Source: Saccostrea cucullata
Lineage: Eukaryota
Assembly (NCBI RefSeq): GCF_032062105.1
Contig: NW_026941129.1
Span: forward strand, 62,001 to 126,000
DNA length: 64,000 nucleotides
Direction: 5' to 3'
Every line of letters starts with the position of its first letter. Within the stretch, counting starts at the first letter, position 1. Positions 1 through 64,000 of this stretch are shown piece by piece. The translations under genes and the position numbers were made by a program. The notes under the pieces were generated by a model. It searched no databases and was not told where the DNA came from. It saw only the letters and a list, made by a program, of their open reading frames with translations.

Positions 1-1259
1 GGAAGTAAAAGGTAGTTGATTGACCAGTGCTAGAAAGTGGAGAAATTCTCCCCAAAAGTGCTCAAAAAATATTGCTCTGTTAATTGCACCTTTTTGCATT
101 ACAGGTTCTGTTATGGTCAAAGACAAATATATAAACCATAACGCTACAGATCTGCAGCTAACTTTTATGCAGCATACAGTATGTACAAGGTTCTCACCTT
201 GTGTCTTACTAACCTGAGAAAAGATACAATGCAATGACCAAAATGGTATACTGGTATATAAAAAGAACATGCATATATAATATGCTAGTAAGAAAACTAA
301 ATGAATTACATATTATTTTAGGATAGATTTGGTAAGTATTGTTGTATTTGATATGTTTATATTATTTCTTGTTCCTTTTTCTTGTTCAAGTTTATAAATT
401 ATTGTTTTTGTTTTCTGGAGAGTAGTCCAAAATATTGACACTTATGTCACATTTTATCCAAATTTTAATTGAAATAATTCATTTACATAGAAAAATTCTC
501 AGATTTATGGAATTAAGTGATAAGATTAATGATGAAATTACTGAAATCCATTCAATTAATTTTATAAGAAATAATCATCAAACTTGCCATTGATAAAAAA
601 GTACATATTTTGAAAATTTTGTTTATTCATCCTACTACTATCTAAATGACACTTTTAATGTTGAATCTGAGGATTATGAAAAAAAAGTTGGAAAAAAATT
701 GATTAAATTATCATTATAATTATTTCAGTAGAGAAAGACTGGAGTATTATGAACAAATAATATGTAATCAATGCAAGTCCTAAATATTACCTTGACTTAA
801 AACTTGGTATTCTTTATTTGTATTATATAACATGCTATTTAATATTTCAGTGTGACGACAGCGATTCAGAGGAGAGTAGCCATGCTACCCTTTTTGTAAG
901 TTTTTAGATTTGCCTACTTAAAACTTCTCAATTGTATATAAATCTGTTTATGATTATTACCACAATAATAAGAGTAAATGATATTAAGTAGACATGTATT
1001 TATGGAACATGTATACATGTAAGTAATTATAATGATCATATTTCAGAATGCAGATGTTTCCAGGAAAGAAAATGTAGCATCCAGTCCTGACAGTCTAGAC
1101 CTACCAGACCCAGCTTATGATGCAGAAGAGTAATTTCATATATATATTTTTTTTTTTAATTATTCCAATGCTACGAGTTAAACTCTAAGCATCTTTAATA
1201 TAGCCAAGTTTGTGAATCATATATATTTGTAAATAGTCAGAATTTTATCATAATCAGCA

Positions 1260-1500
1260 TTTTAGGTCATCTGAACTGAAAACTTAAGTGAGCTTTTCTC
1301 TCTGATCATTTTTTTTCTGGCGTACATCTGTCTGTCTGTCAATTTTTGTGTGTACAAATTTTCATTGAGTTTTCTCAGCAACTACTCTTCACAGGTGCTT
1401 GAAATTTCATCATAGGCTTTGTTTGGCATGCCATATGGTAGGATTATTTCTGTGCAAATCTGATGTCAATTCCTGTTTATCTGTGTGTCTGTCAACTGTT
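1260..1500 (-). mobile_element. HINE/Helentron-like non-autonomous fragment in transposase intron
   Basis: Terminal 'ttttaggtcatctgaactgaaaacttaagtgagc' followed by (TCTG)n microsatellite, the reverse-orientation layout of bivalve pearl/HINE elements. Confidence 0.45.
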
Positions 1501-2080
1501 TTACTCAAGTGAAAATAATCATAGTTTGAACAATATTTCTTTATAAACTTATCTCGTTTATTCATACTAGACATGTATTCACATCAGAGCGATGTTATCT
1601 TCTTCTTCAAAAGAAAAATTGATCAGAATAGCTGTAGATTATGTGAAAGAATTCTCAAGTAGGATAGATTCAAGTTTGTCAAAATATACATCTTCAAGGG
1701 CAGGTAGGGTTGGGCTCCATTTGGCGTCCAAATTAACATTTAAAAATTTCAAATGTAATGATAGATGGTATAACTTATATGCAAGCATCTAGACTAATTG
1801 TTGATTTCTTAGGCTTATTGTTTAGTTTATAGTCTCTGTAAAATTGTTTGGGGCTGAACAAGGGGTTCAAAGGTTATATACTGTGGTAGATAAACAATTT
1901 TACAAGATCTTCTTCAGAACTGCAATGCTTAATACCTCAAAATGTTATATGACTGTGATATCATCCAAATACAAAATAGGCTCAATATATAACATAAAAA
2001 TATCTTCATAAAAATATTGAAAATCTTTTTAAGGATTCATTTACCAAAATCTAATTAGACTTAGATGTGAAATCCTCCCT

Positions 2081-2272
2081 CATACTCTCTACACTAACAT
2101 TTAACATCCCATAGAGGGTCACGTCAGAGGTCAAATTCTGAAAATCTATAGACTTATTAGCTTCAGTAAATATAAAAATGATTTTGCAGGCAACAATTTG
2201 ATTGGTTGATAGAATTTGACCCCTGACGTGACCCACAATGGGATGTTGTTAGATGTTAGTGTAGCTAGTGTG
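2081..2272. mobile_element. MITE with ~60-bp imperfect terminal inverted repeats
   Basis: catactctctacactaacat...gggtcacgtcagaggtcaaattct pairs with agaatttgacccctgacgtgaccc...atgttagtgtagctagtgtg. Confidence 0.7.
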
Positions 2273-5200
2273 CAAATGGATCTGCGTCTAATTTTAAGAA
2301 GACTGCCTTTACTACATTGTGTACATATTTTGTATACGACTCCATAAAACCTATTTGAGTATTTCTTTTGTTGCTCAGGTGAGTGATGTGGCTCATTGGA
2401 CATTTGTTTTACTAGCTACCTTAATTTCTAAAATAATAATGAAATGTTGAAGAATTTCATTCCTTTTTTCAATACTTGCAGTTGTATAATGTATTTTTCA
2501 ATTTTTTTTTACATCATTTATATTTTTTTCAAGGGATGACCTACCTAAACTGGTAAAACGCAAGTTAAAGAAAACAGGAGTGAAAGAGAGTCCTAACGAA
2601 AAAAAATGGAAAGAAAAAACAGGAGGAGAATTTGTTGGGAGTGCAAAAAGGATCATTTGTCTGGATGAAGAGGGTGATGTCAGAGAGTTTTCAGAGGAAA
2701 CAGCAGAAACTGAAGTTGAGACCATTAGTCTTGATGAATATGATAAAGAGCAAACTGTTGGAGAGATTTCTGATATATATGGGCCTTTGTCATCTGATGA
2801 AGAAGAAAATGTAACAGAATTCTTTAAAGACTTTCCAATTTTCTCAAGAAAAATTGGTGGATATGGAGCTGCAGAAATCATCGATGTTCTGATGAAAGTA
2901 GACAACTATACTCAATATGTATGTCCAACTGTTCCTTTACAGTGTGAAGAGAATGCCACTTTCTTTTGATCAGTTGATACTGATAAACTGAGAAAATTTT
3001 CAGATCTGACTGTGGATGACAATGGGCTCTGGAAAAGGCCATCAGGATCAAATTTGTATCTTACAAAGACAGAACGAGGTTATAAGTCCAGCAGACAAAT
3101 TACTCAATCATATGATTTTCAGCTCAGGAAAAGCTACTATGTCCATGCTGGGACTCCAGATTTCCACAAAATTGTCTACACTATAAGAAACTCAGAAGTA
3201 CACAACCTCAGACATGCAATTATACAGTATTATTTCCAAGATGGAAAAGTTGTTCCTGTCTTAAAAAATGTTCCACATGGAAATTCTAAGAAAGAAAATC
3301 CTTTCATTAGAACAAAACCAAGTGCAATTGCAGAAATGAAGAACAAATCTGTTTATATGCAGCCCAAGAAAGTTGTTGCAGATGTGTTCAATGAGAAAGG
3401 AGGATCGTTGAACTTCAAATCACCATCAGATATACCTAGAGACAGAACTCAAATTTACAACATTAACAGAAGCAACCCTAGAAAATACCAGACTGGTGGA
3501 AAATGTACTACTAATTTTGATGCCATTATCAAGATGTCTGTTGAGGGCAATTTTGCTCGAAGTTTTGAAATGAAAGAAAATGGTCATGCCAGGTGCTTCC
3601 TTGCAACAGATCAGCAACTCCTTGGTGTGAAAAAATTTTGCTGCAGTTCAGATTCCATTTTAGGCATAGATCAAACATTTGATCTTGGAGGATTTTACCT
3701 TACATGTACCACTTACAGACACCCTATGTTTGTCATCAGAGATAGTGGCAGACACCCTCTTTTACTCGGTCCATGTATGATGCATCTTAAACGAGAAACC
3801 AGTGACTATGAATACTTCGGCAAAACACTCTCTGGATATATTAAAGATGACGTTGTAAATGTATGGGGATCAGATGGAGAAAAAGCCCTCATAAATGGCC
3901 TTCAAAAAAGTAACGCTTTTCAAGGAATCCATCTAATTTGTGAGATACATGCCCGAGAAAACTGTGAAAGAAAGCTTAAGTCATTAAACTTTAAAGAACC
4001 TCACATAAATTTATTTTTGAATGAGATATATGGACAGCAGCATGGGAACAAACGCATTGGAGGGCTCATTGACTGTGAAACAGAGGCTGATTTTGATTCA
4101 TCCCTCATCAATTTGGGCAGGAAGTGGGATGCAATTGAAGTTACCGAAACTGGAAGAAAACCCCCTGAGTTTTTTACTTGGTTCAAGAAATTCAAAGCCG
4201 AAGAGTGTAAAAGAAACCTTTTAAAACCAATCAGAACAGCAGCAGGGCTAGGATTTCCTCCTATAAGATATACAAACAACAACAACGAGGCAATTAATAG
4301 TGTGCTGAAGCGTGAAGTTGACTATAAAAAACAGTCCTGGGAGAACATGGCGGTGTCTCTGCAAAACATTATCCACACTCAGTATCAAGAATTGGAGAAA
4401 GGAGTGTTCAATGTTGGGGAATATAGGCTGCATAAGGATTATAATCATCTCTCCGTATCAACACTTAACTGGTCTCAGTTAAACAAAGACCAAAAACAGG
4501 ACAAGCTTGCCAAAGTATTCAGGTATAATGCAGAAGTTACTGAATTGCCAACTCACCATATACCTTCAGTCCTTTCCGAAACATACAATTCCCTGACTGG
4601 TACGATCTACAAAGCTCATGAACTAAGAGATGTCTGGAGAAAAGCAGGTCTTCTTGCAGGAGACAAGTCCATATTCACTAAACTTTCATCAAACAAAACA
4701 TGTATAGACTGTAGTGAAAATGTGTACATTGTAGAGGGAAATGAAGAAATGGATTGGTTTACATGTACTTGCACTGGGAGTCACAAATGTCAGAACTTTG
4801 ATAAGTTTGGAGTATTCTGTGAACACACTATTGCAGCAAGTGAATTCCGGGGATCTTTGCAAAAGTATATACAAGAAATTAAAAAGTGTTCTGAAAAAGT
4901 GTCTCTTGATGCCCTGCTTGAGAAACATACCAAGAAATCTGGGAAAAAAGGGTCCAGAAAGGGAAAAAATGATCCCCATACCAGACCTGTGATTACATCA
5001 TCAGTGCCACTTTTCACTGAACCTTTCCACAATGAGGATGAATTTGAAGTAAATTTCCTAAAAGATGAAAAAAGAGCCAAAAGATGTGCTGCATGTGGTG
5101 TAGATTTTCCAAAATCTGTAGTAGTTCAACCATTTGATCTTGTAATGCAGCATCCAGAGCGATACCTATATCCGCAGAAAAACCAAGGTGAAACTGAATG

Positions 5201-6436
5201 GGTGTACACAGCTCAAAAAAAGAGAGCCACATTCTATCACTGTGCGCCAGAGTGCATTCTAAAGCGACATCCCCATTTCACAATTGATAAAATAAAGATT
5301 CCTGAAAATGTTAGATCTAAACTGAAGCCATGCCACATAAAAATGCTCCAGTCTCATTTTAACATGGATTTGTAAGGCACTGTAATCAACTAAAAATTTT
5401 GTTCTGTATATAACGTTCTGATTTACTTTTAATTGAAAATGCTTTTCTTTGTTATAGAATTCTTGTTTTATTACTAATTCAGAAGGACACAAGATTGATA
5501 TTTTTTACTCTTGCAGTTTTATTTCTTGTGACAAGACTGTCTTTGGGAATGGTTACTATGAACTAAGAATCTAGTCAATCTGATGTAAACTTTATGTTGC
5601 TCAAAACAAAGTTATGTTTGTATTTTTTGTTCTCTTTGTTTGGATAAGATTTTTGTGCTTTTTTTCTTTTTTGGCAATGTTTGGTTTATCATAAATAAAA
5701 GAGAAAGTTTAAATGCTTGTGGGTTTTTTTTTTATTCTTGGTCTGTAATTAATAATACACTGGTTTTATCAATTTTCATTGGCATCAATTTTTGTGCTAT
5801 CAGCAAATGATTCAGTATTTAGATCATCATAAAACTTTTGATATGCTTCTTACTTTAACGAACATCTAATTCTACTTTAATTTTCACTCTGCAAAACACA
5901 AAAATTAATGTTAAAGGAATGTTGATGGAACCCAATGTACATGTATTTTGATATTGGGAATTTTAATGACAGAGATGAGTGGTTGAGAAGACTACAATAC
6001 AGGAGAGGACAAATAGATCTCTAAGGCACTTTTCCAAGGGCAAGTACATATAGTAAAAATTCACTTGCCCTACCTAATTTGTTGCCCTACCATAAATAAT
6101 ACTGTAGTTATAAATATTTCAAAATAGGAAGACAAATACTAAGTAGATCATGTAGGCCCATATGCCCAGCTGTAACTAAAGCCCCCCCCCCCCTTCTTCA
6201 AATAAAGACGGTAATTTTAGTAATAGAATTATCTATAATATGTAACAAGGAATCTTTGTCAAACATAGATACCAATGTATTGCAGCTTATTGTCCTAATA
6301 ATTAAGTCTCTTAAAAGGAGGTTAAACTCAACAGTCTAGGGTCTTTCTGTAACACCAGTAAACTTTTGTCTTACATAAAGAAAATTTATAAAAACCAAAG
6401 CACTAAATATTTTTTAAATGCTATTAATGTTTGGAG

Positions 6437-6471
<35 letters not shown>

Positions 6472-6729
6472 TCGAAAGTAGGTAAATATTTATGGATCCA
6501 CCTAACAAAAAAATACAATCGGGTTCGGGCTGTCGACTTGAGTATAAGCGATAATGCTTAAATAAAGAAAATCCAGGTCATCTGAGTGTTTTAATACAGG
6601 GAGAAAATACTTTTGTGATATTGGGACGAGATTGACGCGCTGGTGCGCCGACGCGCCGAATACAATTAGCCGAAAAATACTTAAGCAGTTGGGAATTGAA
6701 ACTTTATAACAGCAAAAAATAGAATAATG

Positions 6730-7714
6730 ATCCTTGATTAAGTCTTTCTATGTTCTTAGTGTAGTCTACTTGCATGCTACATTATATTATAATCAGACTA
6801 AAACCGTATTTGAGTGGTATTTTGAAAGTATTAAACAGAAATTTCTATTTTTAGTAACCAAAGGCAATGATATTCATCGAAGTCTAAAACTGATACACAG
6901 AATTGTGTATCTTAGTGTAGTCTACTTGTGTGCAAACCTACATTGAAATCAGTCCAAAACTGTAGGAGACGTAGCATTTTAAAAGAATTTCACAGAAATT
7001 TCTATTTTTAGCAACCACGGCAACACTGTTCATCGAAATCAAAAACCGATACACAGAATTGTGTATCTTAGTTAAGTCTATTAAGTATTTGTGTGCCAAG
7101 TTATATTGAAATCAGTCCAAAACTGTAGGAGGAGTAGCATTTTGAAAGAATTTCACGGAAATTTCTATTCTTAGTAACCACGGCAACACCGTTTATCGAA
7201 ATCAAAAACCGATATACAGAATTATGTATCTTAGTGTAGTCTACTTGTGTGCCAAGTTATATTGAAATCAGTCCAAACTGTAGGAGAAGTAGCATTTTGA
7301 AAGAATTTCACAGAAATTTCTATTTTTAGTAAGCATGGCAACACTGTTCATCGAAATCAAAAACCGATACATAGAATTATGTATCTTAGTGTAGTCTACT
7401 TGTGTGCCAAGTTATATTGAAATTAGACCAAAACTGTAGGAGGAGTAGCATTTTGAAAGAATTTCACAGAAATTTCTATTTTTAGTAACCAGGGCAACAC
7501 CGTTCATCGAAATCAAAAAACCGATATACAGAATTATGTGTCTTAGTGTAGTCTACTTGTGTGCCAAGTTATACTGAAATTAGACCAAAACTGTAGGAGG
7601 AGTAGCATTTTGAAAAATTGTTTACAGACAGACAGACAGACGGACGGACGGACGCCGGACGCATTACTATCGCATTTATAAGCTCTTCTGGTCTCTGACC
7701 AGTAGAGCTAAAAA
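6730..7714 (+). mobile_element. HINE/pearl-like (Helentron-associated) element with ~6 x 155-bp core tandem repeats
   Basis: Unit 'cttagtgtagtctacttgtgtgccaagttatattgaaatcagtccaaaactgtagg...' recurs at ~155-165 bp spacing, followed by (GACA)n(GACG)n at 7626-7660, a terminal hairpin ctcttctggtc-tct-gaccagtagag and an A-run. Confidence 0.8.
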
Positions 7715-7794
7715 TTACAAAACATAAATTCCAGATTTTTTCCCCATCAAATTGGTTTTAGAAGAGGTGTATAAATCCATATATAGACATTTAA

Positions 7795-8718
7795 GGTAGG
7801 ACACAATAGATAGGCCAAATTTTTCCTCAAATTCAATTTTTCTGAAACTTTGATATTTTGTTCTAGGACACTAAATCTCTCTTAATACATAATATGAAAG
7901 AAATTCATCCGCACATATTTTGCCCACATTGTCTGAAATATGGCCTATCAGACCCCTGTAGGACTTGACAATGAGCCTTATTTTAGAATCATTAATTGAT
8001 CTATTGCAAGTTTGTGTTATAATTTTGATCAATATAACCTTTTTGTTACTTTAACTTAGTAAGTCATATTGATACTGGACGATTTGAGAAAAATGTTAAG
8101 TAAAAATAGAACATACATAGCGTCGGAATTGAAAATGCACATGTAAATATCCTACACTTAAAGTTTTCCAAAGAAAAAATGTATAATTCAATTTTTGCAA
8201 AAAATTAACAGAATGGTTAAAATGGGTCCCAGAAAAAAATATGTAAAAATAAAGAAAATTGAACCGGTGGTTTCTGATGTTTTGGCGATTAAAAAAATTC
8301 AAATGGCAAAAAAAAATACAAGATTCAGTAGATGACGTCACAATATTTGACCTTTGACCTCTTGATATGACCTTGACCTTTAGAGTACACAAAGAACAGA
8401 GACACCTTATATCTGTGTCCAAATATAAGCCCTCTACTTTTTATTGAACAAAAGTTACACTGCATTTTATATCAGACTGTTACATGCTTGTTTATTGCAC
8501 TTAGATAGCGTAAACACATTCCAAAATGTAAAGTCCCAAGTGACCAACATATAGGATTCTCTGATTTTTTCACAAAATATGACGCAATCATGACAAAACT
8601 TGTTATTTTTCTTACAGGGGTCATTCATTGTTGTCAATGTAGTAATATTATTCTTTTTTTTCTCCAGTATTTTTTAAGAAATTAGTAAAAATAGAATCCA
8701 AGGGTGTTTTGTACTACC
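7795..8718. mobile_element. Non-autonomous TTAA-targeting DNA transposon (Kolobok-type)
   Basis: TTAA at 7791-7794 and 8719-8722; TIR GGTAGGACACAA / TTTTGTACTACC (2 mismatches); RR termini; no ORF. Confidence 0.7.
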
Positions 8719-8799
8719 TTAAAGTATGGCACACTGGTCCTTCATTTAGTGGAACTCTTCAACTCCAGGGAAGAACCCAATAATGTTCAAACTACGTTG

Positions 8800-8945
8800 T
8801 GTATGATTTAAGGTCATATACGAAAGACCCATGACTTTCACCTCTAATGCCGAGCGCTTAGCGAAGGAACAGTCTCTACCTTGTTTACGTCTTACGTTTG
8901 ACGCGGCGCCGAGAATCGAACCCGGGCCTCCCGATTACGAAGCGT
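8800..8945 (-). mobile_element. tRNA-derived SINE fragment
   Basis: gagaatcgaacccgggcctccc is the reverse complement of a Pol III B-box (GGTTCGATTC); the same motif occurs at 46603-46623. Confidence 0.55.
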
Positions 8946-9271
8946 TATGGCTATGGATAATGTTTAAAAGATAGTTTTGGTAAAAGAGGGGCTCAAATTC
9001 CAAAGTTTAGGTCACGAGGTCAAATTGCATGGCACCCAAAGAGAGGTCTTGTCACAAGGAATACACCTGTGGAATATATGATCCATCCATTATGTTATGG
9101 ACAAAGTTAACGTTTTTGCAGACGAACATATAAACATGCAAACAGACAGACGGACAAAACCTATATATCACCGAATTTTCGATTACGGGAACATAAAGAA
9201 TAAAGACTAATATTATTTTATGCTTGTGCTCTATTGCATATGTGTCTCGATCAAAACATACATGCCATGTA

Positions 9272-12200
9272 CCTTCAAACACTCTATTGCTGACCAGTTT
9301 GGCGTAGTCTCCGGTGACTCGAGGTGACGATGTTTCTATGTACTTGTAGTAGGTACCGGCTTTAGCGCCATCAGGACCGGTGTTAACAGAACCAGTCGGT
9401 CCCTGTAAATTGGAGGACAAATATCAACTATAATCGTATACATGTATATGTACTAACAAGGCGCACCGAAAGTATTCAGTGGAGTTTCATTTATGCGGAC
9501 GCTTTGTTCCTAGTCAATTTATCCCGATATGTGAAGCGTCTGGATACCTAAATTACCAGTTAAATAAGACAAAATAACATTAAACAAGATGTGTTTGTGA
9601 AACACTATGCGCCCGGCGGCAAACAAATTTCAAAGAAACTATTTTTAGCATATAGGTCACTTTGAAGGTCATGGTCATTGACCTTGGTATCATTTGAAAG
9701 AAATCGATTTGTTAAATACGCATACCAAATATACGCATACCAAATATGAAGTCTCTATCTCTCATGTTAGAAGTTAAAAGTTATGGTGAAGGTTCAAAAA
9801 ACTATTTTTAGCATATAGGTCACAGTCAAGGTCACAAAGTCATTGACCTTGGTGACATTTGAAAGAGCTTTATTAGTGGAATACAGTGTATGCATACCAA
9901 ATATGAAGTCTCTACCTTTCATGGTTAAAAAGTTATGGCGAAGGATAAAGTTTGCAGACAGACAGACAAACAGTCGGACGGGACAAAAAAAAATATACGT
10001 CCCGGATCTATCGATACGGGCGCATACAAATTCCGTTCCGACGAAAAATCGTCCGAATACTGAAGCGCCATGATATCTGAAGGTCCACTGTATTTAAACC
10101 CTTAGGTTTTGTGTACACATGACCGTGGGAAGCGAGGGAGCGGCACTGGGCTCCGTGTCCTCAATAATCTTGCCGATATAAAGTTAAATGTGTACTATAG
10201 ATAACATACAGTATACTTTAGAAAATACATAGTAATACTATAGAAAAGACTGCTGCCATATGCTTGTGTTCCCTTAATCAAAACGTCTGATGACTTCTTT
10301 TTTTTTATTTTGCTTGTTAAAGAATATTTCAATTGGTAGCTCCAACTGATATATATGGCTCCCCCCACCCCTTAGATAAAATTGTTTTGTAACTTAACTT
10401 AAAAAATTACAACATAATAAGGTACTAGTTTACATGTTGAACATTTTGCATCCGACTCCCCTTATATTAATAAATTCATAATTTACAACATGATGAAATT
10501 TCAACATTCTTCAGATGATTATTTACCAATTTCCTCATCCAGTTGAAAATATCATCTGTTGCCTCTGTCAGAAAACACGATGGTTCTGGAGCTATCTCAA
10601 AGTCACACAGATCTAGAAATTGACAAAGAAGTATAAAGTTCTCTTAAAATATTGATGAAACATCCATTACAATCGGATCGATTGATTTTATGTTGTTTAA
10701 CAATTTTCACTTATATGTAGACGTCAGCACTCGCCGATGGAAAGCTACAAATTTTGTCCTTTATTCGGTACTCAAGGCGATCGAGCACTGTGGAACTTTT
10801 TCGTGCCAGTACCTACTGCGATACGGGACCTCGCTTTATACGCTCTCACCCGATTGGCGAAGGATCGGTCTCAACGTCCCCCAGTGGGATTCGACGGTTT
10901 GGACCTCGAACGTAAAGATTGATTAATTGATTGTATACTGTTTAACGTCCCTCTTCAGAATATTTCACTGATATGGAGACGTCACCATTGCCGGTGAAGG
11001 GCTGCAAATTTAGGCCTTTGCTCGGCACTTAGGGCCTTTGAGCAGGGAGGGATCTTTATCGTGCCAGACCTGCTGTGACACGTGGCCTCGGTTTATACCG
11101 TCTCATCCGAAGGACCGCCCCGTTTAGTCGCCTTTTTCGACAAGCAAGGGGTACTGAGGACCTATTCTAACCCGGATCCCCACGGGGACGTAAGGATTTC
11201 AATCCTTACCTCGCGACTTCGGAACAGCCTCTCTTACCTGTGCCCCACGCGGGCGATCATATATAATCGGGAACTACAACCTAAACTCTATACATGTAAT
11301 ATATTTATAAAGCTTTACTACATTAAAAGGTCCAGTATGAGAAGAAACTCATGAAATTAGGGAAATAAAAATCCTAGCTGTGACCAAATTGTGTTTGCCA
11401 TACAATCATGTAATAATTAAGGTAGGATTACCCTGTCAACAAGTTTTAGTTATATGTGTATGCTACATTGTATTATCTTTGTAGGTCCAAATTTGAAGCA
11501 AGTTATGGCGGATCTTGCTGTAAGGGTTTTAATTTATTTTTGGGTGGGGGTCTCGATCCCTTCTGGGTTTTTTTCAGGGTACTAGAAGAAAAAAAACATG
11601 TATATTATTATAGAATTAAACTATAATATAAGCAAAGAAAATATAACCTGGCTTCTCCGTCTTCCATTTTTTTCTAAGTGTACGATTTCGGTACGGAATC
11701 CCCCCCCCCCTCCTTCGGAAACTATTTCCTCTATTAGATGTTAATGTAGTCCTTGCATAGTTACTAATTGTGAAGGGTATGTGAGCATGTACGTACCATA
11801 CACATGTAGGTCGCCATTTTTTCCACTGTTTTATCTATGGGTAACTTATACGGTAACTACCACATAAATTATAAAGTTAGGATGATATCTTATTAATGAT
11901 TAATATATGAAAAAACATGTGTATTTGTGTAATAGATTTTGTCCGTGATCTTCATTCTAAATGTGGAAATCTACCAGCATATTTGAGTTCATCTCATAAT
12001 ATGCGTCGTTATCTAAGCTCTATATATCCTTTGATTATATGTCATCATTCACCTCCTTTTTGTGAAAAATTAATAAATGAGATAAGCCGGAATTTATTTA
12101 TCCATCCATGCAGTGTCAGTACGTAGTTACTAGGTTTACGGGTTATCTCCCCTTTTCTATGCATCAATGAAAGTGAAAGGTGGGTGATGAAAGTATCCGA

Positions 12201-15200
12201 TTTATTTTTCTGTATTATGAAATATTTTTTAATAATTTCCAGTTTTTAAAGTTAAGTTTCTGTCAAAGAATTAACATGGATTATCTTATCAACATTGATA
12301 TTGCTCGATGGCAAATATTTCATTGGATTGAAACAGATGGATTTGCCTCCCGTCCATACTTTAAACACTGGCACATGGTACAAGATACACAAGTATGGTA
12401 ATAATAACCAACTTCATCAGTATATTTTGAATGAGGAAAAACGTACTTAGTGAAATATTATTTAAACAAAATGAGCTAATCTAAAAATAGGTTTGAAATT
12501 CAACTTTATTCGGTCCGTGTTATTCAAGGTCATTGGTCAAACATCCGTACACATGGTAGCCTATATTTAGATACTTAGTTCCCTTGGCCTATCTTTAGGG
12601 GGTTTAGAAATGGGAATATGCATAGTTATAATTCTTACAATATGGGGATGGGTTATTTTGTAACTTCGGGCTTGTTGTATTTATCAGTTTATCAGTCAAA
12701 ATATTTTGTGACATAAAAAACTTTTCCTTAAAACAGTGAATAAATAGAAAACATACAGATTGAAAATAAATTAAAGTTTGATAAAGCTATTGTATCATGT
12801 CTTTAGAAATGTTATTTACCCTGATTCACATAGGAACAGAACTCTAATTAAAGGATATAAATTTTCAATCAAGGCCATTCAACCTAAACAATGGTCCAAA
12901 GAGAGGCTTGGAAGGTATAGAATTGCAACAAAGGCAGTAATCAATTGTGAAATAAAATAATTTGAAGTAAAATAAAGAACAAATTGTGGTGCTTTTGAAT
13001 GTTAATTGTTATATTACAATTAATGCATTTTTATGTATATGAATTTAACATGAAATAAGATGTGTATTTGTTTATACATATTTACAGTTGTACATGTACA
13101 CATGCTATGACAAAACTCAAGGTAAGTAAATATGAATGATGACTAAATAGATTTTGAGTAATCAGTTGCACGGAAGCATTGCAATGAACAATTCAGGCTG
13201 TTAAAGCTGGGGGCATAGGTTCTATGCACCCAAGTTGAATTGTACATTGTCTGTCAAATCTACATATTAATAGTTATATTAGGACCAGCAGCATCCTCAT
13301 CTATTCGGATATCTCTTCTCTTAGGGGGCTTGAAAAGGGGGACAGCTTCAGACTCAACCAGAATAATAACAATGTGCATAGTAATTTAGGGCCTCAATGG
13401 TTCACTAGTTGATATAGATAGGATTTCCCGAATTTTATTTTAATTAAGTACATGTAGAGTCCTTGTATAGGGGACAAATTAAAACAAAATGAAATTCATC
13501 TTCTATGGTATTTTTACAAAATTCACAAATAGACAGGATTTCCCGAATTTTATTTTAATTAAGTACATGTAGATATCTATTGTCTAGCAAGTCTAGCTAT
13601 TATTTTGCTGGTTAATATATGTATATATAAGTCTTCAGATTAAGTAAGAGGGGGGTCAAAGGCTTGTTTCACATATATATTCTGTGTTGACATTTTGATT
13701 TGGTTCAAGTTATAAATAAAGGAAATAAATGAAGGTCAGGCTGTTTGAACATTCGGAAGCCGTCTTCAGTGTATATGAACATAATTATGAATTTTTCTAA
13801 CAGGGCCTGTACCTTATTTGAGCAGGTTTGTTGATATCATGATAACACAATAAAGACACATACATTTAATGCCTTCTCACCCCTTAACTGCATAAAGGCC
13901 TTGTATCTTATATAGTTGTGTTTAGTAAATGAAAAGTTTTGTACTATCTTAAGTTAACATGAAAATCAGGTAAACTTATTTTACTCAATTCATTATATAC
14001 ACTATTCCAAAAATGTCGATAATTCACACAGAGATAAATTTCAGCACGGGCTTTTATTTCCCGTCAATGTTCTTTAAGACTTATACAAGAAAAATCTTTA
14101 GGTATTTAAATATAATTCTACAAATAAAAGACTATTATAAATAAATAATAATAATTGATAGGCTAATCTTGTCAAAATTATTAGGAAATTAACATTTATT
14201 CCTTTGAGTTATCTTTCTCATCAGGGAAAGTGAACCTCAAAATAGGAAATGCAACTTCAAGTCCCTGAACTTTTACCAGTTTTAATCAAGTAATTCAGTT
14301 TCAGAAAGGGATGAGGGACAAATTACAGAGTTCTTTAGGTGCTAAAGTCAATGCAGACTCATTTGAATAAGGTTCGCAGTGCTGGTCTTTCTAATAGATG
14401 TATTTTCCTTATGGCATATGCTGTATGAATGGTCAAAATAATAAATAAATAAACAAATAAATAAAATAAAGAGGGTTTATAATGAAACTTCCAGTATAAG
14501 GTTTAAAATAGGGCTTAAATTTTTGTCAGTGTTGGCTTTTGCTGTGTCTCTAAGTTATTAGATAAAAAAGGATTTGCTATTTTCACACAGATAAAACTTG
14601 CTTCAGTTAAAATTCTATATTCACAGATTTTAAACTCAAAAAGGATAAATTGTTTAGGTAACTTGCTTTATTCATGTGGAGTTATAAGATTTAAAAATAA
14701 ATAAATAAATAAATAAGATGAAAGAACCGCATAAGGCGAGATTTCCTAACAGCATAGATATACAAATTCGGGGATGGGGGGGGGGGGGGGTGTTAGATAC
14801 ATTTTATACCACAGGCTAGATTATAATCTGACCCATTTCCTACAATATTTTCTTTTTTATAGTAGGCGCTTACTGTTAGCTTACACATTTGCATATTTTA
14901 GGGGCATTTCTTCATTGAAAATATCAGTTCAAACCCAGTTGCCATTCGCAGGTATTAATATGGTATGTGTTTATCCCTCATCTCATGTGAGCAGTTAGCA
15001 GAATTATTTTCTGTTTACACATTTATCTTGTATGGGATCAAGATGCATTAGTCGGTGCATAATTGCATATGTACATGTAAATTACATCCATGCATCAGCT
15101 AATGGGTACAAATACAGGTTACTCCTACATGTATAAGAGCCCCAGTTAACGGCCCTATGCTCCTTATGTACCTCGGAGCCAAGTCAAAAGTATCTCGTTG

Positions 15201-18200
15201 TGAACCTCTAGCATGCTGGAGTAAAATATAGGTTAGCTAGGGGATATAAATACAAATCCACAAGTGAGTAGGAGTTAACTTTTCATAGTGCTAAGATTAA
15301 ATAAACTTCGACAGCATTTTAGGGTATTATAGAAAGGATAGGTTTACACTAATTTAGCATATTAATTTTCATGCTCTCTATCATAAAGCTATTTTTTACA
15401 GCCTTAAAAATAATTTTGAAGTTTATAATTTTAATAACCCATTCCACAGCATATTTTTGCAGGAGGAAAGGGGGAGGGGTCCCTCCCCAAAATTCCCAAC
15501 GTAGGAAGCTTAAGGTGTAGTACGATCATGCCTATTTGATAGAGTATTAGCTGGAAAGGGATTTAGAATGAAGGTTTTAGTCATATGTGCCTTACATGTC
15601 TGGTGCAGTCCATCCACATTAACAAATGCTTAGGGGTAAATACAAAGTACATGTACCCTATTGTGTTTCTTGGCTTCAAAGGTAAATAGTATATACAAGA
15701 TTTAATCAATTTTACATGGTCTTCGGAAGAGCTTGGATTAAAAAATAAAGTAGTACTTAGATAAGCTCATTTCTACAGAACTGGCAAGATACGTTACAAA
15801 ATATCACAAAATATGTTCTGCACTTGACAGAGTTGGAATATGAACACTTAAAATTATTCTACAATACAGGAACAACTTAATCATCCTTAAGGGGGGGGGG
15901 GGGGGGGGGGGTAGAGAGTATAGGTGCTCATCTCATTCATCTTGTTTGTAATCTTTGCAGGAAAGTATATTACAAATTTTTCTTTCAAATTACCTAAAAA
16001 TGAATAAGAAATAAAATTCAAATGAATAAACCAATAAATAAAAAAGGAGGGATAAATCTAGTTAAGACATATTTTCACTTTATATTCTTACATTAGTCCA
16101 GTTAGTTCTTTCTTTCTGACTGAGTAAAATAGCTGGATATTAATAATAGAAATAGAGACCCAAAGCAATACAACTTCGAAAGATATAAAATCAGGGAAAA
16201 GGGGGGGGGGGGGGTAAGGCACGGTAAATTTGAAGGGTAACCAGATTTATTTTAATGCAGCATAAATCTACAGTGGGTTGGATATGAGAGAGAGTGATGT
16301 TCACGACGGATGGGTTGCTGAGGGTTTTGAGTAGGCTAGGAGTCCATGGTGGGTGATTAAATTGAAGTTGCCTACCCCCACCAGGTGGCGGTGGGCACCT
16401 ACGGTGCCCATGTGGCGAAATCGTCACCTTCAATTTAACCATTGAACTGTTGATTTTGTTGACTTTTTGGGGTTGATGTTGATATAAGTGATGATTGATG
16501 TTGATATATGTGATGTTGACTTTGAAAATTATATCTTATATAATGTAAATCTAAAGCAAAATAATATAATTAAAAGACAATTTGTGTTGAAATGTGTCCG
16601 TAGCACGAATGAGGTCAACCCAGCGTGCTACTTTTCCCGTCAGGGAGGGCACAACTTATGTTGATGTTGGGGGTATGCCATTTTGCCGGCTGCCCCACTG
16701 TTGTGTAGACCACTGTGGACAATACCTGCCAACTCGAATAAAACATTAAACTTAAATACTTAGCATTTGTTTATTATATATAGGTCTTTGATAATACCGC
16801 ATATTTGAGTTCATCTCATAATATGCGTCGTTATCTAAGCTCTATATATCCTTTGATTATATGTCATCATTCACCTCCTTTTTGTGAAAAATTAATAAAT
16901 GAGATAAGCCGGAATTTATTTATCCATCCATGCAGTGTCAGTACGTAGTTACTAGGTTTACGGGTTATCTCCCCTTTTCTATGCATCAATGAAAGTGAAA
17001 GGTGGGTGATGAAAGTATCCGATTTATTTTTCTGTATTATGAAATACCCTCCCACCTCAACCCTTGAGCTAGGTGTTAAGTATTACTCTTTCTCCTTTTG
17101 TTTGTTTAATTTACGTATACATTGTTTTTCATGGGTTAGGTATAGCCAATTTATTAAAGTTATGGAAATTTTATTGAGAATCTTTTTCTGCTGTGTGGTT
17201 TTGTTTTTGTCTTTTCAGGTATTAAGAGATTTCGTTGAAGGAGACTGACGGTGCTGATCAGGATTGCCCGCTATTTCCGTTTTCTAGGACCTTTGGAATG
17301 ATCTCTGACCAAATACCATGCGTGACAGGTGTCAACTTGGCGATTTATCCATGATTTCAAGGAGCTCGGGGAAAGACAGTAGACTATACTTCACAGTGGT
17401 CGTATTGGCGAAATCGTCACCTTCAATTTAACCATTGAACTGTTGATTTTGTTGACTTTTTGTGGTTGATGTTGATATAAGTGATGATTGATGTTGATAT
17501 ATGTGATGTTGACTTTGAAAATTATATCTTATATAATGTAAATCTAAAGCAAAATAATATAATTAAAAGACAATTTGTGTTGAAATGTGTCCGTAGCACG
17601 AATGAGGTCAACCCAGCGTGCTACTTTTCCCGTCAGGGAGGGCACAACTTATGTTGATGTTGGGGGTATGCCATTTTGCCGGCTGCCCCACTGTTGTGTA
17701 GACCACTGTGGACAATACCTGCCAACTCGAATAAAACATTAAACTTAAATACTTAGCATTTGTTTATTATATATAGGTCTTTGATAAGAAAGGCATTTGG
17801 GGCATGACCCCTCCCACCCCCTTTCCATTTGTTTTCTTTTTAAATCTGAGGTGGGCACACCTTTTTCCAATTTTGGTAGTTTAATAAGCATTACTTTATA
17901 TCGATTATGTAACCCTTTTGATACCAGGTAGATTTAAAAAGGAAAAAAATAAAAGGCGTGGGGGGGGGGGGGTTACAGCCCCCAAAGTGCCCTGTCAACA
18001 TCTCTAAAATTGATGAAGCGTCCAACATACATATTTTTTAATAATCTTTTTTTCTTTGTACGATCATTTGTTTTAAATTGAATTTGTTTATTTATCAATT
18101 ATAATTATTAATGTAATTTACACTTATTCTGTCCTTACCACTCTATACTGCTGACATGTGCCCCCGCTGCCCGAATCTGTAAAAGTAGGATCCCATCCCT

Positions 18201-18471
18201 TCACAAATCTACAATACTCCGCTCCGCCGGATTCACAAACCTCTACCGCCTGACATTCCAGATTTCCTAAACATCTACCAGAACAATGGCCGATCACGGA
18301 GCCGGGAAATGTCGTTATAGTCTCGTAGGTACGAGTGTTGAACGCCTCCGGTACATCTTTGTCATATAACAGAGATGTACAATCCTCGGCCTTACAGCTC
18401 AATAGAACACTAAGAAGAAATAGTGGAAATAAAATCTTAATATTAAGTGCCCTCATTTTAGACGTGGGCAA
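9272..18471 (-). CDS. Secreted PAN/apple-like + MAM domain protein (partial)
   Basis: Exon ~18139-18471: signal peptide plus PAN-like Cys pattern (CSGRCLGNLECQAVEVC...YCRF). Exon ~10527-10612: DLCDFEIAPEPSCFL...DDIFNWMR (MAM start). Exon ~9273-9404: GPTGSVNTGPDGAKAGTYYKYIETSSPR...AKLVS (MAM). The exon1-exon2 phase link and 3' exons are not resolved. Confidence 0.65.
9581..10030 (+). mobile_element. HINE/Helentron-like non-autonomous element
   Basis: Starts aacaagatgtgtttgtgaaacac, has ggtcaaggtca core repeats, a (GACA)n/(GACG) tract and terminal hairpin cccggatctatcgatacggg. A related fragment lies at ~8975-9200. Confidence 0.65.
10680..11257 (-). mobile_element. Nested SINEs: inner copy 10921-11187 inside an older related copy
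   Basis: Two homologous bodies (acgtcaccattgccggtgaagggctgcaaattt.../acgtcagcactcgccgatggaaagctacaaattt...). The inner copy has a (GATT)n tail and is flanked by acgtaaagatt (10910-10920) and acgtaaggatt (11188-11198). Confidence 0.7.
11972..17787. mobile_element. Non-coding element with split direct repeats A1...B1-A2-unique-B2 (non-autonomous PAT/Ngaro-like tyrosine-recombinase retroelement candidate)
   Basis: A1 11977-12224 matches A2 16799-17046 (248 bp, identical by eye). B1 16413-16794 matches B2 17406-17787 (382 bp, one substitution seen). B1 and A2 are joined by TACC. No long ORFs. Confidence 0.6.
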
Positions 18472-19115
18472 ATGCGTTAGTCCTTTAGGTCTGATGAATT
18501 AAGAAAATGCTGTGAAAGAAGAACGTGATAATGGTCCAATTCCAAAATATACTTTACTTGCAATTGACTTTGGAACTTGTTAATTAAATACATTTTAAAG
18601 AAGTTAATTTTAATCGATAAAGAACTTCGTGCATTTATTGAATTTAGTTGCACATTGACAATGAACAATGGCAACCTAATTCCTGGCCTGAATGAATAAC
18701 AAAAATACATGGTTTCTGTATCGATTTCATGTTCATTCGGTGCGAACTGCGGTCTGTTAATTTTCTAAAAATACAGTTGAGTTGAAACTATATCATTTAC
18801 TTTGTATAGTTTTGTTGAGAAATTTGCTATTATCAAAATACTTTTTTTCTTAAAAATTGACCTAAATATCGAGAGAGAAAAAAGACCTAAGCACCATAGC
18901 CCTAATAATTTTTTTCTGCTCTTTAAAAAATAAGGAATAAATGTATCACACACTGTTGCTATTGTATATACGCTAGAATTATATTAAAAACTTTATGTAC
19001 CCTTTAATTATTAATTAAACAAATTAATTCAATCTGCTTACAATCTGCTTGAATGTTATTAATGAAATTTTTTCATTCCTTACAAAAATTCACCCAAATC
19101 CATTGCTGGAGAATT

Positions 19116-19205
19116 AAACAGTAGCGTAATGGTTTTATTTATTTATTTATTTATTTTTGACCACATGGTCAAAGACTAAAATATAAAACCATAACGCTAC
19201 AGTTT
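19116..19205. repeat. Short palindromic MITE-like hairpin
   Basis: aaacagtagcgtaatggttttat...tttgacca|ca|tggtcaaa...ataaaaccataacgctacagttt; one arm recurs at ~113-148. Confidence 0.65.
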
Positions 19206-19952
19206 TTGCAAATATTTAGCCCCCTGCAGTCAATTTATTTTGATCGAAGACTAATAAATTGATATTGATTTTAAACTTTCTTTCGCTGAACATGACATTG
19301 GTACATTGATATTTTGGCTCCTTTAAATACTAATTTTCTTGGTGAGATATTTCCTTCTGCGAAACTCGACAATACATGTGTATATAGTATTTAAACAAGG
19401 TGTTGAAACAGACAAAAGCCAAATCCAATCGAATTTTTTTCCCTTTATTATTACACTGATCTATAAATCTGCATTTATCTTGACAACACTTCTGTAGTGA
19501 AGTAATATTGATAAATGTGAAATCATTTTTGTCTACTTGTCTACATCAACATTTTTTGTACAGCTTGTATTTGGAAAGGCCCTCTATATATAGGCCATGC
19601 CTGATGTCCAATCCAATTATGTTAAATCGACGTCATATAAATAAAATACTTACATATTTTGACTTAAGCTTAAGATGCTTAAAGCCATGTTAGCTATAAC
19701 TCACGGTGCCAAAAATAAAATTGGGGAAAAGACAGATAATTACGAGAATAGCTTTTCTTTTCTATTGTAACAATTAATTTTCGTGAAAATTCGCCTCCAA
19801 AACCATTAAATCAGTAATAAAATGTAAGATCTGAAATACTGGCTGCCAGCCACTAATTCCTAAGTCGTTATCTCGATATTCAGTGACCCCTGGGGTCACT
19901 ACTTCGGAATGCTCTAATTGCGCATGTGCCAATCTTGTAAACAATCATCACA

Positions 19953-22900
19953 ATGTCGGGAAAGCGTGGTCCGAAAGTAAAATTGACCGATTCAGAGAGA
20001 AAAAGACGCAAAAAGGAGAGAAATGCAACCGTGAACAAATGCAGAATATCAATTGGGGATCAGATTGAGCGATGGGATGAATTAAAAAACCAATTAGCCA
20101 TTGAGAATAATGCTGAAATGGCGAAAGTATTACTGGACTGGTAGGTGTATTTCTACGCTTTTTTTTACACAGATTATTGAATCATTTTATATTACTTTGA
20201 TGATTAAGAGTAATAAATATGAAAACAAAAGAATGTTTCATTCATCAGAATATTAGAGATTACTGTTATCTTGTATATCTTGTGGTGTAAACAGTTAGGT
20301 TTCGTCCTGTTCACAAGGGGACCCCAAGAAGGGAAATTCTACGAAATATCAAAATAGTTAAAAAAAACAAACAGATAAATTAATCTATGTACTTATTGTG
20401 AATAAAAATACTTTATTAAATGCATAAATCCCATAATTTTGTAATTATAATATTTAATTTAGATATTTTAATATTGTTTTATAAAGTTATGCTGAGAAAA
20501 ACTCTCGTAATCAGACTACGTTGAAGACTAATGTCGTAAATAATAGAGGGAAATTTGTTCCACATGGCACTTCAACACCTGCTCCATTTAAAATCGCCAG
20601 GAGAGATTCAGAATCTGAAATTTCGATTATATCAACAGATGAATTTAAGAAAAGGTGTGTACAATAAAATTGAAATTTTCTTCATTGATGCACAAAAGAT
20701 ATTTATTTTGCAAATATGATTTTAAAATCTTCAAATATGAGAACAATTAATATTTTTAGAGAGGAGAGTGAAATTTCTGGAATTGAGGACATTGATTCTG
20801 TTGGTGCCACAAGTAGCAGTAGGAAAATTTCGTGTCATCCATTTTCAAGCAGTTTCTTGGATCCTTTTGAGTGAGTGAAATTGAATGAGGCATATGAAAT
20901 TATATTTTTCAATAAATTAAAATGAACCTGCATTGCATATCATTTTTTTTCAGTCTCACTGTGTATTCATCTGAGGTGCAAGATGACATAGAGGATGCAG
21001 TGGATGATGACTATGAACCAAGTTTTCATCTTTCACTGAGGTACGTGAGTCTGACACTTTCCCAATACAGATAATTGATTAAAAATATTTTTAAAAATTC
21101 AGATTTTTTTTTTTGGCAAAAATTATTAATGCAATGGTTTTCATTCAATGTTATAATGACTTGCTATATCTCTAGACTGGATCATGGCATTCTGCCCAGT
21201 GAATCCGAGGATGAGGAAGATGAAGAAAACGTTCAAGAGACTGAACAAGAAGTAGAACTCGGTCCAAACATTAAGAGACTGAGAACAAATGATGAAATCG
21301 GGACACTACTTGAGGATCACCCGGTCTTTGTAAATACTCAGCAATTAATGGAACTTGCAAGGACAACAGTGCCCCCCACTTGCAAGGTGAAAGGATGTGG
21401 CGAGATTGTTCAAATGAATCTGCAAACAGTATCCTCTGCAGTCTACCTTAAGTGGGTCAGTATGAAGGATGGAATTTCATTTTTTTTTCAGTTGTTAATG
21501 AAATTTCAAGTATTAAATTTTTATTAAAGTTTTTTTTTGTAAAATATTTTAAAAATTATTTTTTTACATGGCTGTATTCAGGTTTGTGGGAAAGGGCATA
21601 CTGCAAACAAATGGAGTTCACAGCCCCTTTTGAACAGAGGCCTGCATAGCACAGATGTTTTGATATCAGCTGCCTTAATAGCTTCTGGAAACAACTTCCA
21701 AAAAATGGCAATGTTTGCAAAGTTTCTGAAGATTCCTTTCCCTTCACAATCATCATTTTGCAAGATTCAACGGACTTATGTATTGCAAAGCATTGACCAG
21801 ATATGGGAAATTCATCAAAATGAAATCATGAATGAATTTCAAGGGAAGAATCTGGTGATTTTAGGTATACAACAAGCATATTTAGTACACTTATGTGTTC
21901 ATCTAACATGAATGGTATAGTAACATATTGATAAAACCTTTAATATAACCTTAATCTTGTTATAGGGGATGGGCGCATGGATAGTCCAGGCCACTCAGCC
22001 CAGTTCTGCACCTACACATTTATGGAAAACACCACTCACAAAATTCTCCATATTGTTGTCATGGATAAACGCATGACAGGGGGGAAGAGCGCAGTACTGG
22101 AGAAAGCCTGTTTTCAGAGAGGATTACAATTTCTTCTTGACAAAGGCCTAATAATTTCAGAGATTGTTACAGATGCCCATGTTCAAGTCGAAGCACTGAT
22201 GAGTAAGTTGATATCTTTTATCCATGATTGATTACAAACTTTAGTTAAGAAATTAAATTAAAATGATAAAGACATTTTACATGTTTTTTACAGAGAGAGA
22301 ATATCCACATATCAAACATTCTTTTGATATTTGGCATGGCTGTAAAAATCTGGGAAAGAAAATCATTCAGGTAAGCAAACCATTTAATACATATACCTAT
22401 GATAAAATAGAGAAAGTTTTGTTTGTTTCACTGTTTAAATCATGTTTAATATTTCTTCAAAGGCAGGGCAAGAGAAATCAAAACGCCCCTTACTACAGTG
22501 GACAAGAGAAATTGTCAACCACTTTTGGTTTTGTGCAGACACAGCAGAGACAGAGGATGAATTTATTGTAAGTATGGATTGAAAATTACATGAGATATTT
22601 TAATCCAAATAAATATTTTAAATAAGAAATTTGCAAAAGAGATTTTTTTTAATTTGTAGGGTATGTGGTTGGGTGTTATTCACCATGTTGTAAATCAACA
22701 TGAGTGGATATTACCATATCGCATTGGTTCCAAAAGTTCGTGCATGCATGGACCACTGACAGAAGAACGCGAAAAGGGGTGGTTAGAGGCTGGATCACCA
22801 GCCCATGTTGCTGTAAGGGACATAGCAAAAGATAAAAGACTCCTGAAAAAAATTCCATATTATTTGAATTGCAGGTTTGTTTGTTTTTAACTTTATTTAT

Positions 22901-23502
22901 GTTTGTGTGCCTTACAAATTGCATACCTATTATCTTTTGAATATGTTATTATTTTTACATAGGAGTACAGTTGTCTTAGAGAATTTTCAGAACCTTATTC
23001 TGAAATATTCCTCTAAAAGACATTCCTACACACCACCAGTGTACAAGGGAAGAAACATTATAGCAGCTCTGGATCACAACTGTAACTGTAACAGAGACAC
23101 CTTAAAGAATAAAGATGGATCCTTGAGGTATTTATCTCCATTTATTGTTATCAGTGTTTGTTATCATAGTAATTATTTATTACATCACAAAGTAAAAAGT
23201 TTTCTATAAATATAATTGTTTTAATAAAATATTGTAGACACCAGAGGTACTACAGTAAGAAGAGTGGGAGATGGGCAACTTATGAGGTCAAAAAGTCCAA
23301 AAGCTACCCATATACAGAGGACCTCATGAGGAAATGCCTGGAGAATAGACTGTTGGATGGGATTGGTATGAACAGACCAGTTATTCTCGAGGCTGATGAC
23401 CCTAGGAGAATCTCTTCAGTTCTGGCACCAATCCCACCACCACCAACATCTCAGCTTGTAGCCGAGAAAAAATCCAGATTCACTGAGAAAATTGGTGATT
23501 AG
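19953..23502 (+). CDS. Kolobok DDE transposase, 12 exons, ~726 aa
   Basis: Exons 19953-20140, 20487-20654, 20760-20870, 20954-21040, 21176-21455, 21582-21864, 21966-22202, 22294-22370, 22463-22567, 22660-22874, 22963-23127, 23238-23502; all GT-AG, phase-consistent, 2181 nt. Motifs CKVKGC...WVCGKGH..WSSQP, GDGRMDSPGHSAQFCTY, VTDAH, HSFDIWH, HVVNQHEW, LENF, AALDHN. Confidence 0.88.
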
Positions 23503-23514
23503 CATATATTCCCC

Positions 23515-25008
23515 CTAGTCCATCACACCTTCCAGATACCCAACATATTGTCCCGATGGTTCTGGGAAAGTGTCTCTGATCCGCCATACACAACAGCTAG
23601 GGATGACTTTTCTGTTGCCTGCCCCAAGTTTGCCATGGACCCACATGATGAACTGTCTGTAGGCAGCATACCTCCGAGATCTGTTGATGTTTTCATCTCT
23701 CGGCTCAGCTAGTACATCATTGTAGTACCTCAAGGCAACTTCAAGAACAAGTTCATCAAGAACCACTGTGTAGAAATCCTGAAAATATATATAGATCTAT
23801 GGTAACATACAATTCGCTTTGATTTTTTAATTTCCCTGCCAGGTTCAAATGCAGTAATTCTAAAAAAAAAAATGTATGCTTACTGGTAGCCTTGACTGAC
23901 AATTCTGCCTTGTTTTGCCACAGCACACTTTTTCTCTGTCAGTGGGCATCTCCCTGCAATAAGTGCAGATGCACCAGCTTGGTGCAGTCCTGCTCTCAGA
24001 ACCTGGTTGTTCTGGTCCACCACCCTCCAGTGTTTCCATTATGTCGAGCATAAATGAGGGTTGCTTTGAACAAACTAGTCTGAGGACTGTTCTTAATTCC
24101 TCAGTGTCCATCGATGAAATGCATTCCTAAAATATTTTATAAAATATTTAGTAATTTTATATATAATATGTATTTATACATTTATTTATAATGATATAAA
24201 TATTGAAATAAAGTTATAATATTACTTACTTCTATATGTGTTTGCCTCTCCTGTCTGGCTCTGATGGCTAATTGTTGCCTATTTGGCCCCTGGTGTGCAT
24301 TCCCACCACGCCTCCCTCTCCTGGCACCAACACGTCCACGCCCTCTGTTTCGACCTCTGAGTGCCTGTTACAATTTGTGTTAAAGTAGCAGTAATATTTC
24401 TTCAATAATATGTAATATGCTTAGTGAAAATTAAAATTTCAATGGACACCACACTTGATAAGGTAAATATACATACAGCTGTAAGACCCCGTCTTGATCT
24501 ATTTCCTCTTCCTCTTGTATTTGGCTCTGGCAAGTACTCTGACGATGAACTATTAAATTCAACATCGCTTCTAGATCTATTTGAGTCCTTTAAAAAAAGA
24601 AATAGAATAACCATAATATATTTTCTGCAAAATCATTACAATATCAAAATATTTAATATCCTTTATGTATTTTTTAACTCTTTAGTAGGTAAAATGTGTC
24701 ATATCTGTGTAAAGGCATCATATACATATCCATATTTTATGGGTTAAAATCATTAAATTGGTAAATATTCCCAAAATACGAATTTTTCTAGCTATTCATA
24801 TGGATTACAAAAAACCCCTCTCTGGTACCTCATTATATGTAAATGAAGCAGGTTGCAAGATTCTGACCAGTTCTTATTTTAAGAATGTTTAATACTAAAT
24901 TTTCATTTATATTTACAGTATATTACATTGTTTTAGCTTGCAAGTTATTCAGTTAACTCAAAAATATTACACACAAAGACAAAGCAGCCTTCTTACCTCA
25001 GATTCCAT
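23515..25008 (-). CDS. KolX-like accessory protein with P2X7 cytoplasmic-ballast-like Zn/Cys domain, 5 exons, ~254 aa
   Basis: Exons 24997-25008, 24477-24587, 24230-24364, 23884-24126, 23515-23778 (765 nt, all phase 0). RG-rich N-terminus; [19 protein letters not shown]; [44 protein letters not shown]. Confidence 0.85.
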
Positions 25009-26654
25009 CTTCGTCTGACCTCGTTATCAGCATCCCGCTTACACTCGGGAATAATCGGCTCGTGTGTCCGAGAGATAATGAAGGCAATGGTCAGTTCAAA
25101 AACGCACTCAGCAGGAATGCAATTAACAGCTTTCTTTTGTTTACCATGCTGCATTTTCTTCACAGAATCTTGGTATTATCTTAGTTTAACAAGTAGGTGA
25201 ATGTTTCAGAACAGATTAGCATGCAAAATTTTACCGTCAGTTATAGCTAACATGGCTTTAATGAGACCGGTGTCAGATGTTCATCTAATTTGAACAATTT
25301 ATAAATAATTAGATATTGTCAATAAATAAATAAGATAAATCAACTTTTAAATGTTACACATGATAGTTATAAAAACGACATTTTTTGTAACTCGTTCTAA
25401 GATGAAAACTTTTATTATATATATACAATCAATTTTCTGAAAACAAATTACACGGCGCGGGATTGGAGTGCGCCCAGCATTATTTTAAAGTTTAATTGAT
25501 AAGCTGCAAATTGAATGAAAAGATCTGTAAAATTTGCTGTTTAGGATAAATAACTCAGCACTGAGATCAGAAATGAAGTATTTCTTTGAATGAAAAGCTT
25601 AACTTCTCTGGAGTTCGTATAATTCTCGGCAATGTTTTCATTGATAAGGCGGCGAGCGTAGCGTAGATACACGGTTTTTCCGGGAGGGAAGAGATAAGAT
25701 CTCCTTGATGATCTTACACAGATGTTTTTTTTTTTTAGGAAACAAGTGTAAAAAAGATTGTTCAACAAACTAAGACTGTGTGTTTTTATCTCAATGTAAT
25801 TATTTTAACAAGATTTATATTGATTAATGATAATAATTAAGGAAATCAAAGTAGAATGGTTGTACTTAATGTTAGTTGTGGAATGACTAAAATATGACAT
25901 TTATAATTCGTATAAAGCAACATAGTTTATTATTTATTAAGATATGTTATACTAGAACTTTTTTCTTATACTGGATATCTTCGATTTTATTTTCAAAACA
26001 AATTCAGAAAAAAATAATCGGAATAGTAAATTCGAAATTCTTCCACATATGACAATAAAATAAAAAAAATGCTCGTGTTCCTTTACTTGTAAACAGTTAC
26101 AACAAATGGATAAATACATAGCAATGTAAAGAAAAAAATCAGGAAAATATACGTACTTGCACATCAGAGTTAAATTTTGAGCTCATCTTGTTTGTCAGTT
26201 GTTACCGATACCAGCTATTACATTTTGATAAGATTTTGATAGGTACATAATGCAGAAATAGGAAGACAAAACAAATACACGCCCTCAGAACCAGAATTTA
26301 TCTTCTTTTACTTTAAGCTGTACATTTCTAATGGCTAGCTCGCCAAGGCATTAGGTTATCTATCTTCATTCAGCGCAGGGGGTCGCGCAATCTTAATAAA
26401 ATATCACTGAAACAGGTTAACATCATCATGGAGTTTTTAAATTTAGACGGATTTCAATATTTTCATCTGTATACTTATCAGTATGTAACTAGATACTCTG
26501 GAGCTTTTAAAAAAATATCTCTTCATTCGAGAACTTAGAATCAGTTATCTTTACTCCGGATTCAAGAAGTGGCAGGAATTGAGGCGTAGTAATTCGGTTG
26601 ATTTTTTTTTTCATGGAAACACGGTGTTTGGGGATTTTTATAAACGTGTAAACC

Positions 26655-29600
26655 ATGGATCAAAAGCCACCTCGTCCCCGTACATTGCAGTTGTCGCCCG
26701 TGACGGCAAAGAAAGCGCCTCGTTCTGGGCGACATAGAAAACATGGCTCCTCGCGACAACGAAACGCAACAGAACTGAAAATCCTCGCAAATAACATCCG
26801 TGGAATTATAGAGGACATATCTTTTCAGAATAGTGAACAGTCCAGGGAGAACGTTCTTCGTCGATCTTACATTGGAATTAGCAGAAGTGCCGCTGCTTAT
26901 GGGGAACAATCCGAACCTCTATTTTCCAGGCGGAATATTGTCTCGGCATTTTACGGAGAAAACCGCTCTGGAGATGGTGTCACGAGAGAAACGGCGATGC
27001 AGATGTCAAATCGGATTGCAAAAACGGAAAGATACGACAGTAGACTACAGCAAGAAGGTAAAACAGACAAACGTCAGTCGTGTCCTTGGGATCTTTCGTA
27101 TTTTGACCAACATGGCGACAATAGGTCTCTACAAATCCTGGCTTCGGAGATCAACCATCTCCGAGAAATCCGAGAGAACGAGGTGCGAGATTTACTGACA
27201 GTGAACAACAAACTCCAACATGACTTGCTTGACGCCGATCGCGATATCTGTGCCTTGCAGGAGAAAAACTTTCAGTGTAACAAGAGACTGGAAGATATGT
27301 TACGTGTTTATGAAAGAATACGTGAGAATCTGAAGCAATGTTTAACCAAAGTCAAAGACCTTGAGAGCCTTGGAAAATTTACACCTCTCAACTCGGATGA
27401 CGAGTCTGCCTCCCGGTATACATGTATTAATAGATGTTTTAGTGTGTTGATAAAATCTTAATGCATGTAAAGTGTGTTTACTATTTTGTGTTTTAAACAC
27501 CTATATGCCAGATTAAAAACTCACATTTTTTAAAAATGTATTTTGTTTATTTCATTTAACCTGTTATTCATATAACTAATTATTGGTAATAGTACAAAAA
27601 TTTAAGTCTAGTATATATAGTTCATATATACAGTATTATAATTTTCAACAGTCTTGAGTTTTTCGAATGTATATAATGGTGATGTACATGTACAAAAAAT
27701 TAAGCCTAGTATATATAGTTCATATATACAATATTATAATTTTCAACAGTCTTGAGTTTTTCGAATGTATATAATAGTGATGTTAGTGTTAAATGCATTC
27801 CCTAATTAATTCCATATATTTTACTTTAATGTTATAAAGGACCCAGAAAGGAGATTCATATACATGTAACTTATTGATGGTAATAGTACATGTACAAAAA
27901 AATTAAGCCTAGTATATATAGTTCATATATACAATATTACAATTTTCAACAGTCTTGAGTTTTTCGAATGTTTATAATGGTGATGTTAGTGTTAAATGCA
28001 TTCCCTAATTAATTCCATATATTTTACTTTAATGTTATAAAGGACCCAGAAAGGAGATGACCACTCAGCCGACCAGGCCAGTATGTCCTCGGGATTCAAC
28101 ACTTTATCGGACATGTCCGAAAGTCTCCCATTGGACACGGTGGCTATGGGATACGAAGGTATATAATTTTGAATTAAGGAAAAATAATCTATTAACAGTT
28201 GACCAGTTTACATATTACTTAATGATTTACATTGAAATCTCTCTTGTTTGACTCAGTTTAATGAATGGTGTACATACAGACACATGTACATGTATACATT
28301 TTCATAAAGTAAGCGTGCCTATCCGGGTACATGTACAGAGAGCAATAGTAGGTTAAGAAAAAATAATTTCCAAAAAAATATGAAGTCTTTCAAAATCTTC
28401 AACTTTATGTTCATTCAAAAGATTATATCAGGATTAAGGGGGGTGTTGGAGAGTGGAAAGTAGTGGGGCTTTGCGGGAAAAAGTGTTCTCTCCTAAACAT
28501 CAATTCCTTTTAAATTATGATAACATTCTTTATGTTAGCTTCCAAAGCCAAAAAATGACTTTTCACTCATTTCGCTATGTACAGGTGATGGAGAAAATTC
28601 GACCTGTGAGAGACGCCGTGTCGGCCTGTCTGATATGAACGAGCTCCTGAGGGACATCGACTCCATCAGTCTCGACAGTCGCAGCACCGGATGTGGGGGC
28701 TCTCCCCCGGAAGTGAACAATGGAGCATCTCCACATCCGGAACGTAAACTTTTGGCGAGACTTCATGAAGACGTAAACTCACTGTCGCAGATTAATAGGG
28801 ACCAATCCCAGGTAACGGCCATTCCACTTCAATTGAGATTCCGCGTCCGCTCTTCTCATACTTTTTGCATTGCTTCGGATGTACATGTACATTAATGTGT
28901 AAATCACTTTATATACAAATACAAAATGTACTAGGTACATATGCACCAGTATACATTGTAAATATAGAATGCTAAACAGAGCTTACAGTTAACACACTAA
29001 ATAAATACCGTCGACCAGTATTCAGCATTTCAATTTGTAAATTACCATCAAAAGTGTTTTCAAATTTTGTTTATAGGAAATTGAGCGTCTGCGTTCGGAT
29101 CTGACTTCCTGTCGTAAACACATGAGTTCCTCACAGTTTCAGCTAGAGGCTGTGGAAATCGAATGTAGTCGTTTACTAGCAATGGAAGACCAAATAGCCT
29201 CTGTTATAACTCTGCTCCAGAGGGCAAAGGATGTGGTCTGTAAATTAAAAAATCTGACGAATTCTTTATATCTCAGTGACTTTGATTAATATCTTTACTT
29301 AATTTTAAGAGGTATAGAGTAATGCCTTTATTTATCTCAAATTTTAAAATTCATTTTAGCATCTACATAGACAGATTTTGGGGGACATTATCTTCAATGT
29401 TGTAACGTCGTCCGTGTCCCTTTCTAGCGGATCATCAGGTTATATATTTTAGTTGTTTTATTCTAAACAGGATACAAAAAAACTAAATTTTGAAAGAAAT
29501 AGTTGAAAAAAGATATGTAAGTGCATTTAAAATGCCTTTCAACTTCTTTACAGGAATCCCAGCTGATGTGTTTTTGCGAGAGCTTCAGGAAAGATTATCA

Positions 29601-29957
29601 ATGCACCCTCAGCTGGCACTCTCGGAATTGCACGATCCAATCGAAAACAAGAAAATGCCATCTTCCATTGGTAAAGAACATAGTGCGCATGCTCTGCCCA
29701 AGAAACGTCCAGGTAGTGGAGACAGCAAACGTTTTGGGGCCGTATTTTCGGATCTTTCCCTCTCCCAACCTGTTTTAGAGTTTGGAAAGCCGACAGAGAG
29801 AAGACTAAATGTCGTCGACTCGAAACCAAAGACTTCGGATAAGAAAGACATGCTTGAGGCACTTAAATTTATTGACGATGAAGAGGACCAGCTCAGCGAA
29901 GCTGAGTCATTTCACAGTGTCGGTAAACACTTAGTGGGGGATTTTGAAAAGAATTGA
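26655..29957 (+). CDS. Uncharacterised coiled-coil protein, 6 exons
   Basis: Exons 26655-27415, 28043-28158, 28585-28811, 29077-29235, 29360-29438, 29554-29957 are phase-consistent; heptad-rich segments (LASEINHLREIRENEVRDLL..., LHEDVNSLSQINRDQSQEIERLRSDL...). Confidence 0.75.
27583..28058 (+). repeat. Intronic tandem duplication including a splice acceptor
   Basis: A ~100-bp unit (aattaagcctagtatatatagttcatatatac...tttttcgaatg) occurs three times; 'ttataaag|gacccagaaaggagat' occurs at ~27832-27855 and ~28035-28058. Confidence 0.8.
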
Positions 29958-31151
29958 CAAAGCCATTGGTTGGAATTGAAAACAGTATTGGTGCACCGAT
30001 GTTTAAATTTTATTCACACCTTAGGAACAAAGAAAAATATAGTTACATATTTAAAAAAAAAATAGGCGAAATATCAGTTCATGTATGTGTTATCTTTTAA
30101 TTATTTCATAGATTTAGATTCAGTATAGAGTAGAAGGAATAGAAGATACAAGGACATTATTTCTACTGCCCTTTTAATCACATTCATATTTAATCATTTC
30201 GTATACTAATATGTCTTCTGTGAATTTCAAGGAAAACAATTTTCTCTTTTTATTAAACTCAGTAAAAGGATCAAATTATGAGAATCCATCATAATCAAAC
30301 GTTTAGTAGAACAGTATTGTACACGTTTACAAAGAAAACAAAACGAATTGTATTGTTAGAAATTGTTTGCTGTTTTCTTTGGACTAGTAAATTCTAACTT
30401 TTGAAATGTCATAATTGCTGGACATTTTAGATCAATTTAAGGGTGGTATTTAAAATATGAATTGCAGAGTAACAAAAAGTAAATATTTTTGTTCGGAGCC
30501 TTATCGATCAAAAAAAAAATTTAGTACAAAGCAATAGGTTTATACAGAACTATTTAAGACACAAGTCCAATAAAAAAGTATATGTACTAAATGTGAACTT
30601 AGTCCGAGCCTTAATGGTGTTACATGTATCATCAGCATTCTAGTTTTAAATCATAATGTTCTTATTCTCAGGTGTTGTTTTTATAATAAAAAGCTTCCAG
30701 TTTAAAATCCCTCGTATGAAGATGAAAATTAATGAACATTATTGGCTAATCAGGAAGGATAAGGGGATGTGACATTGTAATGTGTATAATTGAATTATAC
30801 ATGTGGGTTTTGGAGTTCTGTCTAATGAAAAAAATTATGTCTACACTTTTTAAATTATATTGGTAGTATCATCGAGATTTTAATAAAGAATGCGTTGACC
30901 TAAGGCTTAATTATTATTATTATAACTTATTTTCAAACCAACTTTCCTTTCTCGATGAAATGATTTTTATAGCAGGTGTCCATCTTGTTATTATGGGACT
31001 ATGTTACAATAGAGTTAAGTAGACAAAAATAATTATAAGTGAAAGCTAACAACAACCTATATGTTCATGTATCCCTACTTTATTTCTGTAATCAATTATG
31101 CACAAGTTAAAATAAAGCTATAACATTAAAACTGTGGTGTTCTACTCATAG

Positions 31152-32266
31152 TTAATTAATTTTGTATCCAGAGAAGTAATTGAAAAGGCCTCCATTAATA
31201 AATTTTGCCTTAACATGATTTTTGATCCACACCCTGTTTCCTTTCTTTAGCTCGGTAACAAAGTGACCCGTTGTAGAGATGTAGTCGGCTTGTTGATTCA
31301 CAATGCAGGTTCGAACACGTTCTTTACCATCAACCATAAGATAAGGATAAACAGTTCCACCCTTTAAGGACACGAATAACCAATCTAAAGAGTAAAGACC
31401 ATCCACCGGTGCTGTAAAAATCCCTGTTTTCGGATCGTATCCTTTGCCCTTGTTCAACTGGACGTTGTCAAATTTTATGACCGTGTTTGCAGGAACATTA
31501 TTGAGATGATTTTTGAAATTGGCATGAAAGGCGATTATCTCGGCAAAAGGAGCTAAATTAAATATAATCTCTGTTATCAAAACTACACAAACATGCACAT
31601 TAAACGCAAAATCAAAGTCAATTAAAGACAATAGACTATTTTCTTCGAATTATTATCATTATGTGCTGTGATAATGCATCTACATAAATAATATTGACTA
31701 AAAATGAAAAGTAAATTAAAATATTATATCATAACTATTATCTTATTTAACTTGGTTGTAATTTTTAATCAAAAGAGTGAAGCCTTTCCTGTAAATATAT
31801 CAATTTTAAATATCCATGCATTATACACAAAAAGTCTTTAAAACAAATTCAAGTAATTGTGAAAGCTTAAAAACCGCAGAAATTCAAATTTGCAAAGGTC
31901 AGAATTCTGCTTTTTTTTAATGTAAAATATAATTTATAATCGAAACCACCGGCCAATTTACTTAAACAAGTGACGCATATACATGTACTATATGTTCCGT
32001 GCTTAATATATGTAAAAACTAATGAAATTGTATCTTAGTCTAATAACTGAATGTTGATAATATTCTGTTAGTTAATTGTTGATTAATATGCTATCGGGAA
32101 AAAAAAAAAACCTTAGTACTATACCTTTCCTTTCTTTACAAGTTAGTCGTTGACAAACTTTCATGTAACTGTCGTAGTCTTTGATGAATGCAGTTGGAGG
32201 GGATGGATCGGCCAAGGAACTGGTCAGCAACAGGACAAGAACGTTCACAAAAAAGATAGATATCAT
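31152..32266 (-). CDS. Secreted globular-head C1q domain-containing protein
   Basis: Exon 32125-32266 (signal peptide MISIFFVNVLVLLLTSSLA) and exon 31152-31552 (IAFHA...IKFDNVQLNKGKGYDPKTGIFTAPVDGLY...ELKKGNRVWI...FSGYKI); phase-1 intron; no collagen repeat. Confidence 0.92.
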
Positions 32267-32475
32267 CCTGTAATTAAATATTTTTTAAGGTCTAAGGACA
32301 CGCTTCTCAAATATATGTGTTGCATTTCTTCATTGTTTAATTATACAAATTATTCATAATTATCATGATACTCTTGTAATTTTTTTTCTCTAAACAGTTT
32401 TAAGAGGGCTGGGTGGTTGTGATCATTTTTAGACTGTGTTGACCTCCTCCAGAAGAAGGGGGGGGGGGGGTCAAC

Positions 32476-32596
32476 ATTACCGCTACATGTACATTGCCAA
32501 AAATTTCAACTCATTACCGCTACATATTTTTCTCAAATTTTTTACCGATCATTACCGCTACATTTTTTTTACCAAAACAACTCATTATCGCTACAT
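32476..32596. repeat. Four copies of cattaccgctacat motif
   Basis: Motif repeated at ~35-bp intervals after a poly-G run; resembles a transposon subterminal array. Confidence 0.5.
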
Positions 32597-33587
32597 AATG
32601 AATCATCGATTTATTTTATTTTCAAAATGAGGAAAATAATTACATGGCAAAGTCTAGATCCCTATTTAAACAGTATTAAATTGGGAATCGCACCTTTGAT
32701 CAAGATACATGAATGATCTTTCATTTATTTCTGGATAATATTCTTTTCTTTTTTCTGGAAACATTTTAAATTTGGAAAATGCAATTGTCCGCAAATACAA
32801 GACATATGCAGGCCTTTTTAAGTATCGTCAGTCCAAAACTTCAAACTCTTTTCTATTAAGTATTGGATACAAAATTAAAAAAAAAATCCATCATTCCCCT
32901 TCGAGTTTCAGCTCCCTTATTCCAAAGGTTTCACCTTTGTAGACATGTATATATGAATGAAGAAAAAATTTTAAAATACTTACATGATTGTTTCTTTTAC
33001 TAGTATCTCAAATTTTACATTGCATCGTCTATTAAATTAATAGGGTTTTTATATAGAAAAACTGAAACAGACAGGTGTTTTATGACAGGATCTTTTTTCT
33101 CTTAATGTTCAAATCATGTCACACACGTTGTATCATATTACTGATCAATTTAATATCTATATCTCATGATTATATATATTTTATCGCAAACTTGTTCTGG
33201 AATCACGAATACGCATCAGACCGTATTCTAGCTAGCTTTTGCAGCTTACCTGAGCCGAAGACTCAATTGACCTTACAAAATAGAAACATGACAAACACGG
33301 ACCTCCAAAACAGTAGAGGTAGTACATGTACATATGTCAGGTGTATAAACCTATAGGGTTAGCACAGACATATTATTTGAACGTTTAAGATTTAGACAAT
33401 AGACAATATTAATATCATAATCATCTTTAGTTATTAGTAGTGAAAGTAAAATGATATAAAGGATTATTAAAGAAAACGTTGGAGAATTTGGGGGGGTGGG
33501 GGGTGGAGGCTTTTACTGATTTGTATTGTACTTTTGAACGGATGTACCAACAATTAATAAGTCAATTACAAATTCTGATGTTGGAGA

Positions 33588-34845
33588 CAGGCTTGGGGCG
33601 AATTACATTGTAAAGTATGTAAAGTAATGCATTACATTACCATTACTTCAACAATTTTGGCATTAAATTACCATTACCATTACACTATTTTCCTAAAGTA
33701 ATGCATTACATTAATATTACTTTAGTAAAGTAATGCATCACCATTACCATTATTTTGGAGGTTTTTTAACATAGAAATTCATACGAAACTTTGCAATTTT
33801 TTTTCATAAGTATGTATCCACCCCCTTCAAAACTAAACAAAATAAATAATAATTCAAATTTGATTTCAAGTTTTTGTATATATTACATTGTCAATAACTT
33901 ATATTCACAGAAAGTTCAAACTTTTAAATTGTCTGTCATATAACACATGTACAATATCCACTTTTTGTTTAACTATTGATTTAACTATTGGGACACTTAA
34001 ACCCCTATAGCTGCCTAAAATATCTAATAATAAAGCATATAGGCTATTTTGATTAGTACCTTATGAAAAAAATTATTGCATTGACAAACTTTTCGAAAAA
34101 GTAAACAACTAGACTGTATATTTTGATCTGCTAATCATATAAAGCCTGCTTGTCTTTTATTTTCTTTGGTACAATGAAATTTTCATGGTCAGTACAAGCT
34201 AGACCAGCTTAATTAATGTTTTATATACATGTACACATTCAGGAGAAAGGGACTAGTAATTTGGAGCATTTCCCCAAACAATGGATTGTTTTAATTGTTA
34301 CATAACCCAGAGGCGTAGTGTGTTTTGATGATACTCTAGCTATTCAAAAAGGTGGCAATTATCACTGTACATTAATTAGTGTATCTCATATGTGATTTTT
34401 TTTAAAATATCTTTTATAACTATTTTATTTAATTCTTTGAAATCAATTCTTATCTGAAATAAGTTTGAAAACTTGAATGTAAGGTAAGTGTACTTTTAAC
34501 AGAATAAAATGTGTATTTAAAAAGATAAAGAAATGTTATTTAAATAGATTAACTTTTTTATTCCATTTTATCATTTGCCAAAAAATAAATAAAACATAAC
34601 CTAAACAATAATATCCATCATCCATCATCCATGTCCATTTTAATTTCTTAAAATAGGTTCATACAAAATAATGCTTAGTAATGCTGTGTAATGCCAGCAT
34701 TACACTGGATTTTATGAAGTAATGCATTACCATTACGATTACATGTAATGCAAATTTTTGGGTATTACACATTACTAGCATTACTTTGAGTTCATGTAAT
34801 GCATTGCAATGCATTACCATTACAATTAGCATTACCCCAAGCCTG
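33588..34845. mobile_element. Non-autonomous hAT-like element
   Basis: TIR CAGGCTTGGGG / CCCCAAGCCTG; 8-bp TSD gttggaga (33580-33587) / gttcgaga (34846-34853); dense subterminal GTAATG/CATTAC repeats. Confidence 0.85.
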
Positions 34846-35564
34846 GTTCGAGAACAAAAACTTTTTTTTAAATCGGACTTAACTATTGAACTCAAAATTT
34901 AAAACTACGGGATTTTACTTATTAACAAACACAGATATAATTTTGATAATTTTATTCATAATATAAATTCTGAAAACATTGTGTAAAATAAAGACAAAGT
35001 ATTGCCAATGTATAATTTATGGATTATATCTGAAAAAAAGGGAATGTTTGGGCATTGCAAAAAATTGTAATCATAGTGAGCGTGTACATTACATCTCACT
35101 ATCGCAATACTTGTGAATTGGCTGATATTTTACGTTGTAATAAATTGTACTTTTAACACGTAAACGGTATCTTATTATTTTATTTAATGTTTCCATTGGT
35201 TTGGATCAATGATCCTTTGATAAATCATTTAGAGAAATCTTATGCACGTTGAATTACGTGCTAATGTTTTGTATTAATTATCGTATTTTTTGTAATACAA
35301 AATCCACTTACATGAATTAGCATATAAAATAGTTGATATTAAGAGTTTTTTTTTGACATGCTTATTACGTTTTCGCAAATGCAGATTTTTCCGGATCCAT
35401 AGAAATTTTTGAATCCCTAATATTGGAAATTTTAGCAAAAATTCCAAGCTCTGTTTTGATAACAATGCACACTTTTATTTCCAAAAATAAATAAAATTCA
35501 AACAGTAGATAATGAATTATATATAAAGGGACACGTTTCTAGTCAAATCAGACTAAATTCAGTC

Positions 35565-36669
35565 ATGTTACGTACATTACTTGTGGTGTTCTCCCTTTTC
35601 TATTATGGAAATGCAGACATAGAAACTGTTTATAAAAATGTAGCGTTACATAAACCGGTGACTTTAAGTTCCTATCTGAACAACACACAATGGCCCGGAT
35701 CAAATGCTGTTAACGGAATCTTGAACGACCATGCCCATACATTTCACGACAAAAATCCTTATTTACGGATTGACCTCGAGAAAAATTACCACATATTTCA
35801 AATAGAGGTGTTTTCCAGACAACTTTGCTGTGGTAAGAAATATTGATTTTGTTCTGTTAATTTTGATTTTATTTAAGAGATACTATCTGTGTTTTGAAAG
35901 AAAAAAATTCAATGAGCTGTACTTTTTCATAACTTTGAACATTTAACAAATGAAAACATTCATTTGATTATTTTTAAATTATTTTTTATATAGTCCTAGA
36001 ACTTTAAAAGTATGTGTGTGGTGGGGGTTGGGGTATCCTGAGTTTTTATTCTTAAAAAAAGCTCGAAGACTTTCACCAACGACAAAATCATATATTTTAA
36101 ATAAACTATCTCTGAAGGTTACAAAAAGGAAATTATAAAAATGATTTATATTATCATTCAAATGAAAGAGATTTTGTACTTCTGCTTGAAATTTCTCCCA
36201 ATGTTCCTTCTTTTTTTGATTCCATGGCCTCCGATGATACCTATACATGTACATGTAAAATTGGAAATGATTGCATATAATCTAATCAAGATATCAATTT
36301 GATAAATGATGATGTATTAATTGCCTGGAAATATTGTTAAAAAATTGCTACAAATGTAACAATTTATATCCAGTTATATAGAAGAAAACCTGAGTTTCTT
36401 ATTCAAGCTTCATTACAAAACCGATCTGACATAATTATGTTTACCTTCTTTTTGTATTAGGCAATCAGCTTCATGATTTCGTCGTAAAAGTGGGCCGGAC
36501 ACTTGACGGTATGACTGTTTGTGGATATTATTCCGGATTTGCGAAGGACGCGGAGCGGATCGGAATTTATTGTCCCTATGCCATAGTGGGACGATACGTG
36601 GAGATTCAAATTATTGAAGGGTTCTCCAACATTCTGACGCCAGCTGAGGTTATTGTATGGGGAAAGTGA
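35565..36669 (+). CDS. F-type lectin (fucolectin-like), 2 exons
   Basis: Exon 35565-35832 (signal peptide; NVALHKPVTLSS...AVNG...HAHT...PYLRIDL...IEVFSRQLCC) and exon 36461-36669 (GNQLHDFVVKVG...CG...IYCP...GRYVEI...ILTPAEVIVWGK*); TATA at ~35520; AATAAA at ~36691. Confidence 0.9.
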
Positions 36670-37251
36670 AAGATGTATCACCATTGATTGAATAAAAATG
36701 AGTTGATGAGATTTTTATTATTCTCAATTTCGTGTATGGTTGGCGTTAGAGATGGTACCATCACCATTTTTTCACAGAAGTAGTAACTGGCCCCTAGTAT
36801 CCCACCCTCAAAATTTCAGACCCGAAAACTTATGTTTAAATTTTGAATTGCGAGCTGCGTTCTAGAATGCAGTTCACTTTTGAATTGCAAATTGCGAACT
36901 GCGTTCCAAAATCTTATTGCCTGTATGTTTGGCACATTGCAATACTTTCAGAAAGGTATTTTATATAATTTATATATTATACAATTATATTTGATTCGCT
37001 AGTTTAACTTGAAGAAGTTTGACGAAAGGAAAGAATGATATTATAACGAATATTTAATAAATGGAAAATCACCTACCTTTTGCAAAAAAATTGCTATCTA
37101 GACTTCCCCAGAAATTTAACTGCCTCCCAGATTAAGAATTTGAACTTATTAATAATTAGAAAAGTGACATATAAATCTTTTTTTTTTTGTGCTTTTGAAA
37201 TTCTGATCTTTTTCCAGACTTTGGCTGTTTTTGTCAAGTGAGCTTTATTGT

Positions 37252-38388
37252 AAAGAATGAGTGCACTTAAGCTATGAGAGTTGGATCCCGATGTTTTGCG
37301 CAAAACAAAATTCCAAAATTTATTAAATTTACGTTTTATAGGTATTAAACAATGTCTTAAGAGCAGATTTTGGTATATTATATTACATGAAAGTATTAAA
37401 TAATGCCGAACGACACTAGCTTTTGAGACGGGGGTCTAACAGTTTTGTCTAATTTCTATTGTTATTCATATGCATACCAGTTTTCAACGACTTTGTTTAC
37501 ATCGAGCCGCAACTTGGCCATTTTTCTTATTTGCACAGAATATGTATTTTTACTTAAACTTATACATATCCAAAGGACAATGTTGGCCAAGTTGCGGTTC
37601 ATATCTAATTTTCAAAAAAATGTCCCAAAACTAGGGTCGAGATAGCTACTAAATTAACCAGTAACTGAGCAACAACGATTGATATTATAATCACCTTTCT
37701 CACGTGATCTTCTGCTGTTCGATACGCTAACGCTTTCATTGAAAATTTCATTGTGTTTAAGTCTCTGTTGTGAAATTATATATCGCACTTCCAACTTCAA
37801 ACTATGAAAGATTTTTGTGCAAATTTTAATATGGTTTGAAATAATATGTCTCTTAATTATCTTTATGCTTTTCATTAGGGGTGTTTTGAAAGAATTCTGG
37901 TATTGACAGTGTCATTAGTAAGTACATGTATAGGCTTAGATCGCCTCTGTATTATGGTCTGCACAGCGAGACATTTACCCCATCCCTTAACATTAGAATC
38001 ATTTAATAATTGTGCACCATGAAATCAACACGATCTCTCTCTCTCTCTCTCTCTCTCTTCTCCGTTTCAATTCGCAATGCGAAAAAATCATGTGCTAATG
38101 TTTACATTCCACAACCATGCGGTTTAAATGTCTCCGCCTATTTGAGGATACCTTAGATTCGAAAGTGGTCTCGTTCAAATTTCCGGAATTTAAGGTTAAT
38201 ACATGTTCTTTTCAATTGCATTTTCTGTGATTATAGAAATATGTATGACAAAAAGTTCTAGAAAAAAATATCAAAAGAATATGTTTGCACATTAATCATA
38301 GATTAATTTAGCGATATATTGTAATGTTAAGCTTAAAATGGGTAGCCAAAAAGGTTCAAAATGACGTACTTAAGTGCACTCATTCTTT
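37252..38388. mobile_element. Non-autonomous DNA transposon with perfect 20-bp TIRs, superfamily unclear
   Basis: aaagaatgagtgcacttaag (37252-37271) and cttaagtgcactcattcttt (38369-38388). Confidence 0.7.
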
Positions 38389-39709
38389 GTTTTGAGGGTT
38401 TAAAGCTATGAGATCAAGTTAACTTTAACTATCTGTTTAAAGTTTAAAAAACGTGGATAACTTTAATTTTTAATTTTTGATTTTTAAAAATGATTATTTT
38501 GATATTCTTACACGCTGTGGTTTTCACTCATTTTTCAAAACATGTATTTGTTGAATTTTCGCATGCATTACATTGCAGTTGGTTGTTGTAAGTCTTTGTC
38601 GCAAAGGGAGGTACCCATTTTGATGCCAATATATCATTTTTGTTCATTGAAATCCACCTGCTCATGTTTCTATAAAAAAGAAATTAATTTCTGTATATTT
38701 CACATATTTCGGGGAATATTTCTTTGGGATTCTTTATGAGTTTTACGGCAGCTTTCATGAAGTGCTTAATTTTGCGCTGGTTTACTGATTCTTTACCATT
38801 CATTTTTAATGCAGTGTCTCGAATAGCCCTTGTTTTCCAGCTTCTCACAATAAAACTAAGTGATGAAAAGTGGTCAAATAAACTGTATTCAATTCATTAA
38901 AGATTCAATCATTACAGAAAGTCAACCTTAATATCATATGATCTGTATATTGTATGTCATAGAGCTAAGGACATTATTTATTGAACAACCCTCGTACCAT
39001 AAAGATAGGAAAACGATTCGTTCGTCATTGATTAAACACAAGGAAACAATTTCCATATGCGATTGTGACTCTTGTGGTCATAAGGCAAATAGAAAACAAA
39101 ATCATAAATAAGGACACAAGCAAATACCAGTAAGCTGTGCAAAATCTTGAAAAACAAGAATACAAAAAAATGAGTATAAATCATTACAAAAAATAGGAAT
39201 GTAACTTATTTTATTAAGCATTAATGTCCACTTTCATGTACAATATCCACAAATTGTAACAGTAACACGAATATTGAATTCATTGGTAAGTGAAAAAGTC
39301 TAATTATAGAAATGTTGGTCCCACTTTAATATATAGAATCATATCCTTCATGAGAGATCCTCCGTATCTTTTGAAACATCTTTGAAGTTCATTTATTCAT
39401 CATTATTACACAAACACTATTTAAATGCCACAACTTATGAGTTTATTCACAGTTATCTACGCCGCTTTGAACAAAATCTATAGAAAAGGTTGCAATGTCT
39501 GGATTTTTTGTCTTTCTGTTTACTCCTCAAAATTTTACGCCAAAAATTCTCACCGGAAGAAAGTGTCTAAATCATGATGCATTAAATGAGTTTCTGCAAT
39601 TCAACCTCCAAAGCGTCATCCCAGAATCAATTGGTAACCATCCCATAAGTGTAAAAAATCTTTTTAAAAAGTTTTCCTATGAGACAAATGATAATTAAAA
39701 ACTAAATGT

Positions 39710-39985
39710 TCAGGTACTAATAGTGAAATTCGATTTTGTGATTGTTGTGTTTGTTTTATCAGTAGTTTGTCCACCAGCTATCGTCATGTATTTCCACTTG
39801 CAAAATGAATATACTGGAGTTGATCCGTTAAACATATACCAAAACAGAAACAGAATAAACAACAGGAATATCTCCATGAGCACGAAACACTTCCATTTAT
39901 TTACATAATCTCGTCTTCGTAGAAAATCATTTAACAGGCGATCAAAGATGGGCATAAAGGGAAGGATCCAATTTAGAAATGCCAT
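39710..39985 (-). CDS. Small single-pass membrane protein or exon, unknown family (copy 1)
   Basis: 91-aa ORF with hydrophobic CFVLMEIFLLFILFLFWYM; protein-level conservation with a paralog at 43988-44200. Confidence 0.5.
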   Translation of the reverse strand: MAFLNWILPFMPIFDRLLNDFLRRRDYVNKWKCFVLMEIFLLFILFLFWYMFNGSTPVYSFCKWKYMTIAGGQTTDKTNTTITKSNFTIST

Positions 39986-40304
39986 TATTCCAGTAATTTC
40001 TGATTTTATGCTGGTGTAAAATTAAGATTATTGGCTAGCAAATTTAGAGAAAAACCAGACAGTTCGGTTTAAAGATAAAGTTTTAAAGACTGAAAACAGA
40101 AATAGCTTTAATAAATAAAGCAGGCTGTTACTTTGAATACATGAAGACACTTCTAGTGCAGAAAGATTTTAATCCTCGCAAAGGGTCCCGAGCAAACACG
40201 TGGCTGTTGGACTATTGGTTCCTCTGGTAAATTTCATTTGATACTTAGGCTTGCTTCTCTCATTTAGAAGAACTTAACCAGGCGAGTAAAAGCTTTCAAA
40301 TGTA

Positions 40305-40570
40305 GTTAGATGAAACATAAGGAGATATCGAATAGTATTCAAGATCAAAAGTCCATAAAACCAAACAAAATAGAGGCATAGCTTCACGGACATCCGAATC
40401 ATAAAAGGTTGGATCAGGTGCAATGGAAGAGTGAGCATCCCCTGTCGACTGGTCACACCCGCCGTGTGCTCCTTGTCATGATCTGGATATAAGGAAAAAT
40501 CCGTCGTCAATTCAGTGTAAAAATATTGGACTAAAAATTAGTATGGAAAACGTTAGCTAGCTTTTGACTC
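40305..40570 (-). mobile_element. Retroelement 3'-end/UTR fragment (same family as 46960-47300)
   Basis: ggatcaggtgc..gagtgagcatcccctgtcgactggtcacacccgccgtgtgctccttgtcatgatc is shared with 47059-47135. Confidence 0.65.
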
Positions 40571-41489
40571 AATGGTATATTGTATCTGCTGAAAATAAAG
40601 ATAAAATCTTGGTAGATAAAATAAACAGAAAGGATGCTGTTGACATCACAAACGTATGCGTTATAAGTTGATCATCATAGAACGGTTGAGAGAGATGAAA
40701 AACGGTCAAGATTTACAAAATTTCCGTAAAATGTCACCTTGTCAGCCAACAAGCTATTAAATGAAAATTTCGAGGAGCCCAAAGGCAAGTTGTTTACTCA
40801 GGACCCCTGTCATTGCAAAGAAACAGTGACCTACCATTCCCCTCTCCTCTCCTTAGGAGCGGAGAAATAATAACTTTTACACAAAGGTAACGGTCGAGAA
40901 AAGAATTCATTGGTACGCAATAGCTTACCTTACTTGACTCGATTTTTTTGGAAAATGATTTTTTTTGCAAAGCTCTTGGGTAACATGAGGGTTGGATAGC
41001 TTAATTGAATAATGAAAATCTCTTAATGTAAGGAAATGCTTCATAGTTCAACTAAATCTCCAATGGGTTTTTGTTGTCGTTGTTGTCTATTTTCATATTT
41101 CTATATTCTCCGGAACTAACGAATGAATTTCAAGCAAACATGGCACGAAATACCCATTGGTGAAAGGAAAACAAGATGAAATTTCTTTTTTATTACTATA
41201 TACATCTTGTACTTGTACATCCTTTAAAGACAGAGATATTATAAAAATCGTTAGATTAACCTGGGCTAATAATTATTTTTCCCAAAAACACTGGGTCAGA
41301 CAAGCAGAGGGCACTTGTGCCACTAAACCTATCTAAAAGAACTATTAGCTCAAAGAATTGTGGTCCCCCGCTTCCAATGTCTTTGTGGGTGAGATTCCAT
41401 TATTTATGGCATATTGTGTCAAATATGAACGTCGTTTCATATGTCATTCAAGAGTTATCACCAAAGTTTTTTTAATTAAATCAAACATG

Positions 41490-42105
41490 AGGGTGTAGGT
41501 GAGAAATCATAAAATGTTTGGAAATATTTTGTCACAGGTAATGAAAATTTCAAATATGAAAGCCATATCTTTTCACAATCAAAATTTAATAGGAAGAAAT
41601 AACATTTTTGAAAAACGGGTCAAGCCTTAAGGACAAGGTCACGGGTTCATTTAGAAAGGTCTTGTCACAGGTAATATACATTTGAAATGAGATATCTCCT
41701 CTTTTAAAAGTTATGACAATGGTTAAAGTTTTTAGAAATAAGTCAATATTAAAGGTCAACGTCACGGTTGTAAAAAATCATAGTGGTTTTAAAAAGGTCT
41801 TGAGATAGGTTTTACACATGTTTAATATGTACGCACTATCTCTTTTCATTCATAGGTTTTAGCCGCCAATTAAAAGTAATGTTTGAATTTTTAATAATAG
41901 GTCAAACTTCAAGGTTAAAGTCAATTGTTTTAAAATTATACTGTATTTAGAAAGGTTTTGTCATAAGTAATAAACATGTTTGATATGACAGTGCTATCTC
42001 TTCTCATTCAAAAGATATGACCAGGGCTAATGTTTTTATGACAGACAGACAGACAAATGCCGAATTATTGCCGAATTAAAATTGTTTAAATCACAGGCAT
42101 AGGGG
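41490..42105 (+). mobile_element. Diverged HINE/pearl-like element
   Basis: ~155-bp core repeats (aaaggtcttgtcacaggtaat..., ggtcaa..caaggtca) ending in (GACA)n at ~42039-42055. Confidence 0.55.
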
Positions 42106-43987
42106 ATAAGGGTTGCAATTTAGTTTCAATGGAAATGTACATTATTTTTTTAGTTAAAAGGTACTATTTTTTAAGAGTATGATGGTCATTGATAGTAAAA
42201 TTACTATTTGTATAAATCCCCTTATAATACACTCATAACTGTTGATATCATGATACACAGAAACACATGCAGTTTAATTGGAGTTGCCATATGGGATCAT
42301 ATTTATACATGAAAACAAATAATGCAGTATAGAAGGAATATAAAAAAGTTTTGAGACTATCAAAGCCACGCTTTTATATATAAATAAATTATTCTTAAAG
42401 TGTATTTGTTGATACATTTTTATTTTCATATTATCGAACCTGATCTTTTTTATGCAGCAAAATAAAATGGGGAAAAATCTCTTCCAGAACAAGATAACAT
42501 CTTTAAAGGGGTCATAAAAAGATGAAAGGCAGAAAAAATGCCTTTCATGTTAGCTTGGTGACAAATTGTTTTATACATGTATAGTTTTTGAGTTGAAAGC
42601 GATTTTAAATGTAGTCTTAGGTCAAAATCTAAGACATAATTCTGTTATAAAATGTTCTTTGCATTTACCACATTTAAACACAGGTTTTATCAGATTTCAG
42701 GTCAAGAATTATCTGTCTACTTGTCATATCCCCTGCTGTCTGTTACGTTTTCATATTTTTGGTGTTTTCTGAAGAAATAGAAATTTTCAGGTTTTGAAGA
42801 AAATTTCGCAACTCATGACATCATAATACATGGACTAGAGAGTAAATTACATCATATTTTAATGATATATCACTAAGGTTAAAAAAAATACAGTATATAA
42901 TTTTTTCAACTAAAACTGGGTATTTTTGATTTTTCAAATATTCAATTGCCCAGAAGAGGCCCAAAGTGCAATGTGTTTCCACAATAGTTGGTCCGTTAGC
43001 TGACTATAGGTAATTTTACTTTAACGTAGTATCAAGGTCTTTTGTACTATAATTAATCAAATATTTCACTTTAATGAAGCAAATTATTTTGCTATGGAAT
43101 CCAGATTGTTATATTCAGGAAAAATGTATCAAAAAGCAAGAACCCCACGTTTGCCAATAATTAAAGGTCAGAAAACAACATTTTCAATGCAATATTTTAT
43201 AAGCGTTTTCAGATAATATTACTTTTCTAAGCATTGTAATTGAACTGTCTGTCTATCGATGAGAATAATTGTCATGGTTTGGAAAATAAGGTCATAAAAA
43301 TTGAAATTAAATTCAATCATAGCAAAACACTTTTTCATTTATAATGATAATATATAGATATATTATGTAAAATTTATTTCAAATCATTACATTCTTAGAA
43401 TTTTTAAGACCATTTGTCTATGAAATAGGATATAAACATGAAATTAAAGAGGACGGAAACAATTATTTTCAAAATTGGCTTTTAATTGTTTTTTTTTCTA
43501 AAGGTATATCGTCAAAGCATGACTAAAATGTACATTTAACTGTTTAAGAACATGGAGCAAGTATCCTCTTTACCTTACAAATAGACTTTTTAAAAGAACA
43601 TTCGTATCTTTTTAACAAATATTTGAAGTTCAATTATTTAAATGTTATTTAATAAACAATATTTTAACAAGATTTAAATGCCACAACTTGATATGAGTTA
43701 ATGCACAGTTATTCACACCGTGGTAGATTCTTTAGAATACGATGAAATTTCTGTCTGTAAATTACTGTCGTTTCTGCATTCCCTCTGAATATTTCCTTCT
43801 TAACAAATTTTCTCACTGGTAGAAAGTCTTGTCAAACATATTTTAAAGTTTGAGACCAATAAGTTTTTTTTTTGTAAAAGAAAGTTAAATCAAGATACTC
43901 ATTGTTCCTGTCCCAACAACGCATGAATTCGACTATGATTGTGTTTATAGTTACTTTAACCATCTCCATGGCCATGCATTCGACATA

Positions 43988-44200
43988 CTAGTATTTCCAC
44001 TTGCAAAATGAATAAAATGGAGTTGAACCGTGATACATGTACCAAAGCACGCAAAACAGCAACAGAATGAACAGTACATATATCTGCAAAAACACACAAT
44101 TCTTCCATGGATTCCTACGATCCTGACCTGGTAAATAATCATCCAGGATCCGATTAATGATCAAATTCAGAGCATTAGATCCACAGGAATATGCCTTAAA
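43988..44200 (-). pseudogene. Paralog of the 39710-39985 membrane-protein ORF (copy 2; no in-frame ATG, earlier stop)
   Basis: Minus frame reads LIINRILDDYLPGQDRRNPWKNCVFLQIYVLFILLLFCVLWYMYHGSTPFYSFCKWKY*; this frame is absent from the ORF track. Confidence 0.55.
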
Positions 44201-44271
44201 CGGTGCCTTGTTATAAACACAATAAATGTATCAGGAATTTTCGTCACTTGGAAAGCCAGACAGTAACTTTT

Positions 44272-44442
44272 TTTCGTTTTAAAAGTTAGAATTCTTTAAC
44301 TGCAGAGTATTTCTTTCATTTTAAAAGTTATAATTCTTTAACTGCAGAGTATATTTCTTTCGATTTAAAAGTTAAAATTCTTTAACTGCAGAGTATTTCT
44401 TTTGATGTAAAAGTTAAATTCTTTAACTGCAGAGTATATCTT
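44272..44442. repeat. Minisatellite, ~4 x 41-43 bp
   Basis: ttttaaaagttanaattctttaactgcagagtatttcttt repeated. Confidence 0.85.
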
Positions 44443-44872
44443 TTGTAACGCAATTTAATAGTGTTTTATTTTGTGAATGAACTCTGTTATTAAAAACAAG
44501 ACAAAATTTTTGTTTTATTTGAACATGATTAACTATTTTGCAAAGTTCACAGGCATTTCTGTAATTAAGGTATAACCGTTAGCATCGTTCTTCTTTGTGT
44601 CCATCAAGCTCCGAGCGTAAACAGAAACACTTTACAGCGAACAAGAACATTTAATGAATTAGACTTGTATTGGTGGGGGCTTCATAGATTTGTAGAATAA
44701 GTGAATATTAAATGTTTATTTAATGAGTTCATTTTAGTGACGGAACATTTAAGCCGTCGCTCAGGGAAATATATGAAGCTTTTAAGCAAATTATAGCAGA
44801 TATAAATACGGGGGTTTAAATGATGTTATGCAGCGAACGCATCACCCCATGTGTTTTGAAACTGGACAGAGA

Positions 44873-46421
44873 ATGGCCACAGTTTTGCTACTACTGTCCA
44901 CTTTGATATGGGCTGTAAACTGTTCGCATCTCTCCAACACGATAGAGGATTACCAGGCATTGACCAACAGATTACTGGCTAACTACTCAAGTAAGATCAG
45001 GCCTATCTGGGATCAAGGCCAGAGCCTCCCTATACAAGTCAGTATGTGGGTGGCTAGTATCAATGACGTCAATGATGTCGCTCAGAAGATGGTAACCACG
45101 GCATACTTGTACGTCACGTGGACAGACGCCATGTTGACTTGGAATTCCACGGAAACAGGGATTTATTGGATGCAGTTTAATCAGGTTAATTTTTTCTGGT
45201 GAAATAAAATTTATATACGAAAAAAGTCTGAATTAAAAATATGATATAGTCTATGTTCTAAATTTTCCACGGTGATGCACTGCTTTTATAAGAATAAAAA
45301 GAACTTAATTTGTACTAGTGGTCAAAAACTGAAACCCTAAAGCTTTTGAATTTGATAATGAAATTTACGCGTTCTTTCATCGATTTCCTCTAAATGAGAA
45401 ATGAGCCCAAACTAATTATACTAGGTAAAAAACTACAGACTAGTTTACATGTACCTGCATAATATTGATTATGAAAAGTACATTTTATGTTCTCTTTCAG
45501 AAAGATTTATGGATACCAGACCTGGTGCTGAGTAATGGATTCACGGCCTTCAAACCTCTGGGTGGTGATTTCTATTATCTTTACGTGGGCAGCGATGGAT
45601 CAGTGTCTTGGTATCCCTACATGGTGTTTGAATCCAAGTGTAAACTCGATGTCTCATTTTATCCTTTTGACTCGCAAACATGTAAAATCCAGTTCAAAAG
45701 TTGGAGCTATAGCCAGTGGGAAGTAAATCTAACTATTTCTGATGAGAAGATTGGGTTTTACGATTTTGTGGAAAACACCGTATGGGAAGTGACGTCAACA
45801 GATGCAGTAAATGAAGATGCAAACAATGAACCGACAGTTGCATTTATAATTCATCTCCAGAGAAAATCTTTATATTATATCATGAATGTGTTTCTTCCTA
45901 TAATTTTTCTGGGTATACTCAGTCCCGTGGTATTCATTATCCCAGCTGATGCCGGAGAGAAAATGGGTTACGCCGTCACGATATTTCTGACCTTTGTCGT
46001 GTTTCTAACTATTGTAAGTTCGAACCTTCCAGTTAATTCTGACAGTGTTTCGTACATGGCAGTTTACCTCCTCATCAAGCTTATGTTTGGTGCCATGATA
46101 ATCGTCATAACGTCAATACAATTACGAATCAACCACAGGAAGTCAGAAAGGGAAATTGGGAAAGTGTTCCAGGGTCTAGTTAGGCTGGAGCGTCGTCTGC
46201 GATGTGCAGGTCAAAGATCGGGCTCGGGCTGCGCATGCTCAGGACGTGTACAGGGAATAGACCTTCCGGTTATGGCGGACAAAGGAAAGGCAGAGGCCAT
46301 TGAGGAGGATATAAGCTGGAATGACGTGTCTTCTGCCATTGACTTTTATTCCTTTTGGTTCCTTGTCTTTGCAGATATAACAGTTACTTCCTCCATATTT
46401 ACATATACTGCGTTAAATTAG
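44873..46421 (+). CDS. Cys-loop ligand-gated ion channel, nAChR-like non-alpha subunit, 2 exons
   Basis: Exons 44873-45184 and 45501-46421; signal peptide, YSSKIRP, WTDAMLTW, LWIPDL, Cys-loop CKLDVSFYPFDSQTC, four TM segments, GEK before M2; no vicinal Cys in loop C. Confidence 0.93.
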
Positions 46422-46939
46422 CTCCACTATACATACAGATATAGATAGAGAGAGGTATATGTTTTTTTTTAATTCAGTAATGACTAAAAATAAATGTTAA
46501 ACACAATACGAGTAATTCAACTGTTATGTTTTCAGTTACTCAAACTATTCATCTTAATACTAACCAAAATTTACGTCTCAGGTTAAACGAGGCTTGGCAG
46601 ATGAGAATCGAACCCGGGCCTCCCGATCATGAACTTAAAAAATTACCACAAGGTCATCGTTACATATCCAGTTGTTTGAAGTTTGAAGAAGAGAATGAAA
46701 AAATAGGAGTGTAAGCTTAACAAATTCGTTCGCTCCAATGGTCATACCATACAGAATATTTACTTTAATAATAATAACACTTTAAAATAGGTGGTTAAAG
46801 CGTCTGCTCTAGAGTCGCGGAGTAAGGAGTTGTGGTTTATTTCACAAAAATGTACGTCTAAGAAAAAAATGTCCCATTCCTCAACAAGTATATAAGCTGT
46901 GATAGACATATCTTGTATTTCTATTTAGCCAGGTTACCG

Positions 46940-47635
46940 ACAAAAAATATTTAAGAATGAAAATTTTGAAGATAGCGACCACAATTCAAGCTCAAAAGTC
47001 CATAAAACAATAAAAAATAGGAGCAAAGCAAACACAGACCTCCAAAACATCAGAATTGGAATCAGGTGCCAGGGAGGAGTGAGCATCCCCTGCTGCCGAC
47101 CGGTCACACCTGTCGTGTGCTCCTTGTCATGATCGGGAAAAAACAAAACAAACATTGTCAATTCAGTGTGTAAACAATGGACTAATAATTTGTATGAAAA
47201 CGTCAGTCAGCATTTGACTCAATGATTAATTGCATTTGCTGACAAGATAATTGTATCGACCATAGAACGTACAAAATGATGACTTTAAACAAAACTGATA
47301 ATATTCTTATTTCATCACCTTTTTTGTCAATGACTTACATGTACCTCGTTTAAGAAATTGTACATACGAAGAGCATGCGTTTGCATATCGAATCAATTGA
47401 GAGATATAAACTCCGTATACAGGTGGAGAAATTATATTGCTGCATAAATAATGGAAGCTGCTGATTGAAAAAATTAATGTCACGTTTATCATAGAGCTTT
47501 GCTGTTAGATGACCATTAACGTCCTTTTAAAGTAAAATATCCAAATGTGAAACATGTTTCAGACTCTGGGGTATCTTTCATCTCAAGCTCACCTGGATAT
47601 ATCGCATCGACATAAGAATGAAAATAACAATTAAT
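46940..47635 (-). mobile_element. Degraded Penelope-like retroelement RT C-terminal fragment plus 3' end
   Basis: Minus-strand remnants IYPGELEMKDT, DKRD, CSNIISPPVYGVYISQLIRYANACSSY with frameshifts. Confidence 0.65.
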
Positions 47636-48669
47636 TAAGTACAGAGATGTCAAATGAAAACGGTTATTGATCCTTACAACACGGGTTTGAATTTAATGCG
47701 GAACCTAGAGACCTGTCCTTGGGGTGAGATAGTGTAGACCGAGGTCCCGTATCGCTTTAGAAGATCATTGACTGCTCACCGTCAATCAGTCCCGAGTATT
47801 TGTACACTGTAGGTTTCAAGGATAATTCTCTATAAGGTCATTTTCCAGACGATACAAGAAATAATCTAAAAACGATGATTTAATGTAATTTAAATCTCTC
47901 TATTTTATTATTTCGGTGTTTATTTTTCAACAGCGATCACATTTATATAATCATTTGATGTAGAGATAAAATATGGCGGTCAAATAGAGAAAAATGAGGG
48001 TAGGTCTAATTAAATCATGTTTAAATGCGTGCTAAATAATCTTATTTGTCGAAAATTATTAATATACTAGTATAATTATGCAATTCAAATTAAAATAAAA
48101 GTCTACAAATTTATTTTAAGACTGTTCATAATGCTCAAATTTACTTGTATATTTCCATGCCGACTTTTCCTTTAAAATGAATACTTGTAGTATCAAAACT
48201 ATGGTCTGGACAGGTATCCAGTGACATTGACAATGTTCAAACGGCCATAGATTGGGTCGTCTGGTCACATGTATTCTTTATCCCAAGCATACTTTTTTAA
48301 ATATTTTTATCCTTCAAACTGAGAAAAGCCTCAGCAAAAATGTATTTATACTTCTGAAGCCATTGACCAAAAGTGTTCAAATTACAGCCTATATATACTT
48401 ATATCCATGTATATACAATCAATTGTAGGGTAAATTCAAAAATAGCAACACATAACCCTTTAGATATTGACAGTATATACACACAAATAATTGTTTAACC
48501 ACACAAGTATCATAAAAATCATTATGTTAGATAAAACTATTTCAAAGGGCCAGAAAACAGAACATTTCTATCACATCATCTTTAAAAATTCATTATTTCA
48601 GATTTTTTGAAAGAATTCTTAAAGTATTTTCTCGCAGTTTTAAGTTTGAAAAAAAAAAAACAGGTTTAT

Positions 48670-49166
48670 TAAGGAATCACTGTCTAGTTAGTATAGTATG
48701 CCAGGGCATCAACAATAGTGGGAAACATGGGATAATTTGCATAACGGGCGAAGCCCGTTATGCATAAATTATCCCATTTTTTCCCACTATTGTTGATGTC
48801 CCTGGCATACTATATAACTAGACAGTGATTCCTTATATTTCCATTTCATTGTAAAGTAAAGTTGTAGATTAAGACTTTAAAAATGCAGACATAAATTTAA
48901 ATTACACGAGAATTCCCATGCCAATTTCAATAGTTCTCGCCCACTATGTCAAACATAACAGCAGCTGCACGAGATTTTCGTGCATATTTGGCCTCCATAG
49001 CGTCAGACTCAGAGACAGATGCGCACGAGATTTACATGCATATTAGGCCTCTTTAGCTCCTGACCTATTGACCTGCCTAATTTACATTCCAGTAGAATTA
49101 TCAAGAAATTAACTCCGCTAAGTTTCAAAGAGTTATTACAGAGACATTATTAGAAATGGAAATATA
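48670..49166. mobile_element. Foldback element: ~80-bp-arm hairpin plus a second short inverted repeat
   Basis: taaggaatcactgtctagtta...ataacgggc-gaa-gcccgttat...taactagacagtgattcctta (48670-48835); tatatttccatttc (48834-48847) pairs with gaaatggaaatata (49153-49166). Confidence 0.75.
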
Positions 49167-50257
49167 TTAAAATATCTGCTTACATGTATTACTTTGTAAG
49201 AATGATAAGTACCAGCAAACAATTTTAGAAGACACATACATATGCAATTGCGAAACATATGATCCACATATACATTACCTTTCACATGAAGATCATATGT
49301 GGATCATATAATTTGCTTTATATGATTCTCATATGATAACATATGTTACACATATGTGGACCATATGTGGCGAAGTTACCTGTGTATCAGAAAAAAGAAT
49401 GAAAACAATGGACCCATTGGCTTTGTTCCTGCTGTTCTTTCCTATATTTTCCTCTTTGTAAATACATGTACCCATTAAGACCACAACCTACTCCAGAGGG
49501 GGGGATGGTTTGATAAATTAAGACTCCATACTTCTCTAGGATGCTTTCATTAAGTTTCAATTTTTATGACCAAGTGGTTATTTAGAGGAAGATTTAATAA
49601 TTCTTCCTTGGTAAAGATTAAAAACAAAAGCAAAGAATATTCATTAATATTTTAAACCTCTAAGCTAAAAACAGGTTTCTGTAGTAAACATATCTATAGT
49701 TTGGAAAAAAATACATTAAACGATTTTACAGTCTGAAGCATTTTATAGAAATTTTATAATTTGAGTGTAGCCTTAAAATGTCTTAACAGTAGTAAAATAA
49801 TAATATTCAAAGACTTTACAGAATAAAGCATGTATAGTAACATTATAATTATAGTCTAGCCCATAAGTATGGTTACAGTATTTTCAGAAACTTAACATTC
49901 AAAGATTTTACAGTAAAGAGGATGTTTGATAACATTAGTAGAGCGTTTGAAAAAAAAAACTTAACATTCAATCAGTTTACAATGTAAGGCATTTATATTA
50001 ACAAAATAAGATGGTAACATATGTTTCAGTTTGGAATGTTCACTAAATGATGTAAAAAGATTACTAGGATCATTAAAACATACATGTAATTCTTTAATAT
50101 TGCAATTCTATTTGTAAATTTTGTCAATAAATAATAAACTCTGCCCTATTAAGGAGTCGTAGTCTTTTCCTTCATAGGCTGCTGAGTTAGCTTCCCTTTA
50201 GGCTTATGGTACAATCTGGAAATAAAAATTATTCAGTAAAATTATTTTTTCTCTTAC

Positions 50258-50940
50258 TTTATTGTCCCCTACTTTCGCAAGAGAAAGAAGACATTTCATC
50301 TCATTCGCGATCGTCTGTCCGTTCGTCAGTCTAGCTGTGCGTCGGTCATAAAATCTTTAACCTTGTTCATATCTTTTGAATGAGAAGAGATGGGGCTTTT
50401 ATATTATACATGTATATTACCTGTGACAAGACCTTTCTAAATACACTACGAATTTTTAATATATCACCTTGAATTTGAAGTTTGACCCACTTTTTAAACA
50501 AAAAATAATTAGCCTTGATCATAACTTTTGAATGAAAAGAGACAAGGCATTCATTGTTCACACGTATATCACCTGTGACAAGTCCTTTCTAAATCCAGTA
50601 TGATTTTAACTCCGTGACCTTGATCCTTGACGTTAATTTGACTAACTTTTTCAAAAAAGTTATTTTTTCCTTATAACGTTTGATTGAGAAGAGATAGGGC
50701 TTTCTTATTTGATATGTGCATTACCTTTGACAAGATATTTCCAAACATTCTATGATTTCTGACCCCTTGATTTTAATGTTTGACCTAATTTTCATAAAAT
50801 CAACTTTGGTGATAACTTCTGAGTAAAATATGATATATGGCGTTCATAACTGACACAATGCATGTATGCCAAAAATATAACATCTCACCCACAAAGAAGC
50901 GGAAAGTGGTGAACCACAATTCCTTGAATTTGCTTGTTTT
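50258..50940 (-). mobile_element. HINE/pearl-like element, reverse orientation
   Basis: Terminal tttattgtcccc, gtctgtccgt tract, ~150-bp cores (cctgtgacaagacctttc, tgaccttga), ends ...cttgtttt. Confidence 0.6.
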
Positions 50941-51517
50941 ATTTAAGTTTGATAATTAAAAATAGTATAAATTGGTCAATTTTTGTGATATCATGTTGAA
51001 ACCAGTAACAACAGAAATTTTGCTTTAAGAGTTTGAGAAAATTATGTACAGCACAAATGATGACTCGCTTTTAAAGCTGTCTTTGGTTGCTAAAAAGATA
51101 TTGACCTGCTTTAAGTAATTTTCTTATTTGACTACTCTTCCTTACTTGACACTTCTCTTCCTTACTTAATCTCCATATGGGTGAAAAATTCCCGAGAGGG
51201 ACGTTAAACAATATACAATCCTTACTTGACTTTGTATCTTGTATTATACATCGTATTTAAATATGTTCCTTTACCTCATATATACCATGATTGTATTGCA
51301 AAGTTTGACATGTCATACAAATTTAATTCAGATCAGTTTTTATTTGATGTTCATTTAACATGTTTAATAAATTAAAAAAAAAACCTCCTTGATCAAGTTT
51401 CATAACGATAAAAATAAGTTTAAAAGTAAAGTCAAGAGATTGTGACAAGGGCAAAACAATTCGAAATGTCAAGAACAGGGGAAAATGACATTATTTAATA
51501 GCAAGTGTTGTGAAAAG

Positions 51518-51680
51518 GGTACCTGTAAAGTGCGAAACGAAATAGAAACGAAACGAACTGAAACGAAACGAAATCTGCCGAAACGAAACGAAATCTACCA
51601 AAACGAAACGAAACCTACCGAAACGAAACGAAATCAAGACGAAACGAAAGAAATTAAAACGAAACGAAACGAAACAAAAC
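51518..51680 (+). repeat. (GAAAC)n-based array, probable transposon subterminal region
   Basis: gggtacctgtaaagtgc followed by ~20 GAAAC/GAAAT units with a higher-order ~20-bp period; no partner end found. Confidence 0.75.
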
Positions 51681-53259
51681 TTTCAGAATGATTATATTGT
51701 CTATTTTTACTTCATATGAAATTTATATAGTTCAAGCACCACGGGTTCGCTTCAAGCTCATACATAGGCATACGCGTCGGAAGGATATTAAAAGGGGGGG
51801 GGGTTAACCAACAAAAATTGTTGAAAATGCAAAAAAAGGAAAACATGGAACTAGGATCAGGGGTTCTGTTAATCATGGGTTTTGTTCTTGTAAAAGAGCA
51901 TGATTGATCATACAATGTAAATGCATTGAATTTCTACATCTTTCCTCTTAGATTCTATGCAGACAAACTAAAGCAATCTTATGAAGAGCAAAAGTGCCTC
52001 TTTCATAATCCTGAAATTCATGGTCCCAAGTTCATGGGTTTTTGGTACCTATCAGGACAGGCTCTATTTATTATATAGTGGTAATTCTTTAAGAATATTC
52101 TTCTTTGCATCTGAATATTAAGCAGACAAACTAAGTGCATGGTTATGATTATAAATGCCTTTTTATTCGTAACCACTGGGACGGGAGACCTTTGAAGAAG
52201 GCTGCATTAATGTACACAAACTGAGCTCTACTTTTAGAGAAATCATTACTTTCTAGAGTTTTTTTCCCGCCAATTCAGGTGAGCATTAAGGCCTTGGACC
52301 TCTTGTTAAGCAGTAGGGCTACATATATATTACAAACCACTTTTATTCGCCACACCTTTCACTGTAAAGTCCATCAACGACAACTTATTTTCGCAATTAT
52401 AACAACATTTTACATAAATAGGTGACTAATTCGCGATTAAAAGAGGGTAGCAAAACTCGCAGATATTTATCGTGCACGAATAAAATTTGGTTTACGGTAT
52501 CAGTAAACTGCACTTTCATTTCGTTTATTCATTTTTGTAAAAGCATCAATGTAATGTTTTAATTATTTCTATTAAAAGAAATGTGTTATTTATAGGGAAT
52601 TCAGACCGCATACATTGTCATGACGATAAAAATATCAAATAACGTTCCGAAATAAAAAAAAAGATTAAAACATGTCTAAAATATCATGCTACATAGATAA
52701 TGTTTTTTTAAAAAATTAGGTTCTTTCTATCTCTACTGACAAGACAAAAAAACGATGAATGAGAAACAAATAACTTCATTTATATGTAGTCTGAGGTCAT
52801 TGACCGAAAAAAAAAGGTTTTTCAAAGACAAAAAAATAAAATTATATAAATCGACCTGGTACACTAGGTCTTCGCTTTATTAATTTTATAGAGGAGTCTC
52901 TTGGCAAATTGGCACATTTAAAGGATTCAGCTAGTCCGAAATATCTGACGTTTTCAGTCGTGTTTTATCACGATTTTAATTCATGTAGAATGGTCACTGG
53001 CATATGTTTTTGAATGGACATTGAGAATTCACAAAAATAGCTACATTCGTCAATGTGATTGAAGTTTGGGGGAGAAAAAAAAAGAAGTAAAAACATAATT
53101 ATATGGTTTGTCAAATTCCTAGGTCCACGCCTGTGACCCTTTTCACCAAAAAAAAAAACAAAAAACAAAAACAAAACCAAAAACAAAAACCAAAAAAAAA
53201 AAACAAAAAAAAACTTTTATTGATCAGATAAGAAATTTATATCTGTAATTTTTAAAAAA

Positions 53260-54150
53260 ATAAATATATATGATTTTTTTCTTACTAGTAGTCATATTTA
53301 CTTAGTAACTTAGTGGAATTGAAGTATAATATCTTTTTATGTCCTACTACAGCTGTTGAGGAATATAGGACAATTTTTGTCTCATTCGTAAGAATTTTTT
53401 ATGATTTTCAAATTAAAAAAATATATTCAAAACAACAAATTTTACAACTTTTGACCTGATGACTCGAGACAAGCGATAATACTTACTCTATCATATTATT
53501 CCATCTTTTTTTATTTTTAATGCACAAACTAAATTACTAAAAGTTATTTAATATATAAAATAAATCAGTTGACCCCCCCCCCCCCACTCCCCAACTGAAA
53601 ATGTGGATTCGTGTTAAAAAATGTCATACATCATGAAGGTAAATGAAATATATTTTCAGATTTTTTCAAATCTTGTCAAGAAATTTCTGGGTTCTTTTTT
53701 TTTTTTGCAAGTATCTTGGTAAAAAATGTTTCCGGCCATTTTTTTTTTTAAATAACAATATAAAAAATTTAAATAAAATTTTTTCAAACTGTGTGGCTAG
53801 TTGCAGTAACAGCTGACAGCAGTGTTGAGGAATATAGGATAAACAATTTACATAAATGTTTTTGTTTAATAAATATATATGAATTTTTTTCTTATAGTCA
53901 TATTTGGAATTGAAGTATAATATCTTTTTATGTCCTACTACAGCTGTTGAGGAATATAGGACAATTTTTGTCTCATTCGTAAGAATTTTTTATGATTTTC
54001 AAATTAAAAAAATTTTCTCGATCTTCCTCTGCAAGCTTCAATTCAAAATTGTTTACAAATTTTACAACTTGAAGTTTCGTGACCTGATGAGCTCGAGACA
54101 AGCGATAATTACTTACTCTATCATGTATATGGTAGATTCCATCTTTAGTT
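53260..54150 (+). repeat. Local direct duplication (~250 bp)
   Basis: tggaattgaagtataatatctttttatgtcctactacagctgttgaggaatataggac...ctcgagacaagcgataat at ~53315-53495 and ~53905-54125. Confidence 0.8.
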
Positions 54151-55142
54151 TATTTTTACGGCACGTATTACGTACATTCCTTGCTTGCGTGTCAGTTCAG
54201 TTGAGTTTCTCGGATGTTTTCTTAACTTAAGGTCAAGATCTAGTAAATGAAAGGTGCCTTCAGATTTTTCAAATTTGAGAAACGGGTTCTTTAATGACCC
54301 TTTGCAAATATAGCTTGGTAAAATAAGGTGTTTAGGGCCATATTTTTTTTTTAACAAGACAAAAAACATATCCCATTTTAAAGATGTAGCAATACTGCCT
54401 TATTGCCTCACAAAAGATATCATGAACATTATATGATGTTTTTTCTGAATACAATGAAAATCATTTTCTACATAATTCTATTATACTCTAGAAAAATTTA
54501 AAAGTATAAATCAATATAAATTAATTAAGGTCTGTGAAGATGTAGAGTATATAAATATATTATAAATCTTCCGAACGAAACACTGAGGCGTATGTCATGC
54601 AAGTTGTTTATTACAATCAGTATTCCAATATATCTTAATACTTTATATCTTCTTATCTTTTAATCAAATAAAGAACGAACAAAAACAATTTAAAAACTTG
54701 AAAATCACACATTACACTTTTTTTTTGTTTTTTATATTAACGATCAGCTGATCTCTGTTTACTAAAACTGTTTGCGTCATCAAGAACATCCGATCTTCTT
54801 AGAAATATCTAGACCAAGGCAACAATATACAACATATTTAAAGATTTTCAAATGCGCCTCCTTAAAGATACATAGACATTAGATATTTTATTCTTCAGCG
54901 TAAACTTAAAGTAATTAACTAGTTAGACATAGTTTTGTGTAATTTTTAGATTAATGAAAATTGTTTTGCTCGTGGGAGAAACTGCACGTTTCCTAACTTA
55001 ATGTAACATCCAATATCCGCAGCCTGCCATATGTTAAGCGAACATTTCACTTAGTTTGTTCTTTCTCTCTTTTTTCTCCTACAAGTACGAATGTACTTGG
55101 TTTGCAGATTTGCACTTGCATTCAGACGCTGAAGAAGTTAAG

Positions 55143-56349
55143 ATGTGGGGAGGTGTTTTCTGTCTGTTGGCGGGCATTTCTGTGACTTTGGCCGAAATAA
55201 GACAATTTCAGATGACCGATTGTGGTAAGGAGATGTTTATATATTTTTTATACTAAATATACATGTATTTTTTTAATTAAAAAGTAACTTATCTTGTGTT
55301 AAAATAATCATACATGTACAAGCTGAACCCTTTACAATATAAACTCCTTTTTCACTGTAATCTGCAATAATTTAGAAACAAAATATTTGAAATATCATAG
55401 TTTATCCAGAAAACACGTGTCTTTTTTTTGGGGGGGGGGCTCCTTTTTTCAGAAAGGGGCTTTAATTAATTCTCCATTTTTAAAAAAAATAATTTCCGTT
55501 CTGATGTTGTTTAATTATTTCATAATGATATTCGTTTATTTATATTAAATGTAAAATTCTAGCTGATCCATATAATTGTCATATTTACTGCATTCTTTAT
55601 CATTTTCTGGGGTTAATGAAGGTTTTTAAAAGACTTTCATTCATAGGAAGTGGCATTTTTAGTTCTATAATGTCGAAAGAATTGAAATAGGCCATTGAAC
55701 AGAAGTATATAATTCCTCCTTTGAATTTAAAATGCTTTAAAATTAAATGTTACGTTATGTTGATCGATGTTCAAGAAGTGCCAAATCTTTATCTTCTTTA
55801 ACGTTTTTTTTTTTTTAGAGAGAGAGACATAATATTTGATAAAGTAATTTTTGGGATGTGGCTGTGGCCTTAATAAGGACCCCAAACTGGTCGCACCCCA
55901 CCCCTTTTCAAGATTCCTGGATCCGCTGATTCTAACATATTCATTTAACCCTACTATTGCAGTATGTTGTCGTTATAGGTTCCAGTAGAGATGTCCAGTT
56001 TCACAGTGTGTCAGTGACCCCTATGCCTGTCCGGATCCCGGGGGATATCCGCCTCTCCGTGGACGCCAGTCTAACTAAGGCGATAGGAAGCTCCAGAATG
56101 TCCCTCTCTATCAAAAGGAAATCCTACTTTGGGGTAGAAGTTCCTATGCCCTGCCTTTTCAATATCGGATCTTGGTAAATGGTGAGAGAGAGGGGGGTAT
56201 AGGAAAGAGGCAGATAGAAATAGAGAGAGAAAGAAAGAAAGAAAGAGGGACGGTGAGAGTGAAGTAGAGGGAGATCAAGAGATAGACAAACACAAAGACA
56301 GATAAAGAGAGAGAGAGAGAGTTTGAGAGAGAAAAAGACAGAAAAAGGC

Positions 56350-56401
<52 letters not shown>

Positions 56402-57626
56402 GGTCAGATTATAATCTCAGTTTATCTCGGAGTTTGTGTTTAATTTAGTTTGAAATTTTATTTTTAGTACATACGATGACCTCTGTACGATGGTGCAGAA
56501 AATGATCACGGAGAACTGGGTGGGGATAGTGGGGGGTATCGGTACACAGATCCAGACCATGCTGACCAGTGTGGGGGTCAATGCCAGTCAGTGCCCCCAG
56601 CCCCCCAGGAATATCCGTATCACAGACTACCCCATCAGTATTCCCAGAATTCCTGCTATCCTCACCTGGTTTGCAGCGGTACGTATGAAAAGCTAGCTTA
56701 TTTTTTTTAATTCACAAATTTAACTTTCTGATGAATATNNNNNNNNNNNNNNNNNNNNNNNNNNNNNNNNNNNNNNNNNNNNNNNNNNNNNNNNNNNNNN
56801 NNNNNNNNNNNNNNNNNNNNNNNNNNNNNNNNNNNNNNNNNNNNNNNNNNNNNNNNNNNNNNNNNNNNNNNNNNNNNNNNNNNNNNNCAGAAAAAATATA
56901 TTTATCAAAATCAATTCAAGTTTATTTCAATACTTGATTTTGCTTTTCAAGAGTTATTCATTTTCCACAATTAAGTAAGCACATTAGGTTTTAAAATAAA
57001 TAAAATTATAATAACGTTTAGATTAAATGATAGTACTCTTCCTTGTCGTGGTTTTATAATAATTTTAGTACAATTCTCAGTCAACCTTGGACTTTCAGTA
57101 AGGCGTTGCATTCTTGCCATTCTCGGCGCTACGTAATTAGCATCTCTCAAATGGCGAGATAGATTCTCATTGGTTAAGAAATTGATAACATGAACTTTAA
57201 ATCGTTGTTGACAACGATTAGACGATTTAGGGCCCACCCTTTTACCGTACGAAACGCTGTCATTGGATCATTGCTACACTCATTGACATTCGCCCGAATT
57301 TCTATCCCAGTGAATGAGAGGCTGTGTACATTTCAGACGCTAATTACGTAAAGTCGAAAATGTCACGCCTTTACTGAAAGTCCAAGGATAATAGAGAATT
57401 GTACTATTGTCCATTATTCCCAGTCGTTAAAAATCTACCTGATCTGATGTAGACTTGTGTATATATCAGTGGTGTAGACTTGTATATATTTCAGGGTGAC
57501 TACCGTGTGATTGTTAAGGTGAATGAGAACGGCACGGGGAGACAACTGGTGTGCCTGAACCTCCAGCTCTCCGTCACCCAACACAGAGAACCCAGCACTT
57601 CCGGCTGGTTGTTTGGTGGCCGATAA
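55143..57626 (+). CDS. Ganglioside GM2 activator-like ML-domain lipid-binding protein, 4 exons
   Basis: Exons 55143-55224, 55979-56174, 56468-56678, 57495-57626; signal peptide, FQMTDCG, VTPMPVRIPG, PCLFNIGSCTYDDLC, GDYRV...LVCL. Confidence 0.88.
56190..56400. repeat. (GA)n microsatellite
   Basis: Long AG/GA run in intron 2 of the GM2-activator-like gene. Confidence 0.95.
56739..56887. other. Assembly gap (N run)
   Basis: Ns in sequence. Confidence 1.
57066..57406. mobile_element. MITE with long imperfect TIRs, TAG...CTA termini
   Basis: tagtacaattctc...ccttggactttcagtaaggcgt...tacgtaattagc pairs with gctaattacgta...acgcctttactgaaagtccaagg...gagaattgtacta. Confidence 0.75.
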
Positions 57627-58373
57627 CAACGACCTTAATATATTGATATTGTTTCACATTACATGAATAAAAACTTATAATGATTAACAATATTTTTAAT
57701 TTGTAACTTAAATTGTATAAAATCAAGGTACCTAATTTAAAAATAAGGGCAAGTAGCATCGGCGGGAAGGGGGATTTAATGTATATTTATGACCTTGACC
57801 TTTGACCTGGAAATCTGTATTGGTCTTCTGTAGGCCATAGGGAGTTGTGATATTAATTTTTATTTAAAAAAAGAGGCTCATAGAAAACAAAAGTTATCAT
57901 TTGGAAAATGTTATTTACAATTTATGAATTTCTGAACTCCATCTGTTGACATTATCCAAAATCCAAAAATCTTCTTTGGGCCACATGGCGTTTGAAATCG
58001 ATCTTAAAATCTACAGGGGTCTCCACGAGACCATAAGAAGTTGTGATATAAAATTTCCTTATGAAAACGTATAAGCTTTTTAAGATATTGTCAAAAAAAA
58101 GTGTTACACAATAAACGCATTTTAAACAGACAGTTTATTGAGGAAGAGAGTATTTACGAAAAATGGATCTTGAAAGTGCCCCCATTTGACTACAATAAAG
58201 AGTAATAGCCCCCAAGAAAAGAGATTTTTAATAGCTTTTAGTGAAAGCTATGGACAAAAATACACTTTTATGAAATTTCAGTATGTGAATGAAAAATGAA
58301 ACCTATTATTCGTCATGGATTTGGTATAGTTCTGTTTTAACATTTTGCAAACCTAGTATATATGCATTACAGT

Positions 58374-58540
58374 AACAGACACTTGTTTCTGTAATAATTT
58401 TTTTTTTACCCATAGGCCTAATATAAGAGTGTTATAATTATACTATGGGTAAAAAATTATTACAGAAACCAGGGACTTATTTATACTAACTTACTCGTTA
58501 GTATATATACATGTAGGTCCCTGCAGAAACAAGTGCCTAT
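58374..58540. mobile_element. Palindromic MITE carrying a nested 54-bp insertion (58470-58523) with 7-bp TSD
   Basis: Outer arms cacttgtttctgtaataattttt..tacccatag / ctatgggtaaaaaattattacagaaac..aagtg; inner CAGGGAC...GTCCCTG flanked by cagaaac on both sides. Confidence 0.75.
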
Positions 58541-59629
58541 GATAACAGTGTGACAATCAATATAATCATGATAATGTTTCAACTTTGCAAAGCTTCATTG
58601 CACTGTAATTTATCTACACTAACATTTCTACATAAAACATCTATTACCATCAAAAGACAAAAATAACGTACTTTCTTTGCGCAGCCGTTTTCCCCCTTAC
58701 CTGGCGCATTTCTATGTTTATGTTGAAATGCGTCAACGCACACGCTTGCTGTCCTTGCTGTTTGTTTATAAACGATGAACCATGTGTATTTTCATAGTTT
58801 TTGGCAACACTCCACCCTAGCAAAAGCAGTTTACATTGTTTATGAGTATTTTACAAAGGCACAAATAAGTGAACGTAACTTTTAGTAAGGTTTAGCTGTA
58901 TCGCAATAACAGGCTAATGCATCTCCGTGTAGCTGGGCTGCGGTGACTGGATTCAGGTATGCACTGATGATCAGAACAGCTAAATTTTACTGTGATATTT
59001 GTTTAGATGTCTGCAGTGTAAGCAATGTCTAGTGAGTTTTGCGAGTGTTTCCTCTTCACCGCTTTCCCCCCGGGGGGTGGGGCACTAAACGTATACAGGT
59101 GGGGACCACTCGCCCAAATGGGATATAATATTAGTCCGTTGTGATATATCCTAAATGCCTTATGGGATATATATTTACAGTTTTTATTTTGGCTATAAAT
59201 ATCATAAATCCGCATCAGGGCACATATAAAAGGAATAACTTTTGGTTGACAAGTAAAGTTTTTCTGTATGACCATTGTTTATAGGAGAATTGATCCCTTG
59301 GAAGTTCCAAAACTTCTTGGGGGGTCAATCTTACAAACTGTAGGGTTGCAGATAAATTTGCTTACCAGAAGTTATTCCTTTATATGTGTCCTGATGCAGA
59401 TTTATGATATTTAATATAGCCAAAATAAAAATTTTCATTTTTTGCACTATAGCTATTATATCCCATTTGGGCAAGTTCATGTAGACAGCATGTAGACATA
59501 ATTGCGGGTGATAAGTCACCATAAACAATCTGACAAGTAGACATAAATGTTTGATAAGTCACCACAAACATCCTTACAAGTAGACATTATAATAATACCT
59601 GTATACATAATACCAGTATGTAAATTCTG

Positions 59630-59691
59630 GTATGTTGCCCTCAAAGTCATGTGATATATTATATCACATGACTTTGAGTTTGGCAACATAC
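59630..59691. repeat. ~30-bp-arm palindrome
   Basis: gtatgttgcc-ctcaaagtcatgtgatata|t|tatatcacatgactttgag-tttggcaacatac. Confidence 0.8.
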
Positions 59692-62600
59692 TGTCAATAA
59701 ATGAATATTATACTTTCATGTAAATTACTCGAGTCTGATTGGTCGAGAAACATTTGTTAAAAAACACTATTACCCGCTGAATAATGAAGCCACACCCTCC
59801 AGCGTAGCAACAGTCAACATTGCTTGACGACGGGTGGTATTCCAAAAAATAGCGACTGCGCAGAATTTATGCACACACGGTTCACTGTTATATGCATTAA
59901 AATGTTTAAAACATTCAGTATAATATAATAAATATAGCATGTACTTTGCGTACACCTAGGAATTCAAACCATCGCTGTCATGAGATTACATTGATGTATC
60001 GATACGAACACGTATACATTCATAACGTATAGTCTTGGCTCTAATAACTATAAAATATTAATGTTGGTTTTTAATCTGTTTCAAATTTCATTCATAAAAA
60101 TTGGCGAAAATAAACACTGATATAATTGATTGACAAGTTGGCTCGATTACAATTAGTAATGTTAGAATTAGACGCAAAGATTAAAAACCGTTAAAATTCC
60201 CGTTTTATTTAATATTTTACACTGTATCAAATTACAATACAAGCTTAAATTTCATTGCAGGATTCTTTTTTACAGTTACTAAAATACACAAATTCTTCGC
60301 ATCCTCTGCACTATAAGAATATAAGATCATCTTTGATTAAGTATAGAAGGTGGTATGAAATGAATTTTTTTAGATGAACATTTTCGTAGATGTTTAAGAT
60401 ACTGATAATGAATATTAAAATGAATGACGCTAAGACATGCAGCGCTTAAGAATAAATTTAGGACCATATCCAAATGGATCGGAAGAATTAGATTGGTTTT
60501 AAAAGATTTCGATTTCATTTCAAGTTTGAAATCTATACTGTCGACGATAACGAAGAAATTTAACTTCAACTTTATTTAGCACTATATCATCAATAAAGTT
60601 AAAATATTGTCCAATAATGTCAGTAGCTAGGGATAATCTCTCAGTCGAGTGTGTTTTTTATCTAATGACTTGCTAAAGGTCCTGAGATTATTCTTTTCTT
60701 AATTGTTTTAAAATCTGAAGATTTTTTTAATGATGTAGAGGACATTTTTTCTGATGACAATATAGTGAATTTATGCACCCACGAAGGATTTTGGAGATAA
60801 TAATGCATTTATTTAGTTTTCAAGTAAAATGATAATTAAAAAGAACAGGCATTGCTTTTGACGATGTTTAAAAAAGGATTTCAATAACCTAGTTTAAATT
60901 AAACACTTCAAAATTCGATATATATATAAGGCCCAGTTTGCAAATGAAACTTACTGCTAAATTGATTTGGAGTTACAGGTTTCATATTTTAGTTTATGTG
61001 GTAGGCGTTGGTACTGTTCAATGACCCTAGACATGTGTGCCATATATTCACCAGCATGTGGTGCCGTCTCCATGATTGAAACAGACAAAATAACAAACAT
61101 GGTGTTGTGTATGGTGTCTGAAAATTAATTTCATTGTATATTATGCAACTATTGTGGCTTCCCCTATCATAGTTCGTGTGTGAATATTCATGTTTGAAGC
61201 ATTTAGTTGTTATATAAGGTTTCGAACGGACGGGGTACGAATTATTACACCGTCAGTCTAAGTAGCCTAACTTTCAGTAGCATTATCCTCACCCAGTAAG
61301 TAAAAACTCGTAAAACTGAACAGACACATGATCATTATGATCTGTTTTTTTTTTCATTTATCTCAATGTGCTCAATGTGAGATGAATTATATACTGGCTT
61401 TTATTTATATATTTTTATATACTTTAATTTTTATTTATTTATATCGTCTATAAACATGTTTTTCAGACTGTTAACACGGGTCCAGCACAAGGTATATATA
61501 TAGCTTCATAAACTTAAATAGCTTTATCAAGGTATTACAAATACCTCGATCAATGTATTTTATGTAATAAAAATCTTTAAAAAATAAATCTAAAATTTAA
61601 AAGTCGAATTATGAGTTGTGGTCAGTGTGTTATAGGTAAACCGAAAGTAGAAAGTTATAATCATCATTAAAAAATTAGGTTTATGTTTTTAAATTATTAA
61701 TTTAATCTTTTAATCATGTTCATTATAAAATAAGAATAATCTGAATACAGAAATATAATATTACACAATCAGAATGAAATTATAATCAACATCATGAGAG
61801 CTGAATGAACATGATTATAAATCTCAAAATGTAATTCTTGATTTATAAAATAAAAAAAACACCAATCCTGGTACGGAATCAAGTCATAAATTTAAAATAT
61901 CCGTGTCTTAAGTATGGAACGCCATGGCTGACGTCACAGGATTATGAATTTCTCCTTTTGATTCCATGACCGAATTGTTTTAAATCATTCATGCATGCAG
62001 AGTGATTGTTTGCTTCATGGTGATTGATGATGTAATCGCTTAATGTTAAGTATCTGCGTCAGAAAGGGTACGTTTACACTTGTTACTCTCAAGGAAGGTC
62101 TATAATGATATAACATCTCATAATAGGCTGCCACCGAAAACTGAAATCAACTGTAATGATTATATTTCCAAAAAAAAAATCATTGTGCATTTATAACTTG
62201 AACGCACATTTTACGGGTAGTTCAGACTTCATATTAACATGTGAATTTTAATTTTTCGGCCACACAGCGAGAACCTGCTGGTCAGCTATGATGCAACTTC
62301 ACTTTACACAAATTTGCAATAGGAGCAGCTAATGGCTGCTAATTATACGGCTTGCAGAAAAAATTGACAAAAGTATTTTCTCAGCCCGACTACAGCAGCC
62401 ATATGTTATTTAGTTAGATTTATCCAAAAAAAAGTATTATACATATATCCGAATTCAATGAATGTACTAGTATTTTTGAACAAATCATTGAATATACGAT
62501 GGGTTCTAAGTATTGGTCCCTTTCCGTTTGCGATATTTTGCTTACATAAAATTACCAATGAATTTTGAAACAACTTTATTAATTATGCGATTAGGTTTAA

Positions 62601-62854
62601 GGAATTATTGAAATAAAAAATATGAAAAAGAAATAAAAGGATTGCAATACCAATAATTATGAAGCCAGCATATAATTATAAACCCACAACATATTATTAT
62701 GAACCCACAGCATATAATAATAGACCCACGGTATATATAATAAAATTATCTAACATTATGGTAGCATTTGTGTTCCATACAAAACAAGAGACGACTTATT
62801 TATAACATTGATATGATTTACATGTTTGAATTTAATTTATGTTTACAGTTCAAA

Positions 62855-63092
62855 ATGTCTTCAACTTATGATGTAATGAAGGGAAGGCCATGGAGAGCTG
62901 TTAACTTTGATTGGGATTTTTTAGTCGGTGATAAGAAACTCAGTAGAGGAATCGCAATTATAGAAGAGAGGAAAAGATTTGTTAAAATGTTGCAGGATTT
63001 AAAGTTTCAAATTTATCCATCCGAACATAACCAAGTTGTAAAGTTAACAAGAAATTTATCAAAGTCTACATTTATGGATGAACTGAAGGAAT
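62855..63092 (+). CDS. First coding exon of a divergent caspase-like (peptidase C14) protein, continues beyond
   Basis: MSSTYDVMKGRPWRAVNFDWDF...LSRG...E...FVKMLQDLKFQI...NLSKSTFMDELKE follows the spacing of the caspase large-subunit start (Y.M...R...F...L.R.G...L.F....NL); acceptor before the ATG and donor gtgagt at 63093. Catalytic residues are not in the window. Confidence 0.45.
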
Positions 63093-64000
63093 GTGAGTCA
63101 ATGCTTTACTGTTAACTACAGAATGTAACCATTGTAATCTACTGTACATTGTTATATCAAACATACATGTTTATGGAAACGTGTCACTCAATGTTAACTA
63201 TCTCATAACCATATGCTCATGGATATATTTTGGGAATCATTGTCAGCTGAATAACTGGAGTAGATATAATGTTGTTCTTGATCTTAAGATATATGAGTTC
63301 TGAGTCAAGATCACAGTTCAAGGTCAATGGGAAGATTAATGTTAACCACTATTACTTGGAATGTGAGATTTCAAACTTAACCTTTCATTGCTCATTACTT
63401 AATTGACTATATGTTCATGATTTTGATACAAGCTAGCTCGTATCTCAAAGGTCAGAGTTAAAGAGAGCACTAGCTGAGATATTCTCTTGCACATCACGAT
63501 CATGACCCAAGGTCATAATTATCCTTGTTATACCCCTACTAAACAGTCCCTATATAATTTGTTACTTTAAAAAGTCCAACAGTTCGACTGTTTTCCCCGA
63601 CTGTCGGTCCAAGGAACTGTAAAAATTGAATGTTAAAAAGACTGTTGCCCGCTGAAGTCATATGGCGCTAAACTGCGTTATTTTTTTCTAGTCAGGTTCT
63701 TGAGACCCCTCTACTTTTATTAAAACCAGGGGGATCTCGGGAATCTGACTATGTTTTCTAGCCTGGTCCCCTGTCTCATCCATGCAAAGGCAGTGACGCG
63801 GAGTATAGGAAGCAAAACAGGGACAGGGAACCAGTCTATAAGTTTTTGGCAAACCTCGGCTGATTCGCATAACCGTAATTTAAATGTAATCAGCCGAGGA
63901 GTGTCGAGTATTTTAAACATGTCATTAACATAAACAGAAATTGCCAATGTTCGTTTCGCTGCGGCAAACGAGGATGAAATCCAATCGATACTCGGAAGTA

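What the first reader, a model, noticed from the sequence alone, without database searches (positions are those of the whole stretch)
11972..17787. 5.8-kb ORF-less element with split direct repeats (A1...B1-A2-unique-B2): candidate non-autonomous tyrosine-recombinase retroelement
Seen: 248-bp A at 11977 and 16799; 382-bp B at 16413 and 17406; repeats almost identical; B1 and A2 joined (tttgataa|taccgcat) so the internal junction reproduces right end plus left end (A1 starts taccagcat); 359 bp unique between A2 and B2; 4.2-kb AT-rich interior with no gag/RT/RH/YR; no TSD seen. Established: this order is the hallmark of PAT/Ngaro-type DIRS-order elements and non-autonomous TOC1, which are thought to replicate through a circle and integrate by tyrosine recombinase. 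Inference: a young, large, non-coding parasite of such an element in a mollusc intron, possibly an undescribed family. Alternative: a rearranged DNA transposon, since B ends in a P-like ...tatatataggtctttg and TE-like sequence may extend left of A1.
Basis: partly seen in the sequence, partly recalled or inferred. Interest (0 to 1): 0.8.

Follow-up and report, generated by a model that had tools for sequence, protein, structure and literature searches.

The report
Gene-less split-repeat retrotransposon family, oyster
This 5.8-kb stretch is one recent copy of a gene-less mobile element, present about 86 times in the genome, built like tyrosine-recombinase (Ngaro/PAT-type) retrotransposons; it must borrow its enzymes from coding relatives, so it is a new family of a known kind of parasite DNA.

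Summary
A (252 bp) and B (382 bp) stand in the order A1, 4.19-kb interior, B1|A2, 359-bp unique stretch, B2. No ORF exceeds 83 aa.

It is not single-copy. The 27-nt B1|A2 junction occurs 86 times in the genome (control 0). At least 27 copies have different flanks, and homology always stops at TACCGC... on the left and ...TTTGATAA on the right.

There is no target-site duplication. The left flank ends in ATA(A/T) in about 25 of 27 sites, matching the element's own 3' ATAA. That is the mark of site-specific integration of a circle junction.

A1/A2 and B1/B2 of one copy share lineage-specific variants along their length, as LTRs do, so each pair comes from one template per cycle.

The genome holds intact Ngaro elements (RT, tyrosine recombinase, GDSL hydrolase) with the same architecture. 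One of them has the same kind of flank signature.

I did not find the autonomous partner, and I found no RNA, circle or empty-site evidence.

Verdict: a young, non-autonomous split-direct-repeat (DIRS-order, probably Ngaro-type) retroelement family, comparable to TOC1. It is a new member of a known kind. An earlier scan note reports a similar 7.4-kb gene-less family in this genome.

The parts
11972..12224 (+). A1, left terminal repeat (253 bp here; 1-nt insertion at its 5' end relative to other copies)
11975..12005 (+). Hairpin-forming inverted repeat 3 nt inside A (12-bp stem). The same sequence lies in A2 at 16798-16827.
   Evidence: MFE -12.9 kcal/mol, z = -4.0 against shuffles. A hairpin in the same position is seen in the Ngaro element of L064 (z = -4.5).
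12225..16412 (+). Interior X: 4.19 kb, about 32% GC, non-coding (longest ORF 83 aa). It is the fastest-evolving part (91-93% identity between subfamilies).
13414..13573 (+). 115-bp tandem duplication private to the window copy
   Evidence: (D3)
16413..16794 (+). B1, internal copy of the right terminal repeat. B is the most conserved part of the family (98.9% between subfamilies). It contains AATAAA at 16737-16742.
16783..16809 (+). B1|A2 junction (...TTTGATAA|TACCGC...), identical to right end plus left end, i.e. an internal copy of the presumed circle junction
   Evidence: 86 genomic hits, control 0
16795..17046 (+). A2, internal copy of the left terminal repeat
17047..17405 (+). Unique spacer u between A2 and B2 (359 bp; 95% conserved between subfamilies)
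   Evidence: the intact Ngaro in L063 has a comparable 388-bp spacer
17406..17787 (+). B2, right terminal repeat, ending ...TTTGATAA

Best explanation
The stretch is one recent insertion of a non-autonomous split-direct-repeat retroelement of the DIRS order. It is most likely derived from, and mobilised by, Ngaro-type elements of this genome.

Proposed cycle:
1. The element is transcribed from the + strand.
2. Reverse transcriptase supplied in trans makes cDNA.
3. The internal B1|A2 copy serves as the template or splint that restores and joins the two ends. A new copy's two A's and two B's therefore descend from single templates.
4. The joined B2|A1 junction is recombined by a trans-supplied tyrosine recombinase with a genomic ATA(A/T) site, without a target-site duplication.

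Shown here: the architecture, the copy number, the exact boundaries, the lack of a TSD, the target motif, the concerted repeats, the lack of coding capacity, and the presence of intact Ngaro machinery in the genome.

Inferred: the RNA intermediate, the circle, the trans-mobilisation and the identity of the helper.
For: (1) The A1-X-B1A2-u-B2 order is conserved in all 23 copies for which both halves were paired. B1A2-u-B2 was found full-length at 31 places and A1+X at more than 30 places. The junction 27-mer occurs 86 times.

(2) There are 27 unique left flanks and 26 unique right flanks, all unrelated to one another. Flank positions -4 to -2 are ATA in 25-27 of 27 sites and -1 is A or T in 25 of 27. 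The element ends in ATAA. There is no TSD. [quoted passage not shown]

(3) Concerted repeats. Within-copy A1/A2 differences average 1.1 against 8.2 between copies. There are 120 copy-sites where both A's share a minority variant against 25 private ones. Variants seen in a single lineage but present in both repeats span A positions 2-195 and B positions 52-352.

(4) The permuted form (B|A followed by X) is absent in 30 of 30 A1-X hits.

(5) A-u-B 'solo' forms of about 997 bp exist, like the solo AB repeats of Cafeteria Ngaros (PMC8547959).

(6) Constraint pattern between subfamilies: B 98.9%, A 95.7%, u 95.1%, X 91-93% identity. The repeats and the spacer, not the interior, are the conserved parts.

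(7) The same genome holds an intact Ngaro element (L063) with RVT_1, Phage_integrase and a GDSL hydrolase, in the order A1-ORFs-B1A2-388 bp-B2. Its left flank ends AAT, as does its B. Three further families show B1...B2 downstream of the hydrolase ORF, with B ends ...GATAAT(T)...AATAAT and ...AAATAA. At least 97 YR-domain hits and at least 150 hydrolase hits were found, many with open frames.

(8) The published definition of split direct repeats is A1-[ORFs]-B1A2B2 (PMC4157794, PMC8547959).
Against: - No coding element sharing A, B, u or the junction was found. None of the 97 YR hits or 150 hydrolase hits lies on a contig with a junction. Four sampled Ngaro families share no DNA similarity with this family.
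- No clean empty site was recovered.
- Homogenisation over nearly the whole of A and B is more than the simple 'restore the missing tips' model predicts. It needs an RNA that starts near the A1/X border and ends near the u/B2 border, or template switching between the repeats.
- The only protein-level link is weak: hydrolase residues 122-145 against a frame of B, 12 of 24 identical, E = 0.027.
Confidence: 0.8

Rival explanations
1. A non-autonomous DNA element moved purely at the DNA level by a tyrosine recombinase (Crypton-like, or an excising and integrating circle), with no reverse transcription.
For: Integration without a TSD at a short motif shared with the element's end is what any YR-mediated circle integration gives. 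No RNA evidence was obtained.
Against: Excision and integration would not keep A1=A2 and B1=B2 identical within lineages. It also gives no role to an internal copy of the junction. Cryptons are described as lacking long terminal repeats and having only short direct repeats (PMC13465315). The copy number (86) and the many near-identical copies point to replicative spread.
Confidence: 0.07
2. Two related elements sharing ends A and B, a 4.8-kb one (A-X-B) and a 1-kb one (A-u-B), lying head to tail and transposing together. An example would be a Helitron-like rolling-circle read-through product.
For: The layout is formally A-X-B followed by A-u-B. A-u-B units exist alone. Insertion occurs without a TSD between A/T and mostly T.
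Against: The termini are TA... and ...ATAA, not 5'-TC and CTRR-3', and no 3' subterminal hairpin was seen by eye at the B end (no fold was run there). All 30 best A1-X hits carry the composite order and none shows the reverse order. Rolling-circle copying does not explain variants shared by A1 and A2 of one copy but absent from other copies.
Confidence: 0.05
3. A rearranged LTR-retrotransposon derivative (LARD-like) whose LTR is B+A, integrated by a DDE integrase.
For: B+A behaves like an LTR in being homogenised each cycle. B starts with TG.
Against: There is no 4-6-bp TSD and no TG...CA ends at the insertion boundaries. The outer ends fall in the middle of the 'LTR', between B and A, in all 27 sites. 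No tRNA or PBS match was found.
Confidence: 0.04
4. An assembly artefact or a local segmental duplication.
For: Some loci are duplicated with the same flanks (C22781/C7780; C12529 twice plus C14909; C22216/C8607), which points to haplotigs in a 1.17-Gb assembly.
Against: The same arrangement occurs at 27 or more independent loci with unrelated flanks on different contigs.
Confidence: 0.01

Closest known systems
TOC1 of Chlamydomonas reinhardtii (non-autonomous DIRS-order element; Day et al. 1988, as cited in PMC9940879)
   Same: Non-coding and about 5.7 kb. From my own knowledge of Day et al. 1988 (not re-read here), it has part of the repeat at the left end, a complete internal B+A, a short unique stretch, then the other part of the repeat at the right end. 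It depends on coding relatives.
   Different: Different kingdom and no sequence relation. TOC1's relatives (TOC3) are PAT-like and carry a methyltransferase. Here the likely helpers are Ngaro-type elements with a GDSL hydrolase. The unique spacer is 359 bp here.
Ngaro elements (DrNgaro, Cafeteria Ngaros; PMC8547959, PMC4157794) and the intact Ngaro of this genome (L063)
   Same: A1-[interior]-B1A2-(spacer)-B2 order. No TSD. A short A/T-rich motif is shared by the target and the B end. Solo forms exist. A hairpin lies at the start of A in at least one local family (L064).
   Different: This family has no RT/RH, YR or hydrolase ORF. It has no nucleotide similarity to the four local Ngaro families sampled.
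The 7.4-kb gene-less Ngaro-type element reported earlier in this scan for the same genome (s1-700746)
   Same: Same genome, the same kind of split-direct-repeat element without ORFs, and the same conclusion.
   Different: Different length (7.4 kb against 5.7 kb) and presumably a different family. I could not compare the sequences.
SIRE/VIPER of trypanosomes (PMC6681497; PMC7192593)
   Same: A short non-coding element associated with a tyrosine-recombinase retroelement that has A1...B1A2B2 repeats.
   Different: I did not open PMC6681497. The SIRE-VIPER relation and SIRE's short length are from my own knowledge. This family keeps the whole repeat architecture and a 4.2-kb interior.

Membership tests
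DIRS order, split-direct-repeat type (PAT-like / Ngaro) | Terminal and internal repeats in the order A1 ... B1A2 ... B2, with A1=A2 and B1=B2 | tested here: met
   conserved in all 23 paired copies
DIRS order, split-direct-repeat type (PAT-like / Ngaro) | The internal B1|A2 junction equals right end plus left end (a copy of the circle junction) | tested here: met
   ends TACCGC... and ...TTTGATAA; junction ...TTTGATAA|TACCGC... in 86 copies
DIRS order, split-direct-repeat type (PAT-like / Ngaro) | Integration without a target-site duplication, at a short motif also present at the element's end | tested here: met
   (27 left and 26 right unique flanks); the control Ngaro L063 shows AAT/AAT; literature PMC7192593
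DIRS order, split-direct-repeat type (PAT-like / Ngaro) | Encodes RT/RNase H and a tyrosine recombinase | tested here: not met
   No ORF exceeds 83 aa. tblastn with the local Ngaro RT, YR and hydrolase gives nothing below E = 0.027. Pfam finds nothing. It can therefore only be a non-autonomous derivative.
DIRS order, split-direct-repeat type (PAT-like / Ngaro) | An autonomous partner sharing the cis sequences | tested here: inconclusive
   None was found among 97 YR hits, 150 hydrolase hits and 4 sampled families.
DIRS order, split-direct-repeat type (PAT-like / Ngaro) | Replication through RNA and cDNA | not testable with these tools
Indirect support comes from the LTR-like concerted repeats.
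Ngaro as opposed to PAT-like/DIRS1 | No methyltransferase domain; some members carry a hydrolase | tested here: inconclusive
   The element is non-coding. The only hint is a weak hydrolase-like stretch in B (E = 0.027). Local coding SDR elements are Ngaro-type with a GDSL hydrolase.
Helitron | 5'-TC and CTRR-3' ends, a 3' subterminal hairpin, insertion between A and T | tested here: not met
   The ends are TACC... and ...GATAA. The only strong hairpin is at the 5' start of A.
LTR retrotransposon / LARD | Identical LTRs at both ends with TG...CA, a 4-6-bp TSD and a PBS | tested here: not met

The most novel reading that the evidence does not exclude
The family may share no terminal sequence with any coding element of the genome. 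In that case it would be mobilised by an unrelated Ngaro family through a minimal signal: the ATAA(T)-type core at the B end plus a hairpin at the start of A, both seen in several local Ngaro families. That would be cross-mobilisation by structure rather than by sequence identity. The full-length homogenisation of A and B would then report a replication scheme in which the RNA carries only one copy of each repeat.
Probability: 0.2. Interest if true: 0.55.

Novelty: new member of a known kind. Interest (0 to 1): 0.3.

Why it matters
Tyrosine-recombinase retrotransposons are the least understood retroelements. Their priming, their circle formation and their integration specificity are still models.

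This family is young, homogeneous and non-coding, with 86 copies, exact ends, a clear ATA(A/T) target and measurable concerted evolution of both repeat pairs. That makes it a clean natural reporter for three questions:
- Which sequences are needed in cis. B is the most conserved part, then A and u.
- How the ends are rebuilt from the internal junction.
- Which recombinase specificity is used.

For genome annotation, it is a 5.7-kb repeat that ORF-based and LTR/TIR-based tools will miss or misclassify.

Tried and rejected
(1) A 17-mer variant of the junction (ending ...CGCAC) has 13 hits, in pairs 6.73 kb apart, and looked like a coding relative. After fetching it (L062), it proved to be a chance match inside the 610-bp LTR of an unrelated LTR retrotransposon with a 1672-aa ORF. 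There is no other homology.

(2) Partner hunt.
- PF00589 hits (97) and Ngaro-hydrolase hits (150) were compared by contig with the 86 junction hits. None is co-located.
- Four coding Ngaro families were fetched wholly or in part (L063-L066). They have the same architecture but no similarity to A, B, u or X.

(3) Empty sites.
- The window flanks hit only a diverged paralogous region, C19500.
- The haplotig of the C909 copy also carries the insertion.
- The C15337 flank is represented only once.
- Joining flanks in silico found only one uninterrupted relative, for C15112 against a repeat in L054 at 66% identity. It is collinear across the site but too diverged to fix single bases.

There is no expression, circle or polymorphism evidence.

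(5) Exact-protein look-ups of three small ORFs of the element found nothing. An HMMER search of the 58-aa B ORF against 1.84 billion proteins found only one 37-aa peptide.

(6) Rfam, tRNA and tandem-repeat scans of the element gave nothing relevant.

(7) A longer copy, C22857 (L061), is the same family with a 3.8-kb nested insertion and is not a coding version.

Majority bases were used only to count variants.
Full report
**Observation**

- A1 is at 11972-12224 and A2 at 16795-17046 (252 bp). The window's A1 has one extra base near its 5' end.
- B1 is at 16413-16794 and B2 at 17406-17787 (382 bp, one mismatch).
- B1 abuts A2 directly (...TTTGATAA|TACCGCAT...).
- The unique stretch between A2 and B2 is 359 bp (17047-17405).
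- The interior (12225-16412, 4188 bp) is about 30-35% GC and has no ORF above 83 aa.

**It is a dispersed family with fixed outer ends**

In the window's own genome (1.17 Gb, 23,869 contigs), B1-A2-u-B2 is found full-length at 31 places, and A1 plus the first 1.2 kb of interior at more than 30 places. The 27-nt junction occurs 86 times, against 0 for the reversed control.

I paired the left and right halves for 23 copies. All have the same order and nearly the same length, about 5.67-5.71 kb. The window copy is 5816 bp, mainly because of a private 115-bp tandem duplication at 13414-13573.

Homology between copies stops exactly at TACCGCATATTTGAG... on the left and ...GGTCTTTGATAA on the right. 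There are 27 different left flanks and 26 different right flanks, none related to another. A few loci share flanks (C22781/C7780; C12529 twice plus C14909; C22216/C8607). I take these for haplotigs or segmental duplicates.

The copies form two age classes. Nine to eleven copies are about 99.5-100% identical to the window copy. An older set is about 91-93% identical in the interior.

**Integration signature**

There is no target-site duplication. The left flank ends in ATA at positions -4 to -2 in 25-27 of 27 sites, followed by A or T in 25 of 27. The element itself ends in ATAA. The first base of the right flank is T in 14 of 26 sites. The target therefore resembles the junction core ATAA|T, and the element sits exactly after ATA(W).

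An intact Ngaro of the same genome (L063) shows the same signature with a different motif. Its left flank ends ...AAT and its B ends ...AAT. The window copy is the one clear exception (flank ...AATC, A1 starting TACCAGC). I read that as an imprecise event or a later mutation.

**The repeats evolve in concert**

Across the 23 paired copies, A1 and A2 of one copy differ at 1.1 sites on average. A repeats of different copies differ at 8.2 sites. There are 120 copy-sites where both A's of a copy share a minority variant, against 25 private ones.

Variants seen in one lineage only, yet present in both repeats of that copy, run from A position 2 to 195 and from B position 52 to 352. So each new copy receives both A's, and both B's, from a single template, as LTRs do.

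A cut-and-paste DNA element or a tandem pair of elements would not behave this way. The result fits replication in which the terminal repeats are rebuilt from the internal B1A2 copy. In DIRS-1 the left repeat lies upstream of the transcription start and the internal complementary region is essential to restore the ends (PMC7192593).

One caveat applies. Homogenisation over almost the whole of A and B exceeds what 'restoring short missing tips' predicts. Either the RNA starts near the A1/X border and ends near the u/B2 border, or reverse transcriptase switches between the repeats. I could not test this.

**Further structural points**

- The permuted order (B|A followed by X) was not seen in 30 of 30 A1-X hits. 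Integration therefore uses the end-derived junction, not the identical internal one.
- A-u-B units of about 997 bp exist alone, preceded by the same ATAA-type flank. They resemble the solo AB repeats of Cafeteria Ngaros (PMC8547959).
- Between the young and old subfamilies, B is 98.9% identical, A 95.7%, u 95.1% and X 91-93%. The cis-acting parts are therefore B, A and u, while X drifts.
- A 12-bp-stem hairpin starts 3 nt into A (z = -4.0). A hairpin in the same position is present in one local Ngaro family, L064 (z = -4.5), and weaker inverted repeats occur in three others.

**Coding capacity and the helper**

The family is non-coding. Pfam, tblastn with local Ngaro proteins, and a search of 1.84 billion proteins with the largest B ORF gave nothing useful. 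The only hint is a 24-residue match of a frame of B to the Ngaro hydrolase (12 of 24 identical, E = 0.027). I count this as inconclusive.

The genome is rich in possible helpers.
- At least 97 tyrosine-recombinase hits score above the Pfam cut-off, many in open frames of 320-400 aa.
- At least 150 hits to the Ngaro GDSL hydrolase fall in several identity tiers.
- L063 is an intact element. It has RVT_1, Phage_integrase with its SAM-like N-domain, and a GDSL hydrolase. Its order is A1-ORFs-B1A2-388 bp-B2.
- Three more families show B1...B2 just downstream of the hydrolase ORF, with B ends ...GATAAT(T)...AATAAT and ...AAATAA. These are the same A/T-rich type of core as ...GATAA here.

None of these shares nucleotide similarity with this family. 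No recombinase or hydrolase hit lies on a contig that holds the junction. The helper is therefore not identified.

**Rivals**

- A DNA-only recombinase element does not explain the concerted repeats or the internal junction.
- A Helitron-like or tandem composite fails the Helitron end rules and also fails to explain the concerted repeats.
- A LARD-like LTR derivative fails on the TSD and the end positions.
- An artefact is excluded by 27 independent loci.

**Comparison with what is known**

The layout is the published definition of split direct repeats of PAT-like, Ngaro and VIPER elements (PMC4157794, PMC8547959, PMC13465315). A non-coding element of this layout is known from Chlamydomonas, TOC1, called a non-autonomous DIRS retrotransposon in PMC9940879.

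An earlier follow-up in this scan (s1-700746) reported a 7.4-kb gene-less Ngaro-type element in the same genome, which it calls an oyster. I did not verify the species. I confirmed only that coding Ngaro elements exist here.

This is therefore a new family of a known kind. It works like an Ngaro or PAT element. It fails the 'encodes RT and YR' criterion, so it can only be filed as a non-autonomous derivative.

**Limits**

- The 'intron' location was not tested. The nearest ORF is a 115-aa signal-peptide ORF on the minus strand at 18124-18471, about 340 bp from B2.

Noticed in passing
window 17790-17993: A palindromic MITE-like repeat of about 200 bp lies 3 bp after B2 (arms 17808-17847 and 17930-17969). 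Hundreds of genomic copies occur in both orientations. It gives weak miRNA-precursor-like Rfam hits far below the gathering score.
   Followed up: partly
window 3012-5375 (+): A 787-aa ORF with no Pfam family at E <= 0.01. It is the longest ORF of the window.
   Followed up: partly
window 31152-31631 (-) and 45465-46421 (+): A C1q-domain ORF, and an exon-sized ORF of a Cys-loop ligand-gated ion channel (Neur_chan_LBD plus Neur_chan_memb).
   Followed up: no
L063 (G000:C12352:19300-28900), element about 4029-9477: An intact Ngaro-type element: RT 4182-6095, YR 6017-6958, GDSL-like hydrolase 7031-7618. Repeats are A at 4006-4202 and 8325-8519, and B at 7779-8347 and 8908-9477. At least 12 near-identical genomic copies of the hydrolase ORF (97-99% identity) suggest current activity.
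   Followed up: partly
L062 (G000:C15512:37600-45600): An LTR retrotransposon with 610-bp LTRs (202-804 and 6929-7538, 98.5% identical) and a 1672-aa ORF on the minus strand. Its LTR contains a chance 17-nt match to the junction of the family studied here.
   Followed up: partly
L042 1453-1500 (left flank of the C149 copy): The 48 bp upstream of this copy's A1 resemble the last 46 bp of B (about 69% identity). This may be an insertion next to an old B end or junction-like site, or chance in AT-rich DNA.
   Followed up: no
G000:C10952:14993 and 15966: Two junction motifs lie 973 bp apart on one strand, giving a B|A-u-B|A arrangement. This is what unequal crossing-over or integration into a resident junction would produce.
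   Followed up: no
L061 rc 2953-6765 (G000:C22857): A 3.8-kb nested insertion of another repeat sits inside the interior of an older copy (85-88% identical) of this family.
   Followed up: partly

Follow-up and report, generated by a model that had tools for sequence, protein, structure and literature searches.

A two-gene Kolobok element in the oyster Saccostrea cucullata and the very probable homology of its first-exon domain to the N terminus of ZNF692

The DNA analysed here (the window) is a 64,000-nt stretch of the Saccostrea cucullata genome (contig NW_026941129.1, positions 62,001 to 126,000 of the forward strand), in which a Kolobok element extends from 19679 to 25261. It is bounded by a duplicated TTAA target site (19679..19682 on the left and 25258..25261 on the right), starts with AG, and ends with CT. 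The 25-nt terminal inverted repeats (TIRs), at 19683..19707 on the plus strand and 25233..25257 on the minus strand, match at 24 of 25 positions, and similarity breaks off at position 26. An 18-nt motif of the TIR occurs twice in the window, whereas two matches were found in 0 of 100 shuffles. A previous reading of this stretch, made from the letters only, had claimed an exact TTAA duplication, nearly perfect TIRs, two uninterrupted spliced frames, and 15 introns, and all of these structural features were confirmed.

The plus-strand gene encodes the transposase in 12 exons separated by 11 GT-AG introns of 83 to 346 nt. The spliced frame of 726 aa contains no internal stops and is identical to the RefSeq Saccostrea protein P0278 at 726 of 726 residues. 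Exon 1 (19953..20140) encodes a basic helix (aa 13-30) and an unnamed domain (aa 24-63; 20022..20140), and ends in a phase-2 donor; its protein sequence is identical in P0278. Exons 2 to 4 (20487..21040, comprising 20487-20654, 20760-20870, and 20954-21040), which are supported by RNA joints, encode an acidic linker that has low pLDDT in the model of a relative. A putative zinc ribbon (C254/C259/C280/H284), in which metal binding is predicted, lies in exons 5 and 6 (21176..21864, comprising 21176-21455 and 21582-21864). Sequence comparison places the catalytic residues D374 (21968-21970) and D442 (22172-22174) in exon 7 (21966..22202). Exons 8 to 10 (22294..22874, comprising 22294-22370, 22463-22567, and 22660-22874) contain the DxxH motif at 463-466, followed by the pattern of an H2CH-type motif and predicted zinc site (H520/H521, H526, C540, and H542), as described in PMC9587614 and PMC6004289. 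Conservation points to E590 (22979-22981), in exon 11 (22963..23127), as the putative third catalytic residue, which would complete a DDE triad with the C/DxxH signature (D374, D442, D463-x-x-H466, and E590) in which the zinc motif precedes the last E. Exon 12 (23238..23502) runs to the stop codon. From 23503 to 24207 the plus strand carries no AATAAA, which leaves the end of the transposase transcript without a fixed position.

The minus-strand gene, KolX, has five exons and four GT-AG introns, all in phase 0, and encodes 254 aa without internal stops; the two frames together are open over 2946 coding nt. Exon 1 (24997..25008) consists of four codons and is the least certain part of the gene: piece X8 rec26 of the contigs described below ends at 24996, and X8 rec25 crosses the region unspliced. 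Exons 2 and 3 (24230..24587, comprising 24587-24477 and 24364-24230) encode a Ser-rich and then an Arg-Gly-rich segment. Exon 4 (23884..24126) holds six (C138, C140, C143, C154, C155, and C162) of the seven cysteines of ballast type and matched PF20478 with an E of 2e-5; alone, it matched no PDB chain. Exon 5 (23515..23778) encodes the C-terminal half of the ballast domain (PF20478, E 3e-21; P2X7 structures, E 1e-11). RNA supports the KolX exon edges indirectly, in that edges lie near the ends of X8 pieces at 24996, 24587, and 24364, and there is no X8 cover at 24446, 24447, and 24130. Upstream of KolX, an alternative frame of 55 codons that starts with the ATG at 25154 runs into a stop at the donor, and we did not adopt it.

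KolX, which has been proposed as the source of the P2X7 ballast, resembles this domain (PF20478) and zebrafish Nanor in having seven cysteines in ballast-like spacing, and its C terminus matches P2X7 514-591. Unlike P2X7, KolX is free-standing and has an Arg-Gly-rich N terminus. Of the P2X7 residues H547, R546, R574, R578, and K583, which we take to be GDP contacts, R546 and R578 are kept in the alignment, and H547, R574, and K583 are not.

A structure model of a close relative of the transposase (P0004, 63% identical) has an RNase-H-type DDE fold, and it matched the ISCth4 transposase (E 4e-6), the P element (E 3e-4), and Hermes (E 1e-3). The IS256/Mutator, P, and hAT families, to which these belong, share with the oyster element an RNase-H core in which a helical insertion follows the second D; identity is 12-14%, and in contrast to them the oyster element has a strict TTAA target and a second gene. 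Together with the Pfam matches, these motifs and structures support the assignment, made in the sequence-only reading, to a Kolobok with a DDE transposase and KolX (PMC9587614). Specifically, the element resembles Kol0/Kolobok0 (type Kolobok-1_XT; Kojima and Bao 2022, PMC9587614) in its TTAA target, RR...YY ends, short TIRs, DDE core with DxxH, zinc motif before the last E, and separate KolX gene with a ballast domain and seven cysteines. Features of KolobokP were not found: long direct repeats are absent between 19000 and 26000, and the second gene is KolX and not a His-Me nuclease. The element is probably a full-length autonomous Kolobok of the Kol0 kind (transposase and KolX), from an intron-rich branch with the exon-1 domain in the place of THAP; this assignment is by ends, motifs, and KolX. 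Taken alone, it is an unremarkable, if clean, Kol0 copy. What is new here is the missing THAP and the exon-1 domain with its ZNF692 homology, in an element of a known Kolobok kind.

We reject a reading of the 15 introns as a special feature. Among 64 loci, breaks were found at aa 373 in 11 of 49 informative loci, at aa 452 in 10 of 41, at aa 477 in 8 of 31, at aa 512 in 11 of 31, at aa 584 in 6 of 25, and at aa 639 in 5 of 21; a break at aa 278 was present in 1 of 30. The introns are a lineage trait common to distant relatives. One of these, L056, is complete: it has TTAA and TIRs, carries the exon-1 domain as well, has introns at shared positions, and includes a convergent KolX. The phase-2 donor after the domain was read from the sequence in the window and in L025, L039, and L056.

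An N-terminal THAP domain is usual in Kolobok transposases according to PMC6004289, and it is not listed as defining for Kolobok in PMC9587614. No THAP match was found in the 10 exon stretches scanned, in P0278, or in 12 transposase-bearing relatives, whereas the same library detected THAP in L001, L002, and L015, three intron-poor relatives that have it upstream. THAP-type relatives such as L001 have one open frame over the core, in contrast to the 15 introns of the oyster element. In a quick unrooted tree, these three lie beyond a long branch from 23 rows with the exon-1 domain (SH-aLRT 100), in a tree of 85 rows that has 59 unlabelled rows, only 3 THAP rows, and a long-branch warning. Unlike other Kolobok transposases, that of the oyster element has the exon-1 domain in THAP's place, a point on which the earlier reading did not comment.

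The exon-1 domain is about 40 aa long and has no Pfam family. Its model (pLDDT 86) shows a coil-helix-helix arrangement, in which an extended segment with alternating hydrophobics (residues 31-37) precedes two helices. This arrangement is reminiscent of ribbon-helix-helix (RHH) proteins (NikR, NikA, and PcfF) and of the plant TCP domain, and six chains of the RHH/TCP type align from about residue 8-25 to 62. These rows gave Z values of only 2.1-2.6 (rmsd 3.3-6.7, 36-47 residues aligned), which is lower than for unrelated helical rows. A homodimer model of exon 1, in which an alignment was not used, reached 0.21 against a mark of 0.32, which we count neither for nor against a dimer. From the monomer model, the domain may have an RHH fold, a fold known mainly from prokaryotes. 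Foldseek with this model found nothing at E 0.001, a VIA-wide comparison gave no Z of 5 or above, and a PDB sequence search gave no match. Named Atlas clusters gave no usable match, and the first search gave only unnamed eukaryotic clusters. PHROGs and Pfam yielded only scattered single-member matches (among them PF10723, E 0.01, in 1 of 69), a plasmid tblastn search gave no match, and no relative was found in viral contigs. We take these blank searches neither as absence nor as novelty.

A profile built from transposases only finds the exon-1 domain in rodent ZNF692, with E values of 4e-7 to 9e-5 (40-47 bits), in contrast to at most 5 bits for reversed sequences. In a direct ZNF692 comparison, exon 1 and P0263 are identical at 17 of 39 positions, and the profile-profile value is 95.8%. 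The N terminus of ZNF692 (AREBP), where Pfam has no model, resembles that of the transposase in having, at the protein start, a basic helix, the same 35-residue core, and then an acidic region; unlike the transposase, ZNF692 lacks a DDE core and goes on to a C2H2 array. The transposase profile also picks out C2H2 proteins from fish, a hemichordate, a brachiopod, and a mussel, and ZNF653 may resemble the domain as well. Another stretch of ZNF692 with some likeness to Kolobok, aa 55-135, gave only 4.8 bits, a value reached by 4-13 of 2000 shuffles.

The ZNF692 match covers only about 40-52 residues, as would be expected if a short peptide, basic and amphipathic, had become alike by chance. However, the match persists without the basic helix, at 38-44 bits versus 9-17 bits for the best of 5000 shuffles, and its E is below 1e-3 for a 5.8e9 database, which does not hold for reversed sequences. 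Convergence is therefore very improbable, and the exon-1 domain appears, with high confidence on sequence comparison, to be homologous to the N terminus of ZNF692 and of other host zinc-finger proteins. The direction of transfer is a separate matter. Many proteins other than transposases have the domain, zinc-finger proteins among them, in mammals, sharks, teleosts, a hemichordate, a brachiopod, and a mussel, and 18 of 28 newly found proteins of at least 280 aa with the domain lack a transposase core (10 have one). Because of this, it may have begun in an ancient host zinc-finger family and been captured by the Kolobok branch, replacing THAP, such that ZNF692 would be a cousin and not a descendant. 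We consider this origin a serious but less probable alternative, since in host proteins the domain is N-terminal or internal, or is present in two or three copies, a variability that suggests repeated insertion. In addition, the toadfish zinc-finger protein P0266 has retained part of the transposase core (E 2e-7 among 16 proteins), and the domain occupies one 5′ exon that closes with a donor, like the transposase captures known from 10.1101/2020.05.07.082677. We lean toward repeated host capture of the transposase first exon onto zinc-finger arrays.

If so, the exon-1 domain would be a missed donor of host-transposase fusions. ZNF692 has been studied in nucleolar and cancer biology, and we found no Kolobok-ZNF692 link in the literature. 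A link to a transposase terminal domain would give the ZNF692 N terminus an origin and a testable fold; this region matters for NPM1 binding, according to PMC10956046.

As inferred from the family, the transposase would bind the TIRs, excise the element with D374, D442, and E590, and reinsert it at TTAA. The exon-1 domain, in THAP's place, would plausibly bind the element ends, probably as a dimer. Alternatively, it might serve only in nuclear or nucleolar targeting and self-association, with the zinc ribbon and catalytic core binding the TIRs. In line with such a role, PMC10956046 locates both the nucleolar signal and an Arg-rich motif that binds NPM1 in the N terminus of ZNF692, and so are the 140-150 poorly ordered residues between the domain and the core in the P0004 model. 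However, the conserved columns lie downstream of the basic helix and make up a hydrophobic core (I/L-G, R-W, L, A, L-L-D), and the domain occupies the position that THAP has in relatives; targeting alone is thus fairly unlikely, and binding of the ends is preferred. More tentatively, KolX might act as a helper in the nucleus, with its Arg-Gly tail and zinc-ballast domain contacting nucleic acid or chromatin. We found no Kolobok transposition assay in the literature; an intact two-gene copy therefore makes the role of KolX directly testable.

Spliced RNA and element ends were evaluated in contigs of four runs (X1 and X5, DNA; X6, RNA; X8, RNA by guess). All contigs are from other samples and are mostly 90-99% alike to the element, and so they report on related copies and not on 19679..25261 itself. 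Flank bins that lack cover were not counted as absence, and summed contig depths were not read as copy number or expression. Of 15 joints listed (of 31), 10 coincide precisely with introns 2-11 of the transposase gene in run X8; 6 of these are also present in X6 and none in the DNA runs, and the other 5 listed joints are non-GT..AG joints in X1. The junction check proposed earlier was thus borne out, through related copies, for 10 of the 11 transposase introns, and no joint for intron 1 or KolX was among the 15 listed. Five of the contig pieces listed, from three of the four runs, stop exactly at 19679 (X6 rec16 and X8 rec23) or 25261 (X1 rec7, X6 rec22, and X8 rec26), with 25-350 unmatched letters beyond, and so the element ends adjoin other flanks in other samples. 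All 14 transposase coding differences among the 40 substitutions listed (of 768) are synonymous, and 11 of the 12 indels listed (of 121) are intronic, the lone exonic one being 6 nt; the differences listed for KolX are 4 non-synonymous versus 3 synonymous.

The claim that the element is potentially active holds for the family, given the intact frames, the spliced RNA of related copies, the synonymous bias, and the ends beside other flanks. The 19679..25261 copy itself is only a candidate: no empty site was among the 15 listed of 31 joints, with the flanks poorly covered, and with regard to copy identity, the protein-identical record P0278 is on a single contig, and the one further annotated copy encountered, P0036, shares 94% identity over 417 aa and is truncated. 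These observations, the single TIR mismatch, and the many domesticated Kolobok transposases reported in PMC6004289 would fit an intact but immobile copy, an old insertion that is possibly kept by the host, as for Xenopus Kolobok transposases. We consider immobility rather unlikely, as the TIRs and TTAA are nearly perfect, both genes are open, and a conserved locus would not give ends joined to other flanks. If capture is real and the copy mobile, the oyster element is a ready substrate for testing the domain and KolX. The most inclusive reading, in which an intron-rich Kolobok branch carries an undescribed RHH-type DNA-binding domain in one first exon, animals captured it many times, ZNF692 is an unrecognised ancient transposase-zinc-finger fusion, and the oyster copy can still transpose, is unlikely to hold in all of its parts.

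The two genes converge, with stops 12 bp apart here versus 0.7-1.7 kb in L042 and L056. Because of this proximity, the 3′ UTRs most likely overlap, and the overlap could conceivably give double-stranded RNA that limits expression.

It was found that the Kolobok element lies at 19683-25257 between two TTAA duplications (19679-19682 and 25258-25261) and that its terminal arms, with AG at the start and CT at the end, match at 24 of 25 bases; the terminal repeats and exact target-site duplication described in the sequence-only reading were therefore confirmed. An 18-nt motif of the arms occurred twice in the window, and two matches were reached in 0 of 100 shuffles. GT-AG splicing of the transposase gene (+ strand) yields 12 exons and 726 aa, and that of the KolX gene (− strand) 5 exons and 254 aa, both with zero internal stops, as expected from the frames previously claimed. 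The two stop codons are convergent, with 12 bp between them.

Each terminal repeat also contains GTTA-N4-TAAC (19690-19701 and 25239-25250), a palindrome with a spacer, as would fit binding by a dimer. The terminal repeat of locus L056, a distant element in a metagenome, differs from that of the window in lacking it. A perfect 8+1+8 palindrome at 19883-19899, about 55 bp 5′ of the transposase start, is a possible promoter or self-binding site.

The transposase contains D374, D442, a DxxH motif and E590, plus an H2CH-type motif, and an AlphaFold model of P0004, a relative 63% identical to it, matched the ISCth4, P-element and Hermes transposases. The second gene has PF20478 matches in both last exons, is matched by P2X7 chains at an E value of 1e-11, and encodes seven cysteines with ballast-like spacing. 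These results bear out the assignment to Kolobok with a DDE transposase and KolX. PMC9587614 defines Kolobok by TTAA and RR...YY and Kol0 by KolX, which it already reports to resemble the ballast and to have given rise to the P2X7 tail and Nanor; by the TTAA, RR...YY and KolX, the element is therefore of the known Kol0 type. The element is genuine and intact, and belongs to a Kol0 Kolobok variant that lacks THAP and is rich in introns.

The spliced transposase was identical at 726 of 726 residues to RefSeq protein P0278 (LOC134257256, "uncharacterized", Saccostrea cucullata), and therefore all 11 transposase junctions agree with the NCBI model. The window was also compared with 4 of 24 listed sequencing runs, in which all contigs came from other samples and were mostly 90-99% alike. 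Among 15 of the 31 joints listed, 10 in run X8 (presumably RNA) fell at transposase introns 2-11, 6 of which were also present in RNA run X6 and none in DNA runs X1 and X5. In related copies, these joints support the junctions of introns 2-11; none of those 15 fell at intron 1 or at any of the four introns of KolX. X8 contig pieces ending at 20140, 24996, 24587 and 24364, together with the lack of X8 cover at listed places within KolX introns 2 and 3, fit the gene model indirectly. A spliced X8 contig extends to 23794, across the last KolX exon, although a contig over two genes is not proof of a single transcript.

The count of 15 introns stood, but the introns are not special, because six of the seven testable positions recur among the 64 metagenome loci, in 5-11 loci each. 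One such relative, L056 (2246-13617, 11.4 kb), is a complete element with TTAA, a 13-nt terminal repeat, the same first exon, shared introns and a convergent KolX. In a second group of loci the core is in one open frame, and in three of these a THAP domain lies upstream. A quick tree of 85 rows, unrooted and carrying a long-branch warning, was built without 14 near-copies and short rows and with 59 rows unlabelled; in it the THAP rows were separated by a branch with SH-aLRT 100 from 23 rows with the exon-1 domain.

What makes the element interesting is chiefly this exon-1 domain and the connection of that domain with ZNF692. THAP is usual in Kolobok transposases (PMC6004289), but Pfam gave no THAP match in the window transposase or in 12 transposase-bearing relatives. 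In exon 1 a basic helix is accompanied by a conserved core, roughly 35-40 residues long; no Pfam family was found in this core or in 68 homologues. A profile from 11 transposase N-termini matched 1004 representative proteins at E 0.001; among the best 150 of these, 10 of the 28 new matches of at least 280 aa had a transposase core and 18 did not. The non-transposase matches included ZSWIM3_N proteins, shark proteins in which the domain occurs two or three times, and C2H2 proteins from three teleosts, a mussel, a brachiopod and a hemichordate. A family across several sharks and rays (P0254, P0255, P0256, P0208, P0216, P0257, P0258; uncharacterised) carries two or three copies with acidic linkers, had no Pfam family in the two members scanned, and is possibly another domesticated gene. 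Seven proteins (P0161, P0189, P0194, P0196, P0212, P0224, P0236) combine ZSWIM3_N with two copies.

A wider profile built without mammalian sequence gave 29 matches, including three rodent ZNF692 proteins, and a transposase-only profile matched ZNF692 at E values of 4e-7, 3e-6 and 9e-5 (database size 5.8e9). The match survived removal of the basic helix and reversed and shuffled controls; pairwise identity to exon 1 was 17/39, and hhalign gave 95.8%. These tests rest on database sequences alone. The ZNF692 N-terminus holds a nucleolar signal and binds NPM1, according to PMC10956046. By title and abstract start, none of the matches listed for ZNF692 and transposase concerned ZNF692 origin, and no paper listed, outside Repbase, InterPro and most subscription journals, joined Kolobok with ZNF692, ZNF653, ZFP91, ZNF276 or AREBP. 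ZNF692 is not named in the main text of 10.1101/2020.05.07.082677, the supplements of which may bear on the point, and the available part of PMC5753468 lists UCON29 as the sole human Kolobok trace.

Three points speak for capture of the domain by host genes from the transposon: it fills the first exon with a phase-2 donor at its end (in the window and, by reading, in loci L025, L039 and L056), its position and copy number vary among host proteins, and toadfish zinc-finger protein P0266 also retains a piece of the transposase core. Against this direction, many proteins with the domain are not transposases, some of these being possible fusions introduced by gene prediction, and the score of a second Kolobok-like stretch in ZNF692 is low, at 4.8 bits, a value reached by 4-13 of 2000 shuffles. 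The exon-1 model has a helix at 13-30, an extended stretch at 31-37 and helices at 38-48 and 53-61 (pLDDT 86). Six of the 50 VIA rows were NikR, NikA, PcfF or TCP chains, which are RHH or RHH-like, at Z of only 2.1-2.6; no paper was found joining Kolobok, ribbon-helix-helix, eukaryotic and transposase.

The suggestion that the element is potentially active held better for the family than for the window copy. Among the best-supported 40 of 768 substitutions and 12 of 121 indels, the transposase coding differences were all synonymous (14/14), those of KolX were 3 synonymous and 4 non-synonymous, and 11 of the 12 indels were intronic. Five listed contig pieces (X1, X6, X8) stop matching precisely at a TTAA edge, where 25-350 letters of other sequence follow, and therefore copies exist at other sites. 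For the window copy, no empty site was seen among 15 of 31 joints listed in four runs from other samples, P0278 is recorded on a single contig, and the one other copy annotated shares 94% identity over 417 aa and is truncated. Its recent mobility is about an even chance, and activity of the element is plausible but unproven. By analogy with the family, the DDE core would cut and paste the element into TTAA. The exon-1 domain probably binds the ends, KolX may be a helper binding nucleic acid or chromatin, and the 3′ ends, which probably overlap, may damp expression.

Immediately left of the element are fragments of two very high-copy repeats, at 19116-19205 and 19587-19622. The former, a hairpin of 28 nt, continues into CTGCAGCTA in its other copies, presumably resembling a Helitron 3′ end; the latter is decayed, and the element lies at its edge. 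Divergent genes flank the element: a small gene with a signal-peptide-like start (18124-18498, −) and a coiled-coil-like gene (26652-29957, +), neither with a Pfam match. Farther right are a C1q-domain gene (31152-31649, −), an F5/8 type C lectin-like gene (35463-35846, +; below cut-off) and a Cys-loop ligand-gated channel gene (44786-46421, +). At 2490-5375 (+) there are two long open frames, 159 and 801 aa in length, with no Pfam match at E 0.01; by eye they resemble a Mutator-like transposase with SWIM-type cysteines. Direct repeats of 100% identity and 300 nt (16413-16712/17406-17705), 248 nt (11977-12224/16799-17046) and 109 nt (53314-53422/53905-54013) are either recent duplications or assembly artefacts. 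Arrays with units of about 152-157 nt lie at 6754-7615, 41350-42052 and 50335-50927, the last two mutually inverted, and are presumably satellite-bearing mobile elements, common in oysters.
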